64,000 bases of DNA from the NCBI GenBank assembly GCA_964350735.1, contig CAYGKO010000001.1:310578-374577 (forward strand). Reading direction: 5' to 3'. How positions within the stretch are numbered: position 1 is the first letter of the stretch; each line of letters begins with the position of its first letter. Under the pieces are notes generated by a model, which worked only from the letters and a program-made list of their open reading frames with translations, searched no databases and was not told where the DNA came from. The position numbers were made by a program, and so were the translations under genes. Positions 1 to 64,000 of the stretch are shown here, one piece after another. Origin of the DNA: an uncultured Candidatus Saccharibacteria bacterium (lineage in GTDB: Bacteria > Patescibacteriota > Minisyncoccia > Phycocordibacterales > UBA918).

Positions 1-1930
1 GCCAGTCGGGCCAGGTAATTTCTGGAACAACGTACTTTCAACGGTACTGCTTTTGGTGATGGTGACAGCTGTCTATACTTATTATGTAGAAGGACAGGAC
101 ACCCCAGAGGAACTCACACTATCGCAGGTAGCTGAGCAGCTGAAAGCGGGAGAAGTGTCAGAGATTATTGTACGAGGGACAACACTTGAAGTGAACTACA
201 CTGACGAGACGCGAAATAGTGGGGAAGCTAAGAAAGAAACTGATTCATCTATTACTGAAACCTTGGTAAATCTAGGAGTAACGACTGAACAAGTTTCTTC
301 AATTGCACTGGACGTACAAAACCCTACTGGTTTTGGGTATTGGGCTGGTAACTTAGCACCGTTCTTATTCCCACTATTATTCCTTGGAATTATTATTTGG
401 TTCTTCACTCGTTCAGTGAAGGGAGCCGGGATGCAGGCACTTAACTTTGGTAACAGCAAGGCGCGCATGATCGATCCTGATGACACCGCCAACAAAGTTA
501 CCTTCAAAGATGTAGCGGGCGCCAAAGAAGCCAAGCAAGAACTGGAAGAGATAGTCGACTTTTTAAAGAATCCAAAGAAGTTTCTCGACATTGGAGCCGA
601 GATTCCGAAAGGAGTGATGATGATGGGTTCACCGGGTACGGGGAAGACGCTCTTGGCCCGAGCCGTAGCAGGGGAGGCCGGTGTGCCATTCTTCTCAATT
701 TCTGGATCAGAGTTCGTGGAGATGTTCGTGGGAGTGGGAGCGTCACGAGTTCGCGACCTATTCCAGATGGCAAAGAAGAATGCTCCAGCGATTATCTTCG
801 TTGATGAAATCGATGCGGTCGGACGTGCTCGTGGTAGTGGTATTGGGGGAGGGAACGACGAGCGTGAACAAACACTCAACCAGATTTTGGTGGAGATGGA
901 CGGTTTTGAACCAAATGCCAAAGTGATCGTGATGGCAGCTACCAACCGACCTGACGTACTCGATCCAGCGTTGTTGCGACCAGGACGATTTGACCGACGA
1001 GTGACCATCGACTTACCTGACCGTGATGATCGCGAAAAAATCTTGCAGGTCCACTCTCGTAAGAAGCCATTGCAAGAAGATGTTGACTTGGCTTTGATTG
1101 CTAAACGAACACCCGGATTCTCTGGAGCTGACCTGCAATCACTGATGAACGAAGGAGCAATCCTCGCAGCTCGAGAGAAGCGCAAGAAGGTAGGACAGTT
1201 TGATCTGATTCGTTCAATCGAAAAGGTGATGCTTGGCCCAGAACGCAAAAGTCACGTGCTTTCAAAGAAAGAGCGGGAAGTCACTGCCTACCATGAGGTG
1301 GGGCACGCTCTAGTTGCATCGGTACTTCCATATGCTGACCCAGTCCAGAAAATTTCTATTATTTCGCGCGGACGAGCCGCTGGGTACACGCTGAAGCTAC
1401 CAGACGAAGATCGCAAGATGCATACCAAAAAAGAGTTCATAGACGATATAGCTATGACTTTGGGGGGATATGTGACCGAAGAGATGATTTTTGGAGATCT
1501 CACTACTGGTCCGAGTAATGACCTACAGGTGGTAGCCAATCTAGCTAGAGATATGGTCACCAAATACGGAATGAGTGACCTTGGTCCGATCGCCTTAGAA
1601 GGCACAGGAGGACGTATGATTGGTGGCGGTGAGAGTATTGATCGGGGCTTTAGCCCGCAGATCGCAAAAGCAATTGATGACGAAGTGGCTAAGCTGATTG
1701 AAAACGGTAAAGAAACAGCTCGAGAAATTCTGACTACTCATAAAGCTGCCCTAGAGTCTATCTCTAAGAAATTGATGGAAGTAGAGACCTTAGAGCGAGA
1801 AGAGTACGAGACACTTCTCAAAGAAGCAGGAGTAGAGATTAAGGATGTCTACCGCGATGCGCGTGAGGCTGAAGAAAAACTAGCTGACCCCAGTAAGGTG
1901 GCAGAAGGGGAAACGAAGGTTAGCGCTTAG
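1..1930 (+). CDS. ftsH: ATP-dependent zinc metalloprotease FtsH. The reading frame is open to the window edge; upstream codons encode the N-terminal TM helix, so the gene is 5'-partial.
   Basis: Walker A GSPGTGKT, Walker [10 protein letters not shown], the AAA second region of homology and the zinc-binding HEVGHAL motif are present. There is no in-frame stop between position 2 and the ORF-track start at 53. Confidence 0.9.
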
Positions 1931-1987
1931 TTTTCCACAGTCAGGTGAGACAAGATAGCAGGAATGCTATATAAATTAGGTATTGGA

Positions 1988-2018
1988 GGCCGGCCCCTAG
2001 CGGAGCCGGCCTTTCTTG
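1988..2018 (+). terminator. Rho-independent terminator after ftsH
   Basis: GC-rich hairpin ggccggcccctagcggagccggcc followed by tttctt. Confidence 0.6.
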
Positions 2019-2047
2019 TGTATTAAAATCTTATTAAATTATTTATC

Positions 2048-5000
2048 ATGACATCAAACACATTCTCATTTACTTCATTAGCACGAATGCTTCTTATGGC
2101 TATAGGCGCATTCGTGTTCATGATGTTTATCACTGCACAATCAGTTAGTGCGCAGTCGTTGGGAGGAGATTTAGAAGGCGGGAGTAACGATCGCTCATTT
2201 AGTATTGGAGACTTAGTAGAGACAACAGACATACTAAAGGTGCGGAATGGTCTCGGGGCTTATCTTGGAACTCAACCAGCTCTTGCCATCGGGAAGATAT
2301 TGAGTGGTCCGCGGACTGCTGGTGAGTTTGCCTACTGGGAAATAGATTTTAACTCGGGCTTTGATGGCTGGAGTGCAGCTCCATGGCTCCGTGAAGTTTC
2401 CGATAATAATGCAGGATTGCAAGACCAGATCAGGATGCTCTTGGCCATGATTGCATCAATGCAAGCTCAGCGTGCTGGAGGCGATGACCCAATTGAAAAC
2501 ATGGGAGTTACACAAAATGGTGTCTTTATGAATATAGATGCCCATGACTTCGATAGCGATCATTCAGCCGGCCAAGAAGATGTCGGAATTATTGAAATTG
2601 ATATCGAAGCACAAGATAGTGATATTGTGATCGAAGATGTATTCATCAAGCTTACACAACTTACAAGAGGATTAGGATTTGATGACTTCGAGAGTTTTGG
2701 TCTTTGGTATGAAGGAAACAAGATCGCTGAAGTTGATTCTTCAAAATTTTCCAATGGTGTGCTCCGTATCCCATTGGTAAACACAGTTGAAGTAGAAGTG
2801 GGCGAAGAAATTGAATTAATTGTTGCGGCATCAATAGCTAATGCCGCACCATCTGGTACCTGGGAGATTGCAGTAACAAATCTTTCCTACTTAGACTTAG
2901 AAGCAAGAGGTACAGATAGTATCGGTAATGACGATGATCGGGTTCGCTTTATGGTTCGAGGAGAAGGGACAGACAGTCTTGTTGTGCGATCATCAGCTGA
3001 TGATCCTGACGCAACCACCTTCCAAATTGAAACAGACGATGTTTCAGATGATTTCATGGTGTTCGCTTTCGATCTAGAGACTGAGGATAACGAAGATGAT
3101 GTCGAGCTATTCCAAATCATTTTGGACGTAGATCTCTATAATGTAAAAGACGGTACTGTGGCTGAGGATGTGATTCATGACGCCGCTCTTATTATTGACG
3201 GCGAACGAATTGATTCAGATCTGCAGTTTACTAACCGAGGGCAACTACTATTGTTCACTGATCTCGAATATTATCTCGATGAAGATGACTCAGTAACAGT
3301 TGAAGTTGAAGTCAGATTTGAATCAGCAAACGAGGCTGAGGGAATAGGCTTTGATATTAGTACTGAGCAAATTCTAGCGGTTACAGATGACGGTGGTGGT
3401 ACACAGATTACGGCTGAAGGGTCAGCGCAGGGAGAAAAGCATGCGCTTCGCAGTGAAGGTATTATCACCGAACTTGTGTCAGTTGATGAAGAATTGATTG
3501 AAAATAGTGATGCAACGTCAAGTGATGATGAAGGGCAGTTCATTATTGAGTTTGATGTGACCGCGTTTGAGTCAGACATCTACATCAATCCAACCACACG
3601 GCATGATGGCGGTGGTGGTCAAGGGACTGAAGGTTTCACCTTCAACTTACGCAACTCAAACTTTATTGAAGGAGCTGAGGGAGCAAGCATAGCAAGTATT
3701 AGTTCAACAGCTGGTAGAGAGCGCAGTGGGCGGTATCGAATTGATGAGGGTGAAACTGAAGGATTTGAGCTAGTGGTACGTTACACTCCTGAAGAATCTG
3801 GTTCCTACCAGATGCAGCTCTTCAGCATCAATTACAACACAGTAGATGCCAATCCAAATCGACACGTTCGTCCTCAGGATGCAGAAGACTTTGAAACAGA
3901 TTTCTTAGTAATTGATGGTTCAGGAGTCTCTACAGACCCAAACAATAATCCATCAGTTGATGTGGAGCTCATACGTACATCTAGAAGTATTCGTGAGAAT
4001 AGTGACGCAACAGAGACTGACGATGAAGGAGTATTTGAAATTACATTTGAAGTTACTGCAGACGATGGCGATGTGTTCGTAAATCAAATTCCAAGTCATG
4101 TCAGCATTCCGAACCGTAGTGACGATGAACTGATAGTGTTCATAGAAAAATCTGGTCGTCGAACTAGTAACTACGACTCTCTTGCTCTAACGCTCGAGTC
4201 TTCAGCCGAACAAAATGGAGAGTATTACGAGGTGCAAGAAGGAGAGACTGAAACATTTACCGTGACCATAGAACTTGAGCCAAAAGAATCAGGTATCTAT
4301 CGAGTAGGGATAACTTCACCATTTGTGTTTAGCAATGATGACGGTAATGGCGATACACTGGAGTCAAGAATTTCAGAATCAACATTCCGAACTGGCTACC
4401 TGGTCATTAATGGTGGTCCGGATGAGGTATTGGAAACAACGGGTACCTATCAGGTATACATTGATGGAAAACTAGCGGTTACTGCTCGAAACACTACTCG
4501 TGAGTACGCAACCAACAGCTGTAAGTCAGCTGCGAAAGATTCTGCTAAATCATATCGGTGTACTTGGAATGGAATTGAAGTGTATAAAACTGAAGCTGAG
4601 TCTGTGAGTACACAAGCTGTACCGACCTTGGTTATGCAACAACGAGTAAACGGCAGTCGTGCATCAGATCGTGATGTGACGGTTAACGAAGGTGATGACC
4701 TTAATTTGTATTGGAAGACCACTGGTGCTACATCTTGTACGTTCTCTACTAAGTCAAATACTAAAGATCGATTTAACGGCTGGGACGGTGACAGAGATTC
4801 AACAATTAATGGAGACGACACTACTGTCGGTATCCCTGACCCCGGAAAAACTGATAATTACGGAATTGTCTGTCGAGGTCCTGGGGGATCAGTTGGAGAT
4901 TCAATTAATGTAACAACACGAGCAACAGAGACTGAGGTTGAGAAAGGAACCTACCAAGGATACGTCGATGGACGACTGTTCATCACTACTCGAGATATAG

Positions 5001-6046
5001 AACGAAGTTACGCCATTGATAACTGTAAACTGAATGCTTCTAAGAATCCTACTAAGTCATACCGGTGTACCTGGAATAATACCGAAGTATATAAAGTCGA
5101 TGCAACTGAAGTCAAAAATGAGGTTGTAGAAGTAGCTACACCAGTAGTTGCTGGTCCTATCCCAGTTCCTGCTCGACCATCACATGCTTGTAGTGCCGAC
5201 GGTAAAACATTGACCATGAACTGGCGAGCGCCTGCTGGCTACGACACCTTCTACTTCCGTATGCAGGATAACAAGACAGGGGCGCGCATTAACTGGGATG
5301 AAAACCTTCAGGCAACTACAAAAAAAGTTAGTGTAACTCCGGGTCAGTCCTACACGTGGTGGGTGCATACCAAGCGAACGAGTGATAGTAAATGGAGTAC
5401 TTCAGTTAAGGAAGAAAATATTGTGTGTGACGCGCCAGTAGTTGCCGCTCCTACTGTCGCTAAAGGAACCTACCTTGGCTACCTCGACAATCGTCAGTTT
5501 ATCCGTACAGCAAGCATTACAGAAGCAGATGCCTTAGCAAACTGTAAATTGAATGCTCGTAATAACCCAACCAAGGCAGTTCGGTGTACGTGGAATGGTG
5601 GAGAGATTTATAAAGCAGAAGGAGAAAAAGTAGCTACACCAGTAGCTGTTAAGGCACAATCAGATTCATCGCTACCAAAACCAAACCAACCAATGCATTT
5701 TTGTAGAAATGATAATACTCGAATGGTTATGCGATGGGATGCGCCAGCGGGATCCGATAATTTCTACTTCCGGATGCGCGACAGTGCGACTAAAACAAGA
5801 ATGAATTGGGAAGAGAAATATTCACGAAAATCAATCGGTGTCGATGTAACACCAGGAGTAAAATATGATTGGTGGGTACATGTGCGTGATGACGCTACAG
5901 GAAACTGGAGTAACCACGTTGGGGAATATGGTATCTCCTGCGGAGGCTCAGTACTAGGTGCTTCAGTTTCTGTAGACGAAGTACGGGCCGAAATTAAAGA
6001 ACGATTAACAGAGATTAAAGATCGACTAGAAGTGTTGCAAAGATAG
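2048..6046 (+). CDS. Large secreted, highly acidic repeat protein (1332 aa), possibly surface-associated. It has three ~55-aa Cys-pair repeats and two ~90-aa W/Y-rich repeats in the C-terminal third.
   Basis: The N-terminal signal peptide reads MTSNTFSFTSLARMLLMAIGAFVFMMFITAQSVSAQS. The N-terminal two-thirds is D/E-rich. The repeats include GTYQ(V/G)Y(I/V)DG...NCK...YRCTWN and RWxAPAGxDxFYFRM...WWVH. Confidence 0.55.
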   Translation: MTSNTFSFTSLARMLLMAIGAFVFMMFITAQSVSAQSLGGDLEGGSNDRSFSIGDLVETTDILKVRNGLGAYLGTQPALAIGKILSGPRTAGEFAYWEIDFNSGFDGWSAAPWLREVSDNNAGLQDQIRMLLAMIASMQAQRAGGDDPIENMGVTQNGVFMNIDAHDFDSDHSAGQEDVGIIEIDIEAQDSDIVIEDVFIKLTQLTRGLGFDDFESFGLWYEGNKIAEVDSSKFSNGVLRIPLVNTVEVEVGEEIELIVAASIANAAPSGTWEIAVTNLSYLDLEARGTDSIGNDDDRVRFMVRGEGTDSLVVRSSADDPDATTFQIETDDVSDDFMVFAFDLETEDNEDDVELFQIILDVDLYNVKDGTVAEDVIHDAALIIDGERIDSDLQFTNRGQLLLFTDLEYYLDEDDSVTVEVEVRFESANEAEGIGFDISTEQILAVTDDGGGTQITAEGSAQGEKHALRSEGIITELVSVDEELIENSDATSSDDEGQFIIEFDVTAFESDIYINPTTRHDGGGGQGTEGFTFNLRNSNFIEGAEGASIASISSTAGRERSGRYRIDEGETEGFELVVRYTPEESGSYQMQLFSINYNTVDANPNRHVRPQDAEDFETDFLVIDGSGVSTDPNNNPSVDVELIRTSRSIRENSDATETDDEGVFEITFEVTADDGDVFVNQIPSHVSIPNRSDDELIVFIEKSGRRTSNYDSLALTLESSAEQNGEYYEVQEGETETFTVTIELEPKESGIYRVGITSPFVFSNDDGNGDTLESRISESTFRTGYLVINGGPDEVLETTGTYQVYIDGKLAVTARNTTREYATNSCKSAAKDSAKSYRCTWNGIEVYKTEAESVSTQAVPTLVMQQRVNGSRASDRDVTVNEGDDLNLYWKTTGATSCTFSTKSNTKDRFNGWDGDRDSTINGDDTTVGIPDPGKTDNYGIVCRGPGGSVGDSINVTTRATETEVEKGTYQGYVDGRLFITTRDIERSYAIDNCKLNASKNPTKSYRCTWNNTEVYKVDATEVKNEVVEVATPVVAGPIPVPARPSHACSADGKTLTMNWRAPAGYDTFYFRMQDNKTGARINWDENLQATTKKVSVTPGQSYTWWVHTKRTSDSKWSTSVKEENIVCDAPVVAAPTVAKGTYLGYLDNRQFIRTASITEADALANCKLNARNNPTKAVRCTWNGGEIYKAEGEKVATPVAVKAQSDSSLPKPNQPMHFCRNDNTRMVMRWDAPAGSDNFYFRMRDSATKTRMNWEEKYSRKSIGVDVTPGVKYDWWVHVRDDATGNWSNHVGEYGISCGGSVLGASVSVDEVRAEIKERLTEIKDRLEVLQR

Positions 6047-6061
6047 AAAAAGAGAAGTAAC

Positions 6062-6094
6062 AAAAAAGCCGACCCGAAAGGGTCGGCTTTTTTG
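6062..6094. terminator. Bidirectional rho-independent terminator between convergent genes
   Basis: aaaaaagccgacccgaaagggtcggcttttttg, a perfect hairpin flanked by A- and T-runs. Confidence 0.75.
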
Positions 6095-6101
6095 TTTCAA
6101 G

Positions 6102-6791
6102 CTACAGTGTTTCAACATCAACAATCAGTCCATCTTCAAGGTGAAAGATCCGATCACATCCGAGTGCGTACTCTCGTTCGTGGGTCACCATGACGATGGT
6201 TTGTTTGGTGGTTTGGTTAAGCTCGGTCAGTAGGTCGATGACCTGGCGACTGGAAGCAGAGTCGAGATTGGCGGTTGGTTCATCAGCAAAAATAATCTTT
6301 GGTTTACTCGCTACCGCTCGAGCAATTGCCACACGCTGCTGTTCTCCACCAGATAGTTCAGAGGGGAGGTTAGGGTACTTGCCAGCTAAGCCAACCGCGT
6401 CCATGGCTGTATCAGCGGTAGCAGCAGCATCATCCCAGCTATGTCCCCGCATTAACAGTGGCATCATGATGTTTTCTCGGGCTGAGAGGTCGGGAACAAG
6501 CGCGTAGTCTTGAAACACATACCCCAAGGTATTGAGCCGGAACTTAGTACGAGCTCGCTCATCCAAAGTGGTTATGTCGGTCCCGTTAATGGTAATGGTT
6601 CCACTAGTTGGTTCATCAAGGGCCGAGAGTTGGTACATCAGAGTTGATTTACCGGCGCCTGAGCGGCCCATGATAGCTACAAACTCACCAGTGTGCACCA
6701 TAATGTCGATGCCATGCAGTACCTTCGTAATGAGGTCACCGGTGCCGAACTGACGGTGGATATTGGTTCCGTTGATGATGGGGATTGTCAT
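6102..6791 (-). CDS. ABC transporter ATP-binding protein (MacB/LolD-type)
   Basis: Walker A GRSGAGKST, ABC signature LSGGEQQRVAIARA, Walker B IIFADEPT. Confidence 0.85.
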   Translation of the reverse strand: MTIPIINGTNIHRQFGTGDLITKVLHGIDIMVHTGEFVAIMGRSGAGKSTLMYQLSALDEPTSGTITINGTDITTLDERARTKFRLNTLGYVFQDYALVPDLSARENIMMPLLMRGHSWDDAAATADTAMDAVGLAGKYPNLPSELSGGEQQRVAIARAVASKPKIIFADEPTANLDSASSRQVIDLLTELNQTTKQTIVMVTHEREYALGCDRIFHLEDGLIVDVETL

Positions 6792-6800
6792 AGTAATAGT

Positions 6801-8048
6801 TTATTTCCGACCGAGGATCGAGTTAAGGGTATTCTGCCTCGCAATCATCCAGGCTGGCAAGAGTCCTGCGATTAGGGTAATAACAAACAGCACTAAAAAT
6901 CGAATAAAAGTTTCATACGGGTCAGCAACTAGAATCCCATCACTGAAGGGGAATTGGATTGGATTGCGATCAAAGTATGGGATGAGCACTAGGTAGGTCA
7001 GGAGCGCCCCCAGTAATGAGCCAGCCAGGGCGTAGAAGGCGGCTTGGATTACATATGCCAGTTCAATCGCACGCCGCTCGATGCCAATCCCCTTGAGGAT
7101 ACCAATATGCCGCCGCCGAGAAAGGGCGTTAATAAAGATTATGATAAAGATGGTGATAGAAGCTACTACGATGCCAATCGAGCCGATCATGGTACCGAGT
7201 AGATTAAAAGTGTTTTTAATATCAATCAAAAACTTGGGTAGACTTTCTTGGAAGGTTTGAATCTTGGCAAACTCGTCAAGACCATTTGCGACGAGGGATG
7301 CTTTCACTGCATCTCCAGAAGCGCCTGGGGTAATCCGGATAGCAATCTGATCAGCATTGCGGTCTAAGCGGCCGAACAGTCGACGAAATTCGCGTTCCGG
7401 GATGTAGCTATTGAGAGAGACCTCGTCTACTTTTGATTGGACAATGCCTTTAATAATAAATTCTTTGCTGACGGTACCCTTAGTCAAACGCACCGTGTCA
7501 CCAGGAGCAACGTTACTGACTGTTTCAAAAATATCACCAAAGTTCTGAGCGTACTCTTCCGTGTAGAGTGCGCCAAGGAGAATATACCCCTCTTCATTTG
7601 GATCTAGAAATTCTCCCGCGATCACATCTTCCGATAAGTTTGTCATCTGGTCTTCTGCAATAGGGTCAATGCCAGTTACAGTGATATTAGCGATATCTCG
7701 TTCACCAGTTAAGTCACGCCGTTCTTTGTAGTTTGCTTCGAGCACCCCGCCATCTTTATAGCGTACCGAGTACTCAGTGATTTCAGGAAAGGCTTCTAGT
7801 TCCCGTAGGATAGCCTGGGTTTCTACGATTCTGTCTTCGTCGTCGCGAGCAGTGATAATGATGTCGCCTAGTGAGCTTTCTTGGATAGCACGCTCAGACC
7901 CTTCGATCAGGCCTACTAAAATTCCTGATACTGCGATCAGGTTAAGGAAGGTGAGCATCATCACAAATATGATCAGACCAGTCGTCCAGATACCGGCGCG
8001 CTGGATTTGTCGTAGGCCAAGCAGTAAGCCAATGCGAACACTTTTCAT
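6801..8048 (-). CDS. ABC transporter permease, FtsX/MacB-like, with a large periplasmic domain and C-terminal TM bundle
   Basis: Operonic with the ATPase. It has N- and C-terminal TM segments with the typical MacB-type permease layout. Confidence 0.75.
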   Translation of the reverse strand: MKSVRIGLLLGLRQIQRAGIWTTGLIIFVMMLTFLNLIAVSGILVGLIEGSERAIQESSLGDIIITARDDEDRIVETQAILRELEAFPEITEYSVRYKDGGVLEANYKERRDLTGERDIANITVTGIDPIAEDQMTNLSEDVIAGEFLDPNEEGYILLGALYTEEYAQNFGDIFETVSNVAPGDTVRLTKGTVSKEFIIKGIVQSKVDEVSLNSYIPEREFRRLFGRLDRNADQIAIRITPGASGDAVKASLVANGLDEFAKIQTFQESLPKFLIDIKNTFNLLGTMIGSIGIVVASITIFIIIFINALSRRRHIGILKGIGIERRAIELAYVIQAAFYALAGSLLGALLTYLVLIPYFDRNPIQFPFSDGILVADPYETFIRFLVLFVITLIAGLLPAWMIARQNTLNSILGRK

Positions 8049-8054
8049 GGCGCA

Positions 8055-9560
8055 CTAAGGGGCAATTACTTCGGTTCCTTCTGATAAGCCGATTACTTCT
8101 GTATAGCCATCGTTACCACTAAAACCAATTTCTATTTCAGTAGTAACAGGACGTTGTTTGGCAGGAAGCAAAACGGACGAAAGTCCATCTGCTGTTGTTA
8201 TGAAGCGCTTAGACAGCCGCAGTACGTCAGTTCGGCTGTCAACAATAATATTTACGTCAGCGTTGAGGCCTGAGCGTAGCCAGGCGGGAGTGTCATTGAA
8301 AGTAATCATTGCCTCGAAGTACGCTACCCCATCGATCTCAGTCGCGAGGGGAGAAATAAAATCAACCGTTCCATATACCAAAGTATCGCTTTGGGCATCA
8401 AACAAAATTTCAGCGTTCTGGCCAGTGATTATCTTTGTGACGTCAATTTCGGGTATTCGCACCGCGAGCTCAAACCCGTCATTTGCGAGTAGGGTAATGA
8501 CCGGTGTATTCGGAGCAGTCTCACCGGGAAGGATATCAATGTTGGTGATTGTGCCTGCAAACGGAGCGACAATAGAGCGATCCGCCAGTTCGGCATCGAT
8601 AACAGCAATTCTGGCCTGAGCTTGGGTGATTGCTGCGTCAGCCCGAGTGATTTCTTCGGTCCGGGGAGCGGCATTAGCAAGCGTCGCTTCATTTGAGGCG
8701 AGAGCAGAGGCATTGAGGGCAGCTTCAATTGCATTCTTGCGTTGGGTCACTGCTAGTTCGTAGGCGTTTTTGTTTGTAATGTACTGGCTGCTACGGGTGT
8801 TGGGTACAGCAATAGTCCAGCTTGATAGATTATATTTTTCGCCAGCTGTAAATTGTAGGAACAAACCACATGTGCCAAATGCACCAGCCGTCTCAGTGAA
8901 GGCGTTGTAGGTGCCACTTTCAAGACCTGATACGCGGTAGGAAAAGCCAGTGTTTGCATTTGATCGGTAGACATCAACAATGTACGTGCCCTCGGTGTCG
9001 CAGGTGTAGGTGCCACTAACTGTAGGCGGTGCTGCATCTTCACGAATATCATCAGTGAGCGCTCCAAGATCACTGGAGAGTAGTGTTTGTCGAGCATTAA
9101 TGACGCGTTCATTTTGTTCAGCTGTTACTTGGCTTAGGGTTGATTGAGTGTTGGCAACAGTAGTATCGGTGACAGTACGTGCCTCACCGCGGGGGCCGGC
9201 GACCAGCTCTGCTTTGTCAGCTTGGGCACGGCGAAGCGCGGCGACCGCATCATTTCGTTCGGCCACAAGACGCGCAGAAGCCAGGGTCGCAAGCACATCT
9301 CCGGCCGCAACCACATCGCCTTCATCCACAAATACTTCAGTCACGATTCCGGTTACAGGGAAGGCCAGCTGAGCCGTGTTTTGTGCTTCGACTACTCCAG
9401 ATACTGCTACGACTTCAGTAATATCTCCGCGCGTAACGGTAGTAGTGATGTACTCAACCTGCTTTTCACTAAAGACACTAGTCAGTAGCCAAAGCGCAGT
9501 TAGGATAAGTCCAGCCGCACCAGCAATGTACCAAGAACGTGATTGGAGAATGATCCGCAT
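8055..9560 (-). CDS. Efflux periplasmic adaptor, HlyD/MacA family, with an inserted Cys-containing beta-rich domain
   Basis: N-terminal TM anchor, coiled-coil/lipoyl-type segments (VSGVVEAQN..., RAQAD..., AELAD...), and a C-terminal beta-barrel. It is operonic with the ABC permease and ATPase. Confidence 0.65.
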   Translation of the reverse strand: MRIILQSRSWYIAGAAGLILTALWLLTSVFSEKQVEYITTTVTRGDITEVVAVSGVVEAQNTAQLAFPVTGIVTEVFVDEGDVVAAGDVLATLASARLVAERNDAVAALRRAQADKAELVAGPRGEARTVTDTTVANTQSTLSQVTAEQNERVINARQTLLSSDLGALTDDIREDAAPPTVSGTYTCDTEGTYIVDVYRSNANTGFSYRVSGLESGTYNAFTETAGAFGTCGLFLQFTAGEKYNLSSWTIAVPNTRSSQYITNKNAYELAVTQRKNAIEAALNASALASNEATLANAAPRTEEITRADAAITQAQARIAVIDAELADRSIVAPFAGTITNIDILPGETAPNTPVITLLANDGFELAVRIPEIDVTKIITGQNAEILFDAQSDTLVYGTVDFISPLATEIDGVAYFEAMITFNDTPAWLRSGLNADVNIIVDSRTDVLRLSKRFITTADGLSSVLLPAKQRPVTTEIEIGFSGNDGYTEVIGLSEGTEVIAP

Positions 9561-9616
9561 TGGTTTTAGTATACCAAGTCAAAAACCAATCTTATTTTAT
9601 ACAGATGAATAACTTG

Positions 9617-9689
9617 TCCGCCCGCTTGGACTTGAACCAAGAACCACGAAGGTATAAGCTTCGCGCTCTACCGATTGAGCTACAGGCGG
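9617..9689 (-). tRNA. tRNA with a UAU anticodon (putative Ile, codon AUA); CCA not encoded
   Basis: Cloverleaf read on the minus strand. Acceptor CCGCCTG/CGGGCGG with one U-G pair, D arm GCTC-AATCGGTA-GAGC, anticodon arm CGAAG-CTTATAC-CTTCG, T arm CTTGG-TTCAAGT-CCAAG, discriminator A. Confidence 0.6.
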
Positions 9690-9858
9690 ATATAAGGAGC
9701 AAAGCACAAAAGTGTACTTTTGTAGTTTGTCCGATTGTCTTGCCTGTATGGTTTCCCATACAGGCGGATATTCGGTGCTGAAACTATACCGTGGTTTGAG
9801 AGTATGTTCAATTATATGATTTCGGTTTTTGTAGTCTTCAAAATTGTATAGTCAATTC

Positions 9859-10410
9859 TTAGCGAAGGATTGTAAACAATGTGATATCAATAATGTATTT
9901 AAACAAAATATAAGAAGTGAGCTGGAATTCTAGGCTGTAAGAAGTGTCCAAGAAATTAAAAAACAACGCTAACAAAGCTAATCCGGCTGCGAGTATGCCG
10001 AATATATATCCAGTACGAGTAATAAATGATTGTTGAAGTTTTTTCGAAAGATGGTGGCTGGTGAGGAGGTATGTATGCGCTAGTAGGGTGCTTGCAAATG
10101 GTGTTAACAGCGCAGCCGCTTGGAGACCACCGTTTTTGATCCCTTCAATAAAATTTGGTAATAATAATACAAACACACTACTCGCTATCACGATGCCAGC
10201 ATACGTGACACCTATGAGTATATTCCGATCAGATTGCAGATGCTGCTGCAGTTGCAAAACAGCGTAGAGCATCATAATAGTGATCTCAAAAGCGAAAAAA
10301 CATATTGCAACTGATATAGGTAAGTTAAAGTAATAAACAGCGATGACACTCAGTGAGGTGTTGAGCCACAATCGTGGTAAATAACTTATAAGTGGTGGCA
10401 AATAATTCAT
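9859..10410 (-). CDS. Hypothetical multi-pass membrane protein
   Basis: 183-aa ORF dominated by hydrophobic helices. No recognisable motif. Confidence 0.35.
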   Translation of the reverse strand: MNYLPPLISYLPRLWLNTSLSVIAVYYFNLPISVAICFFAFEITIMMLYAVLQLQQHLQSDRNILIGVTYAGIVIASSVFVLLLPNFIEGIKNGGLQAAALLTPFASTLLAHTYLLTSHHLSKKLQQSFITRTGYIFGILAAGLALLALFFNFLDTSYSLEFQLTSYILFKYIIDITLFTILR

Positions 10411-10471
10411 ATCTGCATTGTAGCAGCTATTAAAAATGCAGCGTCTCGACCATATTGGATAATTTTGGAGA

Positions 10472-11083
10472 CTATTTTTTACGAGACAAGAAAAGTTCCA
10501 TGAGTGTTTTGGCAGTAATTAATATGATTACACTCAGCAGCATTGGTGGTTTCAAGTAAAACAAGGGCATTGCTACACACAAAAGAAAGACCTGCATTAA
10601 AAAAATTCTTAGGATTGGGTTGCTTCCGGCTTGAAGAGGTGTGTTGTGTCGTGAAGTATTTTGTAGCTGCCATATACAGGCAAAGCTATGTTTGAAAATT
10701 AATGGCACTAATACAACTATGTTGGTTACAAAGAAAGCGGCAGTAAACATAAGGAGCTCAGCGAACGTATTTAATTGGGCACCAATATCCAATACTTGGT
10801 TAAGTAAGACTAGGTGAATAAAAGTGATGCCAAAGAACACTAATGATACAAAAATAATTTTGAGTATGTCACCTAGGATAAAAAAAGTGTATGAAATTTT
10901 TGGTGCCCAGATATTTTTAATAAGTGCAAACAGTAGGAAACAGGTAAGTAGAATAATAGTTTCAAACCAATAAATTAATATAATGTCATTGAAATTAAGA
11001 CTAGAGGTGAATATCAATACCATCAAGATCACTTCTGTTAAAAGAACGTTCCAGATTAGTATGTTTGTTTGTAAAAATTTCAT
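10472..11083 (-). CDS. Hypothetical multi-pass membrane protein
   Basis: 203-aa hydrophobic ORF. No recognisable motif. Confidence 0.35.
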   Translation of the reverse strand: MKFLQTNILIWNVLLTEVILMVLIFTSSLNFNDIILIYWFETIILLTCFLLFALIKNIWAPKISYTFFILGDILKIIFVSLVFFGITFIHLVLLNQVLDIGAQLNTFAELLMFTAAFFVTNIVVLVPLIFKHSFACIWQLQNTSRHNTPLQAGSNPILRIFLMQVFLLCVAMPLFYLKPPMLLSVIILITAKTLMELFLSRKK

Positions 11084-11092
11084 AGTAATAGC

Positions 11093-13336
11093 TTACTCCA
11101 TATGCAGCGCTTCGCCGGTTTGCGTCACCTTGTGGTGGATGAGGGGGAAGTCGCGCGAGAAGTTGGGGTGGGTGGCGACGAGGTCTTGGGCTTCGGTGCG
11201 GGCGGCTTCGACGAGTTTGAGGTTTTTGATCGCTTCCATCCCGAGGTCGGAGAGGCCGGACTGCTTTGCGCCATAGAGTTCGCCGCTGCCCCGGAATTGC
11301 AAATCATGCTCAGCCAGTTCGAAACCGTTTTTCGCCGTCGAGAGGGCTTTGAGGCGTTCTTTGGTTTTTTCACTCTTGCTTTCGGTCACCGCAAAACAAT
11401 ACGGTTGGTGTGTCCCACGGATCACCCGACCACGAAGCTGATGCAGCTGCGAAAGACCAAAGCGTTCAGCTCCCTCGATAATAATGTTGGTGGCATTCGG
11501 GACGTTGACGCCAACTTCTACCACAGAGGTAGCAACTAGAATGTCGAACTTGTGCTCATTGAATTCTTGCATCACTTTGTCTTTCTCGGCTGGTTTCATT
11601 TTGCCGTGCAGGACTCCGATCTCATAGTCTTGAAAAACCTCTTTTTTCAGCCGCACTGCTTCAGCTTTTACGCTCTTGAGCTGCAATGCAGTGGCTTTGT
11701 CGGGATCAGGTTCGTCAATCCGCGGACAGATGACATACGCTTGCCGACCAGTCTCGAGTTCGCTGCGGACGTGGTCGTACATTTTCTTCTGTTGCCCTGG
11801 TCCCACAATTTCAGTCTTGACTGGCTTGCGGCCAGCTGGCATTTGGTCGAGTAGAGTAATGTCGAGGTCACCATATATAGTAAGCGCCAAGGTGCGGGGG
11901 ATTGGCGTGGCGGTCATGGAGAGTAGGTGGGGCATGCGCGCGTCTTTCTTCGCCAGGGCTTTTCGCTGGTTGGTACCAAAGCGGTGCTGCTCGTCTATGA
12001 TCACGTGGGCGAGATGTTTGAATTCAACACTTTTATAGATAAGCGCGTGCGTACCGATGAGAATTGGGATTTCACCATTTTGCACCCATTTCAGCAGCTG
12101 CGCCCGGGAGATATTAGTGGGCTTGGTCGGATCCACTTTGCTGGGGAATTTTTGACAGCCCGAGCCAGTAATCAGTCCAATTTGAATCGGGAGGTGGTGA
12201 AAGTATTCAATAAAACTTTCGAAGTGTTGCTTGGCGAGGATTTCGGTCGGTGCCATGTAGGCAACTTGCAGGTTGCCCCACTCCAGATCTTTCCCGAGAC
12301 CTTCCGGTGGTCTCGAAGTAGCGACGGCGTAGGCGGTGGTCGCGGCCACCGCCGTCTTCCCAGATCCCACATCACCTTCGAGTAAGCGACTCATGGCGTG
12401 CTTGCCACCAAAGTCTTTCAAGACCGCACTGATGGCTTTGTTTTGGGCCGTAGTGAGTTTGAAAGGGAAGCGGTCGGTAAAGGCTTCGACGTGGGCTTTG
12501 GAGGTGTTGAATTGATACGTCGTCGCTACACTCACGGCCGCTCGCTCGATGGCTTTTTGTACTTGAATATAAAACACCTCTTCAAAGGCAAAACGCTTGC
12601 GAGCGCTCTCCGCGTGCTCGGCTTTTTTGGGGGAATGGATCCACACGAGAGCAGTCGATAGTACGGGTAGTTTGTATTTCTGTAAAATTGATTCCGGAAT
12701 TGGGTCGTGGAGATGTTCTAAAATCCCTTTTTCAAAACACTTGAGAGCAGTATGATAAAACCACTTGCTCGTCACCCCTTTGGTCTCCCGGTAGACCGGG
12801 TAAATGGTTTCATCTATCTCAGCATCAGTTCCTTTGAAGATCGAATCGTGGCGATCGATCGGGAGTGTGTCGAGCTTCTCAACTTCGGGGTTCGCGATGT
12901 AGAGCTTACCTTCGCTCCCGGTCACTTTCCCAACCACTTTCACATACATGCCGTCGCTGTACATCTTGGCCAGGTACGGCTGGTTGAACCACATGATCTT
13001 GATCTTGGCTGAACCATCTTCAATGTACCCCTCAGCAATCGGTCGTTTAGTCGTCCAAGCTTTGCGGCTCTTAAGTCCAGATAGTTGGCCGTATACAATC
13101 GCCTCCTGATCTTTCTGCAGGCCACCCACTGACTGCACATCAGAAATATCCTCGTACCGAGCCGGGAGGTGATACAACAGCTCTTCGACCGTAGCGATCC
13201 GCAGGCGCTTGAGCGCCTTTTGGTGGGGCGCATCAATCCGGAAATGGTCAGTGAGCAGGTCAGTTGGTTTCATATTCCCAATCTTATCAGAAATGAGGGA
13301 CATCATTGCGAAAAAATGTATAATGCAACTCGGCAA
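11093..13336 (-). CDS. recG: ATP-dependent DNA helicase RecG
   Basis: N-terminal wedge/OB domain; helicase motifs GDVGSGKT (Walker A), DEQHRFG (DEAH box) and QLRGRVIRG. Confidence 0.9.
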   Translation of the reverse strand: MPSCIIHFFAMMSLISDKIGNMKPTDLLTDHFRIDAPHQKALKRLRIATVEELLYHLPARYEDISDVQSVGGLQKDQEAIVYGQLSGLKSRKAWTTKRPIAEGYIEDGSAKIKIMWFNQPYLAKMYSDGMYVKVVGKVTGSEGKLYIANPEVEKLDTLPIDRHDSIFKGTDAEIDETIYPVYRETKGVTSKWFYHTALKCFEKGILEHLHDPIPESILQKYKLPVLSTALVWIHSPKKAEHAESARKRFAFEEVFYIQVQKAIERAAVSVATTYQFNTSKAHVEAFTDRFPFKLTTAQNKAISAVLKDFGGKHAMSRLLEGDVGSGKTAVAATTAYAVATSRPPEGLGKDLEWGNLQVAYMAPTEILAKQHFESFIEYFHHLPIQIGLITGSGCQKFPSKVDPTKPTNISRAQLLKWVQNGEIPILIGTHALIYKSVEFKHLAHVIIDEQHRFGTNQRKALAKKDARMPHLLSMTATPIPRTLALTIYGDLDITLLDQMPAGRKPVKTEIVGPGQQKKMYDHVRSELETGRQAYVICPRIDEPDPDKATALQLKSVKAEAVRLKKEVFQDYEIGVLHGKMKPAEKDKVMQEFNEHKFDILVATSVVEVGVNVPNATNIIIEGAERFGLSQLHQLRGRVIRGTHQPYCFAVTESKSEKTKERLKALSTAKNGFELAEHDLQFRGSGELYGAKQSGLSDLGMEAIKNLKLVEAARTEAQDLVATHPNFSRDFPLIHHKVTQTGEALHME

Positions 13337-13350
13337 AACAGGAGACCGTC

Positions 13351-13770
13351 ATGACCATTTGGCAAAAAGCCAGAGGTCTATTGAAGGTTCTCTGGCACGA
13401 CTTTGAAATTTCCCGCTATGCTGCAATACATTCAGCACTAGGGATAGTAAATGTGGTTATAATGCTGGTATTACTCCAATACTGGGGTTGGAATCATCAT
13501 ACCGCGACGTTTGTAGGGCATGCGTTTCATGTAGTGTGTGGTTTTTATGCTGACAGATATTTCTCTTTCCGTTCTTTTGAGACAAAGACAGTCATTGGTG
13601 GCCCAAAATACGTAATTATAGAGTCACTATCATATATTTCTATTGTAGGTTCTATGTATGTCTTTTCTGATATCCTCGAACGGGACCCACTGATAGTGAG
13701 ATTTACTATCTCAATGATGCTTGCTAGCGTGATTTCGTTTGGCGCAAATAAATATTGGACATTTAAATAA
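13351..13770 (+). CDS. GtrA-family membrane protein (polysaccharide synthesis / flippase-associated)
   Basis: 139-aa, four-TM protein with GtrA-like architecture. Confidence 0.5.
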   Translation: MTIWQKARGLLKVLWHDFEISRYAAIHSALGIVNVVIMLVLLQYWGWNHHTATFVGHAFHVVCGFYADRYFSFRSFETKTVIGGPKYVIIESLSYISIVGSMYVFSDILERDPLIVRFTISMMLASVISFGANKYWTFK

Positions 13771-13787
13771 TCTTTGTCCAACACCTC

Positions 13788-13811
13788 AAAAGCCCGACAA
13801 GGGCTTTTTTT
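13788..13811 (+). terminator. Rho-independent terminator
   Basis: aaaagcccgacaagggcttttttt. Confidence 0.7.
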
Positions 13812-13838
13812 CTGGAAGATGAAAGTGGTTGATGTATA

Positions 13839-15122
13839 ATGCGTACCACTATACATAGCAAAATAAGTAACATCTGTACTATGGCCGCACCCAAGAAAAA
13901 AGATTACGCTCGAGCGAGCGAGCGTCGTGGCGGAAGCGTTCGTAAGAGCGCTTCCGCCATGACCGAGGGAGTGAAGAGTGCAAGACGTAAGGATTATAAC
14001 AAAATCGCACTTAAGTTACACAAGAAGCTCCGGGGGAAAGTGGCCTTGCAGGTAAAGGGTAGTCTGAAGACTAAAGACGACTGGAGCACGATGTATTCTC
14101 CGGGAGTTGGAGCAGTATCATCACATCTGGCGAAGAATCCGAAAGACGCGCGGGAGTATACCAGTAAGCGTAATACCGTGGCAGTGGTGTCTGACGGGTC
14201 AGCGGTACTAGGACTCGGGAATATTGGCCCTTTGGGGGCGTTGCCAGTGATGGAAGGGAAGGCAGCGATTTTTAAAACGCAGGCTGACGTCGATGCCTGG
14301 CCGTTAGTGCTCGATACGCAAGATACTGAAGAGATCATTAAAATCGTGAAAGCGATTGCCCCTGGGTTTGGTGGAATCAACCTTGAAGATATCGGTGCAC
14401 CCAAGTGTTTTGAAATTGAAGAACGACTGAAGAAAGAATTAGATATCCCGGTCTTTCATGATGACCAACATGGCACCGCGGTAGTGGTGTTAGCGGGCCT
14501 TATCAATGCCGCTAAAGTGGTAAAGAAGAAACTACCTGAGATGCGAATAGTGATCGTCGGTGCGGGAGCAGCGGGGCGAGCGATCGCATTGATCTTGTTG
14601 CAGGCTGGAGTGAGTGATGTAGTGATGACTGATAGCAAGGGAGTGATTCATAAAGGTCGCCCCGCCCTCTCAGGCTACAAGAAAGATTTGGCCAAAGCGA
14701 CTAACCCGCGGGGAATTCAGGGTGAAGTACTTGATGCTACCAATGGTGCGGATGTAATCGTTGGTGTGTCCGGGCCAGGGACGATCTCACGACACCACAT
14801 TGAAGTGATGAGTCGTGATGCTATTGTGTTCGCGCTCGCCAATCCGGTCCCTGAGATCAACCCCGAAGACGCCAAGCGCGCCGGTGCAGCCGTGGTCGCG
14901 ACTGGTCGCTCTGACTACCCTAACCAAGTCAACAACTCCCTCGTGTTCCCAGGCATCTTCCGCGGTGCCCTCGATAAGGGAGTACGCGACATTACCGACG
15001 ACATGAAAGTCGCCGCTGCCAAGAAGCTGGCTGCTCTCGTAAAGAAACCAACCGCCGGAGAAGTGATCCCAAGTATCAGTACCAAGAATCTCGTGAAAAC
15101 GATCGCGAGTGCGATTAAGTAA
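13839..15122 (+). CDS. NAD(P)-dependent malic enzyme (malate dehydrogenase, decarboxylating). The start is uncertain, with alternative in-frame ATGs at 13881 and 13959.
   Basis: YSPGVGAVS..., GNIGPLGALPVMEGKAAIFK, GGINLEDIGAPKCFEIEERL and the Rossmann segment VGAGAAGRAIA. A Lys/Arg-rich N-terminal extension precedes the conserved domain. Confidence 0.8.
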   Translation: MRTTIHSKISNICTMAAPKKKDYARASERRGGSVRKSASAMTEGVKSARRKDYNKIALKLHKKLRGKVALQVKGSLKTKDDWSTMYSPGVGAVSSHLAKNPKDAREYTSKRNTVAVVSDGSAVLGLGNIGPLGALPVMEGKAAIFKTQADVDAWPLVLDTQDTEEIIKIVKAIAPGFGGINLEDIGAPKCFEIEERLKKELDIPVFHDDQHGTAVVVLAGLINAAKVVKKKLPEMRIVIVGAGAAGRAIALILLQAGVSDVVMTDSKGVIHKGRPALSGYKKDLAKATNPRGIQGEVLDATNGADVIVGVSGPGTISRHHIEVMSRDAIVFALANPVPEINPEDAKRAGAAVVATGRSDYPNQVNNSLVFPGIFRGALDKGVRDITDDMKVAAAKKLAALVKKPTAGEVIPSISTKNLVKTIASAIK

Positions 15123-15184
15123 CTTGCACTTTATAAAATTTTATGTCTTAATACTGGCCAGCAAGATAAGCAAAGGAGAGACTA

Positions 15185-15493
15185 ATGCTAGTTGTGTCCC
15201 GAGAACTTGATACAATTGAAGATTTCTTGGCAGCCTTCATCAAGGCTCTAGATCCAGTTCATGACGCACGCCTTCACTGTGCTTTCACAGAAAAGGCGCA
15301 GACTGGAGAATTGAAGGAGTGTACAAAAGTTGATTCGTTAGAGCTGGATTCTCTCGAACAGGTGTTCATTTTCACTCATACCGAAGAGGTGTTTGGAATA
15401 ACTTTTCCAGACGATTTAACGGAATCTTTCGGTGAAAACCCAAGTCTTGGTGACTTGTATGAGCAAACGAAAAAGCTTGTTGCAATGAAGTGA
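15185..15493 (+). CDS. Acyl-carrier-protein-like small acidic protein
   Basis: DSL(E/D) phosphopantetheine-attachment-like motif (KVDSLELDSLEQV) in an acidic ~100-aa protein. Confidence 0.45.
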   Translation: MLVVSRELDTIEDFLAAFIKALDPVHDARLHCAFTEKAQTGELKECTKVDSLELDSLEQVFIFTHTEEVFGITFPDDLTESFGENPSLGDLYEQTKKLVAMK

Positions 15494-15501
15494 TTCCAGA
15501 T

Positions 15502-15572
15502 CCGGTGCGTATTCGCGCACCGGCCGCCGGGGTAATTCTTGAAAAAGAAAATCACCGGTTTTCTTTTGTCTA
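15502..15572 (+). terminator. Terminator region with two hairpins
   Basis: ccggtgcgtattcgcgcaccgg, then aaaatcaccggttttcttttg. Confidence 0.4.
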
Positions 15573-15682
15573 AATTATGATAAATAACAAATATCATAAG
15601 ATGTTTAACATCAGTCCGAGCAGATGAGCTGAGGAAGGTTCGTCCTGCCGGTCTTTTTTTATTTTAAACCAAAATAACAAAG

Positions 15683-15733
15683 GCCGCACATCGTGAGACA
15701 GCGGCCTTTGCCTTTCTGTCTCACCTGTGCGGC
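15683..15733 (-). terminator. Imperfect hairpin downstream of the minus-strand CDS ending at 15735
   Basis: ccgcacatcgtgagacag...ctgtctcacctgtgcgg. Confidence 0.35.
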
Positions 15734-15734
15734 T

Positions 15735-16265
15735 TTAGACAATGGTTACTCCCATCATCTTGATTTCGGCTTCTGCGAACAGATTTTTACCATCGACCGT
15801 TCCTGTCATGGAGAAGAATGAGAAGCATCTCTGCTGCTCCAGGAACGTAACTGTAATTCTTACTTCTTCACCGTACGCAAGGCTGCGACGATAGCTGACA
15901 GGGGTTACTTCCAGGAGTGTCCCTCCAATATCTGTCGCGATTGCGATCGCTGAGATACCGATGAGGCCTGGGGTGGCAAGCGTTGCCTCCTCACCACAGT
16001 GCAGATTGAGGTCACCTCCGAGCACGCCGGAAGCCTCTGGCGACCAAAGTCCTGGAGACACCAGGTACTCCCAGTGTTTGCTAGACTCGACGCTAGTGCG
16101 CTGCAACTTTGGCCAGGTTTCTTCGACGTGGGCGGCAGCAAAAGCACGCCTCGTTTCTTCTAGAAGTTGCCCTAGAACTGGATGCGCCGCATATCTTTTC
16201 ATATATGCTTCAATGTAAGCTTTTTGAGCTTCTTGCATCGAAGTGGCGCGAATCAAATTTGTCAT
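15735..16265 (-). CDS. Hypothetical protein, possibly hotdog-fold. The start is trimmed to the ATG at 16265, which has an AAGGGGGG Shine-Dalgarno sequence.
   Basis: The ORF is open to 16388, but the internal ATG has a strong RBS, and the longer form would abut the tRNA promoter region. Confidence 0.35.
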   Translation of the reverse strand: MTNLIRATSMQEAQKAYIEAYMKRYAAHPVLGQLLEETRRAFAAAHVEETWPKLQRTSVESSKHWEYLVSPGLWSPEASGVLGGDLNLHCGEEATLATPGLIGISAIAIATDIGGTLLEVTPVSYRRSLAYGEEVRITVTFLEQQRCFSFFSMTGTVDGKNLFAEAEIKMMGVTIV

Positions 16266-16400
16266 TCGAACCCCCCTTAGGTTGGTGTACGATTCGGGAG
16301 TCCGAATCTGATGCATTTGTATCATGTCTGAATCAGAAAGCAATAAATTCTTTTTTATACTCTTACAATATGCTATTCTAGCTGCCACAGAGTTACAGAT

Positions 16401-16485
16401 GGAGACGTGTCAGAGTGGTCTATCGTGCTTCCTTGCTAAGGAAGTGGGGTTTACGCCCCCGGAGGTTCGAATCCTCTCGTCTCCG
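16401..16485 (+). tRNA. tRNA-Ser(GCU), class II with long variable arm; CCA not encoded
   Basis: Acceptor GGAGACG/CGTCTCC, anticodon arm CTTCC-TTGCTAA-GGAAG, variable arm TGGGGTTTACGCCCCC, T arm GGAGG-TTCGAAT-CCTCT. Confidence 0.85.
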
Positions 16486-16497
16486 CCCGTATAAAAT

Positions 16498-16522
16498 ACC
16501 GCCCTCAAGGCGGTTATTTTAT
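16498..16522 (+). terminator. Rho-independent terminator after tRNA-Ser
   Basis: accgccctcaaggcggt + tatttt. Confidence 0.6.
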
Positions 16523-16526
16523 TGGG

Positions 16527-16650
16527 CGAAGACGAAGTAACAGTCCGGGGGACTGTTACGCGAGGATTCGAAAAGCTTTTGAGCTAGATTATGAGCAAAG
16601 CGAAATAATCTAGCCAAAAGGTATACTGCTCGTGTAACGAGAGAATCCTC
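16527..16650 (+). repeat. Structured repeat unit, copy 1. The second copy is at 48917-49026.
   Basis: It shares gtaacagtccgggggactgttacg(c/t)g(a/g)ggattcgaaaag and tatactgctcgtgta(a/g)cgagag with copy 2. The middle hairpin differs in sequence but keeps the same structure. Confidence 0.6.
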
Positions 16651-16717
16651 TCTGTGCTACCCCTTCCTTTTATTCTATTTTGACTTCACTAATTTTACGT
16701 CTATAATGCATCGCACT

Positions 16718-16852
16718 GGAGAGTTGGCTGAGTGGATGAATTGAGACCTGCGTCTCAATTCATCCGGTCCCAATCAAGATTGGGAAGCACGATATGAGCG
16801 TAAGCGAATCAGTGCTAGGAGGACGACTTGTCGGACACTCAACCAACTCTCC
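16718..16852 (+). other. Long stem-loop element built from a duplicated tRNA 5' half and its reverse complement, enclosing two internal hairpins
   Basis: ggagagttggctgagtgg (16718-16735) is identical to the 5' end of the downstream tRNA and pairs with actcaaccaactctcc (16837-16852). Internal hairpins lie at 16735-16764 and 16768-16785. Confidence 0.5.
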
Positions 16853-16864
16853 GTCGGTACGAAG

Positions 16865-16951
16865 TAACAGGGAGAGTTGGCTGAGTGGTCGAAAGCAGCA
16901 GTTTACTAAACTGCCGAGCCCTTACAGGCTCCAAGGGTTCGAATCCCTTAC
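16865..16951 (+). tRNA. Class-II (Ser-type) tRNA with the unusual anticodon loop TTACTAA (anticodon ACU by standard numbering). This tRNA is the integration target of the downstream mobile region.
   Basis: Acceptor GGAGAGT/ACTCTCC, D arm GCT-GAGTGGTCGAA-AGC, anticodon arm GCAGT-TTACTAA-ACTGC, long variable arm GAGCC-CTTACA-GGCTC, T arm AAGGG-TTCGAAT-CCCTT. Its 3' end is repeated at 49027. Confidence 0.6.
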
Positions 16952-16979
16952 TCTCCGCCGTCTAGAGCTAGCACGAGAC
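16938..16979 (+). repeat. attL-like direct repeat: tRNA 3' end plus a gcacgagacactat core. Its partner is at 49027-49068.
   Basis: tcccttactctccgccgtctagagctagcacgagacactat matches tcccttactctccgccgtttagagctagcacgagacattat at the far end of the accessory region with two mismatches. Confidence 0.65.
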
Positions 16980-17071
16980 ACTATCGTTCTAGCTTAACAA
17001 AAGCACCTGAATGGGTGTTTTTGTGCCTTGGGCAAATTAATCTATTTTAGAGATGTTTTATTACAAGCATT

Positions 17072-17524
17072 TTGATACAATATGCAGATACTATGTTTTT
17101 GTTAAACAGCCTGAAAAAAAATATTCTACTGTCTCTTCTTATGGCGGTATTTTTAGGCACGCTTTTTCTGAGTCTATTTCACATGTCTGCAGACATAAAC
17201 ACTACGACTCATATGTCTGGTTGTCCGATGTTGATGGAAGGGGGCGTTGTCTGCCAGATGGATTTTAATGAACACCTTACAGTTTGGTCAGCATTATCCT
17301 TAGCTATACCTGTTCTCCTGCTCACTCTACTGTTATTGCTACCATATGCAAAAGCCTTTTCAGTGGCTTGTTCCGTTTTATTTGGGCAGTCAATCTCAGT
17401 ATGGAAATTATCTACAGCAAGTTTCTATCAAAAAAAGTCTCCAACATACATTGTTAGGCCACTGCAAGAATTGTTTTCTAGCGGAATTTTACATCCTAAA
17501 ATTTACCACCCTGTTCTAAGCTAA
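17072..17524 (+). CDS. Small Cys/Met-motif membrane protein, paralogue of 29726-30115 (possible metal-binding protein)
   Basis: FLSLFHMS...GCPMLMEGGVVCQM motif and a C-terminus RPLQELFSSGILHPK shared with the paralogue at 29726. Confidence 0.5.
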   Translation: MIQYADTMFLLNSLKKNILLSLLMAVFLGTLFLSLFHMSADINTTTHMSGCPMLMEGGVVCQMDFNEHLTVWSALSLAIPVLLLTLLLLLPYAKAFSVACSVLFGQSISVWKLSTASFYQKKSPTYIVRPLQELFSSGILHPKIYHPVLS

Positions 17525-17602
17525 CTAAGTCACGATTGCTGTCTAGGCTGCTATTCGTGATACACGTTAGCTTTTTTGTATTTAATCACTTAGTTAACGT
17601 AT

Positions 17603-18361
17603 ATGGAAGAAAATTATAACAAAAACCAACCTAATCAATACCTAATCCCTTTGGCAATTGTAATTGCCGGGGCCTTTGTAGCAGGGGCACTCTACTTTAG
17701 TAATAGTGGAGCTACCGCTAATGCTCCAGTGGCAATTACGGATACTAATCAGCCAGTTGCAGCTGTTCCCGAACCAACTGGTTCAACCGACGCTGTTCGG
17801 CCAGTGACCAGCGAAGATCACATTAAAGGAAATCCCAATGCACCAATTAAAATCGTTGAATATTCAGACTTTGAGTGTCCATTCTGTAAGCGATTTCACG
17901 ACACTATGAACGAAGTGATGGATAAGTACGGGGATTCAGGCGAAGTTGCTTGGGTGTTTAGGCAATTCCCATTAGAACAATTACATCCAGTGAAAGCTCA
18001 ACGTGCCGCAGTTGCCACTGAGTGTGCCGCAGAGCAAGGAGGAAATGATGCTTTTTGGGCTATAGCCGACGGTTATTTTGCTGACCCTTCAACCGGGAAT
18101 AATCGAACGAACCAAGACGTGTTAATTCCGGAATTAGCAGCTGCAGCTGGATTGGATGCAGATCGTTTCAACGAATGTCTGGAGAGTGGAAAGTATGATG
18201 AGCATATACAAGCTGATATAGCGAACGCAGTTGAAACTGGCGGTCGAGGGACCCCATGGAGCGTCATGATTGGTCCAGATGGCAAAACTTATCCAATCAA
18301 TGGTGCCCAGCCACTGGCAGCAATTGAACAGTTAATTTCAATTGCTACGGATAATCAATAA
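17603..18361 (+). CDS. DsbA-like thiol:disulfide oxidoreductase (thioredoxin fold)
   Basis: N-terminal TM anchor and a CPFC active site (SDFECPFCKRFH). Confidence 0.75.
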   Translation: MEENYNKNQPNQYLIPLAIVIAGAFVAGALYFSNSGATANAPVAITDTNQPVAAVPEPTGSTDAVRPVTSEDHIKGNPNAPIKIVEYSDFECPFCKRFHDTMNEVMDKYGDSGEVAWVFRQFPLEQLHPVKAQRAAVATECAAEQGGNDAFWAIADGYFADPSTGNNRTNQDVLIPELAAAAGLDADRFNECLESGKYDEHIQADIANAVETGGRGTPWSVMIGPDGKTYPINGAQPLAAIEQLISIATDNQ

Positions 18362-18366
18362 CTACC

Positions 18367-18915
18367 ATGTACCGCAACGCACTTCAGTTAGTTTTTGTTC
18401 GTCCATTATACTGCTTGCTATTTCTAGCTGTAAGTTTTGTTGTTTTGTCGATTGCAATTCTATTGCCACACATTGGACTGATAAAAACTCTATGGCAGTA
18501 CGAATCTGTGACTGTAATTGAAATTGGACTACTTGTATTGAATCTCTATGGTTCACTCGGAACCAACTTCACTGTTCTCTCAGCCACATACACGGTACTC
18601 ATTGCGGTCTTGTTTGGTTTGCAAATAACCCTACTTACGCACTACATCAGAAGTGTGCGAAGCAAAGCAACCAACCTAGCAAACGTCGGGGCTAGCGGTA
18701 TTGGCGGACTCGTCAGTGGCTTTTTCGGCATTGGTTGTGCTGCCTGCGGAACTTTCTTATTGTCATCAATTCTTGCCTTGTTTGGAGCTGGAGGTGTACT
18801 GGCATGGTTGCCATTTGGCGGTGAGGAGTTCGGGTTACTTGGCGTCGGTTTATTGGTATATGCAAACCATCTCCTTATGAAGAAAATAAACGCACCACTA
18901 GTGTGTGCATCTTAA
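18367..18915 (+). CDS. Hypothetical membrane protein with a Gly-rich GCAACG segment
   Basis: Hydrophobic 182-aa ORF. Its function is not recognisable. Confidence 0.35.
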   Translation: MYRNALQLVFVRPLYCLLFLAVSFVVLSIAILLPHIGLIKTLWQYESVTVIEIGLLVLNLYGSLGTNFTVLSATYTVLIAVLFGLQITLLTHYIRSVRSKATNLANVGASGIGGLVSGFFGIGCAACGTFLLSSILALFGAGGVLAWLPFGGEEFGLLGVGLLVYANHLLMKKINAPLVCAS

Positions 18916-19480
18916 TCAACATTTATCCTTAATTAAAATATCTAACATGAAACTAGCACTTATTATTATAGGCCTATCAATCCTCCTTCTCGTCGGTGGT
19001 TCATGGTGGTCTACTAGCTCACAACAAAAAGCCTACGAACAAGAAATTGTCGGTATCACTTCAACTATCGTGACCGACCGTAGTCATGTGCAAACTGAGG
19101 TTGACTACAAGGACGCTCCACCAGTTGGCGGAAACCATCACCCAGTTTGGTTGAGTTGTAATGGTGATATCTATGATGAACCAGTTGTAGATGAAAATGC
19201 AGTCCATTCACTTGAGCATGGTGCTGTCTGGATTACATACCAGCCCAACTTACCAGTTGCAGATATAGAAACACTGGAGAAAAAAGTCGCTGGCTATTCC
19301 TTTATTAGCCCCTATCCAGAACAAGAGTCTCCGATCATGCTGACCGCTTGGGGTGTACAACTTCCACTTGATTCAGCTGATGATGAACGGGTAGACCAGT
19401 TCCTAGCCAAGTTCCGACAAGGTCCACAAACACCTGAACCAGGAGCTACCTGTAACGCTATTCCTGGTGGCATGCAATAA
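18905..19480 (+). CDS. DUF3105-like secreted/membrane-anchored protein. The start may be the internal ATG near 18947.
   Basis: GGNHHPVW...EHGAVWITY pattern with an N-terminal TM segment. Confidence 0.5.
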   Translation: MHLNQHLSLIKISNMKLALIIIGLSILLLVGGSWWSTSSQQKAYEQEIVGITSTIVTDRSHVQTEVDYKDAPPVGGNHHPVWLSCNGDIYDEPVVDENAVHSLEHGAVWITYQPNLPVADIETLEKKVAGYSFISPYPEQESPIMLTAWGVQLPLDSADDERVDQFLAKFRQGPQTPEPGATCNAIPGGMQ

Positions 19481-19482
19481 AT

Positions 19483-20106
19483 ATGAGTTACAAAATCATC
19501 AAAAAACAACTTCTGGCTTTGATGCTAGGAGTTGTGGTAGGAGTCAGTATGTTTCTGTTTGGACTGAACACGAATCTATCGAATAGTCCTAACGAAGCAG
19601 AGATTGGATTTGCTCAAGACATGAGCGTCCATCACCAGCAAGCAATTGAAATGTCATTCCTCGTCAGAGAACGCACTGACAGACAAGACATTCGAGGGTT
19701 TGCTTTTGACATCATTAACACCCAAGCCAATCAGCGTGGCATGATGCTGGGTTGGTTAGACTTATGGGAAAAACCCCTTACTACTACAAAAAAACCGATG
19801 ATGTGGATGGCCGATAGTATGTCTTCAATGAATCACAGTCAGATGAATGATTCGTTCACTTCAGGAGCATACATGCCTGGCATGGCTACCAAAGCTGAAG
19901 TGGATCAGTTAGTGACACTAGAGGACAAAGCGGCTGAAAAGTTGTTTCTAGAACTCATGATTCGTCACCATCAAGGCGGCGTCATGATGGCAGAAGGTGT
20001 TATTGAGCGTAGCGATACTGAAACCGTGACCCGCTTAGCTCAAACCATGGTTAATGGACAGCAAGCTGAAATTGATTATATGAACGAATTGTTAGAACAA
20101 TATTAA
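19483..20106 (+). CDS. DUF305 family protein (copper/metal-resistance associated)
   Basis: Two His-rich helical repeats, MSVHHQQAIEMS and MIRHHQGGVMMA. Confidence 0.65.
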   Translation: MSYKIIKKQLLALMLGVVVGVSMFLFGLNTNLSNSPNEAEIGFAQDMSVHHQQAIEMSFLVRERTDRQDIRGFAFDIINTQANQRGMMLGWLDLWEKPLTTTKKPMMWMADSMSSMNHSQMNDSFTSGAYMPGMATKAEVDQLVTLEDKAAEKLFLELMIRHHQGGVMMAEGVIERSDTETVTRLAQTMVNGQQAEIDYMNELLEQY

Positions 20107-20116
20107 TTACAATACT

Positions 20117-20776
20117 ATGAAAGAAGTACAAACAAACGAAGAGCCTATTAAACATAGTGACGGAAAAGACCAGCCTTGGCCACCGCGAGCCCAGCAAAAA
20201 CCACTGCTGATTTACGGCGCATTTGCCATTGTTATAGTTTTGGTGATAGGAGTAACTTTGTATACACAAGGTTTAGTCACTGCCGCTAAAGTAAATGGTC
20301 AGTCTATCAGTCGATTAAGTGTCGTTGGTGAGCTGGAAGAACAGGCTGGTGCGGCAGTGCTCGATTCGATGATTTCAGATATTCTGATTGAACAAGCTGC
20401 AACTGAGGCAGGTGTGACGGTGACTGACGATGATGTCGCAACAGAGATTGCGGCTATCGAATCACAGGTTACTGCTCAAGGAGGAACGCTGGAAGAAGTG
20501 TTAGCACAGCAAGGACTAGACAGAGAAAGTCTCGCGGGGCAAATTCGAACGCAAAAAATGCTCGAGTCACTTTTGTCTTCAGATATCGAAGTGACTGAAG
20601 CCGACATCGACGCTTTTTTGGAAGCTAATGGACCAGTACCCGAAGGTCAAGAAGAGGCGGCACGAGCGCAGGTTGCAGAACAGCTTAGAGGGCAAAAGTT
20701 TAGTACAGCAGCGCAAAGCTACGTTACTGGGTTGCGTACGCAGGCTAACATTCAGTATTTCGTTGATTATGAATAG
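20117..20776 (+). CDS. SurA-N-terminal-domain-like periplasmic chaperone (PpiD/SurA family, no obvious PPIase domain)
   Basis: N-terminal TM followed by a helical chaperone-like domain. Confidence 0.4.
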   Translation: MKEVQTNEEPIKHSDGKDQPWPPRAQQKPLLIYGAFAIVIVLVIGVTLYTQGLVTAAKVNGQSISRLSVVGELEEQAGAAVLDSMISDILIEQAATEAGVTVTDDDVATEIAAIESQVTAQGGTLEEVLAQQGLDRESLAGQIRTQKMLESLLSSDIEVTEADIDAFLEANGPVPEGQEEAARAQVAEQLRGQKFSTAAQSYVTGLRTQANIQYFVDYE

Positions 20777-22034
20777 TAGTATGAAATACATAATTTTTAG
20801 CTTCGTTTCTCTTATTCTCGTCGGCGGTGTATTTATAACACTGCACAACTCGGCAGAAACGACTTTCACCTACACTCGTGACAACTCTGAACGTACAACT
20901 GAAGTGAACGTTCAAATAGATGAGCCTTTAGAACAAACCCCTGTTGCTGTTGTTGTACCAACGACGGAAGTGACAGAGATTGAGATTCAACCTGGAGACA
21001 CATTCTCAACCATCATGGAAGAAGTAGCGGTTACCACCGAAGATCAAGATTCCATTCTGACGGCTGTTCAAGATGTGTACGACTTCACTAAACTACAAGC
21101 TGGAAAACTCATACATGTCGTATTTGCTCAAGATGCCCTCGCGTCAGTTGATTACGATCTGAACGATGACAAGAAAATTGTCATCGAAAATGTTGACGGT
21201 CAGTTTATCGCTAAAGAAGAAGCAGTTGAGTATGACGTTACTGAAGTAGTAAGGAGTGCAACAATTGAGTCTTCACTGTTTTATGATGGTGCAAGTGCTG
21301 GGTTGTCGGACAAGACTTTGGTTGAACTAGCTGAAATTTTTCAGTGGGATATAGACTTCAACACTGACATTCAGATTGATGACTCGTTTGTTGTTTTGTA
21401 TGAAGAACGAAAAACAATAGATGGAGTAGAAGCTAGTGCAGGAAAAATCCTTGCGGCTCAGTTCACTAATCAAGGTGAAATGTATGAGGCGTATTACTTT
21501 GAAACATCGAGTAGCACAGGTGGCTACTACGCTGCAAATGGTGAAAGTGTTGAACGTCAGTTCCTAAGCTCACCAATTGGTGTGGGGTATGTTAGTTCTG
21601 GCTTTAGTTATAGTCGACTGAATCCAATTACTAAACGTGTAACTCCGCACCGAGCAATCGACTATGCCGCTCCACACGGTACCCCAATCGTTGCTATTGC
21701 AGATGGAGAGGTGACATTGTCTGGCAGCAGGGGTCCGCTTGGTATTGCGATTGATATCGAGCATGGACAGTATATGAGTCAGTATGCTCACATGTCTCGT
21801 ATTGCCTCTGAAGTGAAGAAAAATCCAGAAGTGAAACAAGGACAAGTCATTGGCTATGTTGGTTCAACTGGTCAATCTACTGGTCCTCATTTGCACTACA
21901 CTCTCTTCAAAGATGGTACTCCTATCAATCCATCTGATGTGGATGTGTCAGTCAGTGAATCGTTGACTGACGTTGAGTTGGACGACTTTCAGACTATCGT
22001 AGAACAATATAGCGTTCAATTGGATGTAGATTAA
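20769..22034 (+). CDS. M23-family metallopeptidase (peptidoglycan endopeptidase), membrane anchored
   Basis: HxxxD and HxH M23 motifs (HRAIDYAAPHGTPI..., GPHLHYTLF). The ATG overlaps the upstream stop (ATGAATAG). Confidence 0.75.
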   Translation: MNSSMKYIIFSFVSLILVGGVFITLHNSAETTFTYTRDNSERTTEVNVQIDEPLEQTPVAVVVPTTEVTEIEIQPGDTFSTIMEEVAVTTEDQDSILTAVQDVYDFTKLQAGKLIHVVFAQDALASVDYDLNDDKKIVIENVDGQFIAKEEAVEYDVTEVVRSATIESSLFYDGASAGLSDKTLVELAEIFQWDIDFNTDIQIDDSFVVLYEERKTIDGVEASAGKILAAQFTNQGEMYEAYYFETSSSTGGYYAANGESVERQFLSSPIGVGYVSSGFSYSRLNPITKRVTPHRAIDYAAPHGTPIVAIADGEVTLSGSRGPLGIAIDIEHGQYMSQYAHMSRIASEVKKNPEVKQGQVIGYVGSTGQSTGPHLHYTLFKDGTPINPSDVDVSVSESLTDVELDDFQTIVEQYSVQLDVD

Positions 22035-22048
22035 AACAATAATTAAAT

Positions 22049-24004
22049 ATGACTGAAAAACACAATAAAAAAGCATCTGTCTGTGATGATTGTGTGGCAG
22101 GAGAAGGCGCAACATCAGCTACAGGTATTCAAGCTGTTTTCTCTCGTACTGGCGCACTTAAAATGCTTACGCCTATTTCAGGCATGTTGCTTGCAGTTGG
22201 CTTTCTAGGTTCATTTTCGTTACCCCAAGAAGGATGGAGTAATCTTTTTTACACACTATCCCTTCTGACTGGCTCCGTCTTTGTCCTACGAAGCGCCATT
22301 AATGGACTCATAAAACAGAGATTCTTAAATATTAGTTTCTTGGTAGTGATTGCCTCTATAGGGGCAATCTATATTGGTGAGTATGGTGAAGCGGCTGCAG
22401 TAGTTTTCCTCTTCTCATTAGCTGAATGGTTTGAGGGTTTTGGAGTTGAGCGGTCGCGTCGAGCCGTTGCATCACTTTTAGAAAAGTCTCCAAAAGTAGC
22501 AAAACTTCTTGATGGCAGCACTGTACCGGTTGAGGACGTTACTGTAGGTGCCATTGTGGTGGTGCGTCCAGGAGAGATGGTTCCGCTTGATGGGGTCGTG
22601 AAGAAAGGTGAATCAGCGGTAGATGAGGCGGCAATTACTGGAGAATCAATACCGGTTGATAAACTACCTGAGGACACCGTGTTTGCGGGCACACTGAACG
22701 TACAAGGGTACTTAGAAGTTAGGGTTGAAAAAGAAAGTGAAGACTCTACGTTTTCCCGTATCATCGCCCTGATCGAAGAAGCGCAGGCATCGCGTGCACC
22801 AACCCAAGCCTTTATTGATAGATTCGCTCGGTACTATACGCCTTTAGTTGTGGTGATTTCAGTTTTGGTGGCAGCTATTCCAACGCTCGTTTTTGGCTTA
22901 CCGTTTGATGACTGGCTCTATCGAGCGATTACTCTTTTGGTGATTGCTTGTCCGTGTGCCTTGGTTATTGCAACCCCAGTAGCAATAGCCTCATCTATTG
23001 GTGGAGCGTCACGCAATGGCATCTTGATAAAAGGTGGAAAGTATCTTGAGAAATTGGCAAAAGTAAAAGCGATTGCGTTTGATAAGACACGTACACTCAC
23101 ATATGGACGACATACAGTTACTGACGTTCTGGTGTTTGGCTCACATACAGAAGAGGAAGTGATCGCTGATGCCGCTGGCATTGAAGCGTTTTCTTCACAT
23201 CCCTTGGCTGAGGCGATTATCGAATACGCCAAAGAGAAGAAAATTACACCGCATAGCATGGACTCCTATCAGAATGTTGCTGGCAAAGGAGGTAAGGCTC
23301 GGTGTTTAGTGTGCAAAGCCAGTAGTCATATTGGCAATGTAAAACTAATGAATGAAAACGGTATTGACACCAAGGTCTTTTTGGCTGATGTGGAGCGACT
23401 CGAAAGAGAAGGTAAAACAGTTGTGTTAGTGGCAGAAGAAAAGGAACTGATTGGTGCCTTGGCTATTTCTGATGCAGTCCGCAGCGAAGCCAAAGACGTG
23501 GTGGTGGAACTAAGGAATACTGGAGTGGAAAGTGTCATGCTCACCGGCGATAATGCACACAGTGCGGCGTACATTGCTGGATTAGTTGGCATTAATGATG
23601 TCCATGCGTCACTCTTGCCTGAAGATAAGGTAGTTAAGGTAAAAGAACTTAAAGCCAAATATGGTCCGACTGCCATGATTGGTGACGGAGTGAACGACGC
23701 GCCGTCTTTGGTCACATCTGACGTCGGGTTTGCCATTGGCGCCGGAGGAACGGATGCTGCAATTGAGTCTTCTGACATAACACTTCTGTCAGGTGATTTG
23801 AGAACCGTACCCCAGTCAATTCGACTGGCAAAAGCAACCATGCGGACTATCCATGTCAACGTGGCTTTGGCACTTGGCATCAAAGTGCTGTTCCTGATTT
23901 TGGTGCCATTTGGACTGACTAATCTTGTGTTTGCCATTGCGGCCGATTCAGGTATGGCGATCGTGGTTATCCTCAATAGTCTGCGATTATTTTCTATTAA
24001 GTAA
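22049..24004 (+). CDS. P1B-type heavy-metal translocating ATPase (CopA/ZntA-like) with an atypical DKTRT phosphorylation motif
   Basis: CPC ion-transduction motif (ACPCALVIATP), SSHPLAEAI, MLTGDN, GDGVNDAPSL. The invariant DKTGT reads DKTRT (gat aag aca cgt aca). Confidence 0.8.
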   Translation: MTEKHNKKASVCDDCVAGEGATSATGIQAVFSRTGALKMLTPISGMLLAVGFLGSFSLPQEGWSNLFYTLSLLTGSVFVLRSAINGLIKQRFLNISFLVVIASIGAIYIGEYGEAAAVVFLFSLAEWFEGFGVERSRRAVASLLEKSPKVAKLLDGSTVPVEDVTVGAIVVVRPGEMVPLDGVVKKGESAVDEAAITGESIPVDKLPEDTVFAGTLNVQGYLEVRVEKESEDSTFSRIIALIEEAQASRAPTQAFIDRFARYYTPLVVVISVLVAAIPTLVFGLPFDDWLYRAITLLVIACPCALVIATPVAIASSIGGASRNGILIKGGKYLEKLAKVKAIAFDKTRTLTYGRHTVTDVLVFGSHTEEEVIADAAGIEAFSSHPLAEAIIEYAKEKKITPHSMDSYQNVAGKGGKARCLVCKASSHIGNVKLMNENGIDTKVFLADVERLEREGKTVVLVAEEKELIGALAISDAVRSEAKDVVVELRNTGVESVMLTGDNAHSAAYIAGLVGINDVHASLLPEDKVVKVKELKAKYGPTAMIGDGVNDAPSLVTSDVGFAIGAGGTDAAIESSDITLLSGDLRTVPQSIRLAKATMRTIHVNVALALGIKVLFLILVPFGLTNLVFAIAADSGMAIVVILNSLRLFSIK

Positions 24005-24015
24005 TAAAGTCTGAT

Positions 24016-24306
24016 ATGAAAAAAGAAGAATTTGAACAAACACTACAAAATGAACCCAACGTCCTTATTCTAGATATACGGCAAGCTGAAGAGGTCTGGA
24101 AAGATAGTAGTATTCCCAATACAAAACACATGCCAATGGGTAAAGTATTCACCGAAGCGGTAAAAGACAACTTACCTAAAGACAAACGCATTATTGTATT
24201 TTGTAGAACTGGGGTACGGGCGGGTATTGTTGCTCGCGAACTAAGTAGTCGTGGATATGATATCGAGGGCTTAGAAGGCGGTCTAGAGGCTCTGAAGAGT
24301 GAATAA
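24016..24306 (+). CDS. Rhodanese-domain protein
   Basis: Active-site loop CRTGVRAG. Confidence 0.75.
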   Translation: MKKEEFEQTLQNEPNVLILDIRQAEEVWKDSSIPNTKHMPMGKVFTEAVKDNLPKDKRIIVFCRTGVRAGIVARELSSRGYDIEGLEGGLEALKSE

Positions 24307-24312
24307 TCAGCT

Positions 24313-24801
24313 ATGTTAGATCTCGTATCAATTTTCTTAGCAACTAAGCTGCATATCGTCGTTATTTTGATAGCGTTGGTAGCTATTGCATTCGCTTCAG
24401 ACTTTCAGCGCTTACGGACACTTGTGCTGGCATCCATTGCTCTGCCGTTAGTATTTTTAACTAGTCGAATTGCTTCACTTTTCTTTGAAAACCCTCGGCC
24501 ATTTCTGGAGCACGATTTTGTACCACTGATAACGCACGCGGCTGACAATGGATTCCCTTCAGATCATGCCTTATTGGTATTTGCGGTTGCTAGTATCGTA
24601 TTCACTTTTAACAAACAGGTTGGAATAAGCTTGTTTGTCTTAGCTGTTTTGGTTGGAGTTGGTCGGGTACTGGTTGGAGTGCATCACGTCATTGATATTG
24701 TGGGAAGTTTTATAATAGCTGCGGTAATTACTTATATGATTGTAGCTATACTACAAATGTTCTTAAATCAAACAAGCCCAAATGATACAAGGATTTTATA
24801 A
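24313..24801 (+). CDS. PAP2-family membrane phosphatase (undecaprenyl-diphosphatase-like)
   Basis: PSDHA and GVHHVID PAP2 motifs. Confidence 0.7.
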   Translation: MLDLVSIFLATKLHIVVILIALVAIAFASDFQRLRTLVLASIALPLVFLTSRIASLFFENPRPFLEHDFVPLITHAADNGFPSDHALLVFAVASIVFTFNKQVGISLFVLAVLVGVGRVLVGVHHVIDIVGSFIIAAVITYMIVAILQMFLNQTSPNDTRIL

Positions 24802-24833
24802 ACTGCTTACGTTTGGTCAAATAGTTATATATT

Positions 24834-26312
24834 ATGACGTTGAGTAATCATTGGTTAATACAATCTACTTTAGTCGGTTTGTTGCTTGGGGCAGGATTCG
24901 TGATTCCATCGTTATGGTTTCTAAGTATCGTTGGGGTAGCTTGGCTAATTCATCAGATGATCAAAGATGGTGCGCTGGTGACTGTAGGCTTTGTTTGGGT
25001 AGCTTGGTTAGTAAAGTATCTCTTGGCCTTGGGCTGGTTCTGGTCTGTATATCCAATTTATTGGCTAGAGACATCAGTTATTACAGAGGCACTAATTATT
25101 GGTTTTTATTGGGTCACGGCATCTCTGTGGCTGTCTGTTGGAGGTTTAGTATTTTATTTCATTTTAAAAAATCTAAAGCAGTTTCTCTCAAGAAAAATTG
25201 TTTTGGGAATAGCTCCGTTCATCTGGCTTCTGTCAGAACTAATAGGGGCATTATTTTTCTCAATTGCAACGATTGGTCCAGGAGGTACAGTTACAACAAA
25301 ATTTAGTTTCGGCTTTATCGGGTATCATCTAGCTCAGCATGACTTGTTGATTCAATTTGCAGTAGTTGCTGGCGTGTATGGTTTAACACTGCTTTTGCTT
25401 GGGCTTTCAGTGATTTTTATATATGGATGGCAAGCTAATTACAGAAAAACTGTTTACGGAGTATTTTTCGTACTACTTGCTTCAAGTTTTATTGGATTAC
25501 CACAAACAACGACTTTTCAAAAAGAAGATCAGATTAGTATTGTGATGGTTGATACCTGGTACCCAAACAATGGATGGGCGTCTGATGAAGATCTTAAAGA
25601 AAAACGAGATCAAAACAGAGCTGCGCTGGATGTTGCCCTTACCCAGAAGGCTGATTACATTATCTTTCCAGAAGATAGTCAGGTATTTGATCAGACTGTA
25701 CCTAGTAGTACATTGCGGGCAATGCTACAGTTTGTATACGGCAGGTCTAGCTCGGTGATAATTGATAGTAGTAGCGTGCCAGTTGAAGGCGGACTCGCTG
25801 TACAAGCAATGGTATTTGATCCTAATTCAGCTGGACTGGAGCAAACACAGAAACAATATCTTGTACCCCAAGGAGAGTACATACCAACACTATATGCTGG
25901 TTTGATGAGGTTGTTTGGGTTTGGTGAGACGGTTGATTTTTTAGAGATGCGTATGAGATATCGGGTTGGCGATATTACTTCAACTAATAGTAATTCATTG
26001 CTTCCACCAGTATTATTTTGTTTCGAAAGTGTCGCACCAAACAGCGTCCGTTCGCTGTTGCAACAACGATCAGAACCGGTTCCGTTTGTGGCTCATATTG
26101 TCTCGCACAGTTGGTTTAATGAACCTGAGATATTGTGGCAGCAATTAGAATCGATGCTGCGTATACAAGCGATTTGGAATGATACACACATAGCCGTAGC
26201 TGGGAATCACTCTTTGGGATACGTTGTTGACCCCAAAGGCTTTATAATTGAGCCTGATGTCATTGATTCAGCTGACTATTGGCAAGTTGGTGTAGTGACT
26301 ATTCCAAAATAA
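24834..26312 (+). CDS. Apolipoprotein N-acyltransferase (Lnt)-like: N-terminal multi-TM domain plus C-terminal carbon-nitrogen hydrolase domain
   Basis: CN-hydrolase catalytic segments YIIFPE...K...FCFESV. Confidence 0.55.
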   Translation: MTLSNHWLIQSTLVGLLLGAGFVIPSLWFLSIVGVAWLIHQMIKDGALVTVGFVWVAWLVKYLLALGWFWSVYPIYWLETSVITEALIIGFYWVTASLWLSVGGLVFYFILKNLKQFLSRKIVLGIAPFIWLLSELIGALFFSIATIGPGGTVTTKFSFGFIGYHLAQHDLLIQFAVVAGVYGLTLLLLGLSVIFIYGWQANYRKTVYGVFFVLLASSFIGLPQTTTFQKEDQISIVMVDTWYPNNGWASDEDLKEKRDQNRAALDVALTQKADYIIFPEDSQVFDQTVPSSTLRAMLQFVYGRSSSVIIDSSSVPVEGGLAVQAMVFDPNSAGLEQTQKQYLVPQGEYIPTLYAGLMRLFGFGETVDFLEMRMRYRVGDITSTNSNSLLPPVLFCFESVAPNSVRSLLQQRSEPVPFVAHIVSHSWFNEPEILWQQLESMLRIQAIWNDTHIAVAGNHSLGYVVDPKGFIIEPDVIDSADYWQVGVVTIPK

Positions 26313-26480
26313 ATGATTATGCGTACTGCATCACAAAAAAAGAAACTTCCAGGTGTGAAATCAGCTTATTTGTGTAATGGAACTTTAAATGGTACAAATA
26401 GTTTATTGCAAGTTTCCTCCGTACTCTTTACCTCAAACACTCTCTCCGAGGTACTTAAAAATTTAATATAAAAATATAAT

Positions 26481-27299
26481 ATGATCGAATGGTTTTTAGC
26501 TTTGGGTCCTGTGACTCAAGCGCTCTTGGCAGGTTGTTTTACCTGGTTTATTACTGCACTTGGTGCTTCAGGAGTAATTTTTTTTAAAGAAATTAACAAA
26601 AAAGTTTTAAACGGAATGCTGGCTTTTGCAGCAGGAGTAATGATTGCGGCCAGTTTCTGGTCGTTACTTTCTCCAGCAATTGAATTATCAGAAGGCGGTG
26701 CGCTACCTAAATGGCTACCTCCATTAATAGGATTCTTACTCGGTGCTGGTACCTTGTGGCTAATGGATAAGGTTATACCGCACCTACATCTCGGTGCTCC
26801 GATGTCTGAAGTTGAAGGAGTGAAAACCTCTTGGCATCGAAGTGTGCTTCTAGTGTCATCAATTACGCTTCATAACATCCCTGAAGGATTAGCGATTGGT
26901 GTTGCATTCGGGGCAGCGGCAGCGGGTATTGAGGGAGCAACTGTTGCAGCCGCTATTGCCTTGGCTGTTGGTATTGGAATTCAGAATTTTCCAGAAGGGG
27001 CAGCCGTTTCAGTTCCATTAAGACGAGAAGGATTCACTCGTTTCAAAGCATTTCTGTACGGTCAGTCATCAGGAATGGTTGAACCAGTTTCAGCAGTGTT
27101 AGGTGCTGCATTAGTTTTGATGTTTGCACCAGTTTTGCCGTATGCTTTATCTTTCGCAGCAGGAGCAATGATGTTTGTAGTTGTAGAAGAGCTGATTCCT
27201 GAATCACAACGTGGTGGTCCAGGTATGGCAGATTTTGCCACAGTCGGAGCGATGATCGGTTTTGCAGTTATGATGTCGTTAGACGTAGCTTTAGGTTAA
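26481..27299 (+). CDS. ZIP-family metal transporter (ZupT-like)
   Basis: [10 protein letters not shown] signature in eight TM helices. Confidence 0.85.
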
Positions 27300-27307
27300 A
27301 ATATAAT

Positions 27308-28204
27308 ATGTCAGGACATCATCATCACGGACACCACCACCAAGGTGACAGAAAGGGCAATATTTTGTTTGCTGCTATCTTAAATTTTACTTTTGTCATT
27401 ATTGAAGTAATCGGAGGTATTCTTACCAATAGTGTCGCCATTCTATCCGATGCTTTGCATGACTTCGGAGACAGTATAGCGCTCTTTTCTGCGTACTTCG
27501 CAGAAAAACAAGCTGAACGTTCACCTGATAAGAAGCGTACGTTTGGATATGCTCGCATATCTGTTTTCTCAGCCCTGTTCAGTGCAGTGATTTTAATTGT
27601 TGGTTCAATCTTCATTCTGAGTGAAGCAGTGCAGCGACTATTTAGCCCAGAGCCAGTGCATGCCACAGGAATGATTTTGTTAGCAGTGTTTGGAGTGAGC
27701 GTAAATCTAGTGGCATTTTTCAGATTGAGTAAGGGCTTGAGTGCTAACGAAAAAGTATTGTCGTGGCACTTACTTGAAGACGTAATTGGTTGGGCTGCTG
27801 TACTGGTTGGAGCAATCATCATTTACTTCACCGATTTCTATATCATTGATCCGATATTGACGGTTGGATACACCCTCTTCATTCTTTGGGGTGTTTGGGG
27901 AGGTCTTAAGAATGTTATGAATATCTTAATGCAGGGTACACCAGCGGAAGTTGATATTGAAAAAATAAAACAAGAAATCTTGAATATCGACGAGGTACAG
28001 GCAGTGCACGACATTCATGTTTGGTCGCTTGATGGAGAGCACAATGTTTTAACTTGTCATGTAGTTCTTAAGAACTGTACTGTCGCTGAGACTAAGCGGG
28101 TAAAAGAGAATATCGAAGAACATATGAAAGCATTTCATATCAACCACACGACAATCGAATGTGAAGTTGACGGAGAGTGCGTTGGAAAAGATTGTATTAA
28201 TTAA
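27308..28204 (+). CDS. Cation diffusion facilitator (CzcD-like Zn/Co/Cd efflux)
   Basis: His-rich N-terminus (HHHGHHHQGD), six TM helices with the HDFGDS motif, and a C-terminal cytoplasmic domain. Confidence 0.85.
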   Translation: MSGHHHHGHHHQGDRKGNILFAAILNFTFVIIEVIGGILTNSVAILSDALHDFGDSIALFSAYFAEKQAERSPDKKRTFGYARISVFSALFSAVILIVGSIFILSEAVQRLFSPEPVHATGMILLAVFGVSVNLVAFFRLSKGLSANEKVLSWHLLEDVIGWAAVLVGAIIIYFTDFYIIDPILTVGYTLFILWGVWGGLKNVMNILMQGTPAEVDIEKIKQEILNIDEVQAVHDIHVWSLDGEHNVLTCHVVLKNCTVAETKRVKENIEEHMKAFHINHTTIECEVDGECVGKDCIN

Positions 28205-28653
28205 TCTAATTCTTTAATCAACTCTCTCATCTCAGCAATCTCACGTTCTTGTGCGGCGATAATTTCGTCAGCTAAGGCGCGGACTCTTGGGTCTTCGAGC
28301 TGTGCACGTTCACTAGTAAGAATGGCAATGGAATGATGTGGAATCATCGCTTCAAGATAATCGACGTCGTCTACTAGCACTTGACTCCTAACTAGAAAGA
28401 GAGATAAGGCAAATAGAGCAACGCTACCACCAACGATATAACGATTCGTGGCTTTGTCGTTATACATATGTCGCATGAACCACAACATGACCAGTGCCAT
28501 GGCGGATGTCATTATCAAGTTCATATAAAGTCGCGTCTCACTAAAAAAGACATGGTCAAAAGCGTATGTATGTAAGTACATGAGGATATACATAAGTACC
28601 GATGATGTTGCAATCATGGCAAAGAATGTTTGGTATGAAGTTTTGTTTTGCAT
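28201..28653 (-). CDS. DUF305-like membrane protein
   Basis: MIPHHSIAI...REIAEMRE pattern. It is the second DUF305 in the island. Confidence 0.55.
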   Translation of the reverse strand: MQNKTSYQTFFAMIATSSVLMYILMYLHTYAFDHVFFSETRLYMNLIMTSAMALVMLWFMRHMYNDKATNRYIVGGSVALFALSLFLVRSQVLVDDVDYLEAMIPHHSIAILTSERAQLEDPRVRALADEIIAAQEREIAEMRELIKELD

Positions 28654-28700
28654 ATTTAACTATTTACACTGACACCCCCCTAGGGTATCATACTCAAACT

Positions 28701-28970
28701 ATGAAATCAGCTGTATCAAACAAAATCATCCGCCAACTTAGTGTCATTGAAGGTCAAGTTAGAGGTCTTAAGAAGATGGTTGAAGACGACAAGTACTGCA
28801 TTGATGTCATTACCCAAGCGTCAGCCATCCGTAATTCTCTTAGTTCAGTCGAAGAGAAAATGCTTGAAAACCACCTTAATACCTGTGCTGTTACTCAAAT
28901 GAAAGGCAAAAAACAAGATCAGGCAGTGAGTGAGATTTTGAAGGTTTATAAACTAGCAAAGCGAAAATAA
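28701..28970 (+). CDS. CsoR/RcnR-family metal-sensing transcriptional repressor
   Basis: IEGQVRGLKKMVEDDKYCIDVITQ...HLNTC conserved helix with Cys/His ligands. The start is set to the ATG at 28701. Confidence 0.8.
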   Translation: MKSAVSNKIIRQLSVIEGQVRGLKKMVEDDKYCIDVITQASAIRNSLSSVEEKMLENHLNTCAVTQMKGKKQDQAVSEILKVYKLAKRK

Positions 28971-28971
28971 T

Positions 28972-29718
28972 ATGGTTGATACAAAACAAGCAGTAGTGTA
29001 TCGAATGGTAATGCCGGGCCACACCTGTCCTTATGGTGTTAAGTCGCTATACCTACTAAGTAAGCATGGCTATGAGACAGAAGATAATCATCTAACTACT
29101 CGCGAAGAAACTGACGCTTTTAAAGCGAAGCACAGCGTAGAAACCACCCCACAAACATTTGTTAATGGTGAACGTATAGGTGGATATACCGAGTTACGCA
29201 AGCATTTTGGCTACTCTGTTTTAGAACCAGGAGACACCACCTATAAACCAGTGGTTGCTATCTTTTCTGTTGCGGCATTACTAGCTGTGGCGGTCGGCTT
29301 TCTTACTGGCTGGCAGTATGGCTATCTCATGACAATTCCTCACTTCATATCAATTGCTATGGTGCTGTTGGCACTCATGAAACTACGAGATGTGGAAGGA
29401 TTTTCTACAATGTTCCTTAACTATGACGTGCTGGCTAAGCGTTGGGTGTCGTATGGCTATATCTACCCCTACGCAGAACTCACGGCTGGCTTACTTATGT
29501 TTGCTGGCATACTATCGGCCGTTTCAATCCCGCTAGCATTGTTTATTGGTGGTATCGGCGCTTGGTCTGTATTCAAAGCTGTATATATAGAAAAACGTGA
29601 ACTTAAATGTGCGTGTGTTGGTGGCGACACAAACGTACCGCTTGGGTTTGTATCACTAACGGAAAACTTGATGATGATTGGAATGGCAGTGTGGATGCTA
29701 ACGATGTTACTTTTTTAG
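28972..29718 (+). CDS. Glutaredoxin-like domain fused to a MauE/DoxX-like membrane domain
   Basis: N-terminal thioredoxin-fold GHTCPYG, then four TM helices. Confidence 0.55.
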   Translation: MVDTKQAVVYRMVMPGHTCPYGVKSLYLLSKHGYETEDNHLTTREETDAFKAKHSVETTPQTFVNGERIGGYTELRKHFGYSVLEPGDTTYKPVVAIFSVAALLAVAVGFLTGWQYGYLMTIPHFISIAMVLLALMKLRDVEGFSTMFLNYDVLAKRWVSYGYIYPYAELTAGLLMFAGILSAVSIPLALFIGGIGAWSVFKAVYIEKRELKCACVGGDTNVPLGFVSLTENLMMIGMAVWMLTMLLF

Positions 29719-29725
29719 ATTAAAC

Positions 29726-30115
29726 ATGAAATTAGTTGGGCACATTATTTTAATAGCAGTACTCGGAAGTATGTTCCTGAGTCTCTTTCATATGTCTACC
29801 GGAATGGACATGACTGGCGGAATGACAGATTGTCCGTTTATGGAACGTGGTGAGGTGATTTGCCCCATGAATCTAGCTGACCATATCGGAGCGTGGAAAG
29901 CCGCCTTTGTATCAGTTACTCCAACCATTGTCACGCTGCTAGTAATTGCTGGAACAGTTGCATTTATAGCTTCAACTGCGCCCTTCTTCTTTTCCCCAAA
30001 AAGAAAACCGATACCGATCCGGTTCAATGCACTTCGTGTGCGAACGTATTCATTTTCATATAGACCATTGCAAGAACTATTTTCTAGCGGAATTTTACAC
30101 CCCAAACTATTTTAG
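29726..30115 (+). CDS. Small Cys/Met-motif membrane protein, paralogue of 17072-17524
   Basis: FLSLFHMS...DCPFMERGEVICPM and the identical C-terminal RPLQELFSSGILHPK. The 3' DNA is also conserved with 17470-17520. Confidence 0.5.
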   Translation: MKLVGHIILIAVLGSMFLSLFHMSTGMDMTGGMTDCPFMERGEVICPMNLADHIGAWKAAFVSVTPTIVTLLVIAGTVAFIASTAPFFFSPKRKPIPIRFNALRVRTYSFSYRPLQELFSSGILHPKLF

Positions 30116-30170
30116 CTATGTACCCATGCGATCTTAATCGCAATATTACTAGCCTAGAAAAGTAAATAAC

Positions 30171-30827
30171 ATGCAAAAAATATACTTTATTGGTGCAAGC
30201 CTCTTTGCACCAGCCATTTCACTAGCTCATTCAGACGAACTGCACACAGCGTGGTACCAAGAACCGATGACGGTTGTCGGCATACTCGTAGCAGTTCTAT
30301 CTCTTGGTGCGCTTAGTTATGGACTCATTACCAAGCAAAAGAACTTCATGACGTTGCCAGTCATAGCGTTGGTAGCGGTAGCTGTCACAGGTTTAGTTTC
30401 CTTTGGTCAAAACAACCTCACCTACGAGCCAGACTTAGTGGTAACCAACTTTGGTGCTGGTCAGTCAGTCACCTTATACAAGAGCCCGAATTGTGGCTGT
30501 TGTAGTGGTCACGCAGCGGCACTCGAAGCAGCTGGCTTTGATGTCACGATTGAAGAAACAAATGAGCTTAACACTATTAAACAATCAAACAATATTCCTC
30601 TGGGTGGAGAGAGCTGTCACACGTCTATCATTGGTGATTACGTAGTAGAAGGTCATGTGCCACTAGAAGCCATTGAAAAACTACTGACTGAACAACCTGA
30701 CATTGCTGGTATTGGATTACCGGGAATGCCAATTGGCACACCAGGTATGCCAGGACCGAAGACTGCTCCTTATGAGGTTTATCAACTATCAAGCGATGGT
30801 GACATGTCACCATACATAACAATCTAA
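30171..30827 (+). CDS. DUF411 (CopG-like) periplasmic metal-binding protein
   Basis: SPNCGCCSGHAAALEAAGFDV motif with an N-terminal signal/TM segment. Confidence 0.65.
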   Translation: MQKIYFIGASLFAPAISLAHSDELHTAWYQEPMTVVGILVAVLSLGALSYGLITKQKNFMTLPVIALVAVAVTGLVSFGQNNLTYEPDLVVTNFGAGQSVTLYKSPNCGCCSGHAAALEAAGFDVTIEETNELNTIKQSNNIPLGGESCHTSIIGDYVVEGHVPLEAIEKLLTEQPDIAGIGLPGMPIGTPGMPGPKTAPYEVYQLSSDGDMSPYITI

Positions 30828-30830
30828 TAT

Positions 30831-32552
30831 ATGAAATATATAGTAGTCATTGGTGTATTTCTTCTCCTTATCGGTGGGGTCTTCTGGTATACCAGTACAC
30901 CCAATATGATGGGAATGAACATGGACGGCATGATGATGGGACAAAACATCTCCAAAGAAGATAACTTATCAATCTTGCACGATGAGAATGTGTCTGAGGT
31001 CAAGCCAACTGAGATTGTTGAACTAAATGACGGCGACACGTTCGACCTCACCGCTTCAATCGTTAAACAAGAGGTTGGTAATCGAACCGTAAAACGTCTA
31101 GCATACAATGGTCAGATTCCTGGACCAATTCTCAAAGTAGAGAAAGGAGCTAATGTTACGGTTAACTTCACTAACAACATCGATATGGAGACCTCATTGC
31201 ACTCACACGGCCTTCGAGGTAACTGGGAAATGGATGGAGCTGTGCCGATTACTCCACCAGTAGGGGTTGGTGAAACCTTTAGCTATGAATTGGTATTTCC
31301 TGATACGGGCGTCTTCTGGTACCACCCACATGTTCGAGAAGACTACCAACAAGACATGGGACTCTACGGCAATATGGTGGTTGAGGAAGATGGCTACTGG
31401 AATGAAGTCGATCAAGAAGAGTACTTGATTATTGATGACATTCTCGAAGACGGTGAATACAGTCGAGAGGTAGTCACCAACACCCTGATGGGACGCTTTG
31501 GTGACCGACTGCTGATCAACGATCAAGAAGACTACAACCTGACCGTACAGCAAGGATCAATCACTCGGGTTGCCTTTACCAATGTGGCGAATACTCGCAC
31601 ATTCAAACTGAGCTTCCCAGGAGCACAAACTAAACTTGTTGGTGGCGACGCCGGTCGGATTGAGCAAGAAGTAATGATTGACGAACAGATTATTGGCACC
31701 TCAGAGCGCTACATCTTCGAACTCTATTACGACACACCTGGTACCTACCCAATTATGCACCGAGACCAAGAGATTGGTGCAGTGACGGTCGAGCCGTCTG
31801 GTATGAATCGTTTGGTCGCCTTTGAGACACTGCGAAGCAATGCGTCTGACTACGCAGACATCCGAAATCAAACATCTAGTCTACTGGCTAAGGCGCCAGA
31901 CAAGAACCTCCGTCTTGATATCGAGATGAAAGGTATGATGGGCGACATGATGATGAATGAACGTGGTATGGGTATGATGGATAACGATGAGATGGTAAAC
32001 CTGATGGGTATGGAAATGAATCGCCAGCAAGCCGTTGAGCATTGTGAAATGATGCCGAATATGGCTGGTTGTGAGCCGTTTGTTGGTGAAGCTGGAGACG
32101 ATATGACGGGAGGCATGATGGAAGAGGGAGAAGAAGCCGGACCACACGGCGAAGACGGTATTGAGTGGGAAGACGAAATGGCTATGATGAATCAGATGAG
32201 TACTGATGAAACTATTGAATGGGTTATTGAGGATATCGACACCGGTTTAGAAAACGGTGATATTGATTGGTCATTCCAAACTGGCGACTTAGTTAAAGTT
32301 CGTATCTACAATGATGAGAATGGGATGCATCCGATGCAACACCCAATTCACTTCCACGGACAGAAGTTTGTCATCTTAGCCAAAGATGGTGAGTTAAACG
32401 ATAACCTGCAGTGGAAGGACTCAGTACTAATCCCGACGGGAGAGACCTACGATCTATTGATTGAGATGAGCAATCCTGGTCAGTGGATGACACACTGTCA
32501 TATTGCTGAGCATCTTGAAGCAGGGATGATGTTCAACTTTGAGGTGAAGTAG
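30831..32552 (+). CDS. Multicopper oxidase (CopA/CueO-like) with a Met-rich copper-binding insert
   Basis: Copper ligand motifs HSHGL, HPHV and HCHIAEH, plus a MMGDMMMNERGMGMM Met-rich region. Confidence 0.85.
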   Translation: MKYIVVIGVFLLLIGGVFWYTSTPNMMGMNMDGMMMGQNISKEDNLSILHDENVSEVKPTEIVELNDGDTFDLTASIVKQEVGNRTVKRLAYNGQIPGPILKVEKGANVTVNFTNNIDMETSLHSHGLRGNWEMDGAVPITPPVGVGETFSYELVFPDTGVFWYHPHVREDYQQDMGLYGNMVVEEDGYWNEVDQEEYLIIDDILEDGEYSREVVTNTLMGRFGDRLLINDQEDYNLTVQQGSITRVAFTNVANTRTFKLSFPGAQTKLVGGDAGRIEQEVMIDEQIIGTSERYIFELYYDTPGTYPIMHRDQEIGAVTVEPSGMNRLVAFETLRSNASDYADIRNQTSSLLAKAPDKNLRLDIEMKGMMGDMMMNERGMGMMDNDEMVNLMGMEMNRQQAVEHCEMMPNMAGCEPFVGEAGDDMTGGMMEEGEEAGPHGEDGIEWEDEMAMMNQMSTDETIEWVIEDIDTGLENGDIDWSFQTGDLVKVRIYNDENGMHPMQHPIHFHGQKFVILAKDGELNDNLQWKDSVLIPTGETYDLLIEMSNPGQWMTHCHIAEHLEAGMMFNFEVK

Positions 32553-32572
32553 TCACTCTGAGAGATTGTAGA

Positions 32573-32604
32573 AGAAAACACCTGATTTTCAGGTGTTTTC
32601 TTAT
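32573..32604 (+). terminator. Rho-independent terminator after the multicopper oxidase gene
   Basis: gaaaacacctgattttcaggtgttttcttatt. Confidence 0.7.
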
Positions 32605-32629
32605 TGTGTGTAAGTGGTATAAATAGTCT

Positions 32630-33262
32630 ATGTCAAATAGATGGGTAGAAAGTGTTAAAAAGAATCTCTTACCTCTGAGTAAAGAAAAAACCGACCTCAA
32701 CCAAGCATTGAGCGAGTGGTTTTATACTGGAGACACCTATGACCTTACTCGCCCTGAGGAAGATTGTGAATTGTGTGATCATCCTGGAATTAGATTTCAA
32801 TTTGAAATAAAAAATCAGCATACTAAAGAAGTTCTGCTAATTGGATCTGAATGTATATTACGATTCTCAATTTCAGCAATTGATGATGAAGGTAATGTAC
32901 TTGATCAAGTTTCCACTACCAAAAAAGTGCACCAAGATAGACGTAAACTTATATCTAACGCTAGAACAAAAAGAGTTATCACTAGCTTAGTAGATTTGTC
33001 ACAAAAAGATAAAGAGTTTGATGACATAAATAATTCAATTGAGTACTTTCAAGAGAGAGGAGCCTTTTCACCTAGACACCTGCTATTTCTATTATGGAGA
33101 ATGAAAAAGAGTGGCGTTTCATTTAACAAAACAGATTTTAAAATGACAATTAGAAGAAATAGAGAGAAAGATCAATTGTTAGCTATGAAGGACTGGGAAG
33201 TAAGAAAAATAAAGCCAGCCATGTCCGCCGCTCAACAAAAATGGTATCAAGAAAATTCATAG
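32630..33262 (+). CDS. Hypothetical protein with a possible Cys4 zinc-binding motif, adjacent to the recombinase
   Basis: CELCDH...GSECI. No other recognisable domain. Confidence 0.35.
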   Translation: MSNRWVESVKKNLLPLSKEKTDLNQALSEWFYTGDTYDLTRPEEDCELCDHPGIRFQFEIKNQHTKEVLLIGSECILRFSISAIDDEGNVLDQVSTTKKVHQDRRKLISNARTKRVITSLVDLSQKDKEFDDINNSIEYFQERGAFSPRHLLFLLWRMKKSGVSFNKTDFKMTIRRNREKDQLLAMKDWEVRKIKPAMSAAQQKWYQENS

Positions 33263-34555
33263 TCATTTTACTATTGATAGTAATTTATTTTTTAGTATTA
33301 ATTTGCTTTCTAAGCTTTCAAATAGACTTCTTTTTTCATTAATATCACCATCTTTTAAAACGAACTTAAAATAATTTTTGACATCTTTATCCGATACTTT
33401 GATTTCAGTACTTTTGCCTGACAGTGCTAACTGAAACTTCTTAAATCTAGTTACTTCAGCTTTTAGTTTAATCAGCACGGTATTTTCTTTTAATTTTATT
33501 GTATCCACTAAATCTTGCAGTTGTGTTATTAGCTCAGTTTCATTTAAGTATCCACTTTTGCAATTCTTATCCTTAGCTTTGGTGCAACCGTAATATATGT
33601 GAGTATTGAACTTTCCATTCTTCAATTTCTTATACTTTTCATCAGCACTTATGCCTGAACCACACAAGCCGCAAGTCATGAGCTTAGTGAACGCAAATTC
33701 TTTATCCGTCCGCGTCTTCAATTCGTTGCCTTTAAGTTGTGTCTGTACTTCGTCATATAACTCTTTAGTTACAATCGGCTCATGTTTTCCTTGATACCAC
33801 TGACCGCTACCTTTGGGGTATTCAAAACTTCCATAATAGAAAGTGTTATCTAAGATTTTGTATATGTTTCCAAGACTCAGATGTTTCTTTCCCGCATGAG
33901 TCCTAAAGTTAAGCTCGAACTTCAGCCAGTGATAGAGTTTGCGACCAGACCATTGCTCATACGCTACTTTCTCGAACATCTGTTTAATGACTGGAGCACG
34001 GTCTTCATCTATCAAGCATTCATTCTTTCGGTCCAGTCTACGTTCTTTGATATATCCAGTGGCAGCGTTAGTAGGCCACAGACCCAGTTCACATCTAGCT
34101 CTCAGCCCACGCTTTACATTGATGCCTCTGTTGTCATTCTCTAGTTTTGCTTGAGAACACAGAATCATCAGCAAGAACTTCTCGTTAGGAGAGTTACTAA
34201 ATGTCTGTCCATACGTACGAATTGAATGTAATTTTTGCTCATCCATCAAATCCACTACTGAGCCTAAGTCACCAGCATTACGACTTAACCTATCTGGTGC
34301 CCACGTTAATATTGCATTAAACTTTTCCTGTTTCACATCTCCTAACAATTCTTTAAATATCGGTCTATTCCCAGAATCCTTAGCAGACTTTGATTCTCGT
34401 CTGATATCAACTACTTCAAGATTCTCACGCTCTGCAATCTGTAACATTTCGTTAACTTGAGATTCAATCGACAACGCTTGTCGCTCATCACTCTCAGTAC
34501 TTTTTCTTGCATACAAACAGTACTTTAATTTCTCCTCAGTTACTCCTTCTATCAT
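33263..34555 (-). CDS. Large serine recombinase (resolvase/invertase catalytic domain + recombinase domain + zinc ribbon)
   Basis: YARKSTESDE...S catalytic region and the C-terminal CGLCGS...YYGC ribbon. Confidence 0.85.
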   Translation of the reverse strand: MIEGVTEEKLKYCLYARKSTESDERQALSIESQVNEMLQIAERENLEVVDIRRESKSAKDSGNRPIFKELLGDVKQEKFNAILTWAPDRLSRNAGDLGSVVDLMDEQKLHSIRTYGQTFSNSPNEKFLLMILCSQAKLENDNRGINVKRGLRARCELGLWPTNAATGYIKERRLDRKNECLIDEDRAPVIKQMFEKVAYEQWSGRKLYHWLKFELNFRTHAGKKHLSLGNIYKILDNTFYYGSFEYPKGSGQWYQGKHEPIVTKELYDEVQTQLKGNELKTRTDKEFAFTKLMTCGLCGSGISADEKYKKLKNGKFNTHIYYGCTKAKDKNCKSGYLNETELITQLQDLVDTIKLKENTVLIKLKAEVTRFKKFQLALSGKSTEIKVSDKDVKNYFKFVLKDGDINEKRSLFESLESKLILKNKLLSIVK

Positions 34556-34740
34556 GTATATATTAATGACAGACCAGTTTTTATTGCATAGCTATGCAAG
34601 CTAAATAAAACGTCACATACTCGCTTAGCAAAACTACCATTTAGCGATACAATCCCATTAATAGTAGTTTTCTGCTATTATGTTCAACACAACTGAATAC
34701 AAGGCCTAACCCTTTAGTTTCCTAGAGATATGGCCGACCA

Positions 34741-34881
34741 AACGCGATCAACGTAAAAACCCCGACATCAGGGGCGTTGATCGCGTTGCGTGGGGAAACT
34801 TGCGTAGGAACCTTCGGGTTCACCTTGGTGTTCGGGTTTTTGTGTACCTGAACATTTAATTACTCATAAAACGCGATCAAC
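34741..34881. promoter_or_regulatory. Three copies of AACGCGATCAAC(G) (two forming a 13-bp-stem cruciform) upstream of the Ltp-like gene: candidate operator, origin or att site
   Basis: aacgcgatcaacg (34741-34753) pairs with cgttgatcgcgtt (34775-34787), with a ccccgacatcagggg sub-hairpin in the loop. A third copy lies at 34868-34881, 5 bp before the ATG at 34886. Confidence 0.4.
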
Positions 34882-34885
34882 ATTT

Positions 34886-35644
34886 ATGGAAAAAAAAGAA
34901 ACTAAAATCACCCTCGGACTAATTGTCGGGTGGGTACTTGGAGTATTAGTAGGTATTGCTGGAGTGGGTCTGCTTTTCACCGAACCTATACCAGGAATAT
35001 TATTCATTCTGTTATCTTTGGTACTTTTACCTCCAGCTAATCGGATGATAAAAGAGAGATTTAATTTCTCACTCTCAGGCGGAGTAAAGGTAGTATTGGC
35101 AATCGTATTGTTTGTTATAGCTGGAGCGACTATGGATACTGAATCAGTTTCGGATGATAACCCTGTTGTTACTGACATACAGCAAGATACTCTTGAAGAA
35201 GTTGAAGCAAGTGATATGCCATCAAATGAAGTCGTCAGCGAGACTGAAGTAGCAGCGCAAGAACCTGTCTATATAGTGGATACACCAACTAACCAGCAAG
35301 CAGAAGAAAGTCCTGAAACTATTGTTGCGGCACCTGCGGTCGCCCAAGAACAGCCCACTCTGGGAGAAAGACAAGCTATCCGAGCAGCTCAAAACTATAT
35401 CGACTTTAAAGCCTTCTCAAGATCAGGTCTTGTTGAACAACTAGAATTTGAGGGATATTCAAGAACAGAAGCTGAATACGGTGTGTCGGGAATCACTGTC
35501 GATTGGAACGAGCAGGCTGCACTATCAGCTGCTAGCTACCTCGAATACACCAACTTCTCTCGTAGTGGTCTTATTGAACAGCTAGAATTTGAAGGATATA
35601 CGACAGCACAAGCTCAGTATGGAGCTACTGCTGTAGGGTATTAA
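34886..35644 (+). CDS. Ltp-like (host-cell-surface-exposed lipoprotein family) superinfection-exclusion-type membrane protein with two C-terminal Ltp repeats
   Basis: Two repeats: QAIRAAQNYIDFKAFSRSGLVEQLEFEGYSRTEAEYGV and QAALSAASYLEYTNFSRSGLIEQLEFEGYTTAQAQYG. N-terminal TM helices. Confidence 0.6.
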   Translation: MEKKETKITLGLIVGWVLGVLVGIAGVGLLFTEPIPGILFILLSLVLLPPANRMIKERFNFSLSGGVKVVLAIVLFVIAGATMDTESVSDDNPVVTDIQQDTLEEVEASDMPSNEVVSETEVAAQEPVYIVDTPTNQQAEESPETIVAAPAVAQEQPTLGERQAIRAAQNYIDFKAFSRSGLVEQLEFEGYSRTEAEYGVSGITVDWNEQAALSAASYLEYTNFSRSGLIEQLEFEGYTTAQAQYGATAVGY

Positions 35645-37248
35645 CATCTAGAGCTTTTTCGACTTTGTGGTGTATCTACGGTCTCAATCCGTTCTTTGGC
35701 TTCGGGAGTGAGACAATCAACATCTTGCAAGACATCGCGATAGTCGTGATACCAGCAGGTGTTGTCGTCCATTGATCCAGGCCCTAGAGACGCGATCAAG
35801 AAGGTACTTTCTTTAGTGAATTCTTCGACGATTTTGTGTATAAGGATTGAAAATGCGTCAGCTAGGTCGTCATGTTTTTCAACTCCAAAACCAATCATCT
35901 GCTCGATAAGATGTTCACAACCAGTATCAGGAAACAAGACAGTACCTTTTTGGATCATGGAAGACGTCAGAGCTAATCGAGTTCTTTTATCACTCTTTGG
36001 CTTAACTGATATCGCTCTCACTCCTTGTGAATCAAGCATCTGTGGCAGAGCGTCCTGGTATGCCACACTTTCCACAATTAGCTCGTCGGAACTACCATTC
36101 AAATGAATGTTGCTGTGCTGCTTCATCAGCTCTACTTGTTGTGGAAAGGTTAGTCGCTTGTTGATAAGATGAGGCTCGATAAAGATACGCAACGCTTCAT
36201 TGCGACCAAATATACGAGCGGTAACCATAGCAGTACAATCCGCGGTATCTTTTTGTGAGATAGCTAAATCAACGCCAGTGTATGTTGCTCGATACGCTTT
36301 ACTGGACCTCGGCGGCAGTTTGTCAGCATGGTAACAGCAGAGCCAGTCAGGATGAATAACCTGATCTTCATCTGGAATAATGTTGAGTAAGTATTCACGT
36401 TGCCACGCGATATCGTCACCAATTTTCTTTCGCTCCTTTTCAATAGAAGCCAGCGTTGGGAACTTTCCTGGCCAGGCTGATTTATTATCTTTAGTGATCA
36501 AGGCACAGGACATAAACGTGCCGTCTATTTCATTCTTTAAGGCTCGTTCTCGCAACCTCATAAGTAATGAGTCTTCATGAAGCAAGTTACCAACCACGAT
36601 CAAGCGGGTGTTTTGATCACCAGCCGGTATCACATCACCAGTGAGCCACTTGTGTGTTTTATTACGTCCCTCACGTGTTTTGGTGGAAGCTACATCTTCA
36701 ACGTCATCACAAATAAACAAGTCTGGTCGATGTTGATGGTGTCGCATCCCTCGGATACTTTGCTCTGACGAAGCAACAGTGATTCGAGCCTGAGTATTCG
36801 AGAACACAATCGAATGTGAACCCCATTCGTCTGAACTTTCACTAAATGGTCCAAGGTCATTTTTAAGCAACAAGTTATTCTCTAGCTCATTACGAATGTT
36901 CATCATATGTTGTTTGGCTTGTACTCGTGTCTGACAGAATATCACCACAAACTTCTTTTGTTGCTGACCAAGAATTGACCAGATAGGATAGGCGGTCGTA
37001 ATAATTGTTGATTTACCAGAGCCACGAAACGCCACAATGAATAGATTTTCATCAGGTTGATTTTCCACCTTTGCAATTAAATCTTTTTGGAAGGTAGCGG
37101 TTGGAAATAGAACGTAATGTGCGAAGTAGAAATGGAAGAAGTAGTTAAAACTACCCTGCATAACTTGTCGCCTGATCACCTTGTCTTTAGCAAGCGACTG
37201 GAACATCTCCTCAGGAATTGGATTTGGGTTATTGTTTTTCATCTTCAT
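35641..37248 (-). CDS. Phage terminase large subunit
   Basis: Walker A AFRGSGKST, with the ATPase then nuclease layout typical of TerL. Confidence 0.75.
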   Translation of the reverse strand: MKMKNNNPNPIPEEMFQSLAKDKVIRRQVMQGSFNYFFHFYFAHYVLFPTATFQKDLIAKVENQPDENLFIVAFRGSGKSTIITTAYPIWSILGQQQKKFVVIFCQTRVQAKQHMMNIRNELENNLLLKNDLGPFSESSDEWGSHSIVFSNTQARITVASSEQSIRGMRHHQHRPDLFICDDVEDVASTKTREGRNKTHKWLTGDVIPAGDQNTRLIVVGNLLHEDSLLMRLRERALKNEIDGTFMSCALITKDNKSAWPGKFPTLASIEKERKKIGDDIAWQREYLLNIIPDEDQVIHPDWLCCYHADKLPPRSSKAYRATYTGVDLAISQKDTADCTAMVTARIFGRNEALRIFIEPHLINKRLTFPQQVELMKQHSNIHLNGSSDELIVESVAYQDALPQMLDSQGVRAISVKPKSDKRTRLALTSSMIQKGTVLFPDTGCEHLIEQMIGFGVEKHDDLADAFSILIHKIVEEFTKESTFLIASLGPGSMDDNTCWYHDYRDVLQDVDCLTPEAKERIETVDTPQSRKSSRC

Positions 37249-37630
37249 GTTGTTTAGTTGGGATAATTTGTGCCATCTCTAATGCTTTACGGACAATTGC
37301 TTCTTGTTCAGGATTTAGCTCGTCAATGTCGTGCTTATTGGTTACTTCAAGCTTGTCTTTATAGGCTGGGTGTCGCTTGTTCAGCCAAAAGCGAACCGCA
37401 GAAAAGTTCTTTTCTTTAATGAGTTGCAGTAGTTGGTTTTCACTCATGTCGTTCACAAATGCCACACCGTCGGACAGGGCTTTGTCGAACTCTTTTTCAA
37501 AGTCTTTATCCTCTCGCTTCCAGCGGTAGACGGTATTGCGTGATACACCTGTCTTCTCACAAGCTACCTGCACAATTGGCACCTTCTTAAGCTCCTCCAG
37601 GAATTGCTTAGAGTATTTAGGCTTTTTCAT
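37229..37630 (-). CDS. Phage terminase small subunit-like HTH protein
   Basis: HTH (VACEKTGVSRNTVYRWK) directly upstream of and overlapping TerL. Confidence 0.45.
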   Translation of the reverse strand: MKKPKYSKQFLEELKKVPIVQVACEKTGVSRNTVYRWKREDKDFEKEFDKALSDGVAFVNDMSENQLLQLIKEKNFSAVRFWLNKRHPAYKDKLEVTNKHDIDELNPEQEAIVRKALEMAQIIPTKQHEDEKQ

Positions 37631-38900
37631 AGTAGTTTTTGATTACTTTAACTTTTTGATCAGTTAGTTTTTCATAACGCCTTCGCACCACTTCGCAAAA
37701 CACAGGGCTTTGTTCAATGGTATATACTCGTCGTCCAAGTGACTCAGCCGCAATCAAAGTACTACCTGAGCCAGCAAAGGAATCAAGAATAATGTCGCCT
37801 GGTTTGGTGCAACGTTTGATTGCTTTCTCGTGGAGTGACGGTGGTTTAGATGTTGGGTGCTCATACTCAGATGATTTCAATCTTTTAGCGCCCCATACGT
37901 TACTGAGGTCTTCAAGTAGTTGATTGCCAGTCCCAAGTTCTTTGTTTTGCACTTCGGTAGCATCCTGCGTCTGTTTGGATAGGTGCGGACTTCCTATGGT
38001 GCCGTATACACAAAATTCGATCACCTTGTTAAACGCAACCGTTGGTGTTGGTGATGCGTTATTCTTGAGCCAGACGTTCAGTCGACGGTTTTTAATACTG
38101 AGTTCGTTGTATAAGATTTGGAATACCCAGACCCAAGCCTCGTCGCACCAGTAGAAGAAGTGAGTGTCTTTCGTGGATACTGCAAGAGCTGCTTCAAGTG
38201 TCTGCTTGATAAAGGCTTTATATTGATCTGGTTTCTTGTCGTCATCAACCCTGCCACCATATGAGGCTTTGTTACCGACACCTTTGTCGTAGTCCAAATT
38301 TATGTTGTATGGTGGATCAGAGTATATGAAGCTAGTCTTATCTTGTCCGAATAATGCCTCAACTGCTTTACTGTCAGTACAATCGGAACAAAGCAATTTG
38401 TGCTTGCCAAGGATAAGCAAATCACCTGATTCGATATCTGTATCTTTGGCAGTTTCGACTGCTTTCTCTTCATCAAAGTCGTCATTTTCTGTACTTAGAT
38501 CCTCATCCCAAAATGAAGCTAGTTCAAGATCGTCAAAACCTGAGTCGGTGAGTAGACCGAGATCAAAGCTCTTTAAGGCTTCGAAATCCCAGTCACCGGT
38601 AACTTTGTTAGAGGTGATGAGATATTCTTCATATTCTTTTTTGGTGAGCTTGCGATTCGGCACGCGCACGTCAACCTCTTCATGACCACGGTCAAGGAGT
38701 TGCATCACTTTAAGACGTTGGTGCCCGGCTATCACTTTGTTGTCTGTATCAATCGCTGGGATCTCAACTAGATTAAACTTCTCCAGACTTTGCTTTAATT
38801 TTTTAAGTTGTATATCGCTCAGGGTACGAGGATTGCTCTCGTACGGGATTAAATCTTTGATGACACGGGTTTCGGTGTGCCAAGCTAGTTTTTTAGACAT
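37617..38900 (-). CDS. ParB-like nuclease domain fused to an N4/N6 DNA methyltransferase
   Basis: ParB N-terminal motif (GHQRL), SDPPYNI methyltransferase motif IV, and FAGSGST motif I. Confidence 0.8.
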   Translation of the reverse strand: MSKKLAWHTETRVIKDLIPYESNPRTLSDIQLKKLKQSLEKFNLVEIPAIDTDNKVIAGHQRLKVMQLLDRGHEEVDVRVPNRKLTKKEYEEYLITSNKVTGDWDFEALKSFDLGLLTDSGFDDLELASFWDEDLSTENDDFDEEKAVETAKDTDIESGDLLILGKHKLLCSDCTDSKAVEALFGQDKTSFIYSDPPYNINLDYDKGVGNKASYGGRVDDDKKPDQYKAFIKQTLEAALAVSTKDTHFFYWCDEAWVWVFQILYNELSIKNRRLNVWLKNNASPTPTVAFNKVIEFCVYGTIGSPHLSKQTQDATEVQNKELGTGNQLLEDLSNVWGAKRLKSSEYEHPTSKPPSLHEKAIKRCTKPGDIILDSFAGSGSTLIAAESLGRRVYTIEQSPVFCEVVRRRYEKLTDQKVKVIKNYYEKA

Positions 38901-39065
38901 TTTATTAAGTCTTACTTAAATAAAATGTGTAGATATAGAAAAAGCCTACGTCCACACACGAAATAAAGAGCGGTTAAGCTATCTATTTCTTGCGCGGAGT
39001 AGGCACGGTGGGTGAGACTATGCGTTACTCTTCTTTTTACTACGCAATATAGTATTTATATTAAA

Positions 39066-39479
39066 TCAAGTTGTCTTCTCTTTGGCAAGTCGACGTAGTA
39101 GACGCTTGCCACTTTTGCTCGCGAGGAATTGTTGTGTATCAGGACCAAATTTTACCGGTACTCCTTCTTTTGGTATTTGTAGGACTACCTTGTATCCGTT
39201 CGATTGTTCTTGTTGCACATACTCAACGAACGACGGATCCTTTTGTAGGTTTTCTGCGAAGACTGACCAGTCCTTGCCAATATCTCCAGTCGTTGGAGAG
39301 TAGATACGTCCAGGTTCATCTTTACGAAATGCTTTTGCTACTTTACGACCGACAGATTTTAATGGTGGATGCTTAGTGGTATGAACCAGAAAATCAGTGA
39401 TCTCGATCACTTTATATTTCTGGCCATGCACTGGTTTGTGCGGCTTGAGTTGCAATTCTGTTACAAACTCTTCTGCCAT
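39066..39479 (-). CDS. Hypothetical protein
   Basis: 137-aa ORF with reasonable coding potential. No recognised motif. Confidence 0.35.
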   Translation of the reverse strand: MAEEFVTELQLKPHKPVHGQKYKVIEITDFLVHTTKHPPLKSVGRKVAKAFRKDEPGRIYSPTTGDIGKDWSVFAENLQKDPSFVEYVQQEQSNGYKVVLQIPKEGVPVKFGPDTQQFLASKSGKRLLRRLAKEKTT

Positions 39480-39703
39480 AACTACTTTCGCTTTCGGGTA
39501 CTTGGTCGCTGTGAAAGGGCACTACCAGCTGCAGTCTTTGATTTGCTTGAGGTACGTCCGTCACGGAGTACACTACTCGACGCTTTGGCGGCTCGTGAAC
39601 TCGTTACTTTGCTTCGGTTGCTTTTGGGCATGATGAAGTTTTTTAGTGGATAATGACTCTATTGTATTCCTGCATTTTGGAAGTGTCAAGAGTGTAAAAT
39701 AAG

Positions 39704-39753
39704 TTGACTAAATAGTGTGTAATTTAGGCTGAAATATGGTATAATAAGGGGGT
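39704..39753 (+). promoter_or_regulatory. Putative promoter with an extended -10 (TGgTATAAT) and a strong RBS for the LexA-like gene
   Basis: TTGACT at 39704-39709, TGGTATAAT at 39737-39745, AAGGGGG immediately before the ATG at 39754. Confidence 0.4.
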
Positions 39754-40398
39754 ATGCACGAACTACAATCAAAACTATACAACCTGGCCAAGCACGAAGA
39801 CCTCGGTAAATTGAGTCTTCGCCAGATAGCCAAGATGATCGGTGCGGATAATAAGCCTCAGATAGCAAAGCATCACCTACTACAACTCGATAAAATTGGT
39901 CTGTTACAGGTGAATCTTGATGAGGGTGTGGTGAAGCCTACAAAGCGTGGCTTTAACATGCCTGCCGCTAAACGTTTATTTTATTCTCTGCCAATTGTCG
40001 GCATGGCCAATTGTGGCCCCGCTAATGTTTTTGCTGAAGAGCGGATTGAGGGCTACCTCAAAGTGTCAGCGAAAATGCTACCGCACCGTAAGAGTGACTT
40101 ATTTGTTCTAGTGGCTGATGGTCCGTCGATGAATAAGGCTGAGGTGCGTGACGGAGTGACGATTGAAGATGGTGATTATGTAGTAGTCGATAGCGCAGAC
40201 AGAACCCCTACTAACGGAGATGTTGTTGTTGCGGTGATTGAGGGGCTAGCAACGATTAAACGGTACCGAAAAGATACTAAGAATAATCGAGTATTGCTTG
40301 AAGCAGATTCAACTGAAAAGTATCACCCGATTGTTATTGCTGAGGATGACGAGTTCGTAATTAGCGGAATAGTAGTAGATGTGATTAAGAAAAATTAG
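39754..40398 (+). CDS. LexA-like transcriptional repressor (winged-helix DNA-binding domain + S24 autopeptidase)
   Basis: The N-terminal HTH resembles the LexA DNA-binding domain. The C-terminal S24 domain has the Ser (GPSMNKA) and Lys (ATIKRY) dyad. Confidence 0.8.
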   Translation: MHELQSKLYNLAKHEDLGKLSLRQIAKMIGADNKPQIAKHHLLQLDKIGLLQVNLDEGVVKPTKRGFNMPAAKRLFYSLPIVGMANCGPANVFAEERIEGYLKVSAKMLPHRKSDLFVLVADGPSMNKAEVRDGVTIEDGDYVVVDSADRTPTNGDVVVAVIEGLATIKRYRKDTKNNRVLLEADSTEKYHPIVIAEDDEFVISGIVVDVIKKN

Positions 40399-40407
40399 AA
40401 CCGGAAT

Positions 40408-41403
40408 ATGAATGAAATAAATACTGCATTGGATAAATTACTTAAAGTGAATATAAATATCGGTCAAACAGCACGCTCACAAGGATCTATTAGTCATAAC
40501 TATATTCGCGATGTTTTAAAAGGTAAGAGCAGTACTAATCCACTCTTTCCACGTCTGGTGGATGGAGATTTTTTAAGTGGTTCGTATGCTCGAGGGACAA
40601 AGTTGAAGCCGCTTGATGACATTGACGTTATGGTGGTGATAGATGGTGCCGGATTACATGTCGTTAACAGTGGGTTGGTGCAAAACATTGGAGTTAGAGG
40701 ATCAGAGAAACACGATAATCCAATTTTGCAACACATTGGAGTTGATTCACTTCTAAGTTCTGCCAAAGTGATGTCACTTTTTCAAAAAGCGTTGAGTGAA
40801 ACCCACCCCAACTCAAAGATTCGCAATGATGAGCAGGCGGTAAACGTATGGTTAGAATCATATGGTCTTGGCATAGATGTTGTGCCATGTTTCCATCTTA
40901 TTCCACAAAGTGGCACGAGAGATTATTATTTTATTCCTGAAGGAAACGGCGGTACTGGCTGGAAGACAACAAATCCAAAAATTGATGAAGAGATATCAAG
41001 TACTCTTCACGAACGTCACGATAAAAAGCTAAAGAAAGTAATTCGTTTGGTTAAGTATTGGAACACTGTAAGTAATAACGGCAATCTCAAGTCGTATCAT
41101 ATTGAAACGCTTGCATGGCACATATTCGATAAGCGTACAGAAGTTATTCGTTCGCTAGAAGATGGATTGATAGCATTCTTTGTAGGTGCAGACGAGTTCC
41201 TTGCTATTGCGTGCGCTGACAAAACAGCTCTAGGAGGTCCGGTCGACCACTATCTTTCTGAAACTGCTCGCGCTAATTCTCGTCAGAAAGTTCGCGAAGT
41301 GTTTGGATTATTGTCTGATACGTATGTTACTCACGAGAATGACCCAGCCTTAAGAAAACGTGTCTGGCAAACGATATTTTCAAATAAACTTTCATTTGCA
41401 TGA
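40408..41403 (+). CDS. cGAS/DncV-like nucleotidyltransferase (CD-NTase / SMODS-type), candidate CBASS-like signal synthase
   Basis: Pol-beta NTase motif GSYARGTKLKPLDDIDVMVV (GS...DxD), a third acidic residue in GIDVVPCF, and a helical C-terminal domain with RLVKYWN. Confidence 0.6.
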   Translation: MNEINTALDKLLKVNINIGQTARSQGSISHNYIRDVLKGKSSTNPLFPRLVDGDFLSGSYARGTKLKPLDDIDVMVVIDGAGLHVVNSGLVQNIGVRGSEKHDNPILQHIGVDSLLSSAKVMSLFQKALSETHPNSKIRNDEQAVNVWLESYGLGIDVVPCFHLIPQSGTRDYYFIPEGNGGTGWKTTNPKIDEEISSTLHERHDKKLKKVIRLVKYWNTVSNNGNLKSYHIETLAWHIFDKRTEVIRSLEDGLIAFFVGADEFLAIACADKTALGGPVDHYLSETARANSRQKVREVFGLLSDTYVTHENDPALRKRVWQTIFSNKLSFA

Positions 41404-42248
41404 ATAATGATTTACTGAAAAAGGTGGTTGAATTGGAAAGTTTGGCCAAGCTTCTGTTTGATAAGGCAGTCTCTCTACGGTACTCAGCGTTGGGAATCGA
41501 GGTTCTGGCGGGGTTGCTAGCAGTCGCTATTGCCTTATTACAACCGTCTAAGACGGTGCTGTTTTGGTTTGCGGTAATTGGGTTCGTAATGCTGACTGTT
41601 TCGTATGTGCTGAAGGTATATTTCTCTATTATTTACGAACGGGCTGAAACCATGCGACGGCAAGCAGTACTGGCCAATGCTTTGGGTTGGGACATCCAGA
41701 AGGTTCAATTCAGTGAGTGGAGGCAATTAGCTGGAAAGAATCTCTTGAAGAAGTTAGAGAGTGCAACGCTTGACGAGGATTACTATGCAACAAAACAAGA
41801 ATCAGGCGCTTTACGATTACTTGAGATGACACAAGAATCAGCTTTTTGGACACGGCATCTATATAATAGTATCAAGACGTATCTATGGATAATTTTCGGT
41901 ATTGCGACCTTACTGTTCCTTACTGTTCTCACAGTAACATCCTCATACACACTCAACGGCAATCTTTCATTGCAAATTGCTTACGTTGTGTACCTACTAA
42001 TGCCGCTTATCTTAACTATTGATGTATTGGGTTGGGCAATCAAGCTACACATTGTCGCTGGTTCTATTAAAGAAATCGAATGTGACCTGGAACGACTAAA
42101 GGAAAATCATCAGGTGAATGAAGTTAACGTATTGAGACTGGTGTCAGAATACAACTGCCAAGTCATCCAGGGTTTCCCAGTCCCTAGCTGGTTTTTCAGC
42201 ATGCACCATGACCACACAGCTGTTCTTTGGAAAAAAAACAATGAGTAG
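41400..42248 (+). CDS. Multi-pass membrane protein translationally coupled to the NTase: candidate membrane-disrupting effector (SLATT-like)
   Basis: ATGA start/stop overlap with the NTase gene. Two pairs of TM helices separated by a soluble segment. No enzymatic motif. Confidence 0.45.
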   Translation: MNNDLLKKVVELESLAKLLFDKAVSLRYSALGIEVLAGLLAVAIALLQPSKTVLFWFAVIGFVMLTVSYVLKVYFSIIYERAETMRRQAVLANALGWDIQKVQFSEWRQLAGKNLLKKLESATLDEDYYATKQESGALRLLEMTQESAFWTRHLYNSIKTYLWIIFGIATLLFLTVLTVTSSYTLNGNLSLQIAYVVYLLMPLILTIDVLGWAIKLHIVAGSIKEIECDLERLKENHQVNEVNVLRLVSEYNCQVIQGFPVPSWFFSMHHDHTAVLWKKNNE

Positions 42249-42669
42249 CCCGTTTTCGATTGGTGAAATATGTGCAGTTATTTTTTCACAGACTTCGCAC
42301 ACTATTTATGCAACTGTATTAGAGTTGGTTATTTTTCTCTGGCCGTGGTATTGGCTCCTTATCGTACTTGGTCTTGGTGGTTGGATTGCTTTTGAAATTA
42401 CGACTAGAAACGGCACTATTCATCACAACTCAGAAAATGGTTTTTCACCAGTGTTTAATAGTTTTGTAGGGAGTTGTACATATACTGGATTACAAACATT
42501 TTTTTTCTTCATACTGACGTCGCTGTTTGGTTCAGGTGTCTATTGTTTCGTCTGGCCATTTGCAATACATATCTTGATATTTCTATCGACGGGTAAGTTA
42601 CTACACGTTATTGGATTTTGGCCGAGACTTGAGCGTCCAAACAATAGACGTCGGAATAGGAGGCGGTAA
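42241..42669 (+). CDS. Small membrane protein with an Arg-rich C-terminal tail, overlapping the preceding gene (ATGAGTAG)
   Basis: Two or three TM helices and a C-terminal RPNNRRRNRRR. The start is trimmed to the ATG at 42241, which overlaps the upstream stop. Confidence 0.4.
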   Translation: MSSPFSIGEICAVIFSQTSHTIYATVLELVIFLWPWYWLLIVLGLGGWIAFEITTRNGTIHHNSENGFSPVFNSFVGSCTYTGLQTFFFFILTSLFGSGVYCFVWPFAIHILIFLSTGKLLHVIGFWPRLERPNNRRRNRRR

Positions 42670-42731
42670 AAGTTACAGTTACATGTAACTTTAGATCTTT
42701 GATCTGTGTAACTTTTGTAACGTTTTCTTGC

Positions 42732-42830
42732 GCACGAGACACTATCGAATTGAATTCTGAATGTAAGCTAATCGGTCAAGCCCTGCTTGACCGACCACGG
42801 TTCTAGCTCGAGACAGCCCGCAGTTGACGA
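42732..42830 (+). repeat. Complex ~100-bp repeat (att-like), direct repeat of 49543-49690
   Basis: gcacgagacactatcg...ctga...gtaagctaatcggtcaagcc...cacggttct...ctcgagacagcccgcag shows about 80% identity to the 49543 copy. Confidence 0.6.
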
Positions 42831-44275
42831 ATTGAGGCATTTTTAGGGGTATTTGCGAGTACTTGATACTCGTCTTTAAACTGAAAGCTAGCCACATTTT
42901 CGTTCTCAATCGTAAGGTTCGAAAGCAACTTTTCTAGCAGTTTACGTTTAGATTCATCTTTTGCTTCGATGTACTCATTTGAGGCTGTATTTCCTTGTTT
43001 AAATACGTTTTTGATTTGTTCGAAAGTAGAATCTGAGAGTGGTCCTTTTTTATCAATTTCTTTGAGTTGATTTTTGAGAGCGGTGCGGTCGTTTTCGATT
43101 TGTTTCATCTTTTCCTCAAAGAGAGGTTTTTTAATAAGAAGTGATGTATATCCATCAACTAAGGTAGATTCTTTCGTGTCGAGCAATTTTAGCTCTTCTA
43201 GGATGCTTTCTCGTGCAGAGTCAGTGTAGGTGTCAGTTGAAGTGTTTTTCTGTCTGTAGGCTTCGGCAGAGAGCTTGATAGTTTCTTCATCAATATGAAG
43301 TTCTTCAAAGAGTTTTCCGATCAGTGCGTCCATTTTCTCGGACCGCAGATACTTGCGGGGAGCAGAGCAGATTTTCTTGCCGTTGGTGCAGTAATAGTAC
43401 TGATGTCCTTTCTTCGTATCTCCTGTATAGGTACAGCCACAGTTGGCACAAGTAACAAAGCCACGAGCAGAGTAGAAATGTTTTTCTTTCTTAGGGTGGT
43501 TCCGATTATTGAAGACGTTTTGAACCGACTCGTATAATTTACTGCTGACAATAGCTTTGTGTTTCCCTTGGTAGACAGTACCTCTAAATTCCATTAGTCC
43601 GGTGTAGAAGATTTGGTTGAGGATTTTGTGGATTTGAGATTTATACACCTTGTTACCAGCAGGGGTACGCATTCCCTCGTTGTACATAATGTCTACTAGG
43701 TCAGTGAGAGTGTACGCACCGGTAGCGTAGAGGTCGAAGATACGTTTTACATACTTGGCGCGTTTGGGTACGACTTTCACTAGTCTGTCTTCTTTGTCAT
43801 TACGATAGCCATAGGGAGCAATGTTCGGCCATTCTCCACGTTCTAGTTTTGCTCTATTGCCACGCTTCACGTTTACACTCAGATCACGGAGATATTGAGT
43901 AGCCATAGCTTGTTCAATACTCATGATGAGTACGTTGTCATGAGGAGAGTAGGTTTTCTCGAATGTTGTTATGCATTGAATATTGCCTTTTTGAAGTAGC
44001 CACTGAATTTGTCCTCCGTCTACTGGATTACGGGTGAGACGGTCGATTTTCCAGCAAAGAATAGCATCAGCTTCACCAGCTAGAATTTTAGTCATCATCT
44101 GATTGAAGACAGGGCGACCAGGAGCTTTGGCAGACATGCTCTCAGTCATGATTTCTACAATCTCAATACCCTGAGCTTCAGCGAGTCGTTTGAGTTCATT
44201 TTCTTGTGACTCTAAAGAGAGGACCTGTCTGTCTTCAGTATCAGTTGATTTTCGAGTGTAGAGAATATATTTCAT
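42803..44275 (-). CDS. Large serine recombinase
   Basis: YTRKSTDTEDRQVLSLESQ catalytic N-terminus, recombinase domain, and a Cys-rich zinc ribbon (CANCGC...YYYC). Confidence 0.85.
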   Translation of the reverse strand: MKYILYTRKSTDTEDRQVLSLESQENELKRLAEAQGIEIVEIMTESMSAKAPGRPVFNQMMTKILAGEADAILCWKIDRLTRNPVDGGQIQWLLQKGNIQCITTFEKTYSPHDNVLIMSIEQAMATQYLRDLSVNVKRGNRAKLERGEWPNIAPYGYRNDKEDRLVKVVPKRAKYVKRIFDLYATGAYTLTDLVDIMYNEGMRTPAGNKVYKSQIHKILNQIFYTGLMEFRGTVYQGKHKAIVSSKLYESVQNVFNNRNHPKKEKHFYSARGFVTCANCGCTYTGDTKKGHQYYYCTNGKKICSAPRKYLRSEKMDALIGKLFEELHIDEETIKLSAEAYRQKNTSTDTYTDSARESILEELKLLDTKESTLVDGYTSLLIKKPLFEEKMKQIENDRTALKNQLKEIDKKGPLSDSTFEQIKNVFKQGNTASNEYIEAKDESKRKLLEKLLSNLTIENENVASFQFKDEYQVLANTPKNASIRQLRAVSS

Positions 44276-44357
44276 AACTGAATGTTTATCTGATAATACG
44301 TCTTATTTCTTCATTCTTCAAATATGACTAATTAGTCAAGGGACTGGGTCGCTTGGG

Positions 44358-45158
44358 CTACGCCCACGCGCGACCCCAGTCCTCAAATAAGTCATCATCA
44401 TATGTTGTACCTTTGATAGCTTCGATGAGCTTTTTTGCATCGGTGAAGTACATGTATTCACCGGGAAGTACATACACATATGGATTCATGTTTTTGACAC
44501 GTTTCTTACTCATACCAGATTTATTCCATTGACGTAGTCGTGCTTTTTGCCAGCGACGAAAGATTCGGAAGTTGCGTCTAATAATCTTGATGTCTTCTTT
44601 TGTTCCGACAATGATAGCGATGTTTCTGTGTAGAAGTGATCGACTATAGCCCCAGAACTGACCACAATCGTGATAAAAGTAGGGAACGGTCTTTTGAGCT
44701 TCTTTGGTTAAATACGAAGCGAGATAGCGCTTGAAGGCTTCGGTCTTACGAATAGGAGATATATGCGCTCCGTGTTCACGATGGCGTTTGTCTTTTGATC
44801 CTACGATCTCATACCACATTCGTTTAAGTTCATCTTCGTTGATTTCTTTATCGGCAAGAATATGGAAGTGACACGCACCTCGTTCTTGAAATTCCATGAA
44901 CCAAAACCAGCGGATACCTCTGTAGTTAAAACGGAGCATCATCTTGTGCAGATGGGACTTTACGATTTTTCCATCCTTTGGGAATTTTCGAGGATATGTG
45001 AGCCCGATTTCGTGCGTCATCTCGTCTGGTAAATTCCTCAGAATATGGCGTGCGCGCTTGATCGAACCGTACGAAAGCCTTTTGATTTGGCCCCTTTCTT
45101 TCCGATTCTGGTCGGTTAATAAATTCTTCGACTGATTGTTCTTGTTTCTTTTTTCCAT
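44358..45158 (-). CDS. Rolling-circle replication initiator (HUH endonuclease, phiX gpA-like double-Tyr type). The start is uncertain, with an internal ATG near 45020.
   Basis: HUH motif ACHFHIL and motif 3 YLASYLTK, which resembles phiX174 gpA YVAKYVNK. Confidence 0.55.
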   Translation of the reverse strand: MEKRNKNNQSKNLLTDQNRKERGQIKRLSYGSIKRARHILRNLPDEMTHEIGLTYPRKFPKDGKIVKSHLHKMMLRFNYRGIRWFWFMEFQERGACHFHILADKEINEDELKRMWYEIVGSKDKRHREHGAHISPIRKTEAFKRYLASYLTKEAQKTVPYFYHDCGQFWGYSRSLLHRNIAIIVGTKEDIKIIRRNFRIFRRWQKARLRQWNKSGMSKKRVKNMNPYVYVLPGEYMYFTDAKKLIEAIKGTTYDDDLFEDWGRAWA

Positions 45159-45553
45159 AAGGTATTTGTGTGCAAGGTCCTATCTTCAAATCGAATGGCC
45201 ACATCTCAATTTTTAAGGTCTCGTCTTTATGCCAACGAGGCCCTTGGATTAAGGGGTGCAATATGTCGATTGGTTTTAGCTTCCCAGCGTCAGCTAAGAA
45301 GTATCGGACTTGCTTCATTTTTTATTTTGTACGAGCTCACTGAACACTTCGTAGAAGTCAGCTAGAGCGTTTAGGTGCTCGATAGCTGTTTCATCACTAA
45401 TTTCCTCACCGTGTCTGATGAGTACATATAGCTTCATGCGTTTGATAAGCTCGTGGTTAAAACTCATAACCTACGCATTGTCGAGTCGCCATGTGTCGGA
45501 AAAGGAGTACAATGGAATAGTGATGGCTAAAAACCTCGCTATCTTTACAGAGT

Positions 45554-46459
45554 ATGAAAACTTTTAAGACTAAAAAACCCTCATTCTTCAAGAAAGGAAC
45601 GCTGGTTTTTTCTGACTCTGGTCATAAGCTAGTGAGAGACGGCAAATATTACAGGTGCTCTAAAAACACAAACGGAGAGTGCGATCTGCATAAACCAATA
45701 TCGCTAGAAGCGTTCGAGACAAAATTCTCTCGCTTAGCTACTAAGCTTTACTCTGAACGATTGGACTTTGATTCAATTTTCAAAAATCTCTTTCGCGACC
45801 ATTTCTGGGATATCGTTTTTGGTATAGATGAACGCCTGCTGGGGAAAGAGGAAGTGGCGGATTCTACTATCGAACTGCTAAAGAAGGATGCAGGAAATGG
45901 TAAGAAACCGTCTCGATCGTTAGTAAAGGATTTTGAAGAGAACTACATAGAATCACTTAAAGCTGATTATCCGGTAATGTTGCTGGGTTATGCAGTAGGC
46001 ATGGTGCGTGTTTGTTCTATCGAACAAAAGAAATCTGAAATGGGGAGAAGCTTAGCTCATTTCTCTAAAAAGATTTATATCGGAAATGATGGAGAGATTG
46101 AGGTTATAGAATTAGAGCGTTGGGCTTGGTACGTATTTAATGCCGTGATCAAGAAAGCTTATCCTGAGTATCTCAATGAACGAGAGGATTTAAAATTTAT
46201 GAATGAAGAAGACGTTCTGCATACGATGAGTATCACAAAAGCATGCGAAGCGTTTGGTGAAACTGAATTCAATGATGCTCTTGGTGAAAATTTCATTGCT
46301 TGTATAGGCTGGATTAAATTCCTCAAGGAATCTTTCACAGGAATGTTTGATGACGGTCAGGAGGGTGAAATGAACTCCCAGTTTCCGGAACTGATAGAAA
46401 AAATGCAGAATGACCCAGCGCTAGGGATTATGATGAGAGTTAGTGCTATAACAAAATAA
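45554..46459 (+). CDS. Hypothetical protein; first gene of a coupled pair
   Basis: 301-aa ORF. Its stop is 3 nt before the next ATG. Confidence 0.4.
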   Translation: MKTFKTKKPSFFKKGTLVFSDSGHKLVRDGKYYRCSKNTNGECDLHKPISLEAFETKFSRLATKLYSERLDFDSIFKNLFRDHFWDIVFGIDERLLGKEEVADSTIELLKKDAGNGKKPSRSLVKDFEENYIESLKADYPVMLLGYAVGMVRVCSIEQKKSEMGRSLAHFSKKIYIGNDGEIEVIELERWAWYVFNAVIKKAYPEYLNEREDLKFMNEEDVLHTMSITKACEAFGETEFNDALGENFIACIGWIKFLKESFTGMFDDGQEGEMNSQFPELIEKMQNDPALGIMMRVSAITK

Positions 46460-46461
46460 TT

Positions 46462-47577
46462 ATGAAAATTGATAGACAGTTAGTAGAGAACTACAATGAA
46501 CTTGATTGGGAAAGACTTCTTAGAGCAGATCTGGGTAACGCTGGTCAATTGAGCGCAGCTAAACCTTATTTCGACAGAATTAAGAATACTTTTGACTCGA
46601 TTTTAAATAATCCAATTACAGATAGTCTTTCAGATGATGCTAATCAAAGAGTTGAAGTGGAGCTAAATAACTTCATAACTTTTTTGCAAAGTGAAATTGT
46701 GAATTTCTCAGATGTCTCATTGAGAAAACAAAAGCTTACAGCGGTACAAAATAAAGAGTGGCAGATAATAACTAACTTAAATGCTGTCATTTCATACCTG
46801 GTTCTTAATGAGGAAAAAGTGAATATTAAAGACACTGAACTATTACTAGAGAATGCAAAGAAGGAATTAGATTTGGAAAGAGCAAAGTCAAAGTCCCAAA
46901 ACGAAAATATAGCAAGCACTTTCGATAAGTTATCCGAGTCTATAAAACTGGCTGATTCATTAGAGAGTAAATCAGGTGTTATAAAAACTGCAATCATTAG
47001 AGCAGAAGAATGGATAAGTAAAAATGAAGATGCTGTTCAACTCATTTTAAAAAGTAACGCTACAGATTCTGCTAAAAAAGCTGAAGAACATAAAACCTTT
47101 AAGTTTGAATGGGTGAGTATTTGGCTTTTTAAGCACATTCCATACTTACAAAAAATAAAGCAACCTGCAGTTGAAGGTACATTCTTTTGGATTTTGTCCG
47201 CTATTATCTCTGGAACTTTTGTAATGTCTATTATAGGTTTTTTTGTTTATCTTGATTATTTAGGTCGTGAAATTAATGTAGCTAGTGTTCTGTTGAGGTT
47301 ATCAGCAGTCTTAATACCTGCTTACTTTACATTCTTCAGTGCTCAACAATATTTAAGCCATCGAAGGTTATATGAAGCATATAGATTCAGAGACGTAACC
47401 CTGCAAACAATGATTAGTTTGAGAGACCAAAGTCCAGACGATACGTTGGCAAAAGAGCACATTCTTAAAAAAGCTGTTGAGGTAATGTTCGCTGAGCCAA
47501 AAATGAGCGGGGAAGTTAAGTACGACAAGCAGGTTGTGTCTCAATTGTTGGACTTGGCTAGGAACAGATTAGGTTAA
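46462..47577 (+). CDS. Hypothetical coiled-coil protein with two C-terminal TM helices; second gene of the pair
   Basis: About 230 aa of coiled coil, then TM helices GTFFWILSAIISGTFVMSIIGFFVYL and LLRLSAVLIPAYFTFFSA, followed by a conserved-looking Y/R helix. Confidence 0.4.
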   Translation: MKIDRQLVENYNELDWERLLRADLGNAGQLSAAKPYFDRIKNTFDSILNNPITDSLSDDANQRVEVELNNFITFLQSEIVNFSDVSLRKQKLTAVQNKEWQIITNLNAVISYLVLNEEKVNIKDTELLLENAKKELDLERAKSKSQNENIASTFDKLSESIKLADSLESKSGVIKTAIIRAEEWISKNEDAVQLILKSNATDSAKKAEEHKTFKFEWVSIWLFKHIPYLQKIKQPAVEGTFFWILSAIISGTFVMSIIGFFVYLDYLGREINVASVLLRLSAVLIPAYFTFFSAQQYLSHRRLYEAYRFRDVTLQTMISLRDQSPDDTLAKEHILKKAVEVMFAEPKMSGEVKYDKQVVSQLLDLARNRLG

Positions 47578-47695
47578 AATATTTCTAACCCCAGCATGCA
47601 CTTAGGGTTGACATTTGCTTGTATAAGTGTTTCTCTTCTATAGAATCGCTCTTTAAAGAGCACCTTACAACACAAAAAATACAGAGGAGGCAGAC

Positions 47696-48787
47696 ATGGA
47701 TCTGACCAAAATCAACGAAATCTTGGCCGCAGAAAGCAAAGCGTTCAAAGAAGGTGTCCAGGACGCTATCGACGCAGCAATTGATCGACGGAAGGATATG
47801 AAGTCTGAAGTCGCAACAATCCTTGGTCTCGACAGCGGCACTACTCTCACAGAGGAAAGCTTCTTCGCAATCCTCGATGGATTTACAGAGATCTCTGGCA
47901 ATCTCGATTCTGTCTTGCAGCAAGCTGGCTTCGACTCAAAGGTCGCAGGCGCTTGGCTTCGTAAAGAAGACCCTCCCAAGGAGGGGTTTCGTGGGCCAAC
48001 GCTTCGTATGTTGGCGGAGGTAGTCTTTGACTACTACGCCGACAACCGTCTTTATCATGACCTGCATCAGGTCTTGGAAGACTGGGGTGACCCTGAGGTA
48101 CTCGCAGCAGCGGCTCATAAGACCCTACCTCTCGATTCTGCACTGGAAGAACTCGGTGTGTTTGATGATGTTAGGGCGCTTGACCAGGGCACAAGAATCC
48201 GTAACTGCATTAAGAATGAAGGTCTTATCACTCTTGGCGAATTGCTGAGTCGTGCGGAAATCGAGTGGCGGCGTGTGCCAAACTTTGGGAACAAGAGTCT
48301 GAGAACCTTAGAGGCTTATCTTAAGGACCGTTTTGGTACTGGATTCATAGACCTCGAAAATCCAGACCCTGACTTAGAACGTTTCCAGAGTATGTCATGG
48401 GAGAGACTGAGCCTTAAAGCGGCTGCGGGTAAACTTTTAGTTACGCAATGGCATGAGAGTGAGAAGAAGCCAGAATACGCTGACCTTGATTACCATGCGT
48501 TTCAGCCCGTATTGCGCGAAAAGGGGCCTGAAGAGGTTTATGTGCAAATTTATGCTGACCATGACTTGATGGAGGCTCTCAAAGAGGCAGGCATTCTGCA
48601 CTGCACTCAGTTAGCAACAGCTCCGCAAAAGGTACTTGATCAAATCTGTCATGGTCAAACTGAATGGCAAGAACAACTTCCGAAGCTCTTAGACTGTGAT
48701 CGTTCCAGTCACTATTATAGGTCTTTGTCGCTGGGAATGGGAACTCCTCTGTTTCTCGACCCAGAGGTTGAAGTATATACCTCATAA
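47696..48787 (+). CDS. Protein with an RNA polymerase alpha-subunit C-terminal-domain-like (helix-hairpin-helix) module; higher GC than its neighbours
   Basis: TRIRNCIKNEGLITLGELLSRAEIEWRRVPNFGNKSLRTLEAYL matches the alpha-CTD pattern (RSxNCLKxxGIxTxGDL...PNxGKKSL). Codon GC is visibly higher than in flanking genes. Confidence 0.5.
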   Translation: MDLTKINEILAAESKAFKEGVQDAIDAAIDRRKDMKSEVATILGLDSGTTLTEESFFAILDGFTEISGNLDSVLQQAGFDSKVAGAWLRKEDPPKEGFRGPTLRMLAEVVFDYYADNRLYHDLHQVLEDWGDPEVLAAAAHKTLPLDSALEELGVFDDVRALDQGTRIRNCIKNEGLITLGELLSRAEIEWRRVPNFGNKSLRTLEAYLKDRFGTGFIDLENPDPDLERFQSMSWERLSLKAAAGKLLVTQWHESEKKPEYADLDYHAFQPVLREKGPEEVYVQIYADHDLMEALKEAGILHCTQLATAPQKVLDQICHGQTEWQEQLPKLLDCDRSSHYYRSLSLGMGTPLFLDPEVEVYTS

Positions 48788-48795
48788 GAAGCTTT

Positions 48796-48829
48796 GGGCC
48801 GTGCGATGATAATCGCGCGGCTCTTTTTC
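48796..48829 (+). terminator. Rho-independent terminator
   Basis: gggccgtgcgatgataatcgcgcggctc + tttttc. A second hairpin, cacgcccgcaagggcgtttttg, lies at 48889-48909. Confidence 0.6.
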
Positions 48830-48916
48830 TTGGTTTATTATCTCAAGAATAGTTCGGATTTCGTCCCACACTGCCCGCACAGACAATCACGCCCGCAAGG
48901 GCGTTTTTGTATGTGC

Positions 48917-49026
48917 GGAGAGTAAAGTAACAGTCCGGGGGACTGTTACGTGGGATTCGAAAAGGTTGCCTGATATTTTCGCCAGAAAATATCGACAACC
49001 TATACTGCTCGTGTAGCGAGAGAAAT
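48917..49026 (+). repeat. Structured repeat unit, copy 2. It begins GGAGAGT and is immediately followed by the duplicated tRNA 3' end.
   Basis: Same conserved blocks as 16527-16650. The middle hairpin (gatattttcgccagaaaatatc within ggttg...caacc) differs in sequence from copy 1 but keeps the structure. Confidence 0.6.
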
Positions 49027-49068
49027 TCCCTTACTCTCCGCCGTTTAGAGCTAGCACGAGACATTATG
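49027..49068 (+). repeat. attR-like direct repeat: duplicated tRNA 3' end plus the cacgagacattat core, followed by a terminator hairpin
   Basis: tcccttactctccgccgtttagagctagcacgagacattat. The hairpin agcacgagacattatgtttcgtgct + ggtttt lies at 49054-49084. Confidence 0.65.
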
Positions 49069-49097
49069 TTTCGTGCTGGTTTTGGTATAATTGCATT

Positions 49098-49541
49098 ATG
49101 GATTGGATCAGTGTCGTACAAAGTCTACTCGTCGCAGTCGTTACTGCTATTGTTGTGTCATTAATTAACCACTACTTAACAACGGCTCAGCGCAAGAAAA
49201 ACGAGATTCGAGAAATGAAACGTAAAGCATATTCTGAATTGTTAGACAGTTCCAGAGCGTTTTTGGATGATCCAAATCTAAGTAAAGATGAAAGGAGAGC
49301 TATAAAAAAGAAATTTTTAGAAAAATACTACAATGAAATTATCCTATTTGCCGATACTGATGTTCAGAATGGAATCGAGGATTTTGTAAAAACTGGGGGA
49401 GTGTCTTCAACAAATCCTGGTTCACAAGTTTCAAAACTTAAGAATATGATTATCTCTATAAGAAAAGATTTGGAATTTGAAGATTCAGTTTCAGAAGACT
49501 TTAAAATGTATTCTCTTGATATAGGTGAAGAAAGAGATTAG
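49098..49541 (+). CDS. Hypothetical protein with an N-terminal TM helix (single-gene cassette)
   Basis: 147-aa ORF bounded by core-motif repeats on both sides. Confidence 0.4.
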   Translation: MDWISVVQSLLVAVVTAIVVSLINHYLTTAQRKKNEIREMKRKAYSELLDSSRAFLDDPNLSKDERRAIKKKFLEKYYNEIILFADTDVQNGIEDFVKTGGVSSTNPGSQVSKLKNMIISIRKDLEFEDSVSEDFKMYSLDIGEERD

Positions 49542-49542
49542 C

Positions 49543-49728
49543 GCTCGAGACACTATTGTACCAAAATCTGAGAAGTAGCTAATCGGTCAAGCCTGGCTTA
49601 ACATCACACGGTTCTCACCACAAGAGTATTTCCGAAATTATATTCCAGTAAACTTTTATTAATTTCTAGGTCAACTCGAGACCGCCCGCAGATGCCAAAC
49701 CCCAACAGAGCTTAAGCTCTGTTGGGGT
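49543..49728 (+). repeat. Complex repeat (att-like), partner of 42732-42830. It carries a ~60-bp insertion and a terminal hairpin.
   Basis: gctcgagacactattg...gtagctaatcggtcaagcc...cacggttct...ctcgagaccgcccgcag, then aaccccaacagagcttaagctctgttggggtt. Confidence 0.6.
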
Positions 49729-49837
49729 TTGCTGCATTCTGCGCGAGAGTAAGGGGTTACTAATATTTTGCACCTTCGCCAGGAGTCACCTGGCGATCTA
49801 CATTTGTTTAATAGGTTTATGCTGCTATACTTTTTAT

Positions 49838-50302
49838 ATGAAAAAATTTCTATATCTAAACTTCAGCGTCCTGTTTTTGCTTGCTGCTCTGGTTATCTTT
49901 CCTAAAAGTTTGATTCAAGGTATTGGAATTTCAATCCTATTTACACCGTTGCTGCTCGTTTACATACTCCTGCTCGGAGCTGCGCTTGTTTTTGTTTTTA
50001 AAGCAAGAAATCCATTAAGTAAAATGGTTAGCAAGATACTTCTGGGAGGTAATTTATTGTTTATAGCACTCTTTGCTTTAGATGCTATAAACTTGAGCGC
50101 TTACCCTAGATATCTGCCGTTCTTTTTAATTTCTAAGCCGTTTTTTGTTGCATACCTGTTTTTGATTAGCGTCCTTAGTTTTGTGGCTCTGTTTAAACTT
50201 CAATTTTCATCGCGTGCAAAATTAGTAGTGATAGTAGCCGCCTCATTAATTTTAGTTTATTCAATTGTTCTGTTTCGGGCACATATAAACTTGATGCAGT
50301 AG
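49838..50302 (+). CDS. Hypothetical multi-pass membrane protein (single-gene cassette)
   Basis: 154-aa hydrophobic ORF lying between core-motif sites. Confidence 0.4.
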   Translation: MKKFLYLNFSVLFLLAALVIFPKSLIQGIGISILFTPLLLVYILLLGAALVFVFKARNPLSKMVSKILLGGNLLFIALFALDAINLSAYPRYLPFFLISKPFFVAYLFLISVLSFVALFKLQFSSRAKLVVIVAASLILVYSIVLFRAHINLMQ

Positions 50303-50321
50303 TTCTGAAGTTGTTAAAACA

Positions 50322-50337
50322 GCACTCGAGACTTTAT
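50322..50337 (+). repeat. Partial copy of the core motif (gcactcgagactttat)
   Basis: Matches the gc(a/t)cgagac core of the sites at 16965, 42732, 49057 and 49543. Confidence 0.35.
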
Positions 50338-50430
50338 TCATCAGTCGTTATCAATCTTGGATATAAAAAACAAGCGGATCGAAGCATTAAACTAATCACT
50401 CAATTAGAGCAGCGGTAATATACTCACTCT

Positions 50431-51075
50431 ATGAATATTCTCTCTCGGCCGGTCTACATTGCTGTTGCTGCTATGGCGGCGACGGTAATCATTTCCAATA
50501 TATTAGTGCAGCATCTGTTTGGAAATTGGTTAACGCTCGCTGCGTTTACCTACCCGATCGCTTTTTTGATTACCGACATCACGAACCGTACAATGGGGAG
50601 TAAGAAGGCTAAGCAGGTTGTACTTGTCGGATTTGTTGTAGGAGTTGTATGTTCACTGATCGCCTCCCAGATAGTGAATGCAGATGGGGCGGCTTTGACC
50701 ACGCTCCGGATTGCTATAGGGTCAGGGACGGCCTTCTTGATCGCTCAGCTGGTAGACGTGTCTGTTTTTAACCGATTGCGAAATAGGGTCTGGTGGCGAG
50801 CGCCGCTTACGTCCACACTGGTTGGAGCGACTCTTGATTCAATTATATTTTTTACGATTGCCTTCTCAGCCATATTTGTTTTCATCGACCCGACTGACCC
50901 TAATGGTTGGGCTCTCGATTTAGTCCCACTTCTGGGTGTTGGCCCACTACTGCCACTTTGGGTAAGTTTGGCGGTGGCTGATTTTATAGTGAAGCTCTCG
51001 GTAGCACTTTTGGCTCTTATCCCATTCCGGCTGCTTACAAAGCAGAAGGAAACTACGACATATGGAATTAATTAG
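50431..51075 (+). CDS. YhhQ/DUF165-family membrane protein (queuosine-precursor transporter family)
   Basis: Six TM helices with the conserved N-terminal ISNIL...AFTYP region typical of the family. Confidence 0.5.
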   Translation: MNILSRPVYIAVAAMAATVIISNILVQHLFGNWLTLAAFTYPIAFLITDITNRTMGSKKAKQVVLVGFVVGVVCSLIASQIVNADGAALTTLRIAIGSGTAFLIAQLVDVSVFNRLRNRVWWRAPLTSTLVGATLDSIIFFTIAFSAIFVFIDPTDPNGWALDLVPLLGVGPLLPLWVSLAVADFIVKLSVALLALIPFRLLTKQKETTTYGIN

Positions 51076-51367
51076 TACATCTCTTGGTCAAATGATCGTC
51101 GCTATTTTTGTTGTAATAAACACAGCTGCCTTTTGGGTGATGGCTTACGACAAACGAAAAGCGGTACGTGGATATAATGCTGAGCGTACGCCGGAGGGAG
51201 TACTGTTTTTTATGGCAGCACTTTTCGGGAGTGGGGGCGTATATCTGGGTATGTTTATCTTCCGGCACAAGATTCGCACCTGGTATTTCCAGCTCGGCAT
51301 CCCACTTCTTATATTGCAGAATGCGGCGACAGTATATCTGGTGTGGGAGATGATACAGATGCTATAA
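51062..51367 (+). CDS. DUF1294-like small membrane protein
   Basis: AYDKRKA...RTPE motif in a three-TM, ~100-aa protein. Confidence 0.45.
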   Translation: MELISTSLGQMIVAIFVVINTAAFWVMAYDKRKAVRGYNAERTPEGVLFFMAALFGSGGVYLGMFIFRHKIRTWYFQLGIPLLILQNAATVYLVWEMIQML

Positions 51368-51534
51368 ACTAAGACTCGTATTCTGCAATTGCGTCCATAA
51401 ACTTTTGCCAAATTTCTTTAGTTTCTTGTCGCCGACACCGTTTGTCCAGCGATTTGCCCAAGGGCAGAACAAATCGGGACATAAATTCAGAATAGTCGCC
51501 ACGCTCGTTTCTTCATTTAATTTCTAAAAACGCT

Positions 51535-53145
51535 TTAGCCGCCTTCGTACTCTTTGATTGCTGACATAAAGGTAGCTCCAAATTTTTTCAACTTTTTCTC
51601 ACCCACACCGTTTATTTTCAGGAAGGCGGCTTTGGTTTGGGGTTTGTGTTGGCACATGCCGCGGAGTGCCTTGTCGCCGAATACTATATATGGTGCGACG
51701 CGCAGGCGCTTTGATTCGCGCATCCGCAGTTGCTTGAGGATGTCAAAGAGATCACTATCGTAGTCGCCGTCGTCCACACTTGTTGTGCGACGATTTGATT
51801 TGAATGGACGCGACTTTGCTTTCACAGTTGCTGGCTCGAGGGCATCAAAGGTGATGCAACGGTCGCAGTTGACGCAATTGTCTGCTGCGTAGTCTTCATT
51901 AAAATATTGCAGCAGGAACTTTCGTCGACAGGAACTTAGTCTGCCATACTCGAGGGTTTGGTCGAGATTACTTTGCGCTTGAGCCTTTTCTTCTGCGTTG
52001 CTGATCAGGCTGATGAAATAATCTTGTTTGTATTTGTCGGCGTTCGAGAAAAGTAAGACGCAGCGGGCAGGGAGTCCATCACGGCCGGCGCGGCCAGTTT
52101 CTTGGTAGTAGCCTTCGATTGATTTGGGGAGGCTGTGGTGTATGACTAAACGCACGTCAGGTTTGTCGATCCCCATCCCGAAGGCGATCGTGGCGACCAT
52201 GATATGAATCTCGTCACGAATAAAAGCGTCTTGGTTGTCACATCGCTTGTCGGCAGATAGTCCAGCGTGGTAGGTGCCGGCCCGGTGGCCTTCGGCCTTG
52301 AGTTTCTTTGCTAGATTCTCAGTGTCTTTGCGGGAGAAGCAGTAGATGATGACGCTTTCTTTTGGGTAGAGCTCGATGAGCGACAGGATGGTACCAAAGG
52401 ATTCTTTTTTAGGCAGGACTTCGTAGCTGAGGTTCTCGCGGTTGAAGCTCGAGGTAAAGATATGAGGAGCGGGGAGGTTGAGTTGCTTCACAATGTCGTC
52501 GCGGACTTTCTGAGTAGCTGTCGCTGTGAGAGCAATGATCGGGACAGTGGGGAAGTTGGTCCGTAATTGATTGAGGTTGCGGTAGTCGGGCCGGAAGTCA
52601 TGACCCCATTCGGAAATACAGTGCGCTTCATCGATCGCGAAGAGACTGATTGGTAGCGTCTGTAGTAATTCTTGAAAGCCAGGGACGGACAACCGCTCTG
52701 GGGCAATATAGAGAAGCTTGGTGGTGCCACTTTGCACGTCGCGCAAGATCTGTACTTTTTCGTCGGCGGTCAAGGTGCTATTGAGATAGGCAGCGTTGAT
52801 ACCGTTCTGTTTCAGCGCATCAACCTGATCTTTCATCAGGGAGATGAGTGGTGAGACTACGACTGTTAGACCGTCTTGGAGCAGAGTCGGCAGCTGAAAA
52901 CACAGTGACTTACCACCACCAGTTGGCATCAGTACCAAACAGTCTTCTTTCTCAAGCACCCGCTCAATGATGTCTTGCTGCAGGGGTCGGAACTCGTCGT
53001 AGCCGAAGTGGGTTTTGAGGGTTTCGTGCATGTAAGACTGCAGTATCTCACGTTGCGCTGATATTTGAAATGAGTCTTGGTATGAAAGGTTTCGCTCGGG
53101 ATGCTCTGACCGGGATTGGCTACTTGTCCACAGCATAAAAACCAA
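51535..53145 (-). CDS. recQ: ATP-dependent DNA helicase RecQ
   Basis: Helicase motifs MPTGGGKSLCFQ and DEAHC, the zinc-binding region CxxCDxC, and an HRDC C-terminal domain. Confidence 0.9.
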   Translation of the reverse strand: MVFMLWTSSQSRSEHPERNLSYQDSFQISAQREILQSYMHETLKTHFGYDEFRPLQQDIIERVLEKEDCLVLMPTGGGKSLCFQLPTLLQDGLTVVVSPLISLMKDQVDALKQNGINAAYLNSTLTADEKVQILRDVQSGTTKLLYIAPERLSVPGFQELLQTLPISLFAIDEAHCISEWGHDFRPDYRNLNQLRTNFPTVPIIALTATATQKVRDDIVKQLNLPAPHIFTSSFNRENLSYEVLPKKESFGTILSLIELYPKESVIIYCFSRKDTENLAKKLKAEGHRAGTYHAGLSADKRCDNQDAFIRDEIHIMVATIAFGMGIDKPDVRLVIHHSLPKSIEGYYQETGRAGRDGLPARCVLLFSNADKYKQDYFISLISNAEEKAQAQSNLDQTLEYGRLSSCRRKFLLQYFNEDYAADNCVNCDRCITFDALEPATVKAKSRPFKSNRRTTSVDDGDYDSDLFDILKQLRMRESKRLRVAPYIVFGDKALRGMCQHKPQTKAAFLKINGVGEKKLKKFGATFMSAIKEYEGG

Positions 53146-53177
53146 AATTGTATTTTAGACGTATAATGCAAGTATTG

Positions 53178-53209
53178 GAGGCCGCCCTTTAAAGGGCGGC
53201 CTCTTTCGT
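53178..53209. other. Strong hairpin in the recQ upstream region (possible insulator or terminator)
   Basis: ggaggccgccctttaaagggcggcctc + tttcg. Confidence 0.35.
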
Positions 53210-53255
53210 GCCTCGGCACATAGTATTCATTTAATAATTAAACCAATTTATATTT

Positions 53256-53960
53256 ATGAGTAACGTAAAAGTAATTGAAAAACAGTTGACAGCTGTTCTG
53301 ATGGGAGCTGTCGCTTGTTTTGCATTTTTCGCCTTGAGTATCTCACCAGCCCAGGCTGAAGAGACAGACGGAGGAGAGCAAATGAATGGTGGACGGGAAG
53401 CGATGATGGAAAAGGTGCAAACGCTGCGGGCCCTGATTGAAGCGCGCCGGGGTGAAGTACAAGAAAATCAGGCTGAACGTAAAGAAGAGCGACAGGAAAA
53501 TCGAGCAGAATATAAAGAAGCGCAAAAAGAAAATAAAACCAACTTCATGGCCAGCATCGCTGACCTTGAAGGCGAAGAGAAACGAGCCGCAATCATGGAG
53601 TTCATGATGTCACTGCGAGCACAGATTGAAGAGCGGAAAGCGGCAGCAGAAGAAATGAAAGCTGAGGTGATGGACAACCGAGCTGAGCGTAAAGAAATGC
53701 GCGCAGACGCAAAAGCTGACTTTAAAGATATGACGCGAGAAGAGAAGATTGCCGCTATTATGGCCCGGATTGCTAAACTCCAGTCAGGCAATGACATGGA
53801 TGAGTCTGAAGACGAAGAAGAAATCGAATCAGAAGATTCTGATGAAACTGAGGAGTCAGACGATGACTCTGAAGACGCTGATGAGTCTGATGATGATTCA
53901 GAATCTGAAGAAGGGTCAGATGACGAAGATGACGCAGATGAAGCAGTGGCGGCAGAATAA
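53256..53960 (+). CDS. Secreted acidic coiled-coil protein with a low-complexity E/D/K-rich C-terminus
   Basis: Signal peptide, repeated ...ERKE...RAEYKE... heptad-like segments, and a C-terminal D/E/S-rich tail. Confidence 0.45.
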   Translation: MSNVKVIEKQLTAVLMGAVACFAFFALSISPAQAEETDGGEQMNGGREAMMEKVQTLRALIEARRGEVQENQAERKEERQENRAEYKEAQKENKTNFMASIADLEGEEKRAAIMEFMMSLRAQIEERKAAAEEMKAEVMDNRAERKEMRADAKADFKDMTREEKIAAIMARIAKLQSGNDMDESEDEEEIESEDSDETEESDDDSEDADESDDDSESEEGSDDEDDADEAVAAE

Positions 53961-53981
53961 TTTTGATTTGATCAAGATTAC

Positions 53982-54006
53982 AAAAAGACCCGTGAGGGTC
54001 TTTTTG
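53982..54006. terminator. Bidirectional terminator
   Basis: aaaaagacccgtgagggtctttttg. Confidence 0.7.
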
Positions 54007-54008
54007 TT

Positions 54009-54371
54009 TTAGTGTTTTTTACAAGTTCCTTTCAGTGTTAATTCAAAATCTTCAATAGAGAAATTTTTCAAACGGAGCATTTTCTTTACTTCTTCATCGG
54101 CTATTTCAAAGTGAAGGACTTTGTTGCAGTCATTGCAAATGGCGTGATGGTGGGGTTTTTCCTGATACTCGTATTCGGCTTCACCACTGGTGAGGTGAAA
54201 TTGCTTAATTAATTTCTCCTTAGTGAATAGCTCAAGGTTTCGGTAAATGGTCACTAAATCAATTGAGGGTAGGGCAGTGTGAATTTCTGCCGCCCGCATG
54301 GTGCCGGGTTGTTTTTTCAATACGTCGAGGATTGCTTGACGTTTTTTAGTAAGTCGGATATTCATATGCAA
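54009..54371 (-). CDS. Fur-family metalloregulator (probably Zur)
   Basis: Winged helix plus the metal-site motifs HHHAICNDCNKVLHF. It is divergent from the ZIP transporter gene. Confidence 0.8.
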   Translation of the reverse strand: MHMNIRLTKKRQAILDVLKKQPGTMRAAEIHTALPSIDLVTIYRNLELFTKEKLIKQFHLTSGEAEYEYQEKPHHHAICNDCNKVLHFEIADEEVKKMLRLKNFSIEDFELTLKGTCKKH

Positions 54372-54426
54372 ATGACTTGCATTATAGCAAGACCGCAGTA
54401 TACTAGCAATTGCAAATGATTTGCAT
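54366..54426. promoter_or_regulatory. Two tandem 16-bp operator-like repeats, TGCAAATGA(C/T)TTGCAT (the second contains a perfect 7-1-7 palindrome), in the divergent fur/ZIP promoter region
   Basis: atgcaaatgacttgcat (54366-54382) overlaps the fur start codon. TGCAAAT-G-ATTTGCA lies at 54411-54425. Confidence 0.5.
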
Positions 54427-54448
54427 TACTACTGTTTAAATTTTAATT

Positions 54449-55264
54449 ATGTTTTTAGATGCTATTTTAGCCGCGTGTGTAGTTGCCGCCGCTTCATTAG
54501 TTGGAGCGCTCTTTTTTGGGAATAGTCGCAGCTTAGTGGGTGTGCAACGATTTGTGGTGCCAGTAGCAGTTGGTGTTTTCTTGAGTATCGTATTATTCGA
54601 ACTGATTCCAGTAACTTTGGCTGCGGCACCGACTATTGGTGGAATTGTGATTGCGCTAGGGTTTGTGGCCTTTTATATTTTGGCTCAAGTACTGCATCAG
54701 CGGTATCACCATTTGGATGTGGCTGACTGTGACCGTCGGGGAGCAGCTGTCTTGCTGCTGGTGAGTAATACTATTCACGGAGTTGCCGATGGAGTGATCC
54801 TTGGAAGCGCATTTTTATTAAACCCGGCGGCCGGGTTTGCGGTCGCCGTGGGATTGGCGGCGCATAAAATCCCGTTGGAGATTGTGGAATTTGGTGTGTT
54901 GGTACGTGGTGGGTATTCTTACATGGAAGCAATTGTTCGAAACCTTCTCTCGTCTAGTAGTATTTTACTGGGAACAATTTTAGTATTTGTGTTGTCTGAA
55001 CATGCAATGGATTCAGTTTGGATTATTACTGGATTTGCGGCTGGTAATTTATTATTCTTGGCGGCTAGTGATTTGCTGCCTCGGATCCACGGAAATTTAG
55101 AAATGTATAGAAGTGTCTGGCACGCTACAGCTGCAATACTGTTTGGGTTTGTGGTTATGACCACGGTGCTTGTATGGAGTCATGAATTTACTCCGGCACA
55201 TGAGGGACACGATCATGGAATAGAATCGTCTGAACATCATGATGATCACGGACACGCACACTAA
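54449..55264 (+). CDS. ZIP-family zinc transporter with a His-rich C-terminus
   Basis: HKIPLEIVEF ZIP signature-like helix and a C-terminal HEGHDHGIESSEHHDDHGHAH. Confidence 0.65.
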   Translation: MFLDAILAACVVAAASLVGALFFGNSRSLVGVQRFVVPVAVGVFLSIVLFELIPVTLAAAPTIGGIVIALGFVAFYILAQVLHQRYHHLDVADCDRRGAAVLLLVSNTIHGVADGVILGSAFLLNPAAGFAVAVGLAAHKIPLEIVEFGVLVRGGYSYMEAIVRNLLSSSSILLGTILVFVLSEHAMDSVWIITGFAAGNLLFLAASDLLPRIHGNLEMYRSVWHATAAILFGFVVMTTVLVWSHEFTPAHEGHDHGIESSEHHDDHGHAH

Positions 55265-55278
55265 GAGGAGGTAGTAAC

Positions 55279-55311
55279 AAAAAAGCGCGACCTTAAGGTC
55301 GCGCTTTTTTG
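55279..55311. terminator. Bidirectional terminator
   Basis: aaaaaagcgcgaccttaaggtcgcgcttttttg. Confidence 0.75.
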
Positions 55312-55698
55312 TTAAGCGATTTCCAGCTTAGTTTTTATTTTTTCTACAATCTCAGTCAGCTTCCAGTCGGTCTTAACTAGGTATTCAAAATTGACCCCAC
55401 CTGGAATGACAGCATCAGATATTTTGCTAATGTCAGATTGAGCGGTCAACATCATGACTGGCACATTTACACCCCAGCCTGCATCAGTTCGAATTTGAGT
55501 CAGGGCTGCGACGCCGTCTACTTTTGGCATTTGTAGATCGAGTACCAGTAGATCAGGTTTTTCTACCGTAGCGACTGCAATTGCTTCAGCTCCGTCGGCA
55601 ACTGTAATAACTTCTAGTCCTGATGACCGGAGAGCGGTTGCTAAGGCTTCTCGTAAATCAGCTTCATCGTCGGCAACTAAAACTTTTTTTGTATCCAT
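55312..55698 (-). CDS. Single-domain response regulator (CheY-like receiver)
   Basis: VLVADDE...D (DD pair), the phospho-acceptor Asp in LLVLDLQMP, and a conserved T/K. Confidence 0.8.
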   Translation of the reverse strand: MDTKKVLVADDEADLREALATALRSSGLEVITVADGAEAIAVATVEKPDLLVLDLQMPKVDGVAALTQIRTDAGWGVNVPVMMLTAQSDISKISDAVIPGGVNFEYLVKTDWKLTEIVEKIKTKLEIA

Positions 55699-55714
55699 AT
55701 AGTCGAATTGTACC

Positions 55715-57007
55715 TTATGTTCGAGGGATGCTGACCGTAAAAGTAGTGCCTTGGTTAATAACGGATTGTACCGCTATGGTACCGCCCAGTTTTTCGATTG
55801 CTTGCGACACTATATATAGTCCCAGGCCAGTCCCTTCGGTCACTTCATTTTTAGCATTAGTGGCGCGGAAGAACTTACTAAACAGCTGTGTCTGCTCAGC
55901 CTCAGGGATACCCATGCCAGTATCGGTGACCGTGAAAGTGATTTGATGTTGATCAGCTGTATAGGCAACCGTAACGGCACCAGTGTCTGGTGTGTACTTA
56001 ACCGCATTAGAAACGAGGTTGCTGATAGCATTATGAAGAAGGTGTTCATCAGTTTTGAGTGTGAGTGTGCCGCCAGGATAGTTTTTGTTAAACGAAATGT
56101 TCTTGCGGGCAATACGTTCGGTAAATTCTTCATAGATTTTTTCCAGAAACGAATTCAGCTCAACTGAAATAATTTCAGTTGCAAAAGTTCCCATTTCCAG
56201 TTGTGAGACATCAAGGAAGTCGTTGATGATTAGATTCATCTTTTCGGTATTGCGGGAAATTTTTTGGAGGTACGCTTTTTGCTCTACAGTCAGCGGCCCT
56301 AAGTTTTCTCCCGCCATTAATTCAATGTTCCAGCGCATGGCTGATATTGGAGTTCGTAATTGATGTGAGGCGAGACTGACAAATTCACTCTTGGCTTTGT
56401 CGACTTCTTTTTGTTTAGTAATATCAAATAGGGTGAGCAGACTTTCCTGGTTGTGACCGTAGGGAAAAGAGGAGAGTAAGGCCCACTGAATCGCACCACT
56501 GGTGTTTTGAGTGGAAATCTCTTCGTCATTTATATATTGACCGCGACGTATAAGAGTTGGCAGGAGTTCAGATTTTTGGGTGTCACTAACAGTGAGTAGA
56601 GAAAAAATATCGAGACCATCTAGGCGGCCTTCTTCCACTTTAAAGAATCGCAACATCGCATTGTTTACTGAAATGATCGTACCGTTACGTTTCATGCGCA
56701 AGTAGGGGACGGGACTGTTTTTGTAGAGCTCATGAAAGAGCTCATTAGAGGCGGTCAGGTCTTCGTTCATCGCTGCAGCAATTATGCGAGCGGTGCCAGT
56801 AGTATGAAGCAGTTGAATGAGGTTGGTGACAGTCAGAAAAATGATCGCAAGGAAGCAGTAGGCAAAATATTTTGCTGTTGTGTGCGCAGGGTCTGGAAAT
56901 AGATAACCAATGATTAGAAATCCGCCAATGATCAAAAGACTTAGGAAGACCAATAAAAATATTTTTGGAGATGTGCTCACTCGCATATGCTCCATATATC
57001 GTAGCAT
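55715..57007 (-). CDS. Sensor histidine kinase (TM + PAS-like + HisKA + HATPase_c)
   Basis: H-box SHQLRTP, N-box NLVSNAVKYT, and G-boxes DTGMGI and GTGLGL. Confidence 0.8.
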   Translation of the reverse strand: MLRYMEHMRVSTSPKIFLLVFLSLLIIGGFLIIGYLFPDPAHTTAKYFAYCFLAIIFLTVTNLIQLLHTTGTARIIAAAMNEDLTASNELFHELYKNSPVPYLRMKRNGTIISVNNAMLRFFKVEEGRLDGLDIFSLLTVSDTQKSELLPTLIRRGQYINDEEISTQNTSGAIQWALLSSFPYGHNQESLLTLFDITKQKEVDKAKSEFVSLASHQLRTPISAMRWNIELMAGENLGPLTVEQKAYLQKISRNTEKMNLIINDFLDVSQLEMGTFATEIISVELNSFLEKIYEEFTERIARKNISFNKNYPGGTLTLKTDEHLLHNAISNLVSNAVKYTPDTGAVTVAYTADQHQITFTVTDTGMGIPEAEQTQLFSKFFRATNAKNEVTEGTGLGLYIVSQAIEKLGGTIAVQSVINQGTTFTVSIPRT

Positions 57008-57010
57008 GCA

Positions 57011-57610
57011 CTAATGGGCAATCGCGAGACAAAGAACAGAATAATTTTTAGAAGTTAGTACGGCGCGCTTTGCAGCCCCAAGAGTCGCTCCGGTAGTGAC
57101 GACATCGTCACAAATAATAAGTTGTTTTATGGGAGGAGAGCTTTTTAGTTTAAACACAGCTCTTGTTTCCATATTTTTAATCCGCTCTTGCCGTGACAAA
57201 TTAGCTTGTGGGGGTGTGTGTTGAGGGCGTTCAAGTAGTGGTTCTATTGGATTAGAGATCTTTGTACCACCAGTTAAAATGGAAGTGACCTGGTTGTGAC
57301 CTCTTTCCCTAAGTCTTTGTGCGGAGAGCGGGACTGGAACTAATAGGAGAGCGGTCTTTTGGTGTGTTGTAAGGTAGTGTGCAATGATTCCATGTAACAG
57401 TTTTTGAGCGTGCTTGTTATCGTAAAATTTAGCCTCAACAACACAAGCTCGAACTGCAGGGTGCTTATACGGGAGTAGCGCGATCCAGTTTGGTGTAACG
57501 ACTGGTTGTACCAGCTTGCGTAGATCCTCTATGGTTGTTTTTGAAACAATGAGAGCGGTACTCCGTTTTGGGAGTATGATTGCCCACAAAGATGCGATAA
57601 AAGTAAACAT
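57011..57610 (-). CDS. ComF-family phosphoribosyltransferase-domain protein (competence protein ComFC-like)
   Basis: PRTase motif LIICDDVVTTGATL. Confidence 0.65.
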   Translation of the reverse strand: MFTFIASLWAIILPKRSTALIVSKTTIEDLRKLVQPVVTPNWIALLPYKHPAVRACVVEAKFYDNKHAQKLLHGIIAHYLTTHQKTALLLVPVPLSAQRLRERGHNQVTSILTGGTKISNPIEPLLERPQHTPPQANLSRQERIKNMETRAVFKLKSSPPIKQLIICDDVVTTGATLGAAKRAVLTSKNYSVLCLAIAH

Positions 57611-57646
57611 TTTTTAGTACTGTAGCATGCTAGAATATGAAATAAA

Positions 57647-58738
57647 TTGAGTATGGATTTTTCGCTATCTAACCTTCTCACAACACTTAAGAAACAAGCC
57701 GGAGCCACAGACTCGAAAGTGGTTGGTATTGATTTGGGGAGCTCGTCAATCAAAGTAGTTGAGTTAGAAAATACGGATCGTGCCATCACCTTAAAAACCT
57801 ATGGCGAGTTGCAATTGGGCCCTTATGGAGAAACAGACCTAGGAAGTACAGTGCAACTGAGTGAAGAAAAGCGCATTGAAGCATTAGTTGATGTACTCCG
57901 GGAGGCGAATGTGAAAGCTAAAGCTGGAGTTCTGGCGATGCCATTATCGTCTAGTTTTGTGGTTACCATCCCGTTGACGATTGGCCAAGACGAAGATATT
58001 GAGAACAAGATCCCAATAGAGGCACGCAAATATATACCGGTTCCATTGAGTGATGTGATTTTAGATTGGACAGAGCTTCCAGTACATGGAAATACTGAAT
58101 CATCGGTACATGAGGTTTTGCTTGCAGCTATTCAGACAGATGAACTGGCGACACTCAATAGTATTATGCGTGCAGTCAGTATGAGTTCTCAACCTTCAGA
58201 AATTGAAGTCTTTAGTGCAGTGCGCGCTATTCAAAAACCCGGTGTTGCTACTACTGTCATTATTGATATGGGGGCTCAGGTGACTAAGTTATACATCGCT
58301 AATGACGGTGTGTTAGAACGAATCCATCGGGTGTCAGTTGGTGGCACCTCAATCACAAACAAACTCGCACAACTGTTACAGGTTTCATTTCAAGAGGCTG
58401 AGAATATGAAGCGAAGCAAAGAGTTGCAACCTGAAGTCAAACAAGAGCTCGACAAAGTGACCTCGAGTACATTAAGTGGTGCCTTGCAAGAATTCAAGCG
58501 TATTATCGATCAATATGAAAGTCGCACTTCACTACAGATTTCAACTGTGGTGCTGGTGGGTGGGGTAGCTCAAATGTCAGGTGTCGCTAGTGTGGCGCGT
58601 GAAGTGCTGGGGCGAGATGTCCAGATTGGTAACGCGTTTGATAAAGTAGCGTATCCAGCATTTATGGAAGATACGCTGAAAGAAATCGGTCCAAATTTCG
58701 CTGTGAGTTTAGGGGCCGCTCTTCGAGCGCTCGAGTAG
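57647..58738 (+). CDS. pilM: Type IV pilus assembly protein PilM (actin-like ATPase fold)
   Basis: VVGIDLGSSSIKVVEL N-terminal phosphate-1 motif and a C-terminal VVLVGGVAQMSG. Confidence 0.8.
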   Translation: MSMDFSLSNLLTTLKKQAGATDSKVVGIDLGSSSIKVVELENTDRAITLKTYGELQLGPYGETDLGSTVQLSEEKRIEALVDVLREANVKAKAGVLAMPLSSSFVVTIPLTIGQDEDIENKIPIEARKYIPVPLSDVILDWTELPVHGNTESSVHEVLLAAIQTDELATLNSIMRAVSMSSQPSEIEVFSAVRAIQKPGVATTVIIDMGAQVTKLYIANDGVLERIHRVSVGGTSITNKLAQLLQVSFQEAENMKRSKELQPEVKQELDKVTSSTLSGALQEFKRIIDQYESRTSLQISTVVLVGGVAQMSGVASVAREVLGRDVQIGNAFDKVAYPAFMEDTLKEIGPNFAVSLGAALRALE

Positions 58739-58791
58739 TCTGTCCACATCAGGATACAATATTACTCTAGAAGCATCGTATACTATCTCTA

Positions 58792-59613
58792 ATGGCACAG
58801 ACAGGATCTTTTATTCCCAAGCAGGCGAAACCAGTAGCGTCACGCACTCGTACTGTACGAAAAGTATACTTATTTAGCTACATCAGCTACGTTGTATTTT
58901 TTGGAACACTGTTAGTGGTAGCTGCTCTGTTTGTATACGAAGTGCAAATAAATAAAAATTTAAATAATCAAAAATCAGCACTGATCGCAGAGCGCGAGAG
59001 TTTTAGTCAAAGTGATATTGAAAGAGTTCGTGAATTTGAGGCAAGACTGCTGACTGCAAATATGTTGTTTTCTCAGCATGCAGCTGTTTCAGTGCTGCTT
59101 GAAGGGTTTGAGAAGACAGTTCTTGAGAATGTTCAATTTAATAACTTTAGCTTCTTACGTGAACCTGATGGTACGTATGTAGCGAGTGCAGAAGGAGTAA
59201 CGTCAGACTTTGATTCATTGTTGTTCCAGCGACAAGTACTAAAAGAAGATGATTTGTTTTCTCAATCTGAAATCTCCAACATCGGATTCAGTTCGACCGA
59301 GGATGAGGATAGTGCTTCAAGCGAATCTCGTATTTCATTTACATTAAAAAAAGTCGTCACTCCAGCAGAAATTTCATATATGAATATAGCTGCAGCGCAA
59401 GCAAACGCACCAGAATCTACTGACGACAGTCTGTCCGCATCGCTTGCAGATGACACGGTGCTTTTTGACCAAGTGAATGAAGATGTAGTTGAATTCGCAG
59501 AAGATTTTTCTGATACAGCACAAGACACAGGATTTTTTGAAGATGGTTTTGCTGAAACACCGGATGCTAATGTAAATGACCAGATGGATCAATTTAACCA
59601 AAATCAGCAATAG
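58792..59613 (+). CDS. PilN-like membrane protein with an acidic C-terminal extension
   Basis: Single N-terminal TM helix, periplasmic coiled coil, position immediately after pilM, and a D/E/Q-rich tail. Confidence 0.45.
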   Translation: MAQTGSFIPKQAKPVASRTRTVRKVYLFSYISYVVFFGTLLVVAALFVYEVQINKNLNNQKSALIAERESFSQSDIERVREFEARLLTANMLFSQHAAVSVLLEGFEKTVLENVQFNNFSFLREPDGTYVASAEGVTSDFDSLLFQRQVLKEDDLFSQSEISNIGFSSTEDEDSASSESRISFTLKKVVTPAEISYMNIAAAQANAPESTDDSLSASLADDTVLFDQVNEDVVEFAEDFSDTAQDTGFFEDGFAETPDANVNDQMDQFNQNQQ

Positions 59614-59615
59614 TT

Positions 59616-60230
59616 ATGGCTTACCGTTCAATCACACAAATTATATTGCTCGTCATTGCATTGGTGGTTATTTTTTCGTACATAAAGCCAAAGATGGCGG
59701 AAATAAAAGTAGTGCAAGATGAGGTAGTGCAATACGAGGAGGCGGTGAATAAAGCAACTGAATTTAATATGCTACTCTCATCGCTTTTGACGAAGAGTGC
59801 TGACTTTACGCAAGAAGAAGTCAAAGCATTAGAACGATATGTGCCTGGCGATCAAGATATGGTTTCTGTGGCACGAGATTTAAATATTATCGCAGATCGA
59901 GCTGGAGTGGCCTTTGTTTCAGTTGGATTGGAAGAAGTTAGAGAAACGACTGGTCGGAGTGCTCGTTCAGGAGCACAAGGTGCGAATGAAGATGCTGTTG
60001 GTAATGATCTTGTCAGTCAAGAAATTACCGTTTCCATTTCAGGAACGTACATAAATAGTAAAGAGTTCATTAAGCTTGTCGAAAGCAATGCGTATCCGCT
60101 TGAATTGATCTCACTAGAGCTAAACGGAAATGGATCAGAAGGGGCTGAGTCTCTCGAGCTGATTTCAGAAGAAGCGGAGTATAGCTTTACGCTCGTATAT
60201 GAAACATATAGCCTAAATACACAAATATAA
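59616..60230 (+). CDS. PilO-like membrane protein
   Basis: N-terminal TM helix, coiled coil, and position in the pilMNO block. Confidence 0.45.
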   Translation: MAYRSITQIILLVIALVVIFSYIKPKMAEIKVVQDEVVQYEEAVNKATEFNMLLSSLLTKSADFTQEEVKALERYVPGDQDMVSVARDLNIIADRAGVAFVSVGLEEVRETTGRSARSGAQGANEDAVGNDLVSQEITVSISGTYINSKEFIKLVESNAYPLELISLELNGNGSEGAESLELISEEAEYSFTLVYETYSLNTQI

Positions 60231-60232
60231 GT

Positions 60233-60529
60233 ATGAGTTCCTTAATCAAAAATACCTTAATCCTGGGAGGGCTACTAGTTTTAGCTGGACTGGGTTACTA
60301 CCTCTTTGTTATTAACAGTTCAAGTGTTATTCAAGTTAATAATGAACAAGTTTCACTCCAAGCGGAAGCAGAAACTCAGGATTTCCTTCGGCGCCTTAAT
60401 GAACTAAAGACAATTGAATTATCAAGTTCATTGTTTACAGGGACTGACTTTTTACGTTTAGTAGACTACACCACTCCAATTCAACCTCAAACAATCGGAA
60501 GAGACGATCCCTTTAAACCAGTATTCTAA
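60233..60529 (+). CDS. Small membrane-anchored protein (possible PilP-like)
   Basis: 98-aa ORF with an N-terminal TM helix, lying between pilO and pilB. Confidence 0.3.
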   Translation: MSSLIKNTLILGGLLVLAGLGYYLFVINSSSVIQVNNEQVSLQAEAETQDFLRRLNELKTIELSSSLFTGTDFLRLVDYTTPIQPQTIGRDDPFKPVF

Positions 60530-60535
60530 ATCGTT

Positions 60536-62332
60536 ATGGATTTATTGGATGCACTTAAGTCAAAAAGCCTGATCACAGAAGATGTGTTCTCAGCTGCTGC
60601 CGAAAAAGTTACTGAAGGCATGACAGAAGAGGCTGCCTTGCTTAGCTTGGATGTTTCTGCTGATTTAGTACGGGAAGAGCAGGCTTCATACTATGGACTA
60701 GCTCCGTACAAACCCGCTGAAACAGAATCCATTGCTGAAGAGATTTTAAATTACCTGTCTGAAGATTCTGCCCGTCACTATAAAATTGTTCCTTTGAGAA
60801 TCGATGAGGGAGTTCTATTGGTTGCGACTAATGATCCAGAGAGTTTACAGATCCGCGAGGTATTAAACTTCGTTAGTACAAAACACAATGTTCCGTATAA
60901 ATTAGTTTTTGTACTAGAAAATGATCTTGATGCACTTTTGAGTGCATACGACTCATTGACTGGTGAAGTAGGGCAAGCATTAACGTCTCTCGAAACAGAG
61001 CTAGATCAAGAGATTGCAGAAAAACAAAAAGAGAAGCCTGGAGGGAATAAAGCCCAGGAACACATTGAAGAAGATGCTCCGGTAACAAAAATTGTAGCAA
61101 CTATTCTCAGATATGCAGTTGATGGCGGCGCTTCTGATATTCACGTTGAGCCGTTTGATGATCAGATTCGAGTTCGCTTTCGGGTTGATGGTGATTTACA
61201 AACTAGTTTGCAGCTGCCAAAAAATGTACAGTCAGCAGTTGTGGCCCGAGTAAAAATTCTGTCTTCTATGCGTTTAGATGAGCGGCGCAAGCCACAAGAT
61301 GGGCGCTTCTCAGCAACCTTTGATGGCAGAAAGATTGATTTTCGGGTGTCTGTATTACCTACCAGTCACGGCGAGAAGGTCGTGATGCGTATTTTGGATA
61401 ATTCGCGGGGAGTGACCTCACTTGAAGACACGGGGATTTCTGCTTCCCATATGGAGGTGATCAAGCGAGTGGTGAAAGAACCTTACGGAATCATTCTTAT
61501 CTCTGGTCCAACTGGTTCTGGTAAATCCACAACTTTGTATTCAATGCTTGGGGAAGTAGATAAACTTTCTAAGAACGTACTTTCACTAGAAGATCCAGTT
61601 GAGTACAACATCGAGGGTGTTAGCCAATCGCAAGTGCGGCCAGAAATTGGTTATACGTTTGCGCATGGATTACGTTCGGCTCTTCGGCAAGATCCAGATA
61701 TTATTATGGTTGGTGAGATTCGAGATAAAGAGACTGCGCAGCTGGCAATTCAGGCGGCACTAACTGGGCACTTGGTGTTTTCTACCATTCACACTAATAA
61801 TTCGATTGGAGTAATTCCTCGTTTGATAGATATGGGTGTTGATCCCTATCTTATTGCTCCAACTCTAAAGTTGGCGATTGCACAACGACTAGCCCGTCGT
61901 ATTTGCCCTGGAACAGGAAAGGAAATGCCGGTTGAAGGATCGGTAAAAATGATGATGGAGAAAGAATTTGAAACTTTGCCAGAACAATATCGCGATGTTA
62001 TTCCAACTAGTAATACTGTTCTTCATCCAGAACCATCAGCTGGTTGTGCATCAGGAACCAAAGGTCGGGTGGCTGTCATGGAAACATTGCAAATCAGTCC
62101 TGAAATTGAAAACATGATTTTAACCGGTGGTTCTGAAGAAGATATTTACAACGCAGCTAGGAAGCAAGGCTTCACTAGTATGAAAGAGGATGCGATCATC
62201 AAGGCCTTAAATCACGTCATTCCGTACGAGGAAGTGAATACTTTTGGTACTAAAGTTGGAAAAGATAATGTACTTAATGAAACGCACTCGCCTGTCGATA
62301 ACCTAGAAGAAGACGCTGCGAGTGACGTATAA
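60536..62332 (+). CDS. pilB: Type IV pilus assembly ATPase PilB (GspE family)
   Basis: N-terminal T2SE_N domain, Walker A GPTGSGKSTT, Asp box, and a zinc-binding CPGTG...C region. Confidence 0.9.
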   Translation: MDLLDALKSKSLITEDVFSAAAEKVTEGMTEEAALLSLDVSADLVREEQASYYGLAPYKPAETESIAEEILNYLSEDSARHYKIVPLRIDEGVLLVATNDPESLQIREVLNFVSTKHNVPYKLVFVLENDLDALLSAYDSLTGEVGQALTSLETELDQEIAEKQKEKPGGNKAQEHIEEDAPVTKIVATILRYAVDGGASDIHVEPFDDQIRVRFRVDGDLQTSLQLPKNVQSAVVARVKILSSMRLDERRKPQDGRFSATFDGRKIDFRVSVLPTSHGEKVVMRILDNSRGVTSLEDTGISASHMEVIKRVVKEPYGIILISGPTGSGKSTTLYSMLGEVDKLSKNVLSLEDPVEYNIEGVSQSQVRPEIGYTFAHGLRSALRQDPDIIMVGEIRDKETAQLAIQAALTGHLVFSTIHTNNSIGVIPRLIDMGVDPYLIAPTLKLAIAQRLARRICPGTGKEMPVEGSVKMMMEKEFETLPEQYRDVIPTSNTVLHPEPSAGCASGTKGRVAVMETLQISPEIENMILTGGSEEDIYNAARKQGFTSMKEDAIIKALNHVIPYEEVNTFGTKVGKDNVLNETHSPVDNLEEDAASDV

Positions 62333-62335
62333 TAA

Positions 62336-62704
62336 GTGAATATGAAGATCTTGCTTGTTGACGATGACGCATTCTTGCGTGATATGTATGCAACTAAATT
62401 TACTGAAGCGGGTCACGAGGTTTTAGTTGCGTCAGGTGGGCAAGCGGGACTTGTTTCAATTGATGAGAACGGTCCGTTTGATGTTATCTTACTTGATATG
62501 GTTATGCCGGGCTTGAGTGGAGTAGATTTCTTAAAAGAGATTAAGCTCCGTGATGATACTGCTGCAACAAAATGTATAGTGCTATCAAACCAAGGGGAGG
62601 AGAGTGATAAAAAAGCTGCTACAGACGCTGGCGCAGCCGGGTATATCGTAAAGGCAGAATCAATTCCTAGTGAAGTAGTAGCCCAAGTTGAAAGTTCAAT
62701 ATAA
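62336..62704 (+). CDS. Response regulator receiver protein (PilH-like)
   Basis: DDD acidic pocket (LLVDDDAF...D) and the phospho-acceptor Asp in ILLDMVMPG. Confidence 0.75.
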   Translation: MNMKILLVDDDAFLRDMYATKFTEAGHEVLVASGGQAGLVSIDENGPFDVILLDMVMPGLSGVDFLKEIKLRDDTAATKCIVLSNQGEESDKKAATDAGAAGYIVKAESIPSEVVAQVESSI

Positions 62705-62707
62705 TTT

Positions 62708-63778
62708 ATGACAAAAGTTGATTACAAAAAAGAATTAAAAGATTTAGTTGATATTGTCATTTCAGAATCTGGTTCAGACCTACACTTATCGGTAGGGTCT
62801 CATCCGATGATTCGGGTATCTGGTTCACTTATTCCACTCGTCAAAAAACCAGTATTAACTAATGAAGATGTGGGCGGTTTTTTAGAGGCTATGATGACAG
62901 CTGATCAATACGCTGCTTTTCAAGACAGATTAGAGCTCGACTTTTCATATGCACACGGAGAAGAGGTTCGTTTCCGAGGTAATGCTTTTTATGAGAGGGG
63001 ACAGATGTCAGCCGCACTGCGACATATCCCTAACACCATTCGAACTCTAGAAGATTTGGCGTTACCTCCAATCTTGGAAAGCTTCGCCCTACGACCACAA
63101 GGATTCTTCCTGTGTGTGGGGCCGGTTGGTCAGGGAAAATCAACCACCCTAGCGGCTATGGTACAGCTGGTCAATGACAATAGGTCAGATCATATTATTA
63201 CTATCGAAGACCCGATCGAGTATGTCTTTACCGCTAATCAATCACTCATCGATCAGCGAGAAGTTCGGGTAGACACTAAGGACTTTGGGGTTGCTCTGCA
63301 TTCTGCTCTACGACAAGATGTGGATGTGATTATGGTAGGAGAGATGCGTAATCCTGAAACGATTGCGACAGCGGTAACGGCAGCAGAGACTGGTCACTTG
63401 GTGCTCTCAACGCTGCACACTAATAGCGCAGCCCAAACCATTGACCGTATTATTGATAGTTTCCCAGCTGGTCAACAAGATCAGATCAGGGTTCAGCTAG
63501 CGGGCTCTTTGGCTGGAATATTCTCACAGCGTCTGATTCCTCGTATTTCTGGTGGGATGGTTCCTGCGTATGAATTACTGATTAATAACAGTGCTGTTTC
63601 AAACCTAATCCGTGAACATCGAACTCACGAAATTCAAACGGTGATTGAGACTGGTTTAGAGCACGGCATGATTGACATGAATCGATCGCTCGTCGACTTG
63701 GTAAAGAAGGGTGAGATCACGGTAGAGAATGCATTTGCGTATTCCATTAATCCTAAAGGTCTGGAACGACTAATGTAA
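62708..63778 (+). CDS. pilT: Twitching motility ATPase PilT
   Basis: Walker A GPVGQGKSTT, Asp box, and the His box GHLVLSTLHTN. Confidence 0.9.
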   Translation: MTKVDYKKELKDLVDIVISESGSDLHLSVGSHPMIRVSGSLIPLVKKPVLTNEDVGGFLEAMMTADQYAAFQDRLELDFSYAHGEEVRFRGNAFYERGQMSAALRHIPNTIRTLEDLALPPILESFALRPQGFFLCVGPVGQGKSTTLAAMVQLVNDNRSDHIITIEDPIEYVFTANQSLIDQREVRVDTKDFGVALHSALRQDVDVIMVGEMRNPETIATAVTAAETGHLVLSTLHTNSAAQTIDRIIDSFPAGQQDQIRVQLAGSLAGIFSQRLIPRISGGMVPAYELLINNSAVSNLIREHRTHEIQTVIETGLEHGMIDMNRSLVDLVKKGEITVENAFAYSINPKGLERLM

Positions 63779-63780
63779 TA

Positions 63781-64000
63781 TGCTTTTTTCCTATAAAGCA
63801 ATCGATCAGAATAATGCTTCCCGTGAAGGGACAGTAGAAGCGGCTAACGTTGACGCGGCTATTTCTACGGTACAGAAACGTGGATACACGGTGGTATCCA
63901 TTGATCCTATCGATACTAATAAAAATATTTTAAATCTTGAAATTACTTGGTTTCAGTCTATTTCAAACAAAGAACTGGTGATTCTTTCCCGTCAAATTGC
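63781..64000 (+). CDS. pilC: Type IV pilus platform protein PilC (GspF family), 3'-partial at the window edge
   Basis: The N-terminus MLFSYKAIDQNNASREGTVEAANVDAAISTVQKRGYTVVSI matches the PilC/GspF N-terminal domain pattern. Confidence 0.7.

Follow-up and report, generated by a model that had tools for sequence, protein, structure and literature searches.

Directly 5′ of a nucleotidyltransferase gene and two membrane-protein genes in the 64-kb stretch of DNA analysed here (64,000 nucleotides; hereafter the window) lies a LexA-like repressor gene. This layout raises the question of whether DNA damage controls the genes behind it, as the first-pass annotation had proposed for a pair of suicide effectors. 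We find that the exchangeable slot of a small integrated Patescibacteria element holds an ordinary two-gene CBASS, composed of a cGAS-like cyclase and a four-helix membrane effector. Our explanation as a whole, which we consider probable on balance, is that the locus forms the rightward-reading operon of an integrated mobile element, compact at ~9.5 kb, in a Patescibacteria-like host.

A type I CBASS of the CdnD-4TM kind

Translation of the window confirms four open reading frames (Table 1). The mechanical frame of the last one starts at 42208, and the 142-aa form starts at 42241, the start used by homologues and by the gene calls of a metagenome contig with an identical locus (L049). Both gene overlaps claimed earlier are present in the sequence, namely ATGA at 41400-41403 (−4 nt) between the NTase and 282-aa frames and ATGAGTAG at 42241-42248 (−8 nt) between the 282-aa and 142-aa frames, and 9 nt separate S24 from the NTase. 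Between the start codons of S24 and the cyclase, no strong promoter and no terminator-like site are predicted, the sole predicted site being a weak 9/12 promoter match within the S24 gene. Since the gaps are 9, −4, and −8 nt and this interval is free of such sites, the four genes are probably co-transcribed. The terminator-like region behind them has a weak predicted RNA fold (−14.2 kcal/mol, z = −1.7).

The protein identities are backed by profile and structure matches much stronger than expected by chance. The NTase matches the PADLOC cyclase model PDLC00802 over its full length (1.9e-54) and Pfam SMODS (1.6e-14), and scores 134.7 bits against the NCBI CBASS_cyclase equivalog, under the 200-bit cut-off. 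In a Foldseek search with the AF2 model (pLDDT 94.6), PaCdnD (6p8u/6p82) ranks best (7e-16), followed by CdnC and cGAS; sequence identity to the solved CdnD structures is ~21-23%. The motifs quoted in the first-pass annotation (GSYARGTKLKPLDDIDVMVV, GIDVVPCF, and RLVKYWN) are all found in the translation and sit on columns invariant among 37 homologues (G58, S59, D71, D73, D157, K216, and W218), which include the GS/DxD/D active site. The assignment as a CBASS CD-NTase therefore stands. An MNT/AbiEii-type enzyme was ruled out by the profile searches (PADLOC, Pfam, and NCBIfam) and the structure search. The host had been called unusual for CBASS. It is not so for this cyclase, which has more than 100 homologue clusters, the named records coming mostly from Patescibacteria lineages.

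The 282-aa protein had been described as lacking a recognisable cyclic-nucleotide sensor domain and as a possible member of the SMODS-SLATT class. It belongs, over its full length, to the CBASS '4TM' class already catalogued (PADLOC PDLC00724, 2.7e-25, residues 12-280 against 12-275 of 287), a family with 693 clusters at E≤1e-3 among 1.84 billion representatives. Its coupling to the NTase through ATGA was read correctly, as were its two hairpins, since hydropathy gives four TM segments (~29-47, 53-71, 162-180, and 196-214). The conserved soluble motifs comprise R87, Y128, E146, S147, W150, H153, E250, Y251, and W277. Since the predicted structure is unusable (pLDDT 56), its mechanism is read from family membership. 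Among the neighbours scanned with Pfam and PADLOC, E1/E2/JAB, HORMA, and TRIP13 had no match. In view of the profile and structure matches, the NTase and the 282-aa protein make up a type I CBASS of a known kind, CdnD-4TM. S-4TM reportedly goes back to work by Burroughs and colleagues in 2015, and the CBASS classification is said to be that of Millman and colleagues in 2020.

Table 1 Features of the element, the CBASS operon, and the adjoining second element (window coordinates).
Position	Strand	Feature	Evidence
33263..34555	-	Large serine recombinase (integrase 1), element's left end	Pfam Resolvase/Recombinase/Zn_ribbon_recom; PHROG integrase 1.1e-60
34886..35644	+	Ltp-like lipoprotein, superinfection exclusion annotation	PHROG 7.7e-34; Pfam Lipoprotein_Ltp 1.6e-24
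35641..37248	-	TerL, terminase large subunit, last gene of leftward operon	PHROG_38 5.2e-72
37229..37630	-	TerS, terminase small subunit-like HTH protein	PHROG terminase small subunit 3.1e-10
37617..38900	-	ParB-N6/N4 DNA methyltransferase fusion	Pfam N6_N4_Mtase 1.2e-29; PHROG
39066..39479	-	p137, 137-aa backbone protein	conserved in related elements
39482..39631	-	orf49, 49-aa very basic Ser/Thr-rich ORF, first gene of leftward operon	translation
39661..39689	-	Predicted strong sigma70-type leftward promoter TTGACA-17-TACAAT	11/12 consensus positions
39684..39709		Conserved operator-like motif TGTCAA-GAGTGTAAAATAAG-TTGACT	alignment of S24 loci
39714..39745	+	Predicted S24 promoter, extended -10 TGGTATAAT at 39737-39745, 17-nt spacer	sequence
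39754..40398	+	S24, LexA-family wHTH-S24 autopeptidase repressor, 214 aa; left conserved flank of slot	Pfam, PDB, NCBIfam
40408..41403	+	CD-NTase (CBASS cyclase), CdnD-like, 331 aa	PADLOC, Pfam, AF2, Foldseek
41400..42248	+	CBASS 4TM membrane effector, 282 aa	PADLOC '4TM', hydropathy
42241..42669	+	TM3, 142-aa multi-TM protein, Arg-rich tail; right conserved flank of slot	synteny
42670..42730	+	Palindrome-rich terminator-like region	perfect palindrome GTTACATGTAAC at 42678-42689, then T run
42730..49615		Second small integrated element	bracketed by 75-nt imperfect direct repeat
42803-44275	-	Serine recombinase 2, second element	Pfam Resolvase
44358-45158	-	Rolling-circle Rep, second element	Pfam REP_ORF2-G2P; PHROG rolling-circle replication initiation

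An exchangeable slot in the element backbone

The proposed location on a mobile element is borne out by the integrase, terminase, and other element genes that Pfam and PHROG identify around the locus. Integrase 1 is 64-74% identical in L137, L143, and L152, and TerL is syntenic in L001, L003, L050, L063, L090, L138, and L143. TerS matches Pfam HTH_Tnp_1_2 marginally over the cut-off (2.4e-06; 28.1 against 27.9 bits) and Sf6_terminase under it (0.0012), and the ParB-methylase matches PHROG DNA methyltransferase (1.4e-82) and ParB-like (6e-25) families. p137, without a match in Pfam, PHROG, or NCBIfam, is 65%, 47%, and 38% identical in L138, L003, and L001, and orf49 is 71-82% identical in L138/L139 and L143. 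PHROG and Pfam profiles recognised no gene for capsid, portal, or tail in the element, which therefore has the look of a phage satellite or a reduced prophage. Several of its ORFs match no profile, so the missing capsid genes could also reflect HMM failure on divergent CPR phage proteins.

Host-like metal-handling genes (multicopper oxidase and cation efflux) lie to the left of integrase 1. On the right, the second element is bracketed by the repeat D1 (42730-42804 and 49541-49615, 75% identity) and further carries plus-strand genes without assigned function.

The repressor had been read as a regulator of the CBASS. In L137, L138, L143, and L152, S24 is 70-80% identical and the backbone is shared (TerS 45-78% and ParB-methylase 56-66% identical), while no homologue of the window's cyclase or 4TM is detectable. 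Conversely, where the cyclase and 4TM reach 45-69% identity, S24 is just 39-45% identical. S24 thus covaries with the backbone and belongs to it, not to the CBASS cargo, and its homologues precede other cargo or sit with neither CBASS nor element nearby. The genes behind S24 are swapped among at least five immune systems. The elements in which S24 is 70-80% identical hold four cargos other than that of the window: a type II CBASS with SAVED-HNH, cyclase, and E2 (L137), a cyclase with 2TM (L138), a cyclase with a Cap15-like effector (L143), and a ThsB_TIR gene between genes for 69-aa and 198-aa proteins (L152). Other S24 homologues are followed by a KAP NTPase (L146) and by a methylase and two genes without assigned function (L140). 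The junctions are sharp, as DNA homology ends at the S24 stop codon and returns ~10 nt 5′ of the TM3 ATG. The interval between S24 and TM3 is an exchangeable slot, here filled by the type I CBASS.

The 142-aa protein TM3, proposed earlier as a second effector, is likewise a backbone gene and not a CBASS component. A copy 79% identical follows the type II CBASS of L137, and a homologue in L150 follows AAA_13/helicase genes, which are not CBASS; in L052, TM3 lies on the opposite strand. TM3 has no match in Pfam, PADLOC, PHROG, or NCBIfam, and its family is small (7 clusters in a word-seeded search).

The repressor and its control region

The S24 protein matches Pfam Peptidase_S24 (1.5e-20), and its residues 24-212 align to E. 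coli LexA in the PDB (3.9e-10), with a score against NCBIfam lexA of 83.3 bits, under the 110.95 cut-off. A-N-C87-G88-P, S125, and K169 are invariant among 29 homologues. The protein is thus a complete LexA-type wHTH-S24 autopeptidase, as first annotated, and its LexA-like full length, cleavage site Cys87-Gly88, and Ser125/Lys169 dyad suggest that it is able to cleave itself. A Pfam scan at E≤0.1 found no metallopeptidase, WYL domain, or kinase in it.

The promoters, operator, and leaderless start described below are consensus-level predictions. The leftward promoter is the top-scoring site within 38800-43000, a region with 6 promoter-like sites against 8.6 expected, that is, not above chance; comparable -35/-10 pairs, read by eye, occupy the corresponding position in L137, L138, and L143. 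The search for a LexA-box-like sequence upstream of S24, suggested earlier, did yield a conserved operator-like motif, but one that overlaps this divergent promoter and not the S24/CBASS promoter core. The motif is built of two direct GTGTMAA repeats and one inverted TTKACA, its left half shares nucleotides with the leftward promoter's -35, and it is the only exact match in the window. It occurs ~70 nt 5′ of the S24 ATG in 8 of 10 close loci (L152 included), against 0.02 expected per window. TTGACT at 39704 belongs to this motif; standing 30 nt upstream of the extended -10, it is too far away for a -35 of normal spacing. A third repeat, AGTGTGTAA, covers the -35 position of the predicted S24 promoter, whose extended -10 had been annotated correctly. 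Since the -10 sits only 6-8 nt 5′ of the ATG in all of the close homologue loci that were read (8 nt in the window), the S24 mRNA is predicted to be leaderless. AAGGGGG between the -10 and the ATG in the window could, against a leaderless start, be a Shine-Dalgarno site for a longer transcript.

We propose that S24 is the element's own LexA-family repressor, acting at a bidirectional control region. Its operator would overlap the -35 of the promoter driving orf49, p137, the ParB-methylase, TerS, and TerL, and in the quiescent element the repressor transcript would double as the basal CBASS supply. An infecting phage would activate the cyclase, and its cyclic oligonucleotide product would activate 4TM, leading to membrane damage and an aborted infection that shields the clonal host population and the element. 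On DNA damage, RecA would stimulate S24 to cleave itself at Cys87-Gly88, freeing the leftward packaging operon from repression; cleavage may also raise or lower CBASS expression. Since the operator-like motif covers the leftward promoter, suicide effectors released by damage are not the favoured wiring. S24 is inverted relative to the CBASS in L003, L052, and L077, so the divergent repressor/lytic-operon picture holds for only part of the family; in L003 and L052, which have packaging genes, the inverted gene runs in the same direction as these.

Could S24 nevertheless be a dedicated SOS-responsive CBASS regulator, a self-repressing one-polypeptide analogue of CapH+CapP whose RecA*-triggered autocleavage boosts the cyclase and effector? 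Of the 31 evaluable loci in the cyclase clade, 15 have S24 immediately 5′ of the cyclase and 16 have no S24. The inverted copies keep a common intergenic region with the CBASS, and close homologues precede four different CBASS types; the family also precedes TIR, KAP NTPase, and methylase genes and, in L145, a housekeeping-type flavoprotein gene, and S24 covaries with the integrase/terminase/methylase backbone. In the window, the third GTGTGTAA repeat over the S24 -35 could give LexA-style negative autoregulation, but it was not seen there in the other loci read by eye, and the conserved motif lies 5′ of the S24 -35 (window coordinates), over the leftward promoter. While the invariant cleavage site and dyad and the established damage control of CBASS by CapW, CapH/CapP, and CapK/CapS would suit such a regulator, we consider it unlikely. 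We favour a repressor of the element that shares its transcript with an immune cassette, in the manner of lambda cI-rexAB.

Less probable again is that S24 is the host's chromosomal lexA at an integration hotspot, linked to the CBASS merely by incidental read-through. With 925 homologues at E≤1e-8, the gene would seem widespread and conserved, and its similarity to LexA spans the full length. Homologues 62-69% identical occur in L140, L145, L146, and L149, where the element backbone is undetected except for a recombinase fragment upstream of S24 in L149, and S24 could therefore ultimately be a host gene; in L145, its divergent neighbour encodes an AlkB-like 2OG-Fe(II) oxygenase, a typical DNA-damage gene. 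However, S24 identity tracks the left-side backbone genes, which is unexpected beside independently inserted elements, and the 9-nt gap with no recognisable cargo promoter implies obligatory co-transcription. The single operator-like site in 64 kb and the score below the lexA equivalog cut-off also speak against a host lexA. A decaying prophage remnant with CBASS and S24 no longer expressed or functional is highly improbable. No structural phage genes are recognised, a second element is inserted directly behind the operon, and in the closest relative L050/L051 the methylase genes are fragmented, as are the terminase genes of L051. The window's backbone and cargo ORFs, however, are all full length with invariant catalytic residues, and the compact gene set is intact in L137, L138, and L152 and, with TerL split, in L143. 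This recurrence points to a selected architecture rather than random decay.

Comparison with known systems

The cargo resembles the type I CBASS EcCdnD12-4TM in its cyclase-then-effector order, overlapping genes, and lack of Cap2/Cap3 or HORMA, as well as in its full-length profile matches, including the PADLOC '4TM' class, and its nearest solved structures, which are CdnD; the CdnD12-4TM operon restricts phage at least 10,000-fold in E. coli (bioRxiv 10.1101/2023.05.21.541620). It differs in its Patescibacteria host and in its repressor-led operon on a mobile element. The element itself is like PICI and P4-like phage satellites (PMC10085698, PMC9122126) in its size (~10 kb), integrase, repressor, packaging-related genes, immune cargo, and lack of recognised structural genes, but encodes both TerL and TerS and a ParB-methylase. 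The analysis identified neither a helper phage nor a replication module for it, nor any marker of a recognised satellite family, and satellite status is suggested by what is absent.

Known DNA-damage regulators of CBASS and immune operons are CapH+CapP, CapW (WYL), and CapK+CapS (bioRxiv 10.1101/2022.04.27.489752; PMC9122588; PMC13373217), and these papers discuss neither LexA nor S24. The window shares with them a DNA-binding repressor directly 5′ of diverse immune operons and a proteolytic or damage-sensing inactivation route, through which immune expression could respond to DNA damage. In contrast to CapH+CapP, repressor and serine autopeptidase form one polypeptide that tracks a mobile-element backbone; capH/capP of E. 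coli MS115-1 lie on the opposite strand, whereas S24 is co-directional and first in its operon.

With LexA, S24 shares full-length alignment to the E. coli protein, the conserved scissile (A/C)-G, Ser, and Lys, and an operator-like motif adjoining its own promoter. It differs in its sub-threshold equivalog score and its Cys-Gly cleavage site, which is also that of UmuD; the motif differs in its direct and inverted half-sites, unusual spacing, and single occurrence in the 64-kb window.

In lambda cI-rexA-rexB, defence genes lie beside the prophage repressor and are co-transcribed with it, and the predicted leaderless repressor mRNA and divergent lytic-type promoter of the window recall lambda PRM/PR, although the repressor is LexA-like (wHTH and S24), not CI-like. 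As in such arrangements and in the prophage and satellite defence hotspots (Rousset et al.), one flank is a conserved repressor gene, and unrelated immune systems replace one another between conserved flanks of elements that are otherwise syntenic. Unlike these hotspots, the slot lies in a ~9.5 kb element of a Patescibacteria host with TerL and TerS and no recognised capsid genes, and its last cargo ORF overlaps the first nucleotides of the conserved gene downstream.

The cyclase and its membrane effector

An ORF scan recovered all four genes proposed in the first-pass annotation, and all are co-directional. The gene of the LexA-like repressor (hereafter S24) lies 9 nt upstream of the nucleotidyltransferase gene. 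The nucleotidyltransferase and the 282-aa membrane protein (hereafter 4TM) are joined by a 4-nt ATGA overlap, and 4TM and the 142-aa small membrane protein (hereafter TM3) by an 8-nt ATGAGTAG overlap.

Features of the S24-CBASS locus and of other parts of the window
Feature	Coordinates	Strand or direction	Remarks
tRNA-Ile	9616-9689		anticodon TAT
Two tRNA-Ser genes	16400-16488, 16871-16959		89 nt each, ~380 nt apart; one with unusual anticodon ACT
Large serine recombinase	33263-34555		
Ltp-like lipoprotein	34886-35644	+	PHROG superinfection exclusion, 7.7e-34; between integrase and TerL
49-aa ORF	39482-39631	-	MPKSNRSKVTSSRAAKASSSVLRDGRTSSKSKTAAGSALSQRPSTRKRK; very basic, Ser/Thr-rich; first gene of the leftward operon
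Predicted leftward promoter	TTGACA 39689-39684, TACAAT 39666-39661	leftward	17-nt spacer; 11/12 positions
Composite motif	39684-39709		TGT[CA]AA-N14-TT[GT]AC
S24	39754-40398	co-directional with next three genes	214 aa
Cyclase	40408-41403	co-directional with S24	331 aa
4TM	41400-42248	co-directional with S24	282 aa
TM3	42241-42669	co-directional with S24	142 aa; biologically used start at 42241
Perfect 12-bp palindrome	42678-42689		GTTACATGTAAC
Imperfect direct repeat	42730-42804, 49541-49615		75 nt, 75% identity
363-aa protein	47696-48787	+	in the second element

The 331-aa nucleotidyltransferase matches Pfam SMODS (1.6e-14) and, over its full length, the PADLOC CBASS cyclase model PDLC00802 (1.9e-54); its match to NCBIfam CBASS_cyclase_b (134.7 bits) lies below the 200-bit equivalog cut-off. 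The active site GS...[DE]xD...D is present (G58 S59, D71xD73, D157), and these residues are invariant in 37 homologues together with K216 and W218. The peptide motifs named in the first-pass annotation all occur in the translation and fall on invariant columns of this alignment. The AlphaFold (AF2) model built from the 37 sequences (mean pLDDT 94.6) retrieved P. aeruginosa CdnD as the best Foldseek match in the PDB (6.9e-16), followed by E. coli CdnC, human cGAS and other CdnD proteins, and a sequence-only PDB search agrees (P. aeruginosa CdnD best, 1.7e-14). A tentative placement in clade D comes from these best sequence and structure matches, which share only 21-23% identity with the protein. 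Since the CBASS cyclase profiles and the CdnD/CdnC/cGAS fold match strongly, while NTP_transf_2 reaches only 0.0016, below the cut-off, an MNT/AbiEii-type or housekeeping pol-beta nucleotidyltransferase was rejected, and the CD-NTase/SMODS identity proposed earlier stands.

The 282-aa protein, for which the first-pass annotation had offered non-canonical perception or the SMODS-SLATT class, is a full-length member of the catalogued CBASS effector class '4TM' (PADLOC PDLC00724, 2.7e-25, residues 12-280 against 12-275 of 287). It shares with that class a length of ~280 aa, a position downstream of a CD-NTase and four transmembrane helices in two hairpins, the hairpins being visible by hydropathy as described before. 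The family comprises 693 cluster representatives (E<=1e-3) in a 1.84-billion-protein library, most among those listed being ~270-300 aa, and the cyclase-4TM pair is kept in 16 loci of the cyclase clade. As had been noted, neither the 282-aa nor the 142-aa protein has a recognisable SAVED, STING or Cap15 beta-barrel sensor in Pfam, PADLOC or the PDB. The PDB sequence search gave no match to 4TM or TM3, leaving the 4TM family without a solved relative, and a single-sequence structure model of 4TM was unusable (pLDDT 56). Transporters were rejected, there being no transporter family match in Pfam or NCBIfam.

In an alignment of 15 4TM family members, several motifs of polar and aromatic residues are conserved away from the membrane segments: AETMRRQ (R87), DxxYYAT (Y128), LLEMTQESAFWTRHLY (E146, S147, W150, H153), SEYNCQV (E250, Y251) and the residue W277. 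These soluble motifs likely form a ligand-sensing surface and are concrete targets for mutagenesis; no described ligand site was found for this effector family.

No Cap2/Cap3 (E1/E2/JAB) or HORMA/TRIP13 gene was found among the Pfam and PADLOC matches of the operon genes and their neighbours, and the CBASS core appears to be a type I system that pairs a CdnD-like cyclase with 4TM. Phage restriction by an E. coli operon of the same architecture, CdnD12-4TM, reaches at least 10,000-fold (bioRxiv 10.1101/2023.05.21.541620). In the corresponding scheme for the window, a phage cue would activate the cyclase, its cyclic oligonucleotide would activate the 4TM protein, and membrane damage by 4TM would abort the infection. 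Since the cyclase-4TM pair is a catalogued type I pair, the CBASS itself adds little beyond one more member of a type already known.

Patescibacteria (CPR) are often called poor in classical defences, and the first-pass annotation had considered the host unusual for CBASS. This view is not borne out: the cyclase has >100 clusters of homologues, and the lineages named in the source records are mostly Patescibacteria, which makes CBASS an unexceptional finding in these bacteria. In the literature searched, CBASS and Patescibacteria are only co-mentioned in passing. Viral sources gave little: IMG/VR contigs hold just 4 distant cyclase loci and 2 S24 loci, and GenBank phages gave no 4TM match and only distant matches to S24, LexA and UmuD (29-36%).

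The mobile element and its cargo slot

The placement of the locus on a mobile element is well founded. Leftward of S24, five genes on the opposite strand come first: the 49-aa ORF, a 137-aa ORF (p137), a ParB-N6/N4 methylase, TerS and TerL (PHROG_38, 5.2e-72). Beyond TerL follow the Ltp-like exclusion lipoprotein and the large serine recombinase; metal-handling host genes lie beyond 33.2 kb, left of the element. The lipoprotein would give the element a second candidate function against phages. Pfam and PHROG profiles, which divergent CPR phage proteins could escape, detected no gene for a capsid, portal or tail protein in 33263-42669.

Nine neighbourhoods of S24 homologues were read, of which L147/L148 repeats L146.

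Neighbourhoods of S24 homologues (locus handles L; coordinates refer to each locus)
Locus	S24 identity	Left of S24	Behind S24
L137	80%	serine recombinase, TerL, TerS, ParB-methylase	SAVED-HNH, cyclase, E2 (type II CBASS)
L138	75%	TerL, TerS, ParB-methylase, p137, 49-aa ORF	unrelated cyclase, 2TM effector; distant serine recombinase downstream of cargo
L152	71%	serine recombinase, TerL, TerS, ParB-methylase	69 aa, ThsB_TIR, 198 aa
L143	70%	serine recombinase, TerL (split), TerS, ParB-methylase, 49-aa ORF	cyclase, Cap15-like effector
L140	69%	no element genes	methylase and two unknown genes, 8670-10586
L149	68%	recombinase fragment only	two small ORFs, then PDC-M36A-like candidate, 9178-10641
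L146 (L147)	64%	no element genes	932-aa KAP NTPase (QatA/PifA-like), 8654-11452
L145	62%	no element genes	housekeeping-type flavoprotein

In a pairwise table, the loci with S24 at 70-80% identity also carry TerS at 45-78% and the ParB-methylase at 56-66%; the large serine recombinase is 64-74% identical in L137, L143 and L152, and the 49-aa ORF 71-82% in L138/L139 and L143. These loci have no detectable homologue of the window's cyclase or 4TM. Conversely, in loci whose cyclase and 4TM are 45-69% identical, S24 reaches just 39-45%. Since S24 identity tracks the backbone genes and not the cyclase or 4TM, S24 appears to belong to the element backbone and the CBASS to be its cargo.

The other end of the slot is TM3, which the first-pass annotation had paired with 4TM as a second effector. 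In L137, TM3 is 79% identical and stands behind the E2 gene of a different CBASS; another homologue follows AAA_13 and helicase genes in a recombinase/ParB-methylase element without CBASS, and the L052 copy is on the opposite strand. Because TM3 stays while CBASS and non-CBASS cargo changes, this distribution rules it out as a CBASS effector. The TM3 family is small (7 clusters in a word-seeded homologue search). In DNA alignments, similarity is lost at the stop codon of S24 and picks up again ~10 nt ahead of the TM3 ATG. In the window as in L137, the stop of the final cargo ORF falls within the start of TM3, with the 8-nt overlap given above in the former and ATGA in the latter. Thus, as in prophage and satellite hotspots, unrelated immune systems of the window and L137 are found between conserved flanks (S24 80%, TM3 79%), and L138, L143 and L152 add further cargos behind S24 homologues.

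Several observations concern the surroundings of these genes. Many loci related to the window (L001, L084, L063, L068, L003 and L052) have an S24-cyclase gap of ~250 nt with an ~80-aa ORF that the window does not have; the L052 copy matches Pfam DUF2188 and the others (MANYHV...GGGEVRIHG...DSDT) are similar by eye. The product of this ORF may assist or regulate the CBASS of the clade. In L050/L051, the closest relative of the window's CBASS (69% identity), the ParB-methylase is fragmented, in L051 the terminase as well, and S24, cyclase and 4TM are intact, which suggests retention of the immune operon while the element decays. The loci L140, L146 and L149 indicate that the order of S24 followed by defence cargo may extend beyond the element. 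Same-clade cyclases with a ~165-aa effector (SLATT-like 2TM by eye) occur in L008, L009 and L081 behind two very large ORFs (~836-851 and 618-810 aa) whose N-termini are type I restriction-modification-like by eye; these look like ordinary defence islands without S24.

Directly past the TM3 stop codon, the 12-bp palindrome lies inside a larger imperfect palindrome (region 42670-42730) and could serve as a weak terminator or as an att-type site for a recombinase; the terminator signal after TM3 is weak (z = -1.7). Directly behind the operon, the 75-nt direct repeat, which contains the hairpin TCGGTCAAGC-CCT-GCTTGACCGA, brackets a second element of ~6.9 kb, which encodes another serine recombinase and a rolling-circle Rep beside unknown genes. 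Its 363-aa protein has a segment resembling the RNA polymerase alpha C-terminal domain (Pfam 1.8e-09). Host-like genes (Vut_1, RecQ) lie to the right of this element.

The LexA-like repressor and its predicted control region

S24 has a complete Peptidase_S24 domain (Pfam 1.5e-20) and aligns with E. coli LexA over residues 24-212 (PDB sequence match, 3.9e-10). Residues 24-70 fall on the LexA N-domain in this match, and Pfam LexA_DNA_bind gave no match at E<=0.1. Among 29 homologues, the A-N-C87-G88-P cleavage loop, Ser125 (GPSM) and Lys169 (TIKR) are invariant, so S24 is LexA-like and looks able to cleave itself. The autopeptidase described earlier, with its Ser-Lys dyad and (A/C)-G scissile bond, is borne out, and residues 24-70 are a candidate LexA-type winged HTH. 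S24 fails the equivalog test for LexA itself: NCBIfam lexA (TIGR00498) scores 83.3 bits, below the 110.95 cut-off, over positions 27-201 of 203. There are 925 S24 homologues at E<=1e-8, the top 120 being 61-82% identical.

The palindromic LexA box expected upstream of S24 was not found; a repeat search of 39480-39800 gave direct repeats only and no inverted repeat of the classical SOS-box kind. Comparison of S24 upstream regions between loci instead uncovered the composite motif, built from a pair of direct GTGTMAA repeats plus a single inverted TTKACA. The 64-kb window contains it only once, and no second operator-like site was found either in the rest of the window or ahead of the cyclase. 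The motif stands at a constant distance from the ATG in eight of ten close loci, against 0.02 expected per window. Its left half is the -35 of the predicted leftward promoter, a strong sigma70-type site that scores best in 38800-43000 and lies ~23 nt upstream of the 49-aa ORF. The promoters described here are consensus-level predictions in a region where the total of promoter-like sites is not above chance. For the predicted rightward promoter, most loci show a TTGCAA-like -35, replaced in the window by a third GTGTGTAA repeat, with a 17-nt spacer and, in every locus read, a TATAAT-like -10 only 6-8 nt before the S24 ATG; a leaderless S24 mRNA is therefore predicted. Rfam gave no match in 39000-50500.

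This geometry favours repression of the leftward packaging operon, and repression of the S24-CBASS transcript is less likely; in the window, negative autoregulation could come in addition through the third repeat. The 49-aa product, whose ORF is just under the 50-aa limit of the ORF list, could be a Cro-, excisionase- or antirepressor-like factor.

Competing readings and known systems

We consider it probable that an element-encoded LexA-family repressor is co-transcribed here with an exchangeable immune cassette. The first-pass annotation had instead made S24 a dedicated SOS-inducible regulator that places the CBASS suicide effectors under DNA-damage control. S24 does adjoin CBASS in half of the cyclase clade's loci: among 31 evaluable loci, 12 have S24 upstream together with 4TM and 3 have S24 with another effector. 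An inverted S24 is still next to CBASS, and other regulators are known to place CBASS under DNA-damage control. The same survey includes four loci with 4TM and no S24, and 12 with neither (those inspected have a ~165-aa protein after the cyclase, SLATT-like 2TM by eye). Given also the divergence of S24 where cyclase and 4TM are conserved, a dedicated regulator seems unlikely. Still less likely is a host lexA flanked by insertion hotspots, a reading to which the element-free loci L140, L145 and L146 lend themselves and which the subthreshold TIGR00498 score speaks against. That the locus is a decayed remnant is very improbable.

Beyond co-transcription, we tentatively suggest that S24 and the small membrane protein are the fixed ends of a plug-and-play slot that takes up, in exchange for one another, CBASS of types I and II, TIR and perhaps further systems. 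The elements with this slot would be a family of ~10-kb integrative elements from Patescibacteria not described before, satellite-like in having a terminase and no recognised capsid. One SOS-type switch would then tie immune expression to element mobilisation in ultra-small episymbiotic bacteria. In the literature searched, no paper connects LexA or S24 with CBASS and none reports this element family, within a partial coverage that is not proof of novelty. The main value lies in the context, a recurrent compact mobile element that brings in abortive-infection systems, exchangeable for one another, behind a single conserved LexA-like gene. In uncultivated lineages, the family offers a way to find new defence genes and perhaps phage satellites as well.

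Lambda cI-rexAB is an analogue for a repressor co-transcribed with an immune cassette. CapH/CapP combines an HTH repressor with a separate Zn-metallopeptidase gene, whereas S24 is a single serine-peptidase polypeptide at a locus without a metallopeptidase match in Pfam. CapW/BrxR has a wHTH-WYL-WCX architecture, and S24 has no WYL match in Pfam. Should S24 govern the packaging operon as well as the cassette, it would tie DNA damage to an immune operon by a fourth route after CapW, CapH/CapP and CapK/CapS, and by a mechanistically simpler one. The defence hotspots of prophages and satellites (Rousset et al. 2022, PMC9122126) are analogous to the repressor-linked exchangeable cassette described here. 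The wiring varies on what is known of repressor-linked defence in prophages, of defence hotspots and of immune regulators that respond to damage.

Follow-up and report, generated by a model that had tools for sequence, protein, structure and literature searches.

The locus raises the question of where a mobile element begins and ends. Within the window (the whole stretch of 64,000 nt that was analysed), an initial annotation placed an element of ~6.8 kb between direct repeats of ~100 nt, in an uncultured member of the CPR (Patescibacteria), bacteria whose mobile elements are, to our knowledge, almost undescribed. The data support a mobile element, close to the proposed size, that carries the gene of a large serine recombinase (LSR) at its left edge and a HUH Rep of the two-tyrosine type, and Pfam/PHROG matches and motifs confirm the gene content (the LSR, the Rep, two proteins without a family and one alpha-CTD protein):

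42803..44275, minus strand: LSR2, a 490-aa large serine recombinase (Pfam, PHROG)
44358..45158, minus strand: HUH rolling-circle Rep of the two-tyrosine type (PF23343, phrog_3419, motifs)
45554..46459, plus strand: 301-aa protein, third conserved member of the module (no family match)
46462..47577, plus strand: 371-aa cargo protein with hydrophobic C-terminal segments (translation)
47696..48787, plus strand: 363-aa cargo protein with an RNA polymerase alpha-CTD domain (PF03118, 1.8e-9)

LSR2 matches the catalytic (PF00239, 3.2e-22), recombinase (PF07508, 2.9e-14) and zinc-ribbon (PF13408, 8.4e-7) domains and the PHROG integrase family phrog_95 (3.4e-83), and its residues Y6, R8, K9, S10 and T11 do not vary among 30 homologues, the window protein being one of them; the Rep reaches 37.8 bits against PF23343 (cutoff 27.8), also matches phrog_3419, and carries its motifs in the right order, GACHFHIL (HUH) followed by YLASYLTK (YxxxY). 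Judged from the sequence, the catalytic residues of LSR2 and the motifs of the Rep are intact. A weak RepSA match was also seen. The 301-aa protein has no match in Pfam, PHROG, NCBIfam or PADLOC, family searches (Pfam and others) with the 371-aa protein gave no match, and rpoA models match the 363-aa protein at residues 157-211 only. No structural or morphogenesis match that would mark an inovirus or microvirus prophage was found in PHROG or Pfam between 42822 and 49541. LSR2 belongs, with the Rep and the 301-aa protein, to a module found repeatedly in CPR genomes: homologues of LSR2 number more than 2,500, those with an organism name being almost all from CPR; Rep homologues adjoin an LSR in the related loci L009, L013, L019, L021-23, L086 and L148, and in at least 13 loci a homologue of the 301-aa protein is encoded at a distance of 1-2 kb from the LSR.

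The proposed ends of the element are the two repeats, which are copies of a module of ~95 nt, here also called the leader:

42730..42821, minus strand: 95L, left copy of the module, starting with GCGGGCTGTCTCGAGC-TAGAAC, with a hairpin inside, and ending with the core
49543-49690: 95R, right copy of the module, with insertions of 57 nt and 5 nt

Both copies align as claimed (42730-42804 with 49541-49615, 75% over 75 nt, family D2), the insertion of ~60 bp reported for the right copy amounts to 57 nt, and the block that comes after it, CTCGAGAC(A/C)GCCCGCAG, is found at 42808-42826 and 49672-49690. The 16-mer GCACGAGACACTATCG, taken as a recurrent core and possible crossover site, is exact at 42732 and, beside the tRNA, at 16971-16986 rather than at 16965-16980; the copy claimed near 49057 is present at 49054 but with three mismatches, the one at 49543 has two, and near 50322 nothing beyond the common GTCTCGAG is found. 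These four matches in the window compare with 0.34 expected, four being reached in 1 of 100 shuffles. The exact copies flank a segment of 25.7 kb (16987-42731). That the repeat is not due to chance is best shown outside the window, where 109 metagenome stretches contain the 18-mer CTCGAGCTAGAACCGTGG and share the ~95-nt architecture.

The comparison of the LSR2 family points to a different position for the junction. In 47 of 59 related loci the LSR homology stops no more than 60 nt from an antisense tRNA, into whose 3' end the LSR gene runs; the distance is -6 to 0 nt in 39 of these 47, and the tRNAs beside family LSRs represent sixteen anticodons; the closest relatives of LSR2 (77% aa) abut a near-identical tRNA-Ser(ACT) and read CAACT|GCGGAGAGTAAGGGATTCGAACC, its antisense. 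The family junction at the 3' end of the recombinase gene is N|GCGG, which corresponds to the opposite end of the repeat, so that GCACGAGACACTATCG as the crossover is not borne out; the core is a conserved terminal motif, not a mapped junction, and in units of the other kind, whose ends carry a 20-bp near-palindrome, it provides the left arm of that palindrome. At 36 tRNA junctions the motif GAAC has its first base at nt 19; in 12 of 22 sites of a second type, termed P', this base is nt 24, and L204 shows the same pair of registers, nt 19 and nt 24, at a non-tRNA site. Sites of the P' type, present in L086 (five copies) and in 12 further loci, are always co-oriented with the LSR and located on the side of its 5' end, and in the loci covering that span these sites, or distal repeats, lie 3.7-6.9 kb from the end of the LSR gene. 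A +5 shift is known to separate attP from attB in phage serine integrases, and one of the two half-sites shows the registers, nt 19 versus nt 24, that the attP/attB zinc-ribbon spacing would lead one to expect. No obvious symmetry relates P' to the P arm, which lies inside the LSR gene.

Outside the window, the module appears in a setting of its own. The 109 metagenome stretches represent 96 distinct contexts, and conservation breaks off sharply at |GC(G/T)GGC, collapsing to its left: positions -9 to -4 are 88-99% conserved, except for a G/T alternation at -7, whereas from position -10 onwards conservation is at most ~50%, with one position at 71%. The left neighbours that meet this boundary fall into at least five unrelated classes. 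GTGAC/GTTAC repeats like those of the window come after the module in 37 of 69 metagenomic contexts and something other than this usual body in the remaining 32; in the contigs long enough for genes, the module heads the gene set of the LSR1 element, with no LSR2 nearby, and the same gene order behind it is repeated in L026, L093, L098, L109, L129, L131, L193 and L202. In the window this body is the following:

16960-42821: U4, a large unit whose conserved part is E1
33263..42821, minus strand: E1, the neighbouring LSR1/terminase-like element (Pfam, PADLOC)

E1 contains the 95-nt leader, the GTTAC repeats, a CBASS pair, an S24 repressor-like gene, an MTase, TerS/TerL-like genes, Ltp, a LOOT RNA and LSR1, the last rejected as the terminal gene of its element, its 3' end adjoining no recognisable junction. 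As a terminal module, the left repeat belongs to this neighbouring element, which it usually heads, and the repeats reported as boundaries are two copies of a widespread docking module that mimics the end of a tRNA gene, not the ends of the element. It is improbable that the repeats are instead a regulatory or RNA module of the LSR1 element (a small RNA, or a terminator plus operator) duplicated by descent. In favour of this reading, the hairpin is conserved with compensatory changes, the GTGAC/GTTAC repeats downstream resemble operators, and each copy is intergenic and without an Rfam family match, relaxed Rfam scans around the repeats and the X units described below giving only noise; nevertheless, a left boundary sharp to the nucleotide with so many unrelated neighbours is the signature of a junction, and over its first 22 nt the module mimics the 3' end of a tRNA, in the register of the LSR family. 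Such a regulatory role would in any case be compatible with an array of units rather than an alternative to it.

The array stacks directly 3' of tRNA-Ser(ACT), and its further components are these:

16871..16959, plus strand: tRNA-Ser (anticodon ACT), anchor of the array (ARAGORN, Rfam)
16960..16986, minus strand: S1, terminal near-palindrome of U4 (GTCTAGAGCTA plus core), abutting the tRNA
42816..42821, minus strand: GCGGGC, predicted LSR2-proximal junction, read from the sequence
42822-48878: U3, the putative LSR2/Rep element, 6,057 bp, flanked by GCGGGC
48852..48878, minus strand: predicted distal end of the LSR2 element, a generic P' site, GCGGGCAGTGTGGGAC-GAAAT-CCGAAC (nhmmer, E = 3e-10)
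48879..49042, plus strand: X2, a small unit mimicking the top half of a tRNA (sequence)
49043..49690, minus strand: U1, a one-gene mini-unit composed of 95R, ORF147 and S3
49043-49069: S3, terminal near-palindrome of U1
49098-49541, plus strand: ORF147, in U1
49702..49743, no strand: palindromic terminator-like hairpin, outer edge of the array (sequence)

The left repeat belonging to the LSR1/terminase-like element, a role of the two repeats as attL and attR of a ~6.8-kb element is not supported, and the right end at 49543 is displaced to 48878 by empty arrangements in L131, L171, L155 and L096. In these contigs an X2-like unit directly abuts the leader (three times in L131), the joint falling 15 nt after the start point of U3 in the window, and the resulting order is that of the window without 42822-48878, although these are other organisms, with shared modules 77-84% identical to the window in nucleotides; an X2 homologue abuts the 95-nt leader in L123 as well. 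Because related contigs join the X unit directly to the module, the LSR2 element can be delimited to ~6,057 bp, 42822-48878, with its LSR2-proximal junction, from the family comparison, probably between 42821 and 42822 and with a distal P' site that is a tRNA-end mimic with 5 extra nt. The final 6 codons and the stop of LSR2 fall inside the leader of the neighbour, and its C-terminal tail varies with context; the repeat that flanks U3 is of 6 nt only (9 nt with one mismatch). A syntenic relative, L127, has neither U3 nor U4: the terminator and an X unit come directly after the tRNA, followed by a one-gene unit analogous to U1 at the same place. In this species neither an empty site nor a circular junction was found; viral contigs, scanned for the predicted attP or circle junction and searched for the locus with either the LSR or the Rep as the only query, returned nothing, exact-protein look-ups of the flanking genes for empty-site strain variants gave nothing or the same sample only, and the two ends of small contigs with close LSR relatives (L203-L206) do not overlap. 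In MAGs, arrays built of repeated modules are easily misassembled; one independent Logan contig spans 38889-49725 and is identical to the window there. Logan contigs break at the outer-edge hairpin (49702-49725), a break that is not evidence of polymorphism since it coincides with a perfect palindrome.

With these data, an element at 42732-49542 with the ~100-nt repeats as attL/attR and a crossover in GCACGAGACACTATCG at their left edge appears very improbable. The repeats are real, the 16-mer is over-represented and in exact form brackets the 25.7-kb segment, and the unusual bodies behind the module (32/69) make the core end a conservation boundary too; against this, the left repeat is continuous with an E1-type body in 37/69 contexts without LSR2, the family junction lies at the LSR 3' end, X2 and U1-like units stand without the LSR2 element in L127 and L131, and none of the hybrid sites expected from a crossover in the core is seen among the module contexts.

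X2 consists, in order, of a terminator, a copy of the 5' acceptor strand, hairpin H1, a copy of the T-arm, hairpins H2/H3 and a tRNA copy, the latter being the last 16 nt of tRNA-Ser(ACT), which thus recur at 49027-49042 as in a tRNA-anchored array. The S1 region forms a 51-nt repeat with 49027-49077 (88%, family D5), and termini of the S1 type are joined to other leaders in L131, L164, L187 and L195. X units as antisense guide RNAs to the tRNA 3' end, similar to bridge RNAs, were rejected because the 'antisense' segment is the own 5' acceptor strand and T-arm of the tRNA; X is a top-half tRNA mimic or a long inverted repeat. RNAalifold on a MAFFT alignment of X units, a poor alignment, recovered only H2 and H3, a search for the X hairpin in viral contigs found nothing, and both matches of the 17-mer AGCTAATCGGTCAAGCC in two viral contigs lie inside coding regions and are chance.

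In another reading, a composite circle of 6.87 kb (U1, X2 and U3) would have integrated as a whole, with the repeats as att products, the crossover at their right-hand (CCCGCAG) end, the right repeat as the P' arm (CTGCGGGCGGTCTCGAG-TTGACC-TAGAAA) and the left repeat as the target (…GTCTCGAGC-TAGAAC). The copies share 18 of 19 nt at CTGCGGGC(T/G)GTCTCGAG, the right one shows the +5 register expected of a P-type half-site, the LRAVSS* tail of the recombinase would result from either copy, and neighbouring units are expected to move jointly in such arrays. This origin is nevertheless rather unlikely, since the insertion of the right copy is unique among 94 module copies and could be mere decay, U1-like and X units reside beside the tRNA in a relative without the LSR2 element, and a family-typical P' site is found at 48852-48878.

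Overall, the evidence argues for an array of mobile units behind tRNA-Ser(ACT) in which U3 (42822-48878) is probably the true element, recombining at N|GCGG. The order outward from the tRNA would be U4, U3, X2, U1 with its degenerate 95-nt leader, and then the chromosome. U3 would excise as a circle, integrate through LSR2 and perhaps replicate by rolling circle through its HUH Rep. The LSRs of the family may recombine at N|GCGG between a half-site supplied by the 3' terminus of a tRNA gene (acceptor and T-arm, GAAC at nt 19), or by an imitation such as the leader, and the half-site P' of the element itself, a putative tRNA-end mimic with GAAC at nt 24, which gives TTCGTCAACT|GCGGGCAGTGTGGGAC as the predicted circle junction and TGATTGTCTGT|GCGGGCTGTCTCGAGC as the predicted empty site. 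The data show the gene content, the LSR-tRNA juxtaposition throughout the family, the limits of the modules and, in other organisms, the empty-site arrangements. Since no circle or recombination was observed, we infer this mechanism, including the precise crossover point, the sequence in which the units arrived, any present-day activity and rolling-circle replication.

Several known systems share parts of this organization. The composite SCCmec-type islands of staphylococci are moved by the large serine recombinases CcrAB acting together; they resemble the array in these recombinases, in a single chromosomal anchor and in tandem units between short att-derived repeats, which can in principle leave singly or together, and differ in the anchor (the 3' end of rlmH (orfX), not a tRNA), in having no known rolling-circle Rep and in att repeats that are not known to imitate a tRNA, whereas in the window the recombinase gene crosses the junction. 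The phage serine integrases phiC31, Bxb1 and A118/LI, whose attP/attB half-sites differ, in a structural model, by an outward shift of the zinc-ribbon motif of ~5 bp, have the same three domains, and their shift has a putative counterpart in that between P' (nt 24) and the tRNA or leader (nt 19); their targets are protein-coding genes or intergenic sites without known tRNA mimicry, and we know of no case in which the int gene reads through the att site or in which arrays are formed. The small pSAM2-type elements of actinomycetes integrate at a tRNA gene, excise and replicate by rolling circle, a likeness extended by the weak RepSA match in the window, but reside in actinobacteria, carry conjugation genes and rely on a tyrosine integrase together with Xis. 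L086, with five single-gene cassettes each behind the same short recombination site beside a recombinase gene, is reminiscent of integrons, which differ in their tyrosine recombinase, folded single-stranded attC and attI with promoter, none of them present here; only serine-type recombinases were found, and no IntI with attC. Tycheposons of Prochlorococcus are tRNA-anchored and carry their own replication genes, newcomers pushing older elements outward and leaving partial tRNAs and degraded units; among 937 integrase-carrying elements surveyed, 910 have tyrosine integrases, which split the tRNA, and 27 a large serine recombinase (bioRxiv 10.1101/2020.12.28.424599). The likeness lies in tRNA-anchored integrative elements with replication genes, and the difference in the cyanobacterial host, the primase/helicase replication genes and the lack of described tRNA-mimic leaders or X units; with its CPR host and different gene set, the window element is not a tycheposon but an analogy only.

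Literature searches brought up no account of CPR elements that use a serine recombinase and sit at tRNA genes. For annotation, these results indicate that similar sequences on either side of an integrase are not necessarily its att sites, and the 95-nt module, being abundant in metagenomes, without an Rfam match in the scans made, and placed at the junctions of unrelated units, is a practical marker for such arrays. It is conceivable, if still tentative, that a CPR recombinase family reads the acceptor/T-arm end of tRNAs as a generic half-site and that its elements carry portable mimics (the P' site in +5 register, the 95-nt 'landing pad' leader and X top-half mimics co-varying with the cognate tRNA), resulting in an integron-like stacking driven by serine recombinases, in which units and single-gene cassettes would accumulate behind any tRNA by docking onto one another. 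Serine integrases are widely used in genome engineering; if true, a large natural family acting on conserved tRNA-gene ends and on mimics shifted by 5 bp would offer ready-made pairs of enzyme and site, and a natural test of the attP/attB spacing rule.

The large serine recombinase singled out by the initial annotation (LSR2) appears, from the position of its homologues in related genomes, to belong to a family of tRNA-end integrators, and the gene content described around it was borne out: an HUH Rep, two proteins without a family and a protein with an RNA polymerase alpha-CTD domain accompany it. Its element, U3, is one of several units stacked 3' of a tRNA-Ser(ACT) gene:

16871-16959: tRNA-Ser with the unusual anticodon ACT
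16960-42821: unit U4
33263-34555: LSR1, second large serine recombinase in the window, of a terminase-like element
42730-42821: left copy of the 95-nt module
42803-44275, minus strand: LSR2, large serine recombinase, 490 aa (PF00239, PF07508, PF13408)
42822-48878: unit U3, with Rep (motifs GACHFHIL and YLASYLTK; PF23343, phrog_3419)
48852-48878: P' site, the putative distal half-site of the LSR2 element
48879-49042: unit X2
49043-49690: unit U1
49543-49690: right copy of the 95-nt module

The homologues of LSR2 number over 2,500, and those with a named organism are almost all from CPR/Patescibacteria. When 59 genome loci were compared after orienting each on its recombinase gene, an antisense tRNA gene lay at most 60 nt from the end of the LSR homology in 47, and at -6 to 0 nt in 39 of these; the LSR open reading frame continues straight into the antisense tRNA gene, and the tRNAs span sixteen anticodons and nine amino acids. 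Rep and a 301-aa protein adjoin the LSR repeatedly across many loci, and the far end of the elements is marked by repeats or conserved sites at 3.7-6.9 kb. In the closest relatives of LSR2 (P0004; 77% aa, seven contigs), the junction is CAACT|GCGGAGAGTAAGGGATTCGAACC, the antisense of a tRNA-Ser(ACT) nearly the same as that of the window. The window holds two tRNA-Ser genes (16.4-17.0 kb, on a contig of 408 kb), and the ACT form is kept beside the normal tRNA-Ser(GCT) in several CPR genomes (the window, L009, L067, L086-L092 and L127).

The two ~100-nt sites proposed as the ends of a single element do align (42730-42804 versus 49541-49615, 75% over 75 nt), and the insertion of ~60 bp reported in the second copy measures 57 nt, after which a second shared block follows, CTCGAGAC(A/C)GCCCGCAG (42808-42826 and 49672-49690). 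A Logan contig (run ERR3534985) is identical to the window across 38889-49725. In the window and in the related locus L026, the LSR2 gene ends in CTGCGGGCTGTCTCGAGC-TAGAACC instead of a tRNA, in the tRNA-like register (nt 19), and L026 remains syntenic with the window well past this end, through the module, GTGAC repeats, an MTase, TerS and TerL to LSR1. The module 18-mer, CTCGAGCTAGAACCGTGG, matches one viral contig and 109 metagenome stretches. The 96 distinct contexts share one module architecture that includes a hairpin and a second GTCTCGWGC motif; in 52 of 69 this motif ends exactly 63 nt past the 18-mer. GC(G/T)GGC, with G or T as the third base, is conserved at 88-99%, and one base to its left the value drops to ~50% or less, one position of 71% excepted. 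Its left neighbours belong to unrelated classes (terminators, X-unit ends, ends of other units or of other open reading frames), LSR2-type gene ends (window, L026, L116) being a small minority, while GTGAC/GTTAC repeats come next after the module in 37 of 69 contexts and the gene set of window 33263-42700 lies beyond it. On these grounds the left repeat belongs to the neighbouring LSR1 element, of which it is the leader; the first reading is only partly right, since it holds for the alignment of the repeats and the presence of the genes, but not for the left repeat as an end of the LSR2 element. A recurring open reading frame end (…GGTCATCNGATAAC..ATATTTAGT|GC…) also abuts the leader in L095, L112, L159, L177, L186 and L191, and could represent the 3' end of a further gene family that docks at this junction.

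The neighbours of LSR1 comprise a LOOT RNA, an Ltp lipoprotein gene, terminase-like genes, a DNA methylase, an S24 peptidase and a CBASS pair. The LOOT RNA (RF03000, 72.9 bits; 34703-34822) lies between the LSR1 start and the lipoprotein gene, and the CBASS pair (40408-42248), carried directly behind the 95-nt leader, consists of an oligonucleotide cyclase (PADLOC 1.9e-54) and a 4TM effector (2.7e-25). From the LSR1 stop to the tRNA run ~16 kb of same-strand genes (16987-33262), including DsbA-like, DUF3105, DUF305, M23 peptidase and P-type ATPase genes; an M23 peptidase gene immediately adjoins LSR1 in L026 and L109, and an exact 16-nt repeat (16971, 42732) encloses the block plus the LSR1 element. 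The block may be cargo of one large unit, or several units.

Contigs without U3 delimit it. In L131 (three times), L171, L155, L096 and L123, a homologue of window 48893-49083 has the 95-nt leader 15 nt beyond its end, with 77-84% nucleotide identity in the shared modules, whereas the window has 42822-48878 in between. The L131 junction reads …TATTTTATACGG|GCGGGCTACCTCGAGC; the first window junction reads …TGATTGTCTGT|GCGGGCAGTGTGGGAC…, followed by U3, which ends with LSR2, and the second …GTCAACT|GCGGGCTGTCTCGAGC. Alignment of these junctions indicates that U3 is 6,057 bp long and flanked by GCGGGC. In L127, the syntenic chromosome of a relative (malic enzyme 74% identical) lacking both U3 and the LSR1 element, the order is tRNA-Ser(ACT), terminator, X unit and a one-gene unit sharing the termini of 49043-49690. 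A former position of X2 next to the tRNA, as in L127, explains the 51-nt repeat of the window (16944-16994 and 49027-49077), and ~31.9 kb (U4 and U3) now separates the tRNA from this former neighbour.

The far end of U3 carries the single window copy of the P' site (48852-48878, E = 3e-10). The site, TGCGGGCAGTGTGGGACGAAATNNGAAC, occurs five times in L086, where a 4.4-kb LSR/Rep unit terminates distally at the innermost copy and the other copies lie between single-gene cassettes; in twelve further loci it invariably has the orientation of the LSR and lies towards the LSR 5' end. The L086 cassettes (five at 600-4000, each with a 28-nt P' site in front, plus one 95-nt module) adjoin the LSR/Rep unit at tRNA-Ser(ACT) in an integron-like array based on a serine recombinase, and several P' sites are also present in L027 and L067. 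The P' site resembles an antisense tRNA 3' end lengthened by five bases. With GCGG as the origin of the count, the first base of GAAC is nt 19 in 36 tRNA junctions and nt 24 in 12 of the 22 P'-type sites, and L204 repeats this pair of registers at a non-tRNA target (proximal GCTAGCCGACAGGGA-TTCGAAC, distal GCTAGCCGTCTGGGAC-GATAT-TAGAAC). In phage serine integrases, an outward shift of the zinc-ribbon motif by ~5 bp separates attP from attB half-sites; together with the two registers, this puts the probable crossover close to N|GCGG, one to two bases beyond the tRNA discriminator. The +5 register of the right repeat also fits a larger circle in which U1, X2 and U3 move as one, with the predicted junction TTCGTCAACT|GCGGGCGGTCTCGAGTTGACC, although this is regarded as improbable.

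The 'core' 16-mer, put forward earlier as a possible crossover site, recurs near the tRNA as described, but at 16971-16986, 6 nt from the position first assigned. The 16-mer, GCACGAGACACTATCG, is exact there and at 42732 and diverged at 49054 and 49543 (4 matches in the window versus 0.34 expected). Its GTCTCG(A/T)G(C/T) part has seven copies between 16979 and 50332, all on the minus strand, four of them in the extended form (A/C)(G/A)ATA(G/A)TGTCTCGWGC: those at 42732 and 49543 are ends of 95-nt modules, and those at 16971 and 49054 lie 11 nt from a unit junction, as the left arm of an imperfect palindrome, GTCTCGWGC-TA-GCWCKAGAC, that is perfect in L134, L164 and L203. Among the metagenomic contexts of the 95-nt module, none of the hybrid sites expected from a crossover at the 'core' was found, which argues against that role; the motif is instead conserved at the termini of leader-type units, where it may bind a protein.

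Anatomy, family-wide junction position and comparison-based unit boundaries are shown. By inference, U3 itself would be excised by LSR2 through recombination of x|P' (48878) with P|leader (42822), giving a circle with the predicted junction TTCGTCAACT|GCGGGCAGTGTGGGACGAAATCC and the empty site GTGATTGTCTGT|GCGGGCTGTCTCGAGCTAGAACC. The circle would replicate by the rolling-circle mode and re-integrate at a tRNA-Ser(ACT) 3' end or at a leader that imitates one. The LSR2 C-terminus would also change with integration: the protein has 490 aa in its present context, a predicted 516 aa when U3 is circular and 496 aa when it adjoins the tRNA, the last being exactly the P0004 length. Past the shared QLRAV, the tail has 7 residues now, 33 in the predicted circle (42803-42826 joined to 48700-48878) and 13 in the tRNA-adjacent state.

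X units (~130-170 nt) occur in the window as X1 (16495-16663) and X2 (48879-49042) and elsewhere in L035, L053, L067, L075, L096, L123, L127, L131, L134, L140 and L155. They comprise, in order, a terminator, a copy of the 5' acceptor strand of the cognate tRNA, hairpin H1, a T-arm copy, H2, H3 and a copy of the last 16-22 nt of that tRNA; both ends co-vary with the adjacent tRNA (Ser-GCT, Ser-ACT, Trp, Leu, Val), and H1 retains 7-12 bp despite unrelated sequences. They could mimic the top half of a tRNA, act as an RNA or form a DNA cruciform. At 16681-16852, a near-consensus promoter (TTGACT-N17-TATAAT) precedes a ~135-nt hairpin-rich segment that opens with nt 1-18 of tRNA-Ser(ACT) and has the complement of these nucleotides at its other end, immediately before the tRNA; L127 has two homologous copies (reverse strand, ~3990-4110). 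This segment resembles an equivalent of the X units for the tRNA 5' end.

In its working, the LSR2 array system resembles SCCmec-type tandem islands, tycheposons (10.1101/2020.12.28.424599) and pSAM2-type tRNA-integrating rolling-circle elements, and a serine integrase and an HUH Rep are combined in one LSR2 element; no description of such elements in CPR bacteria was found in the literature. Its distinctive additions are the tRNA-end mimicry at its own site, the portable 95-nt docking module, the X units and the extension of the integrase gene across the junction; the context-dependent tail of the integrase could couple the integration state to the properties of the recombinase.
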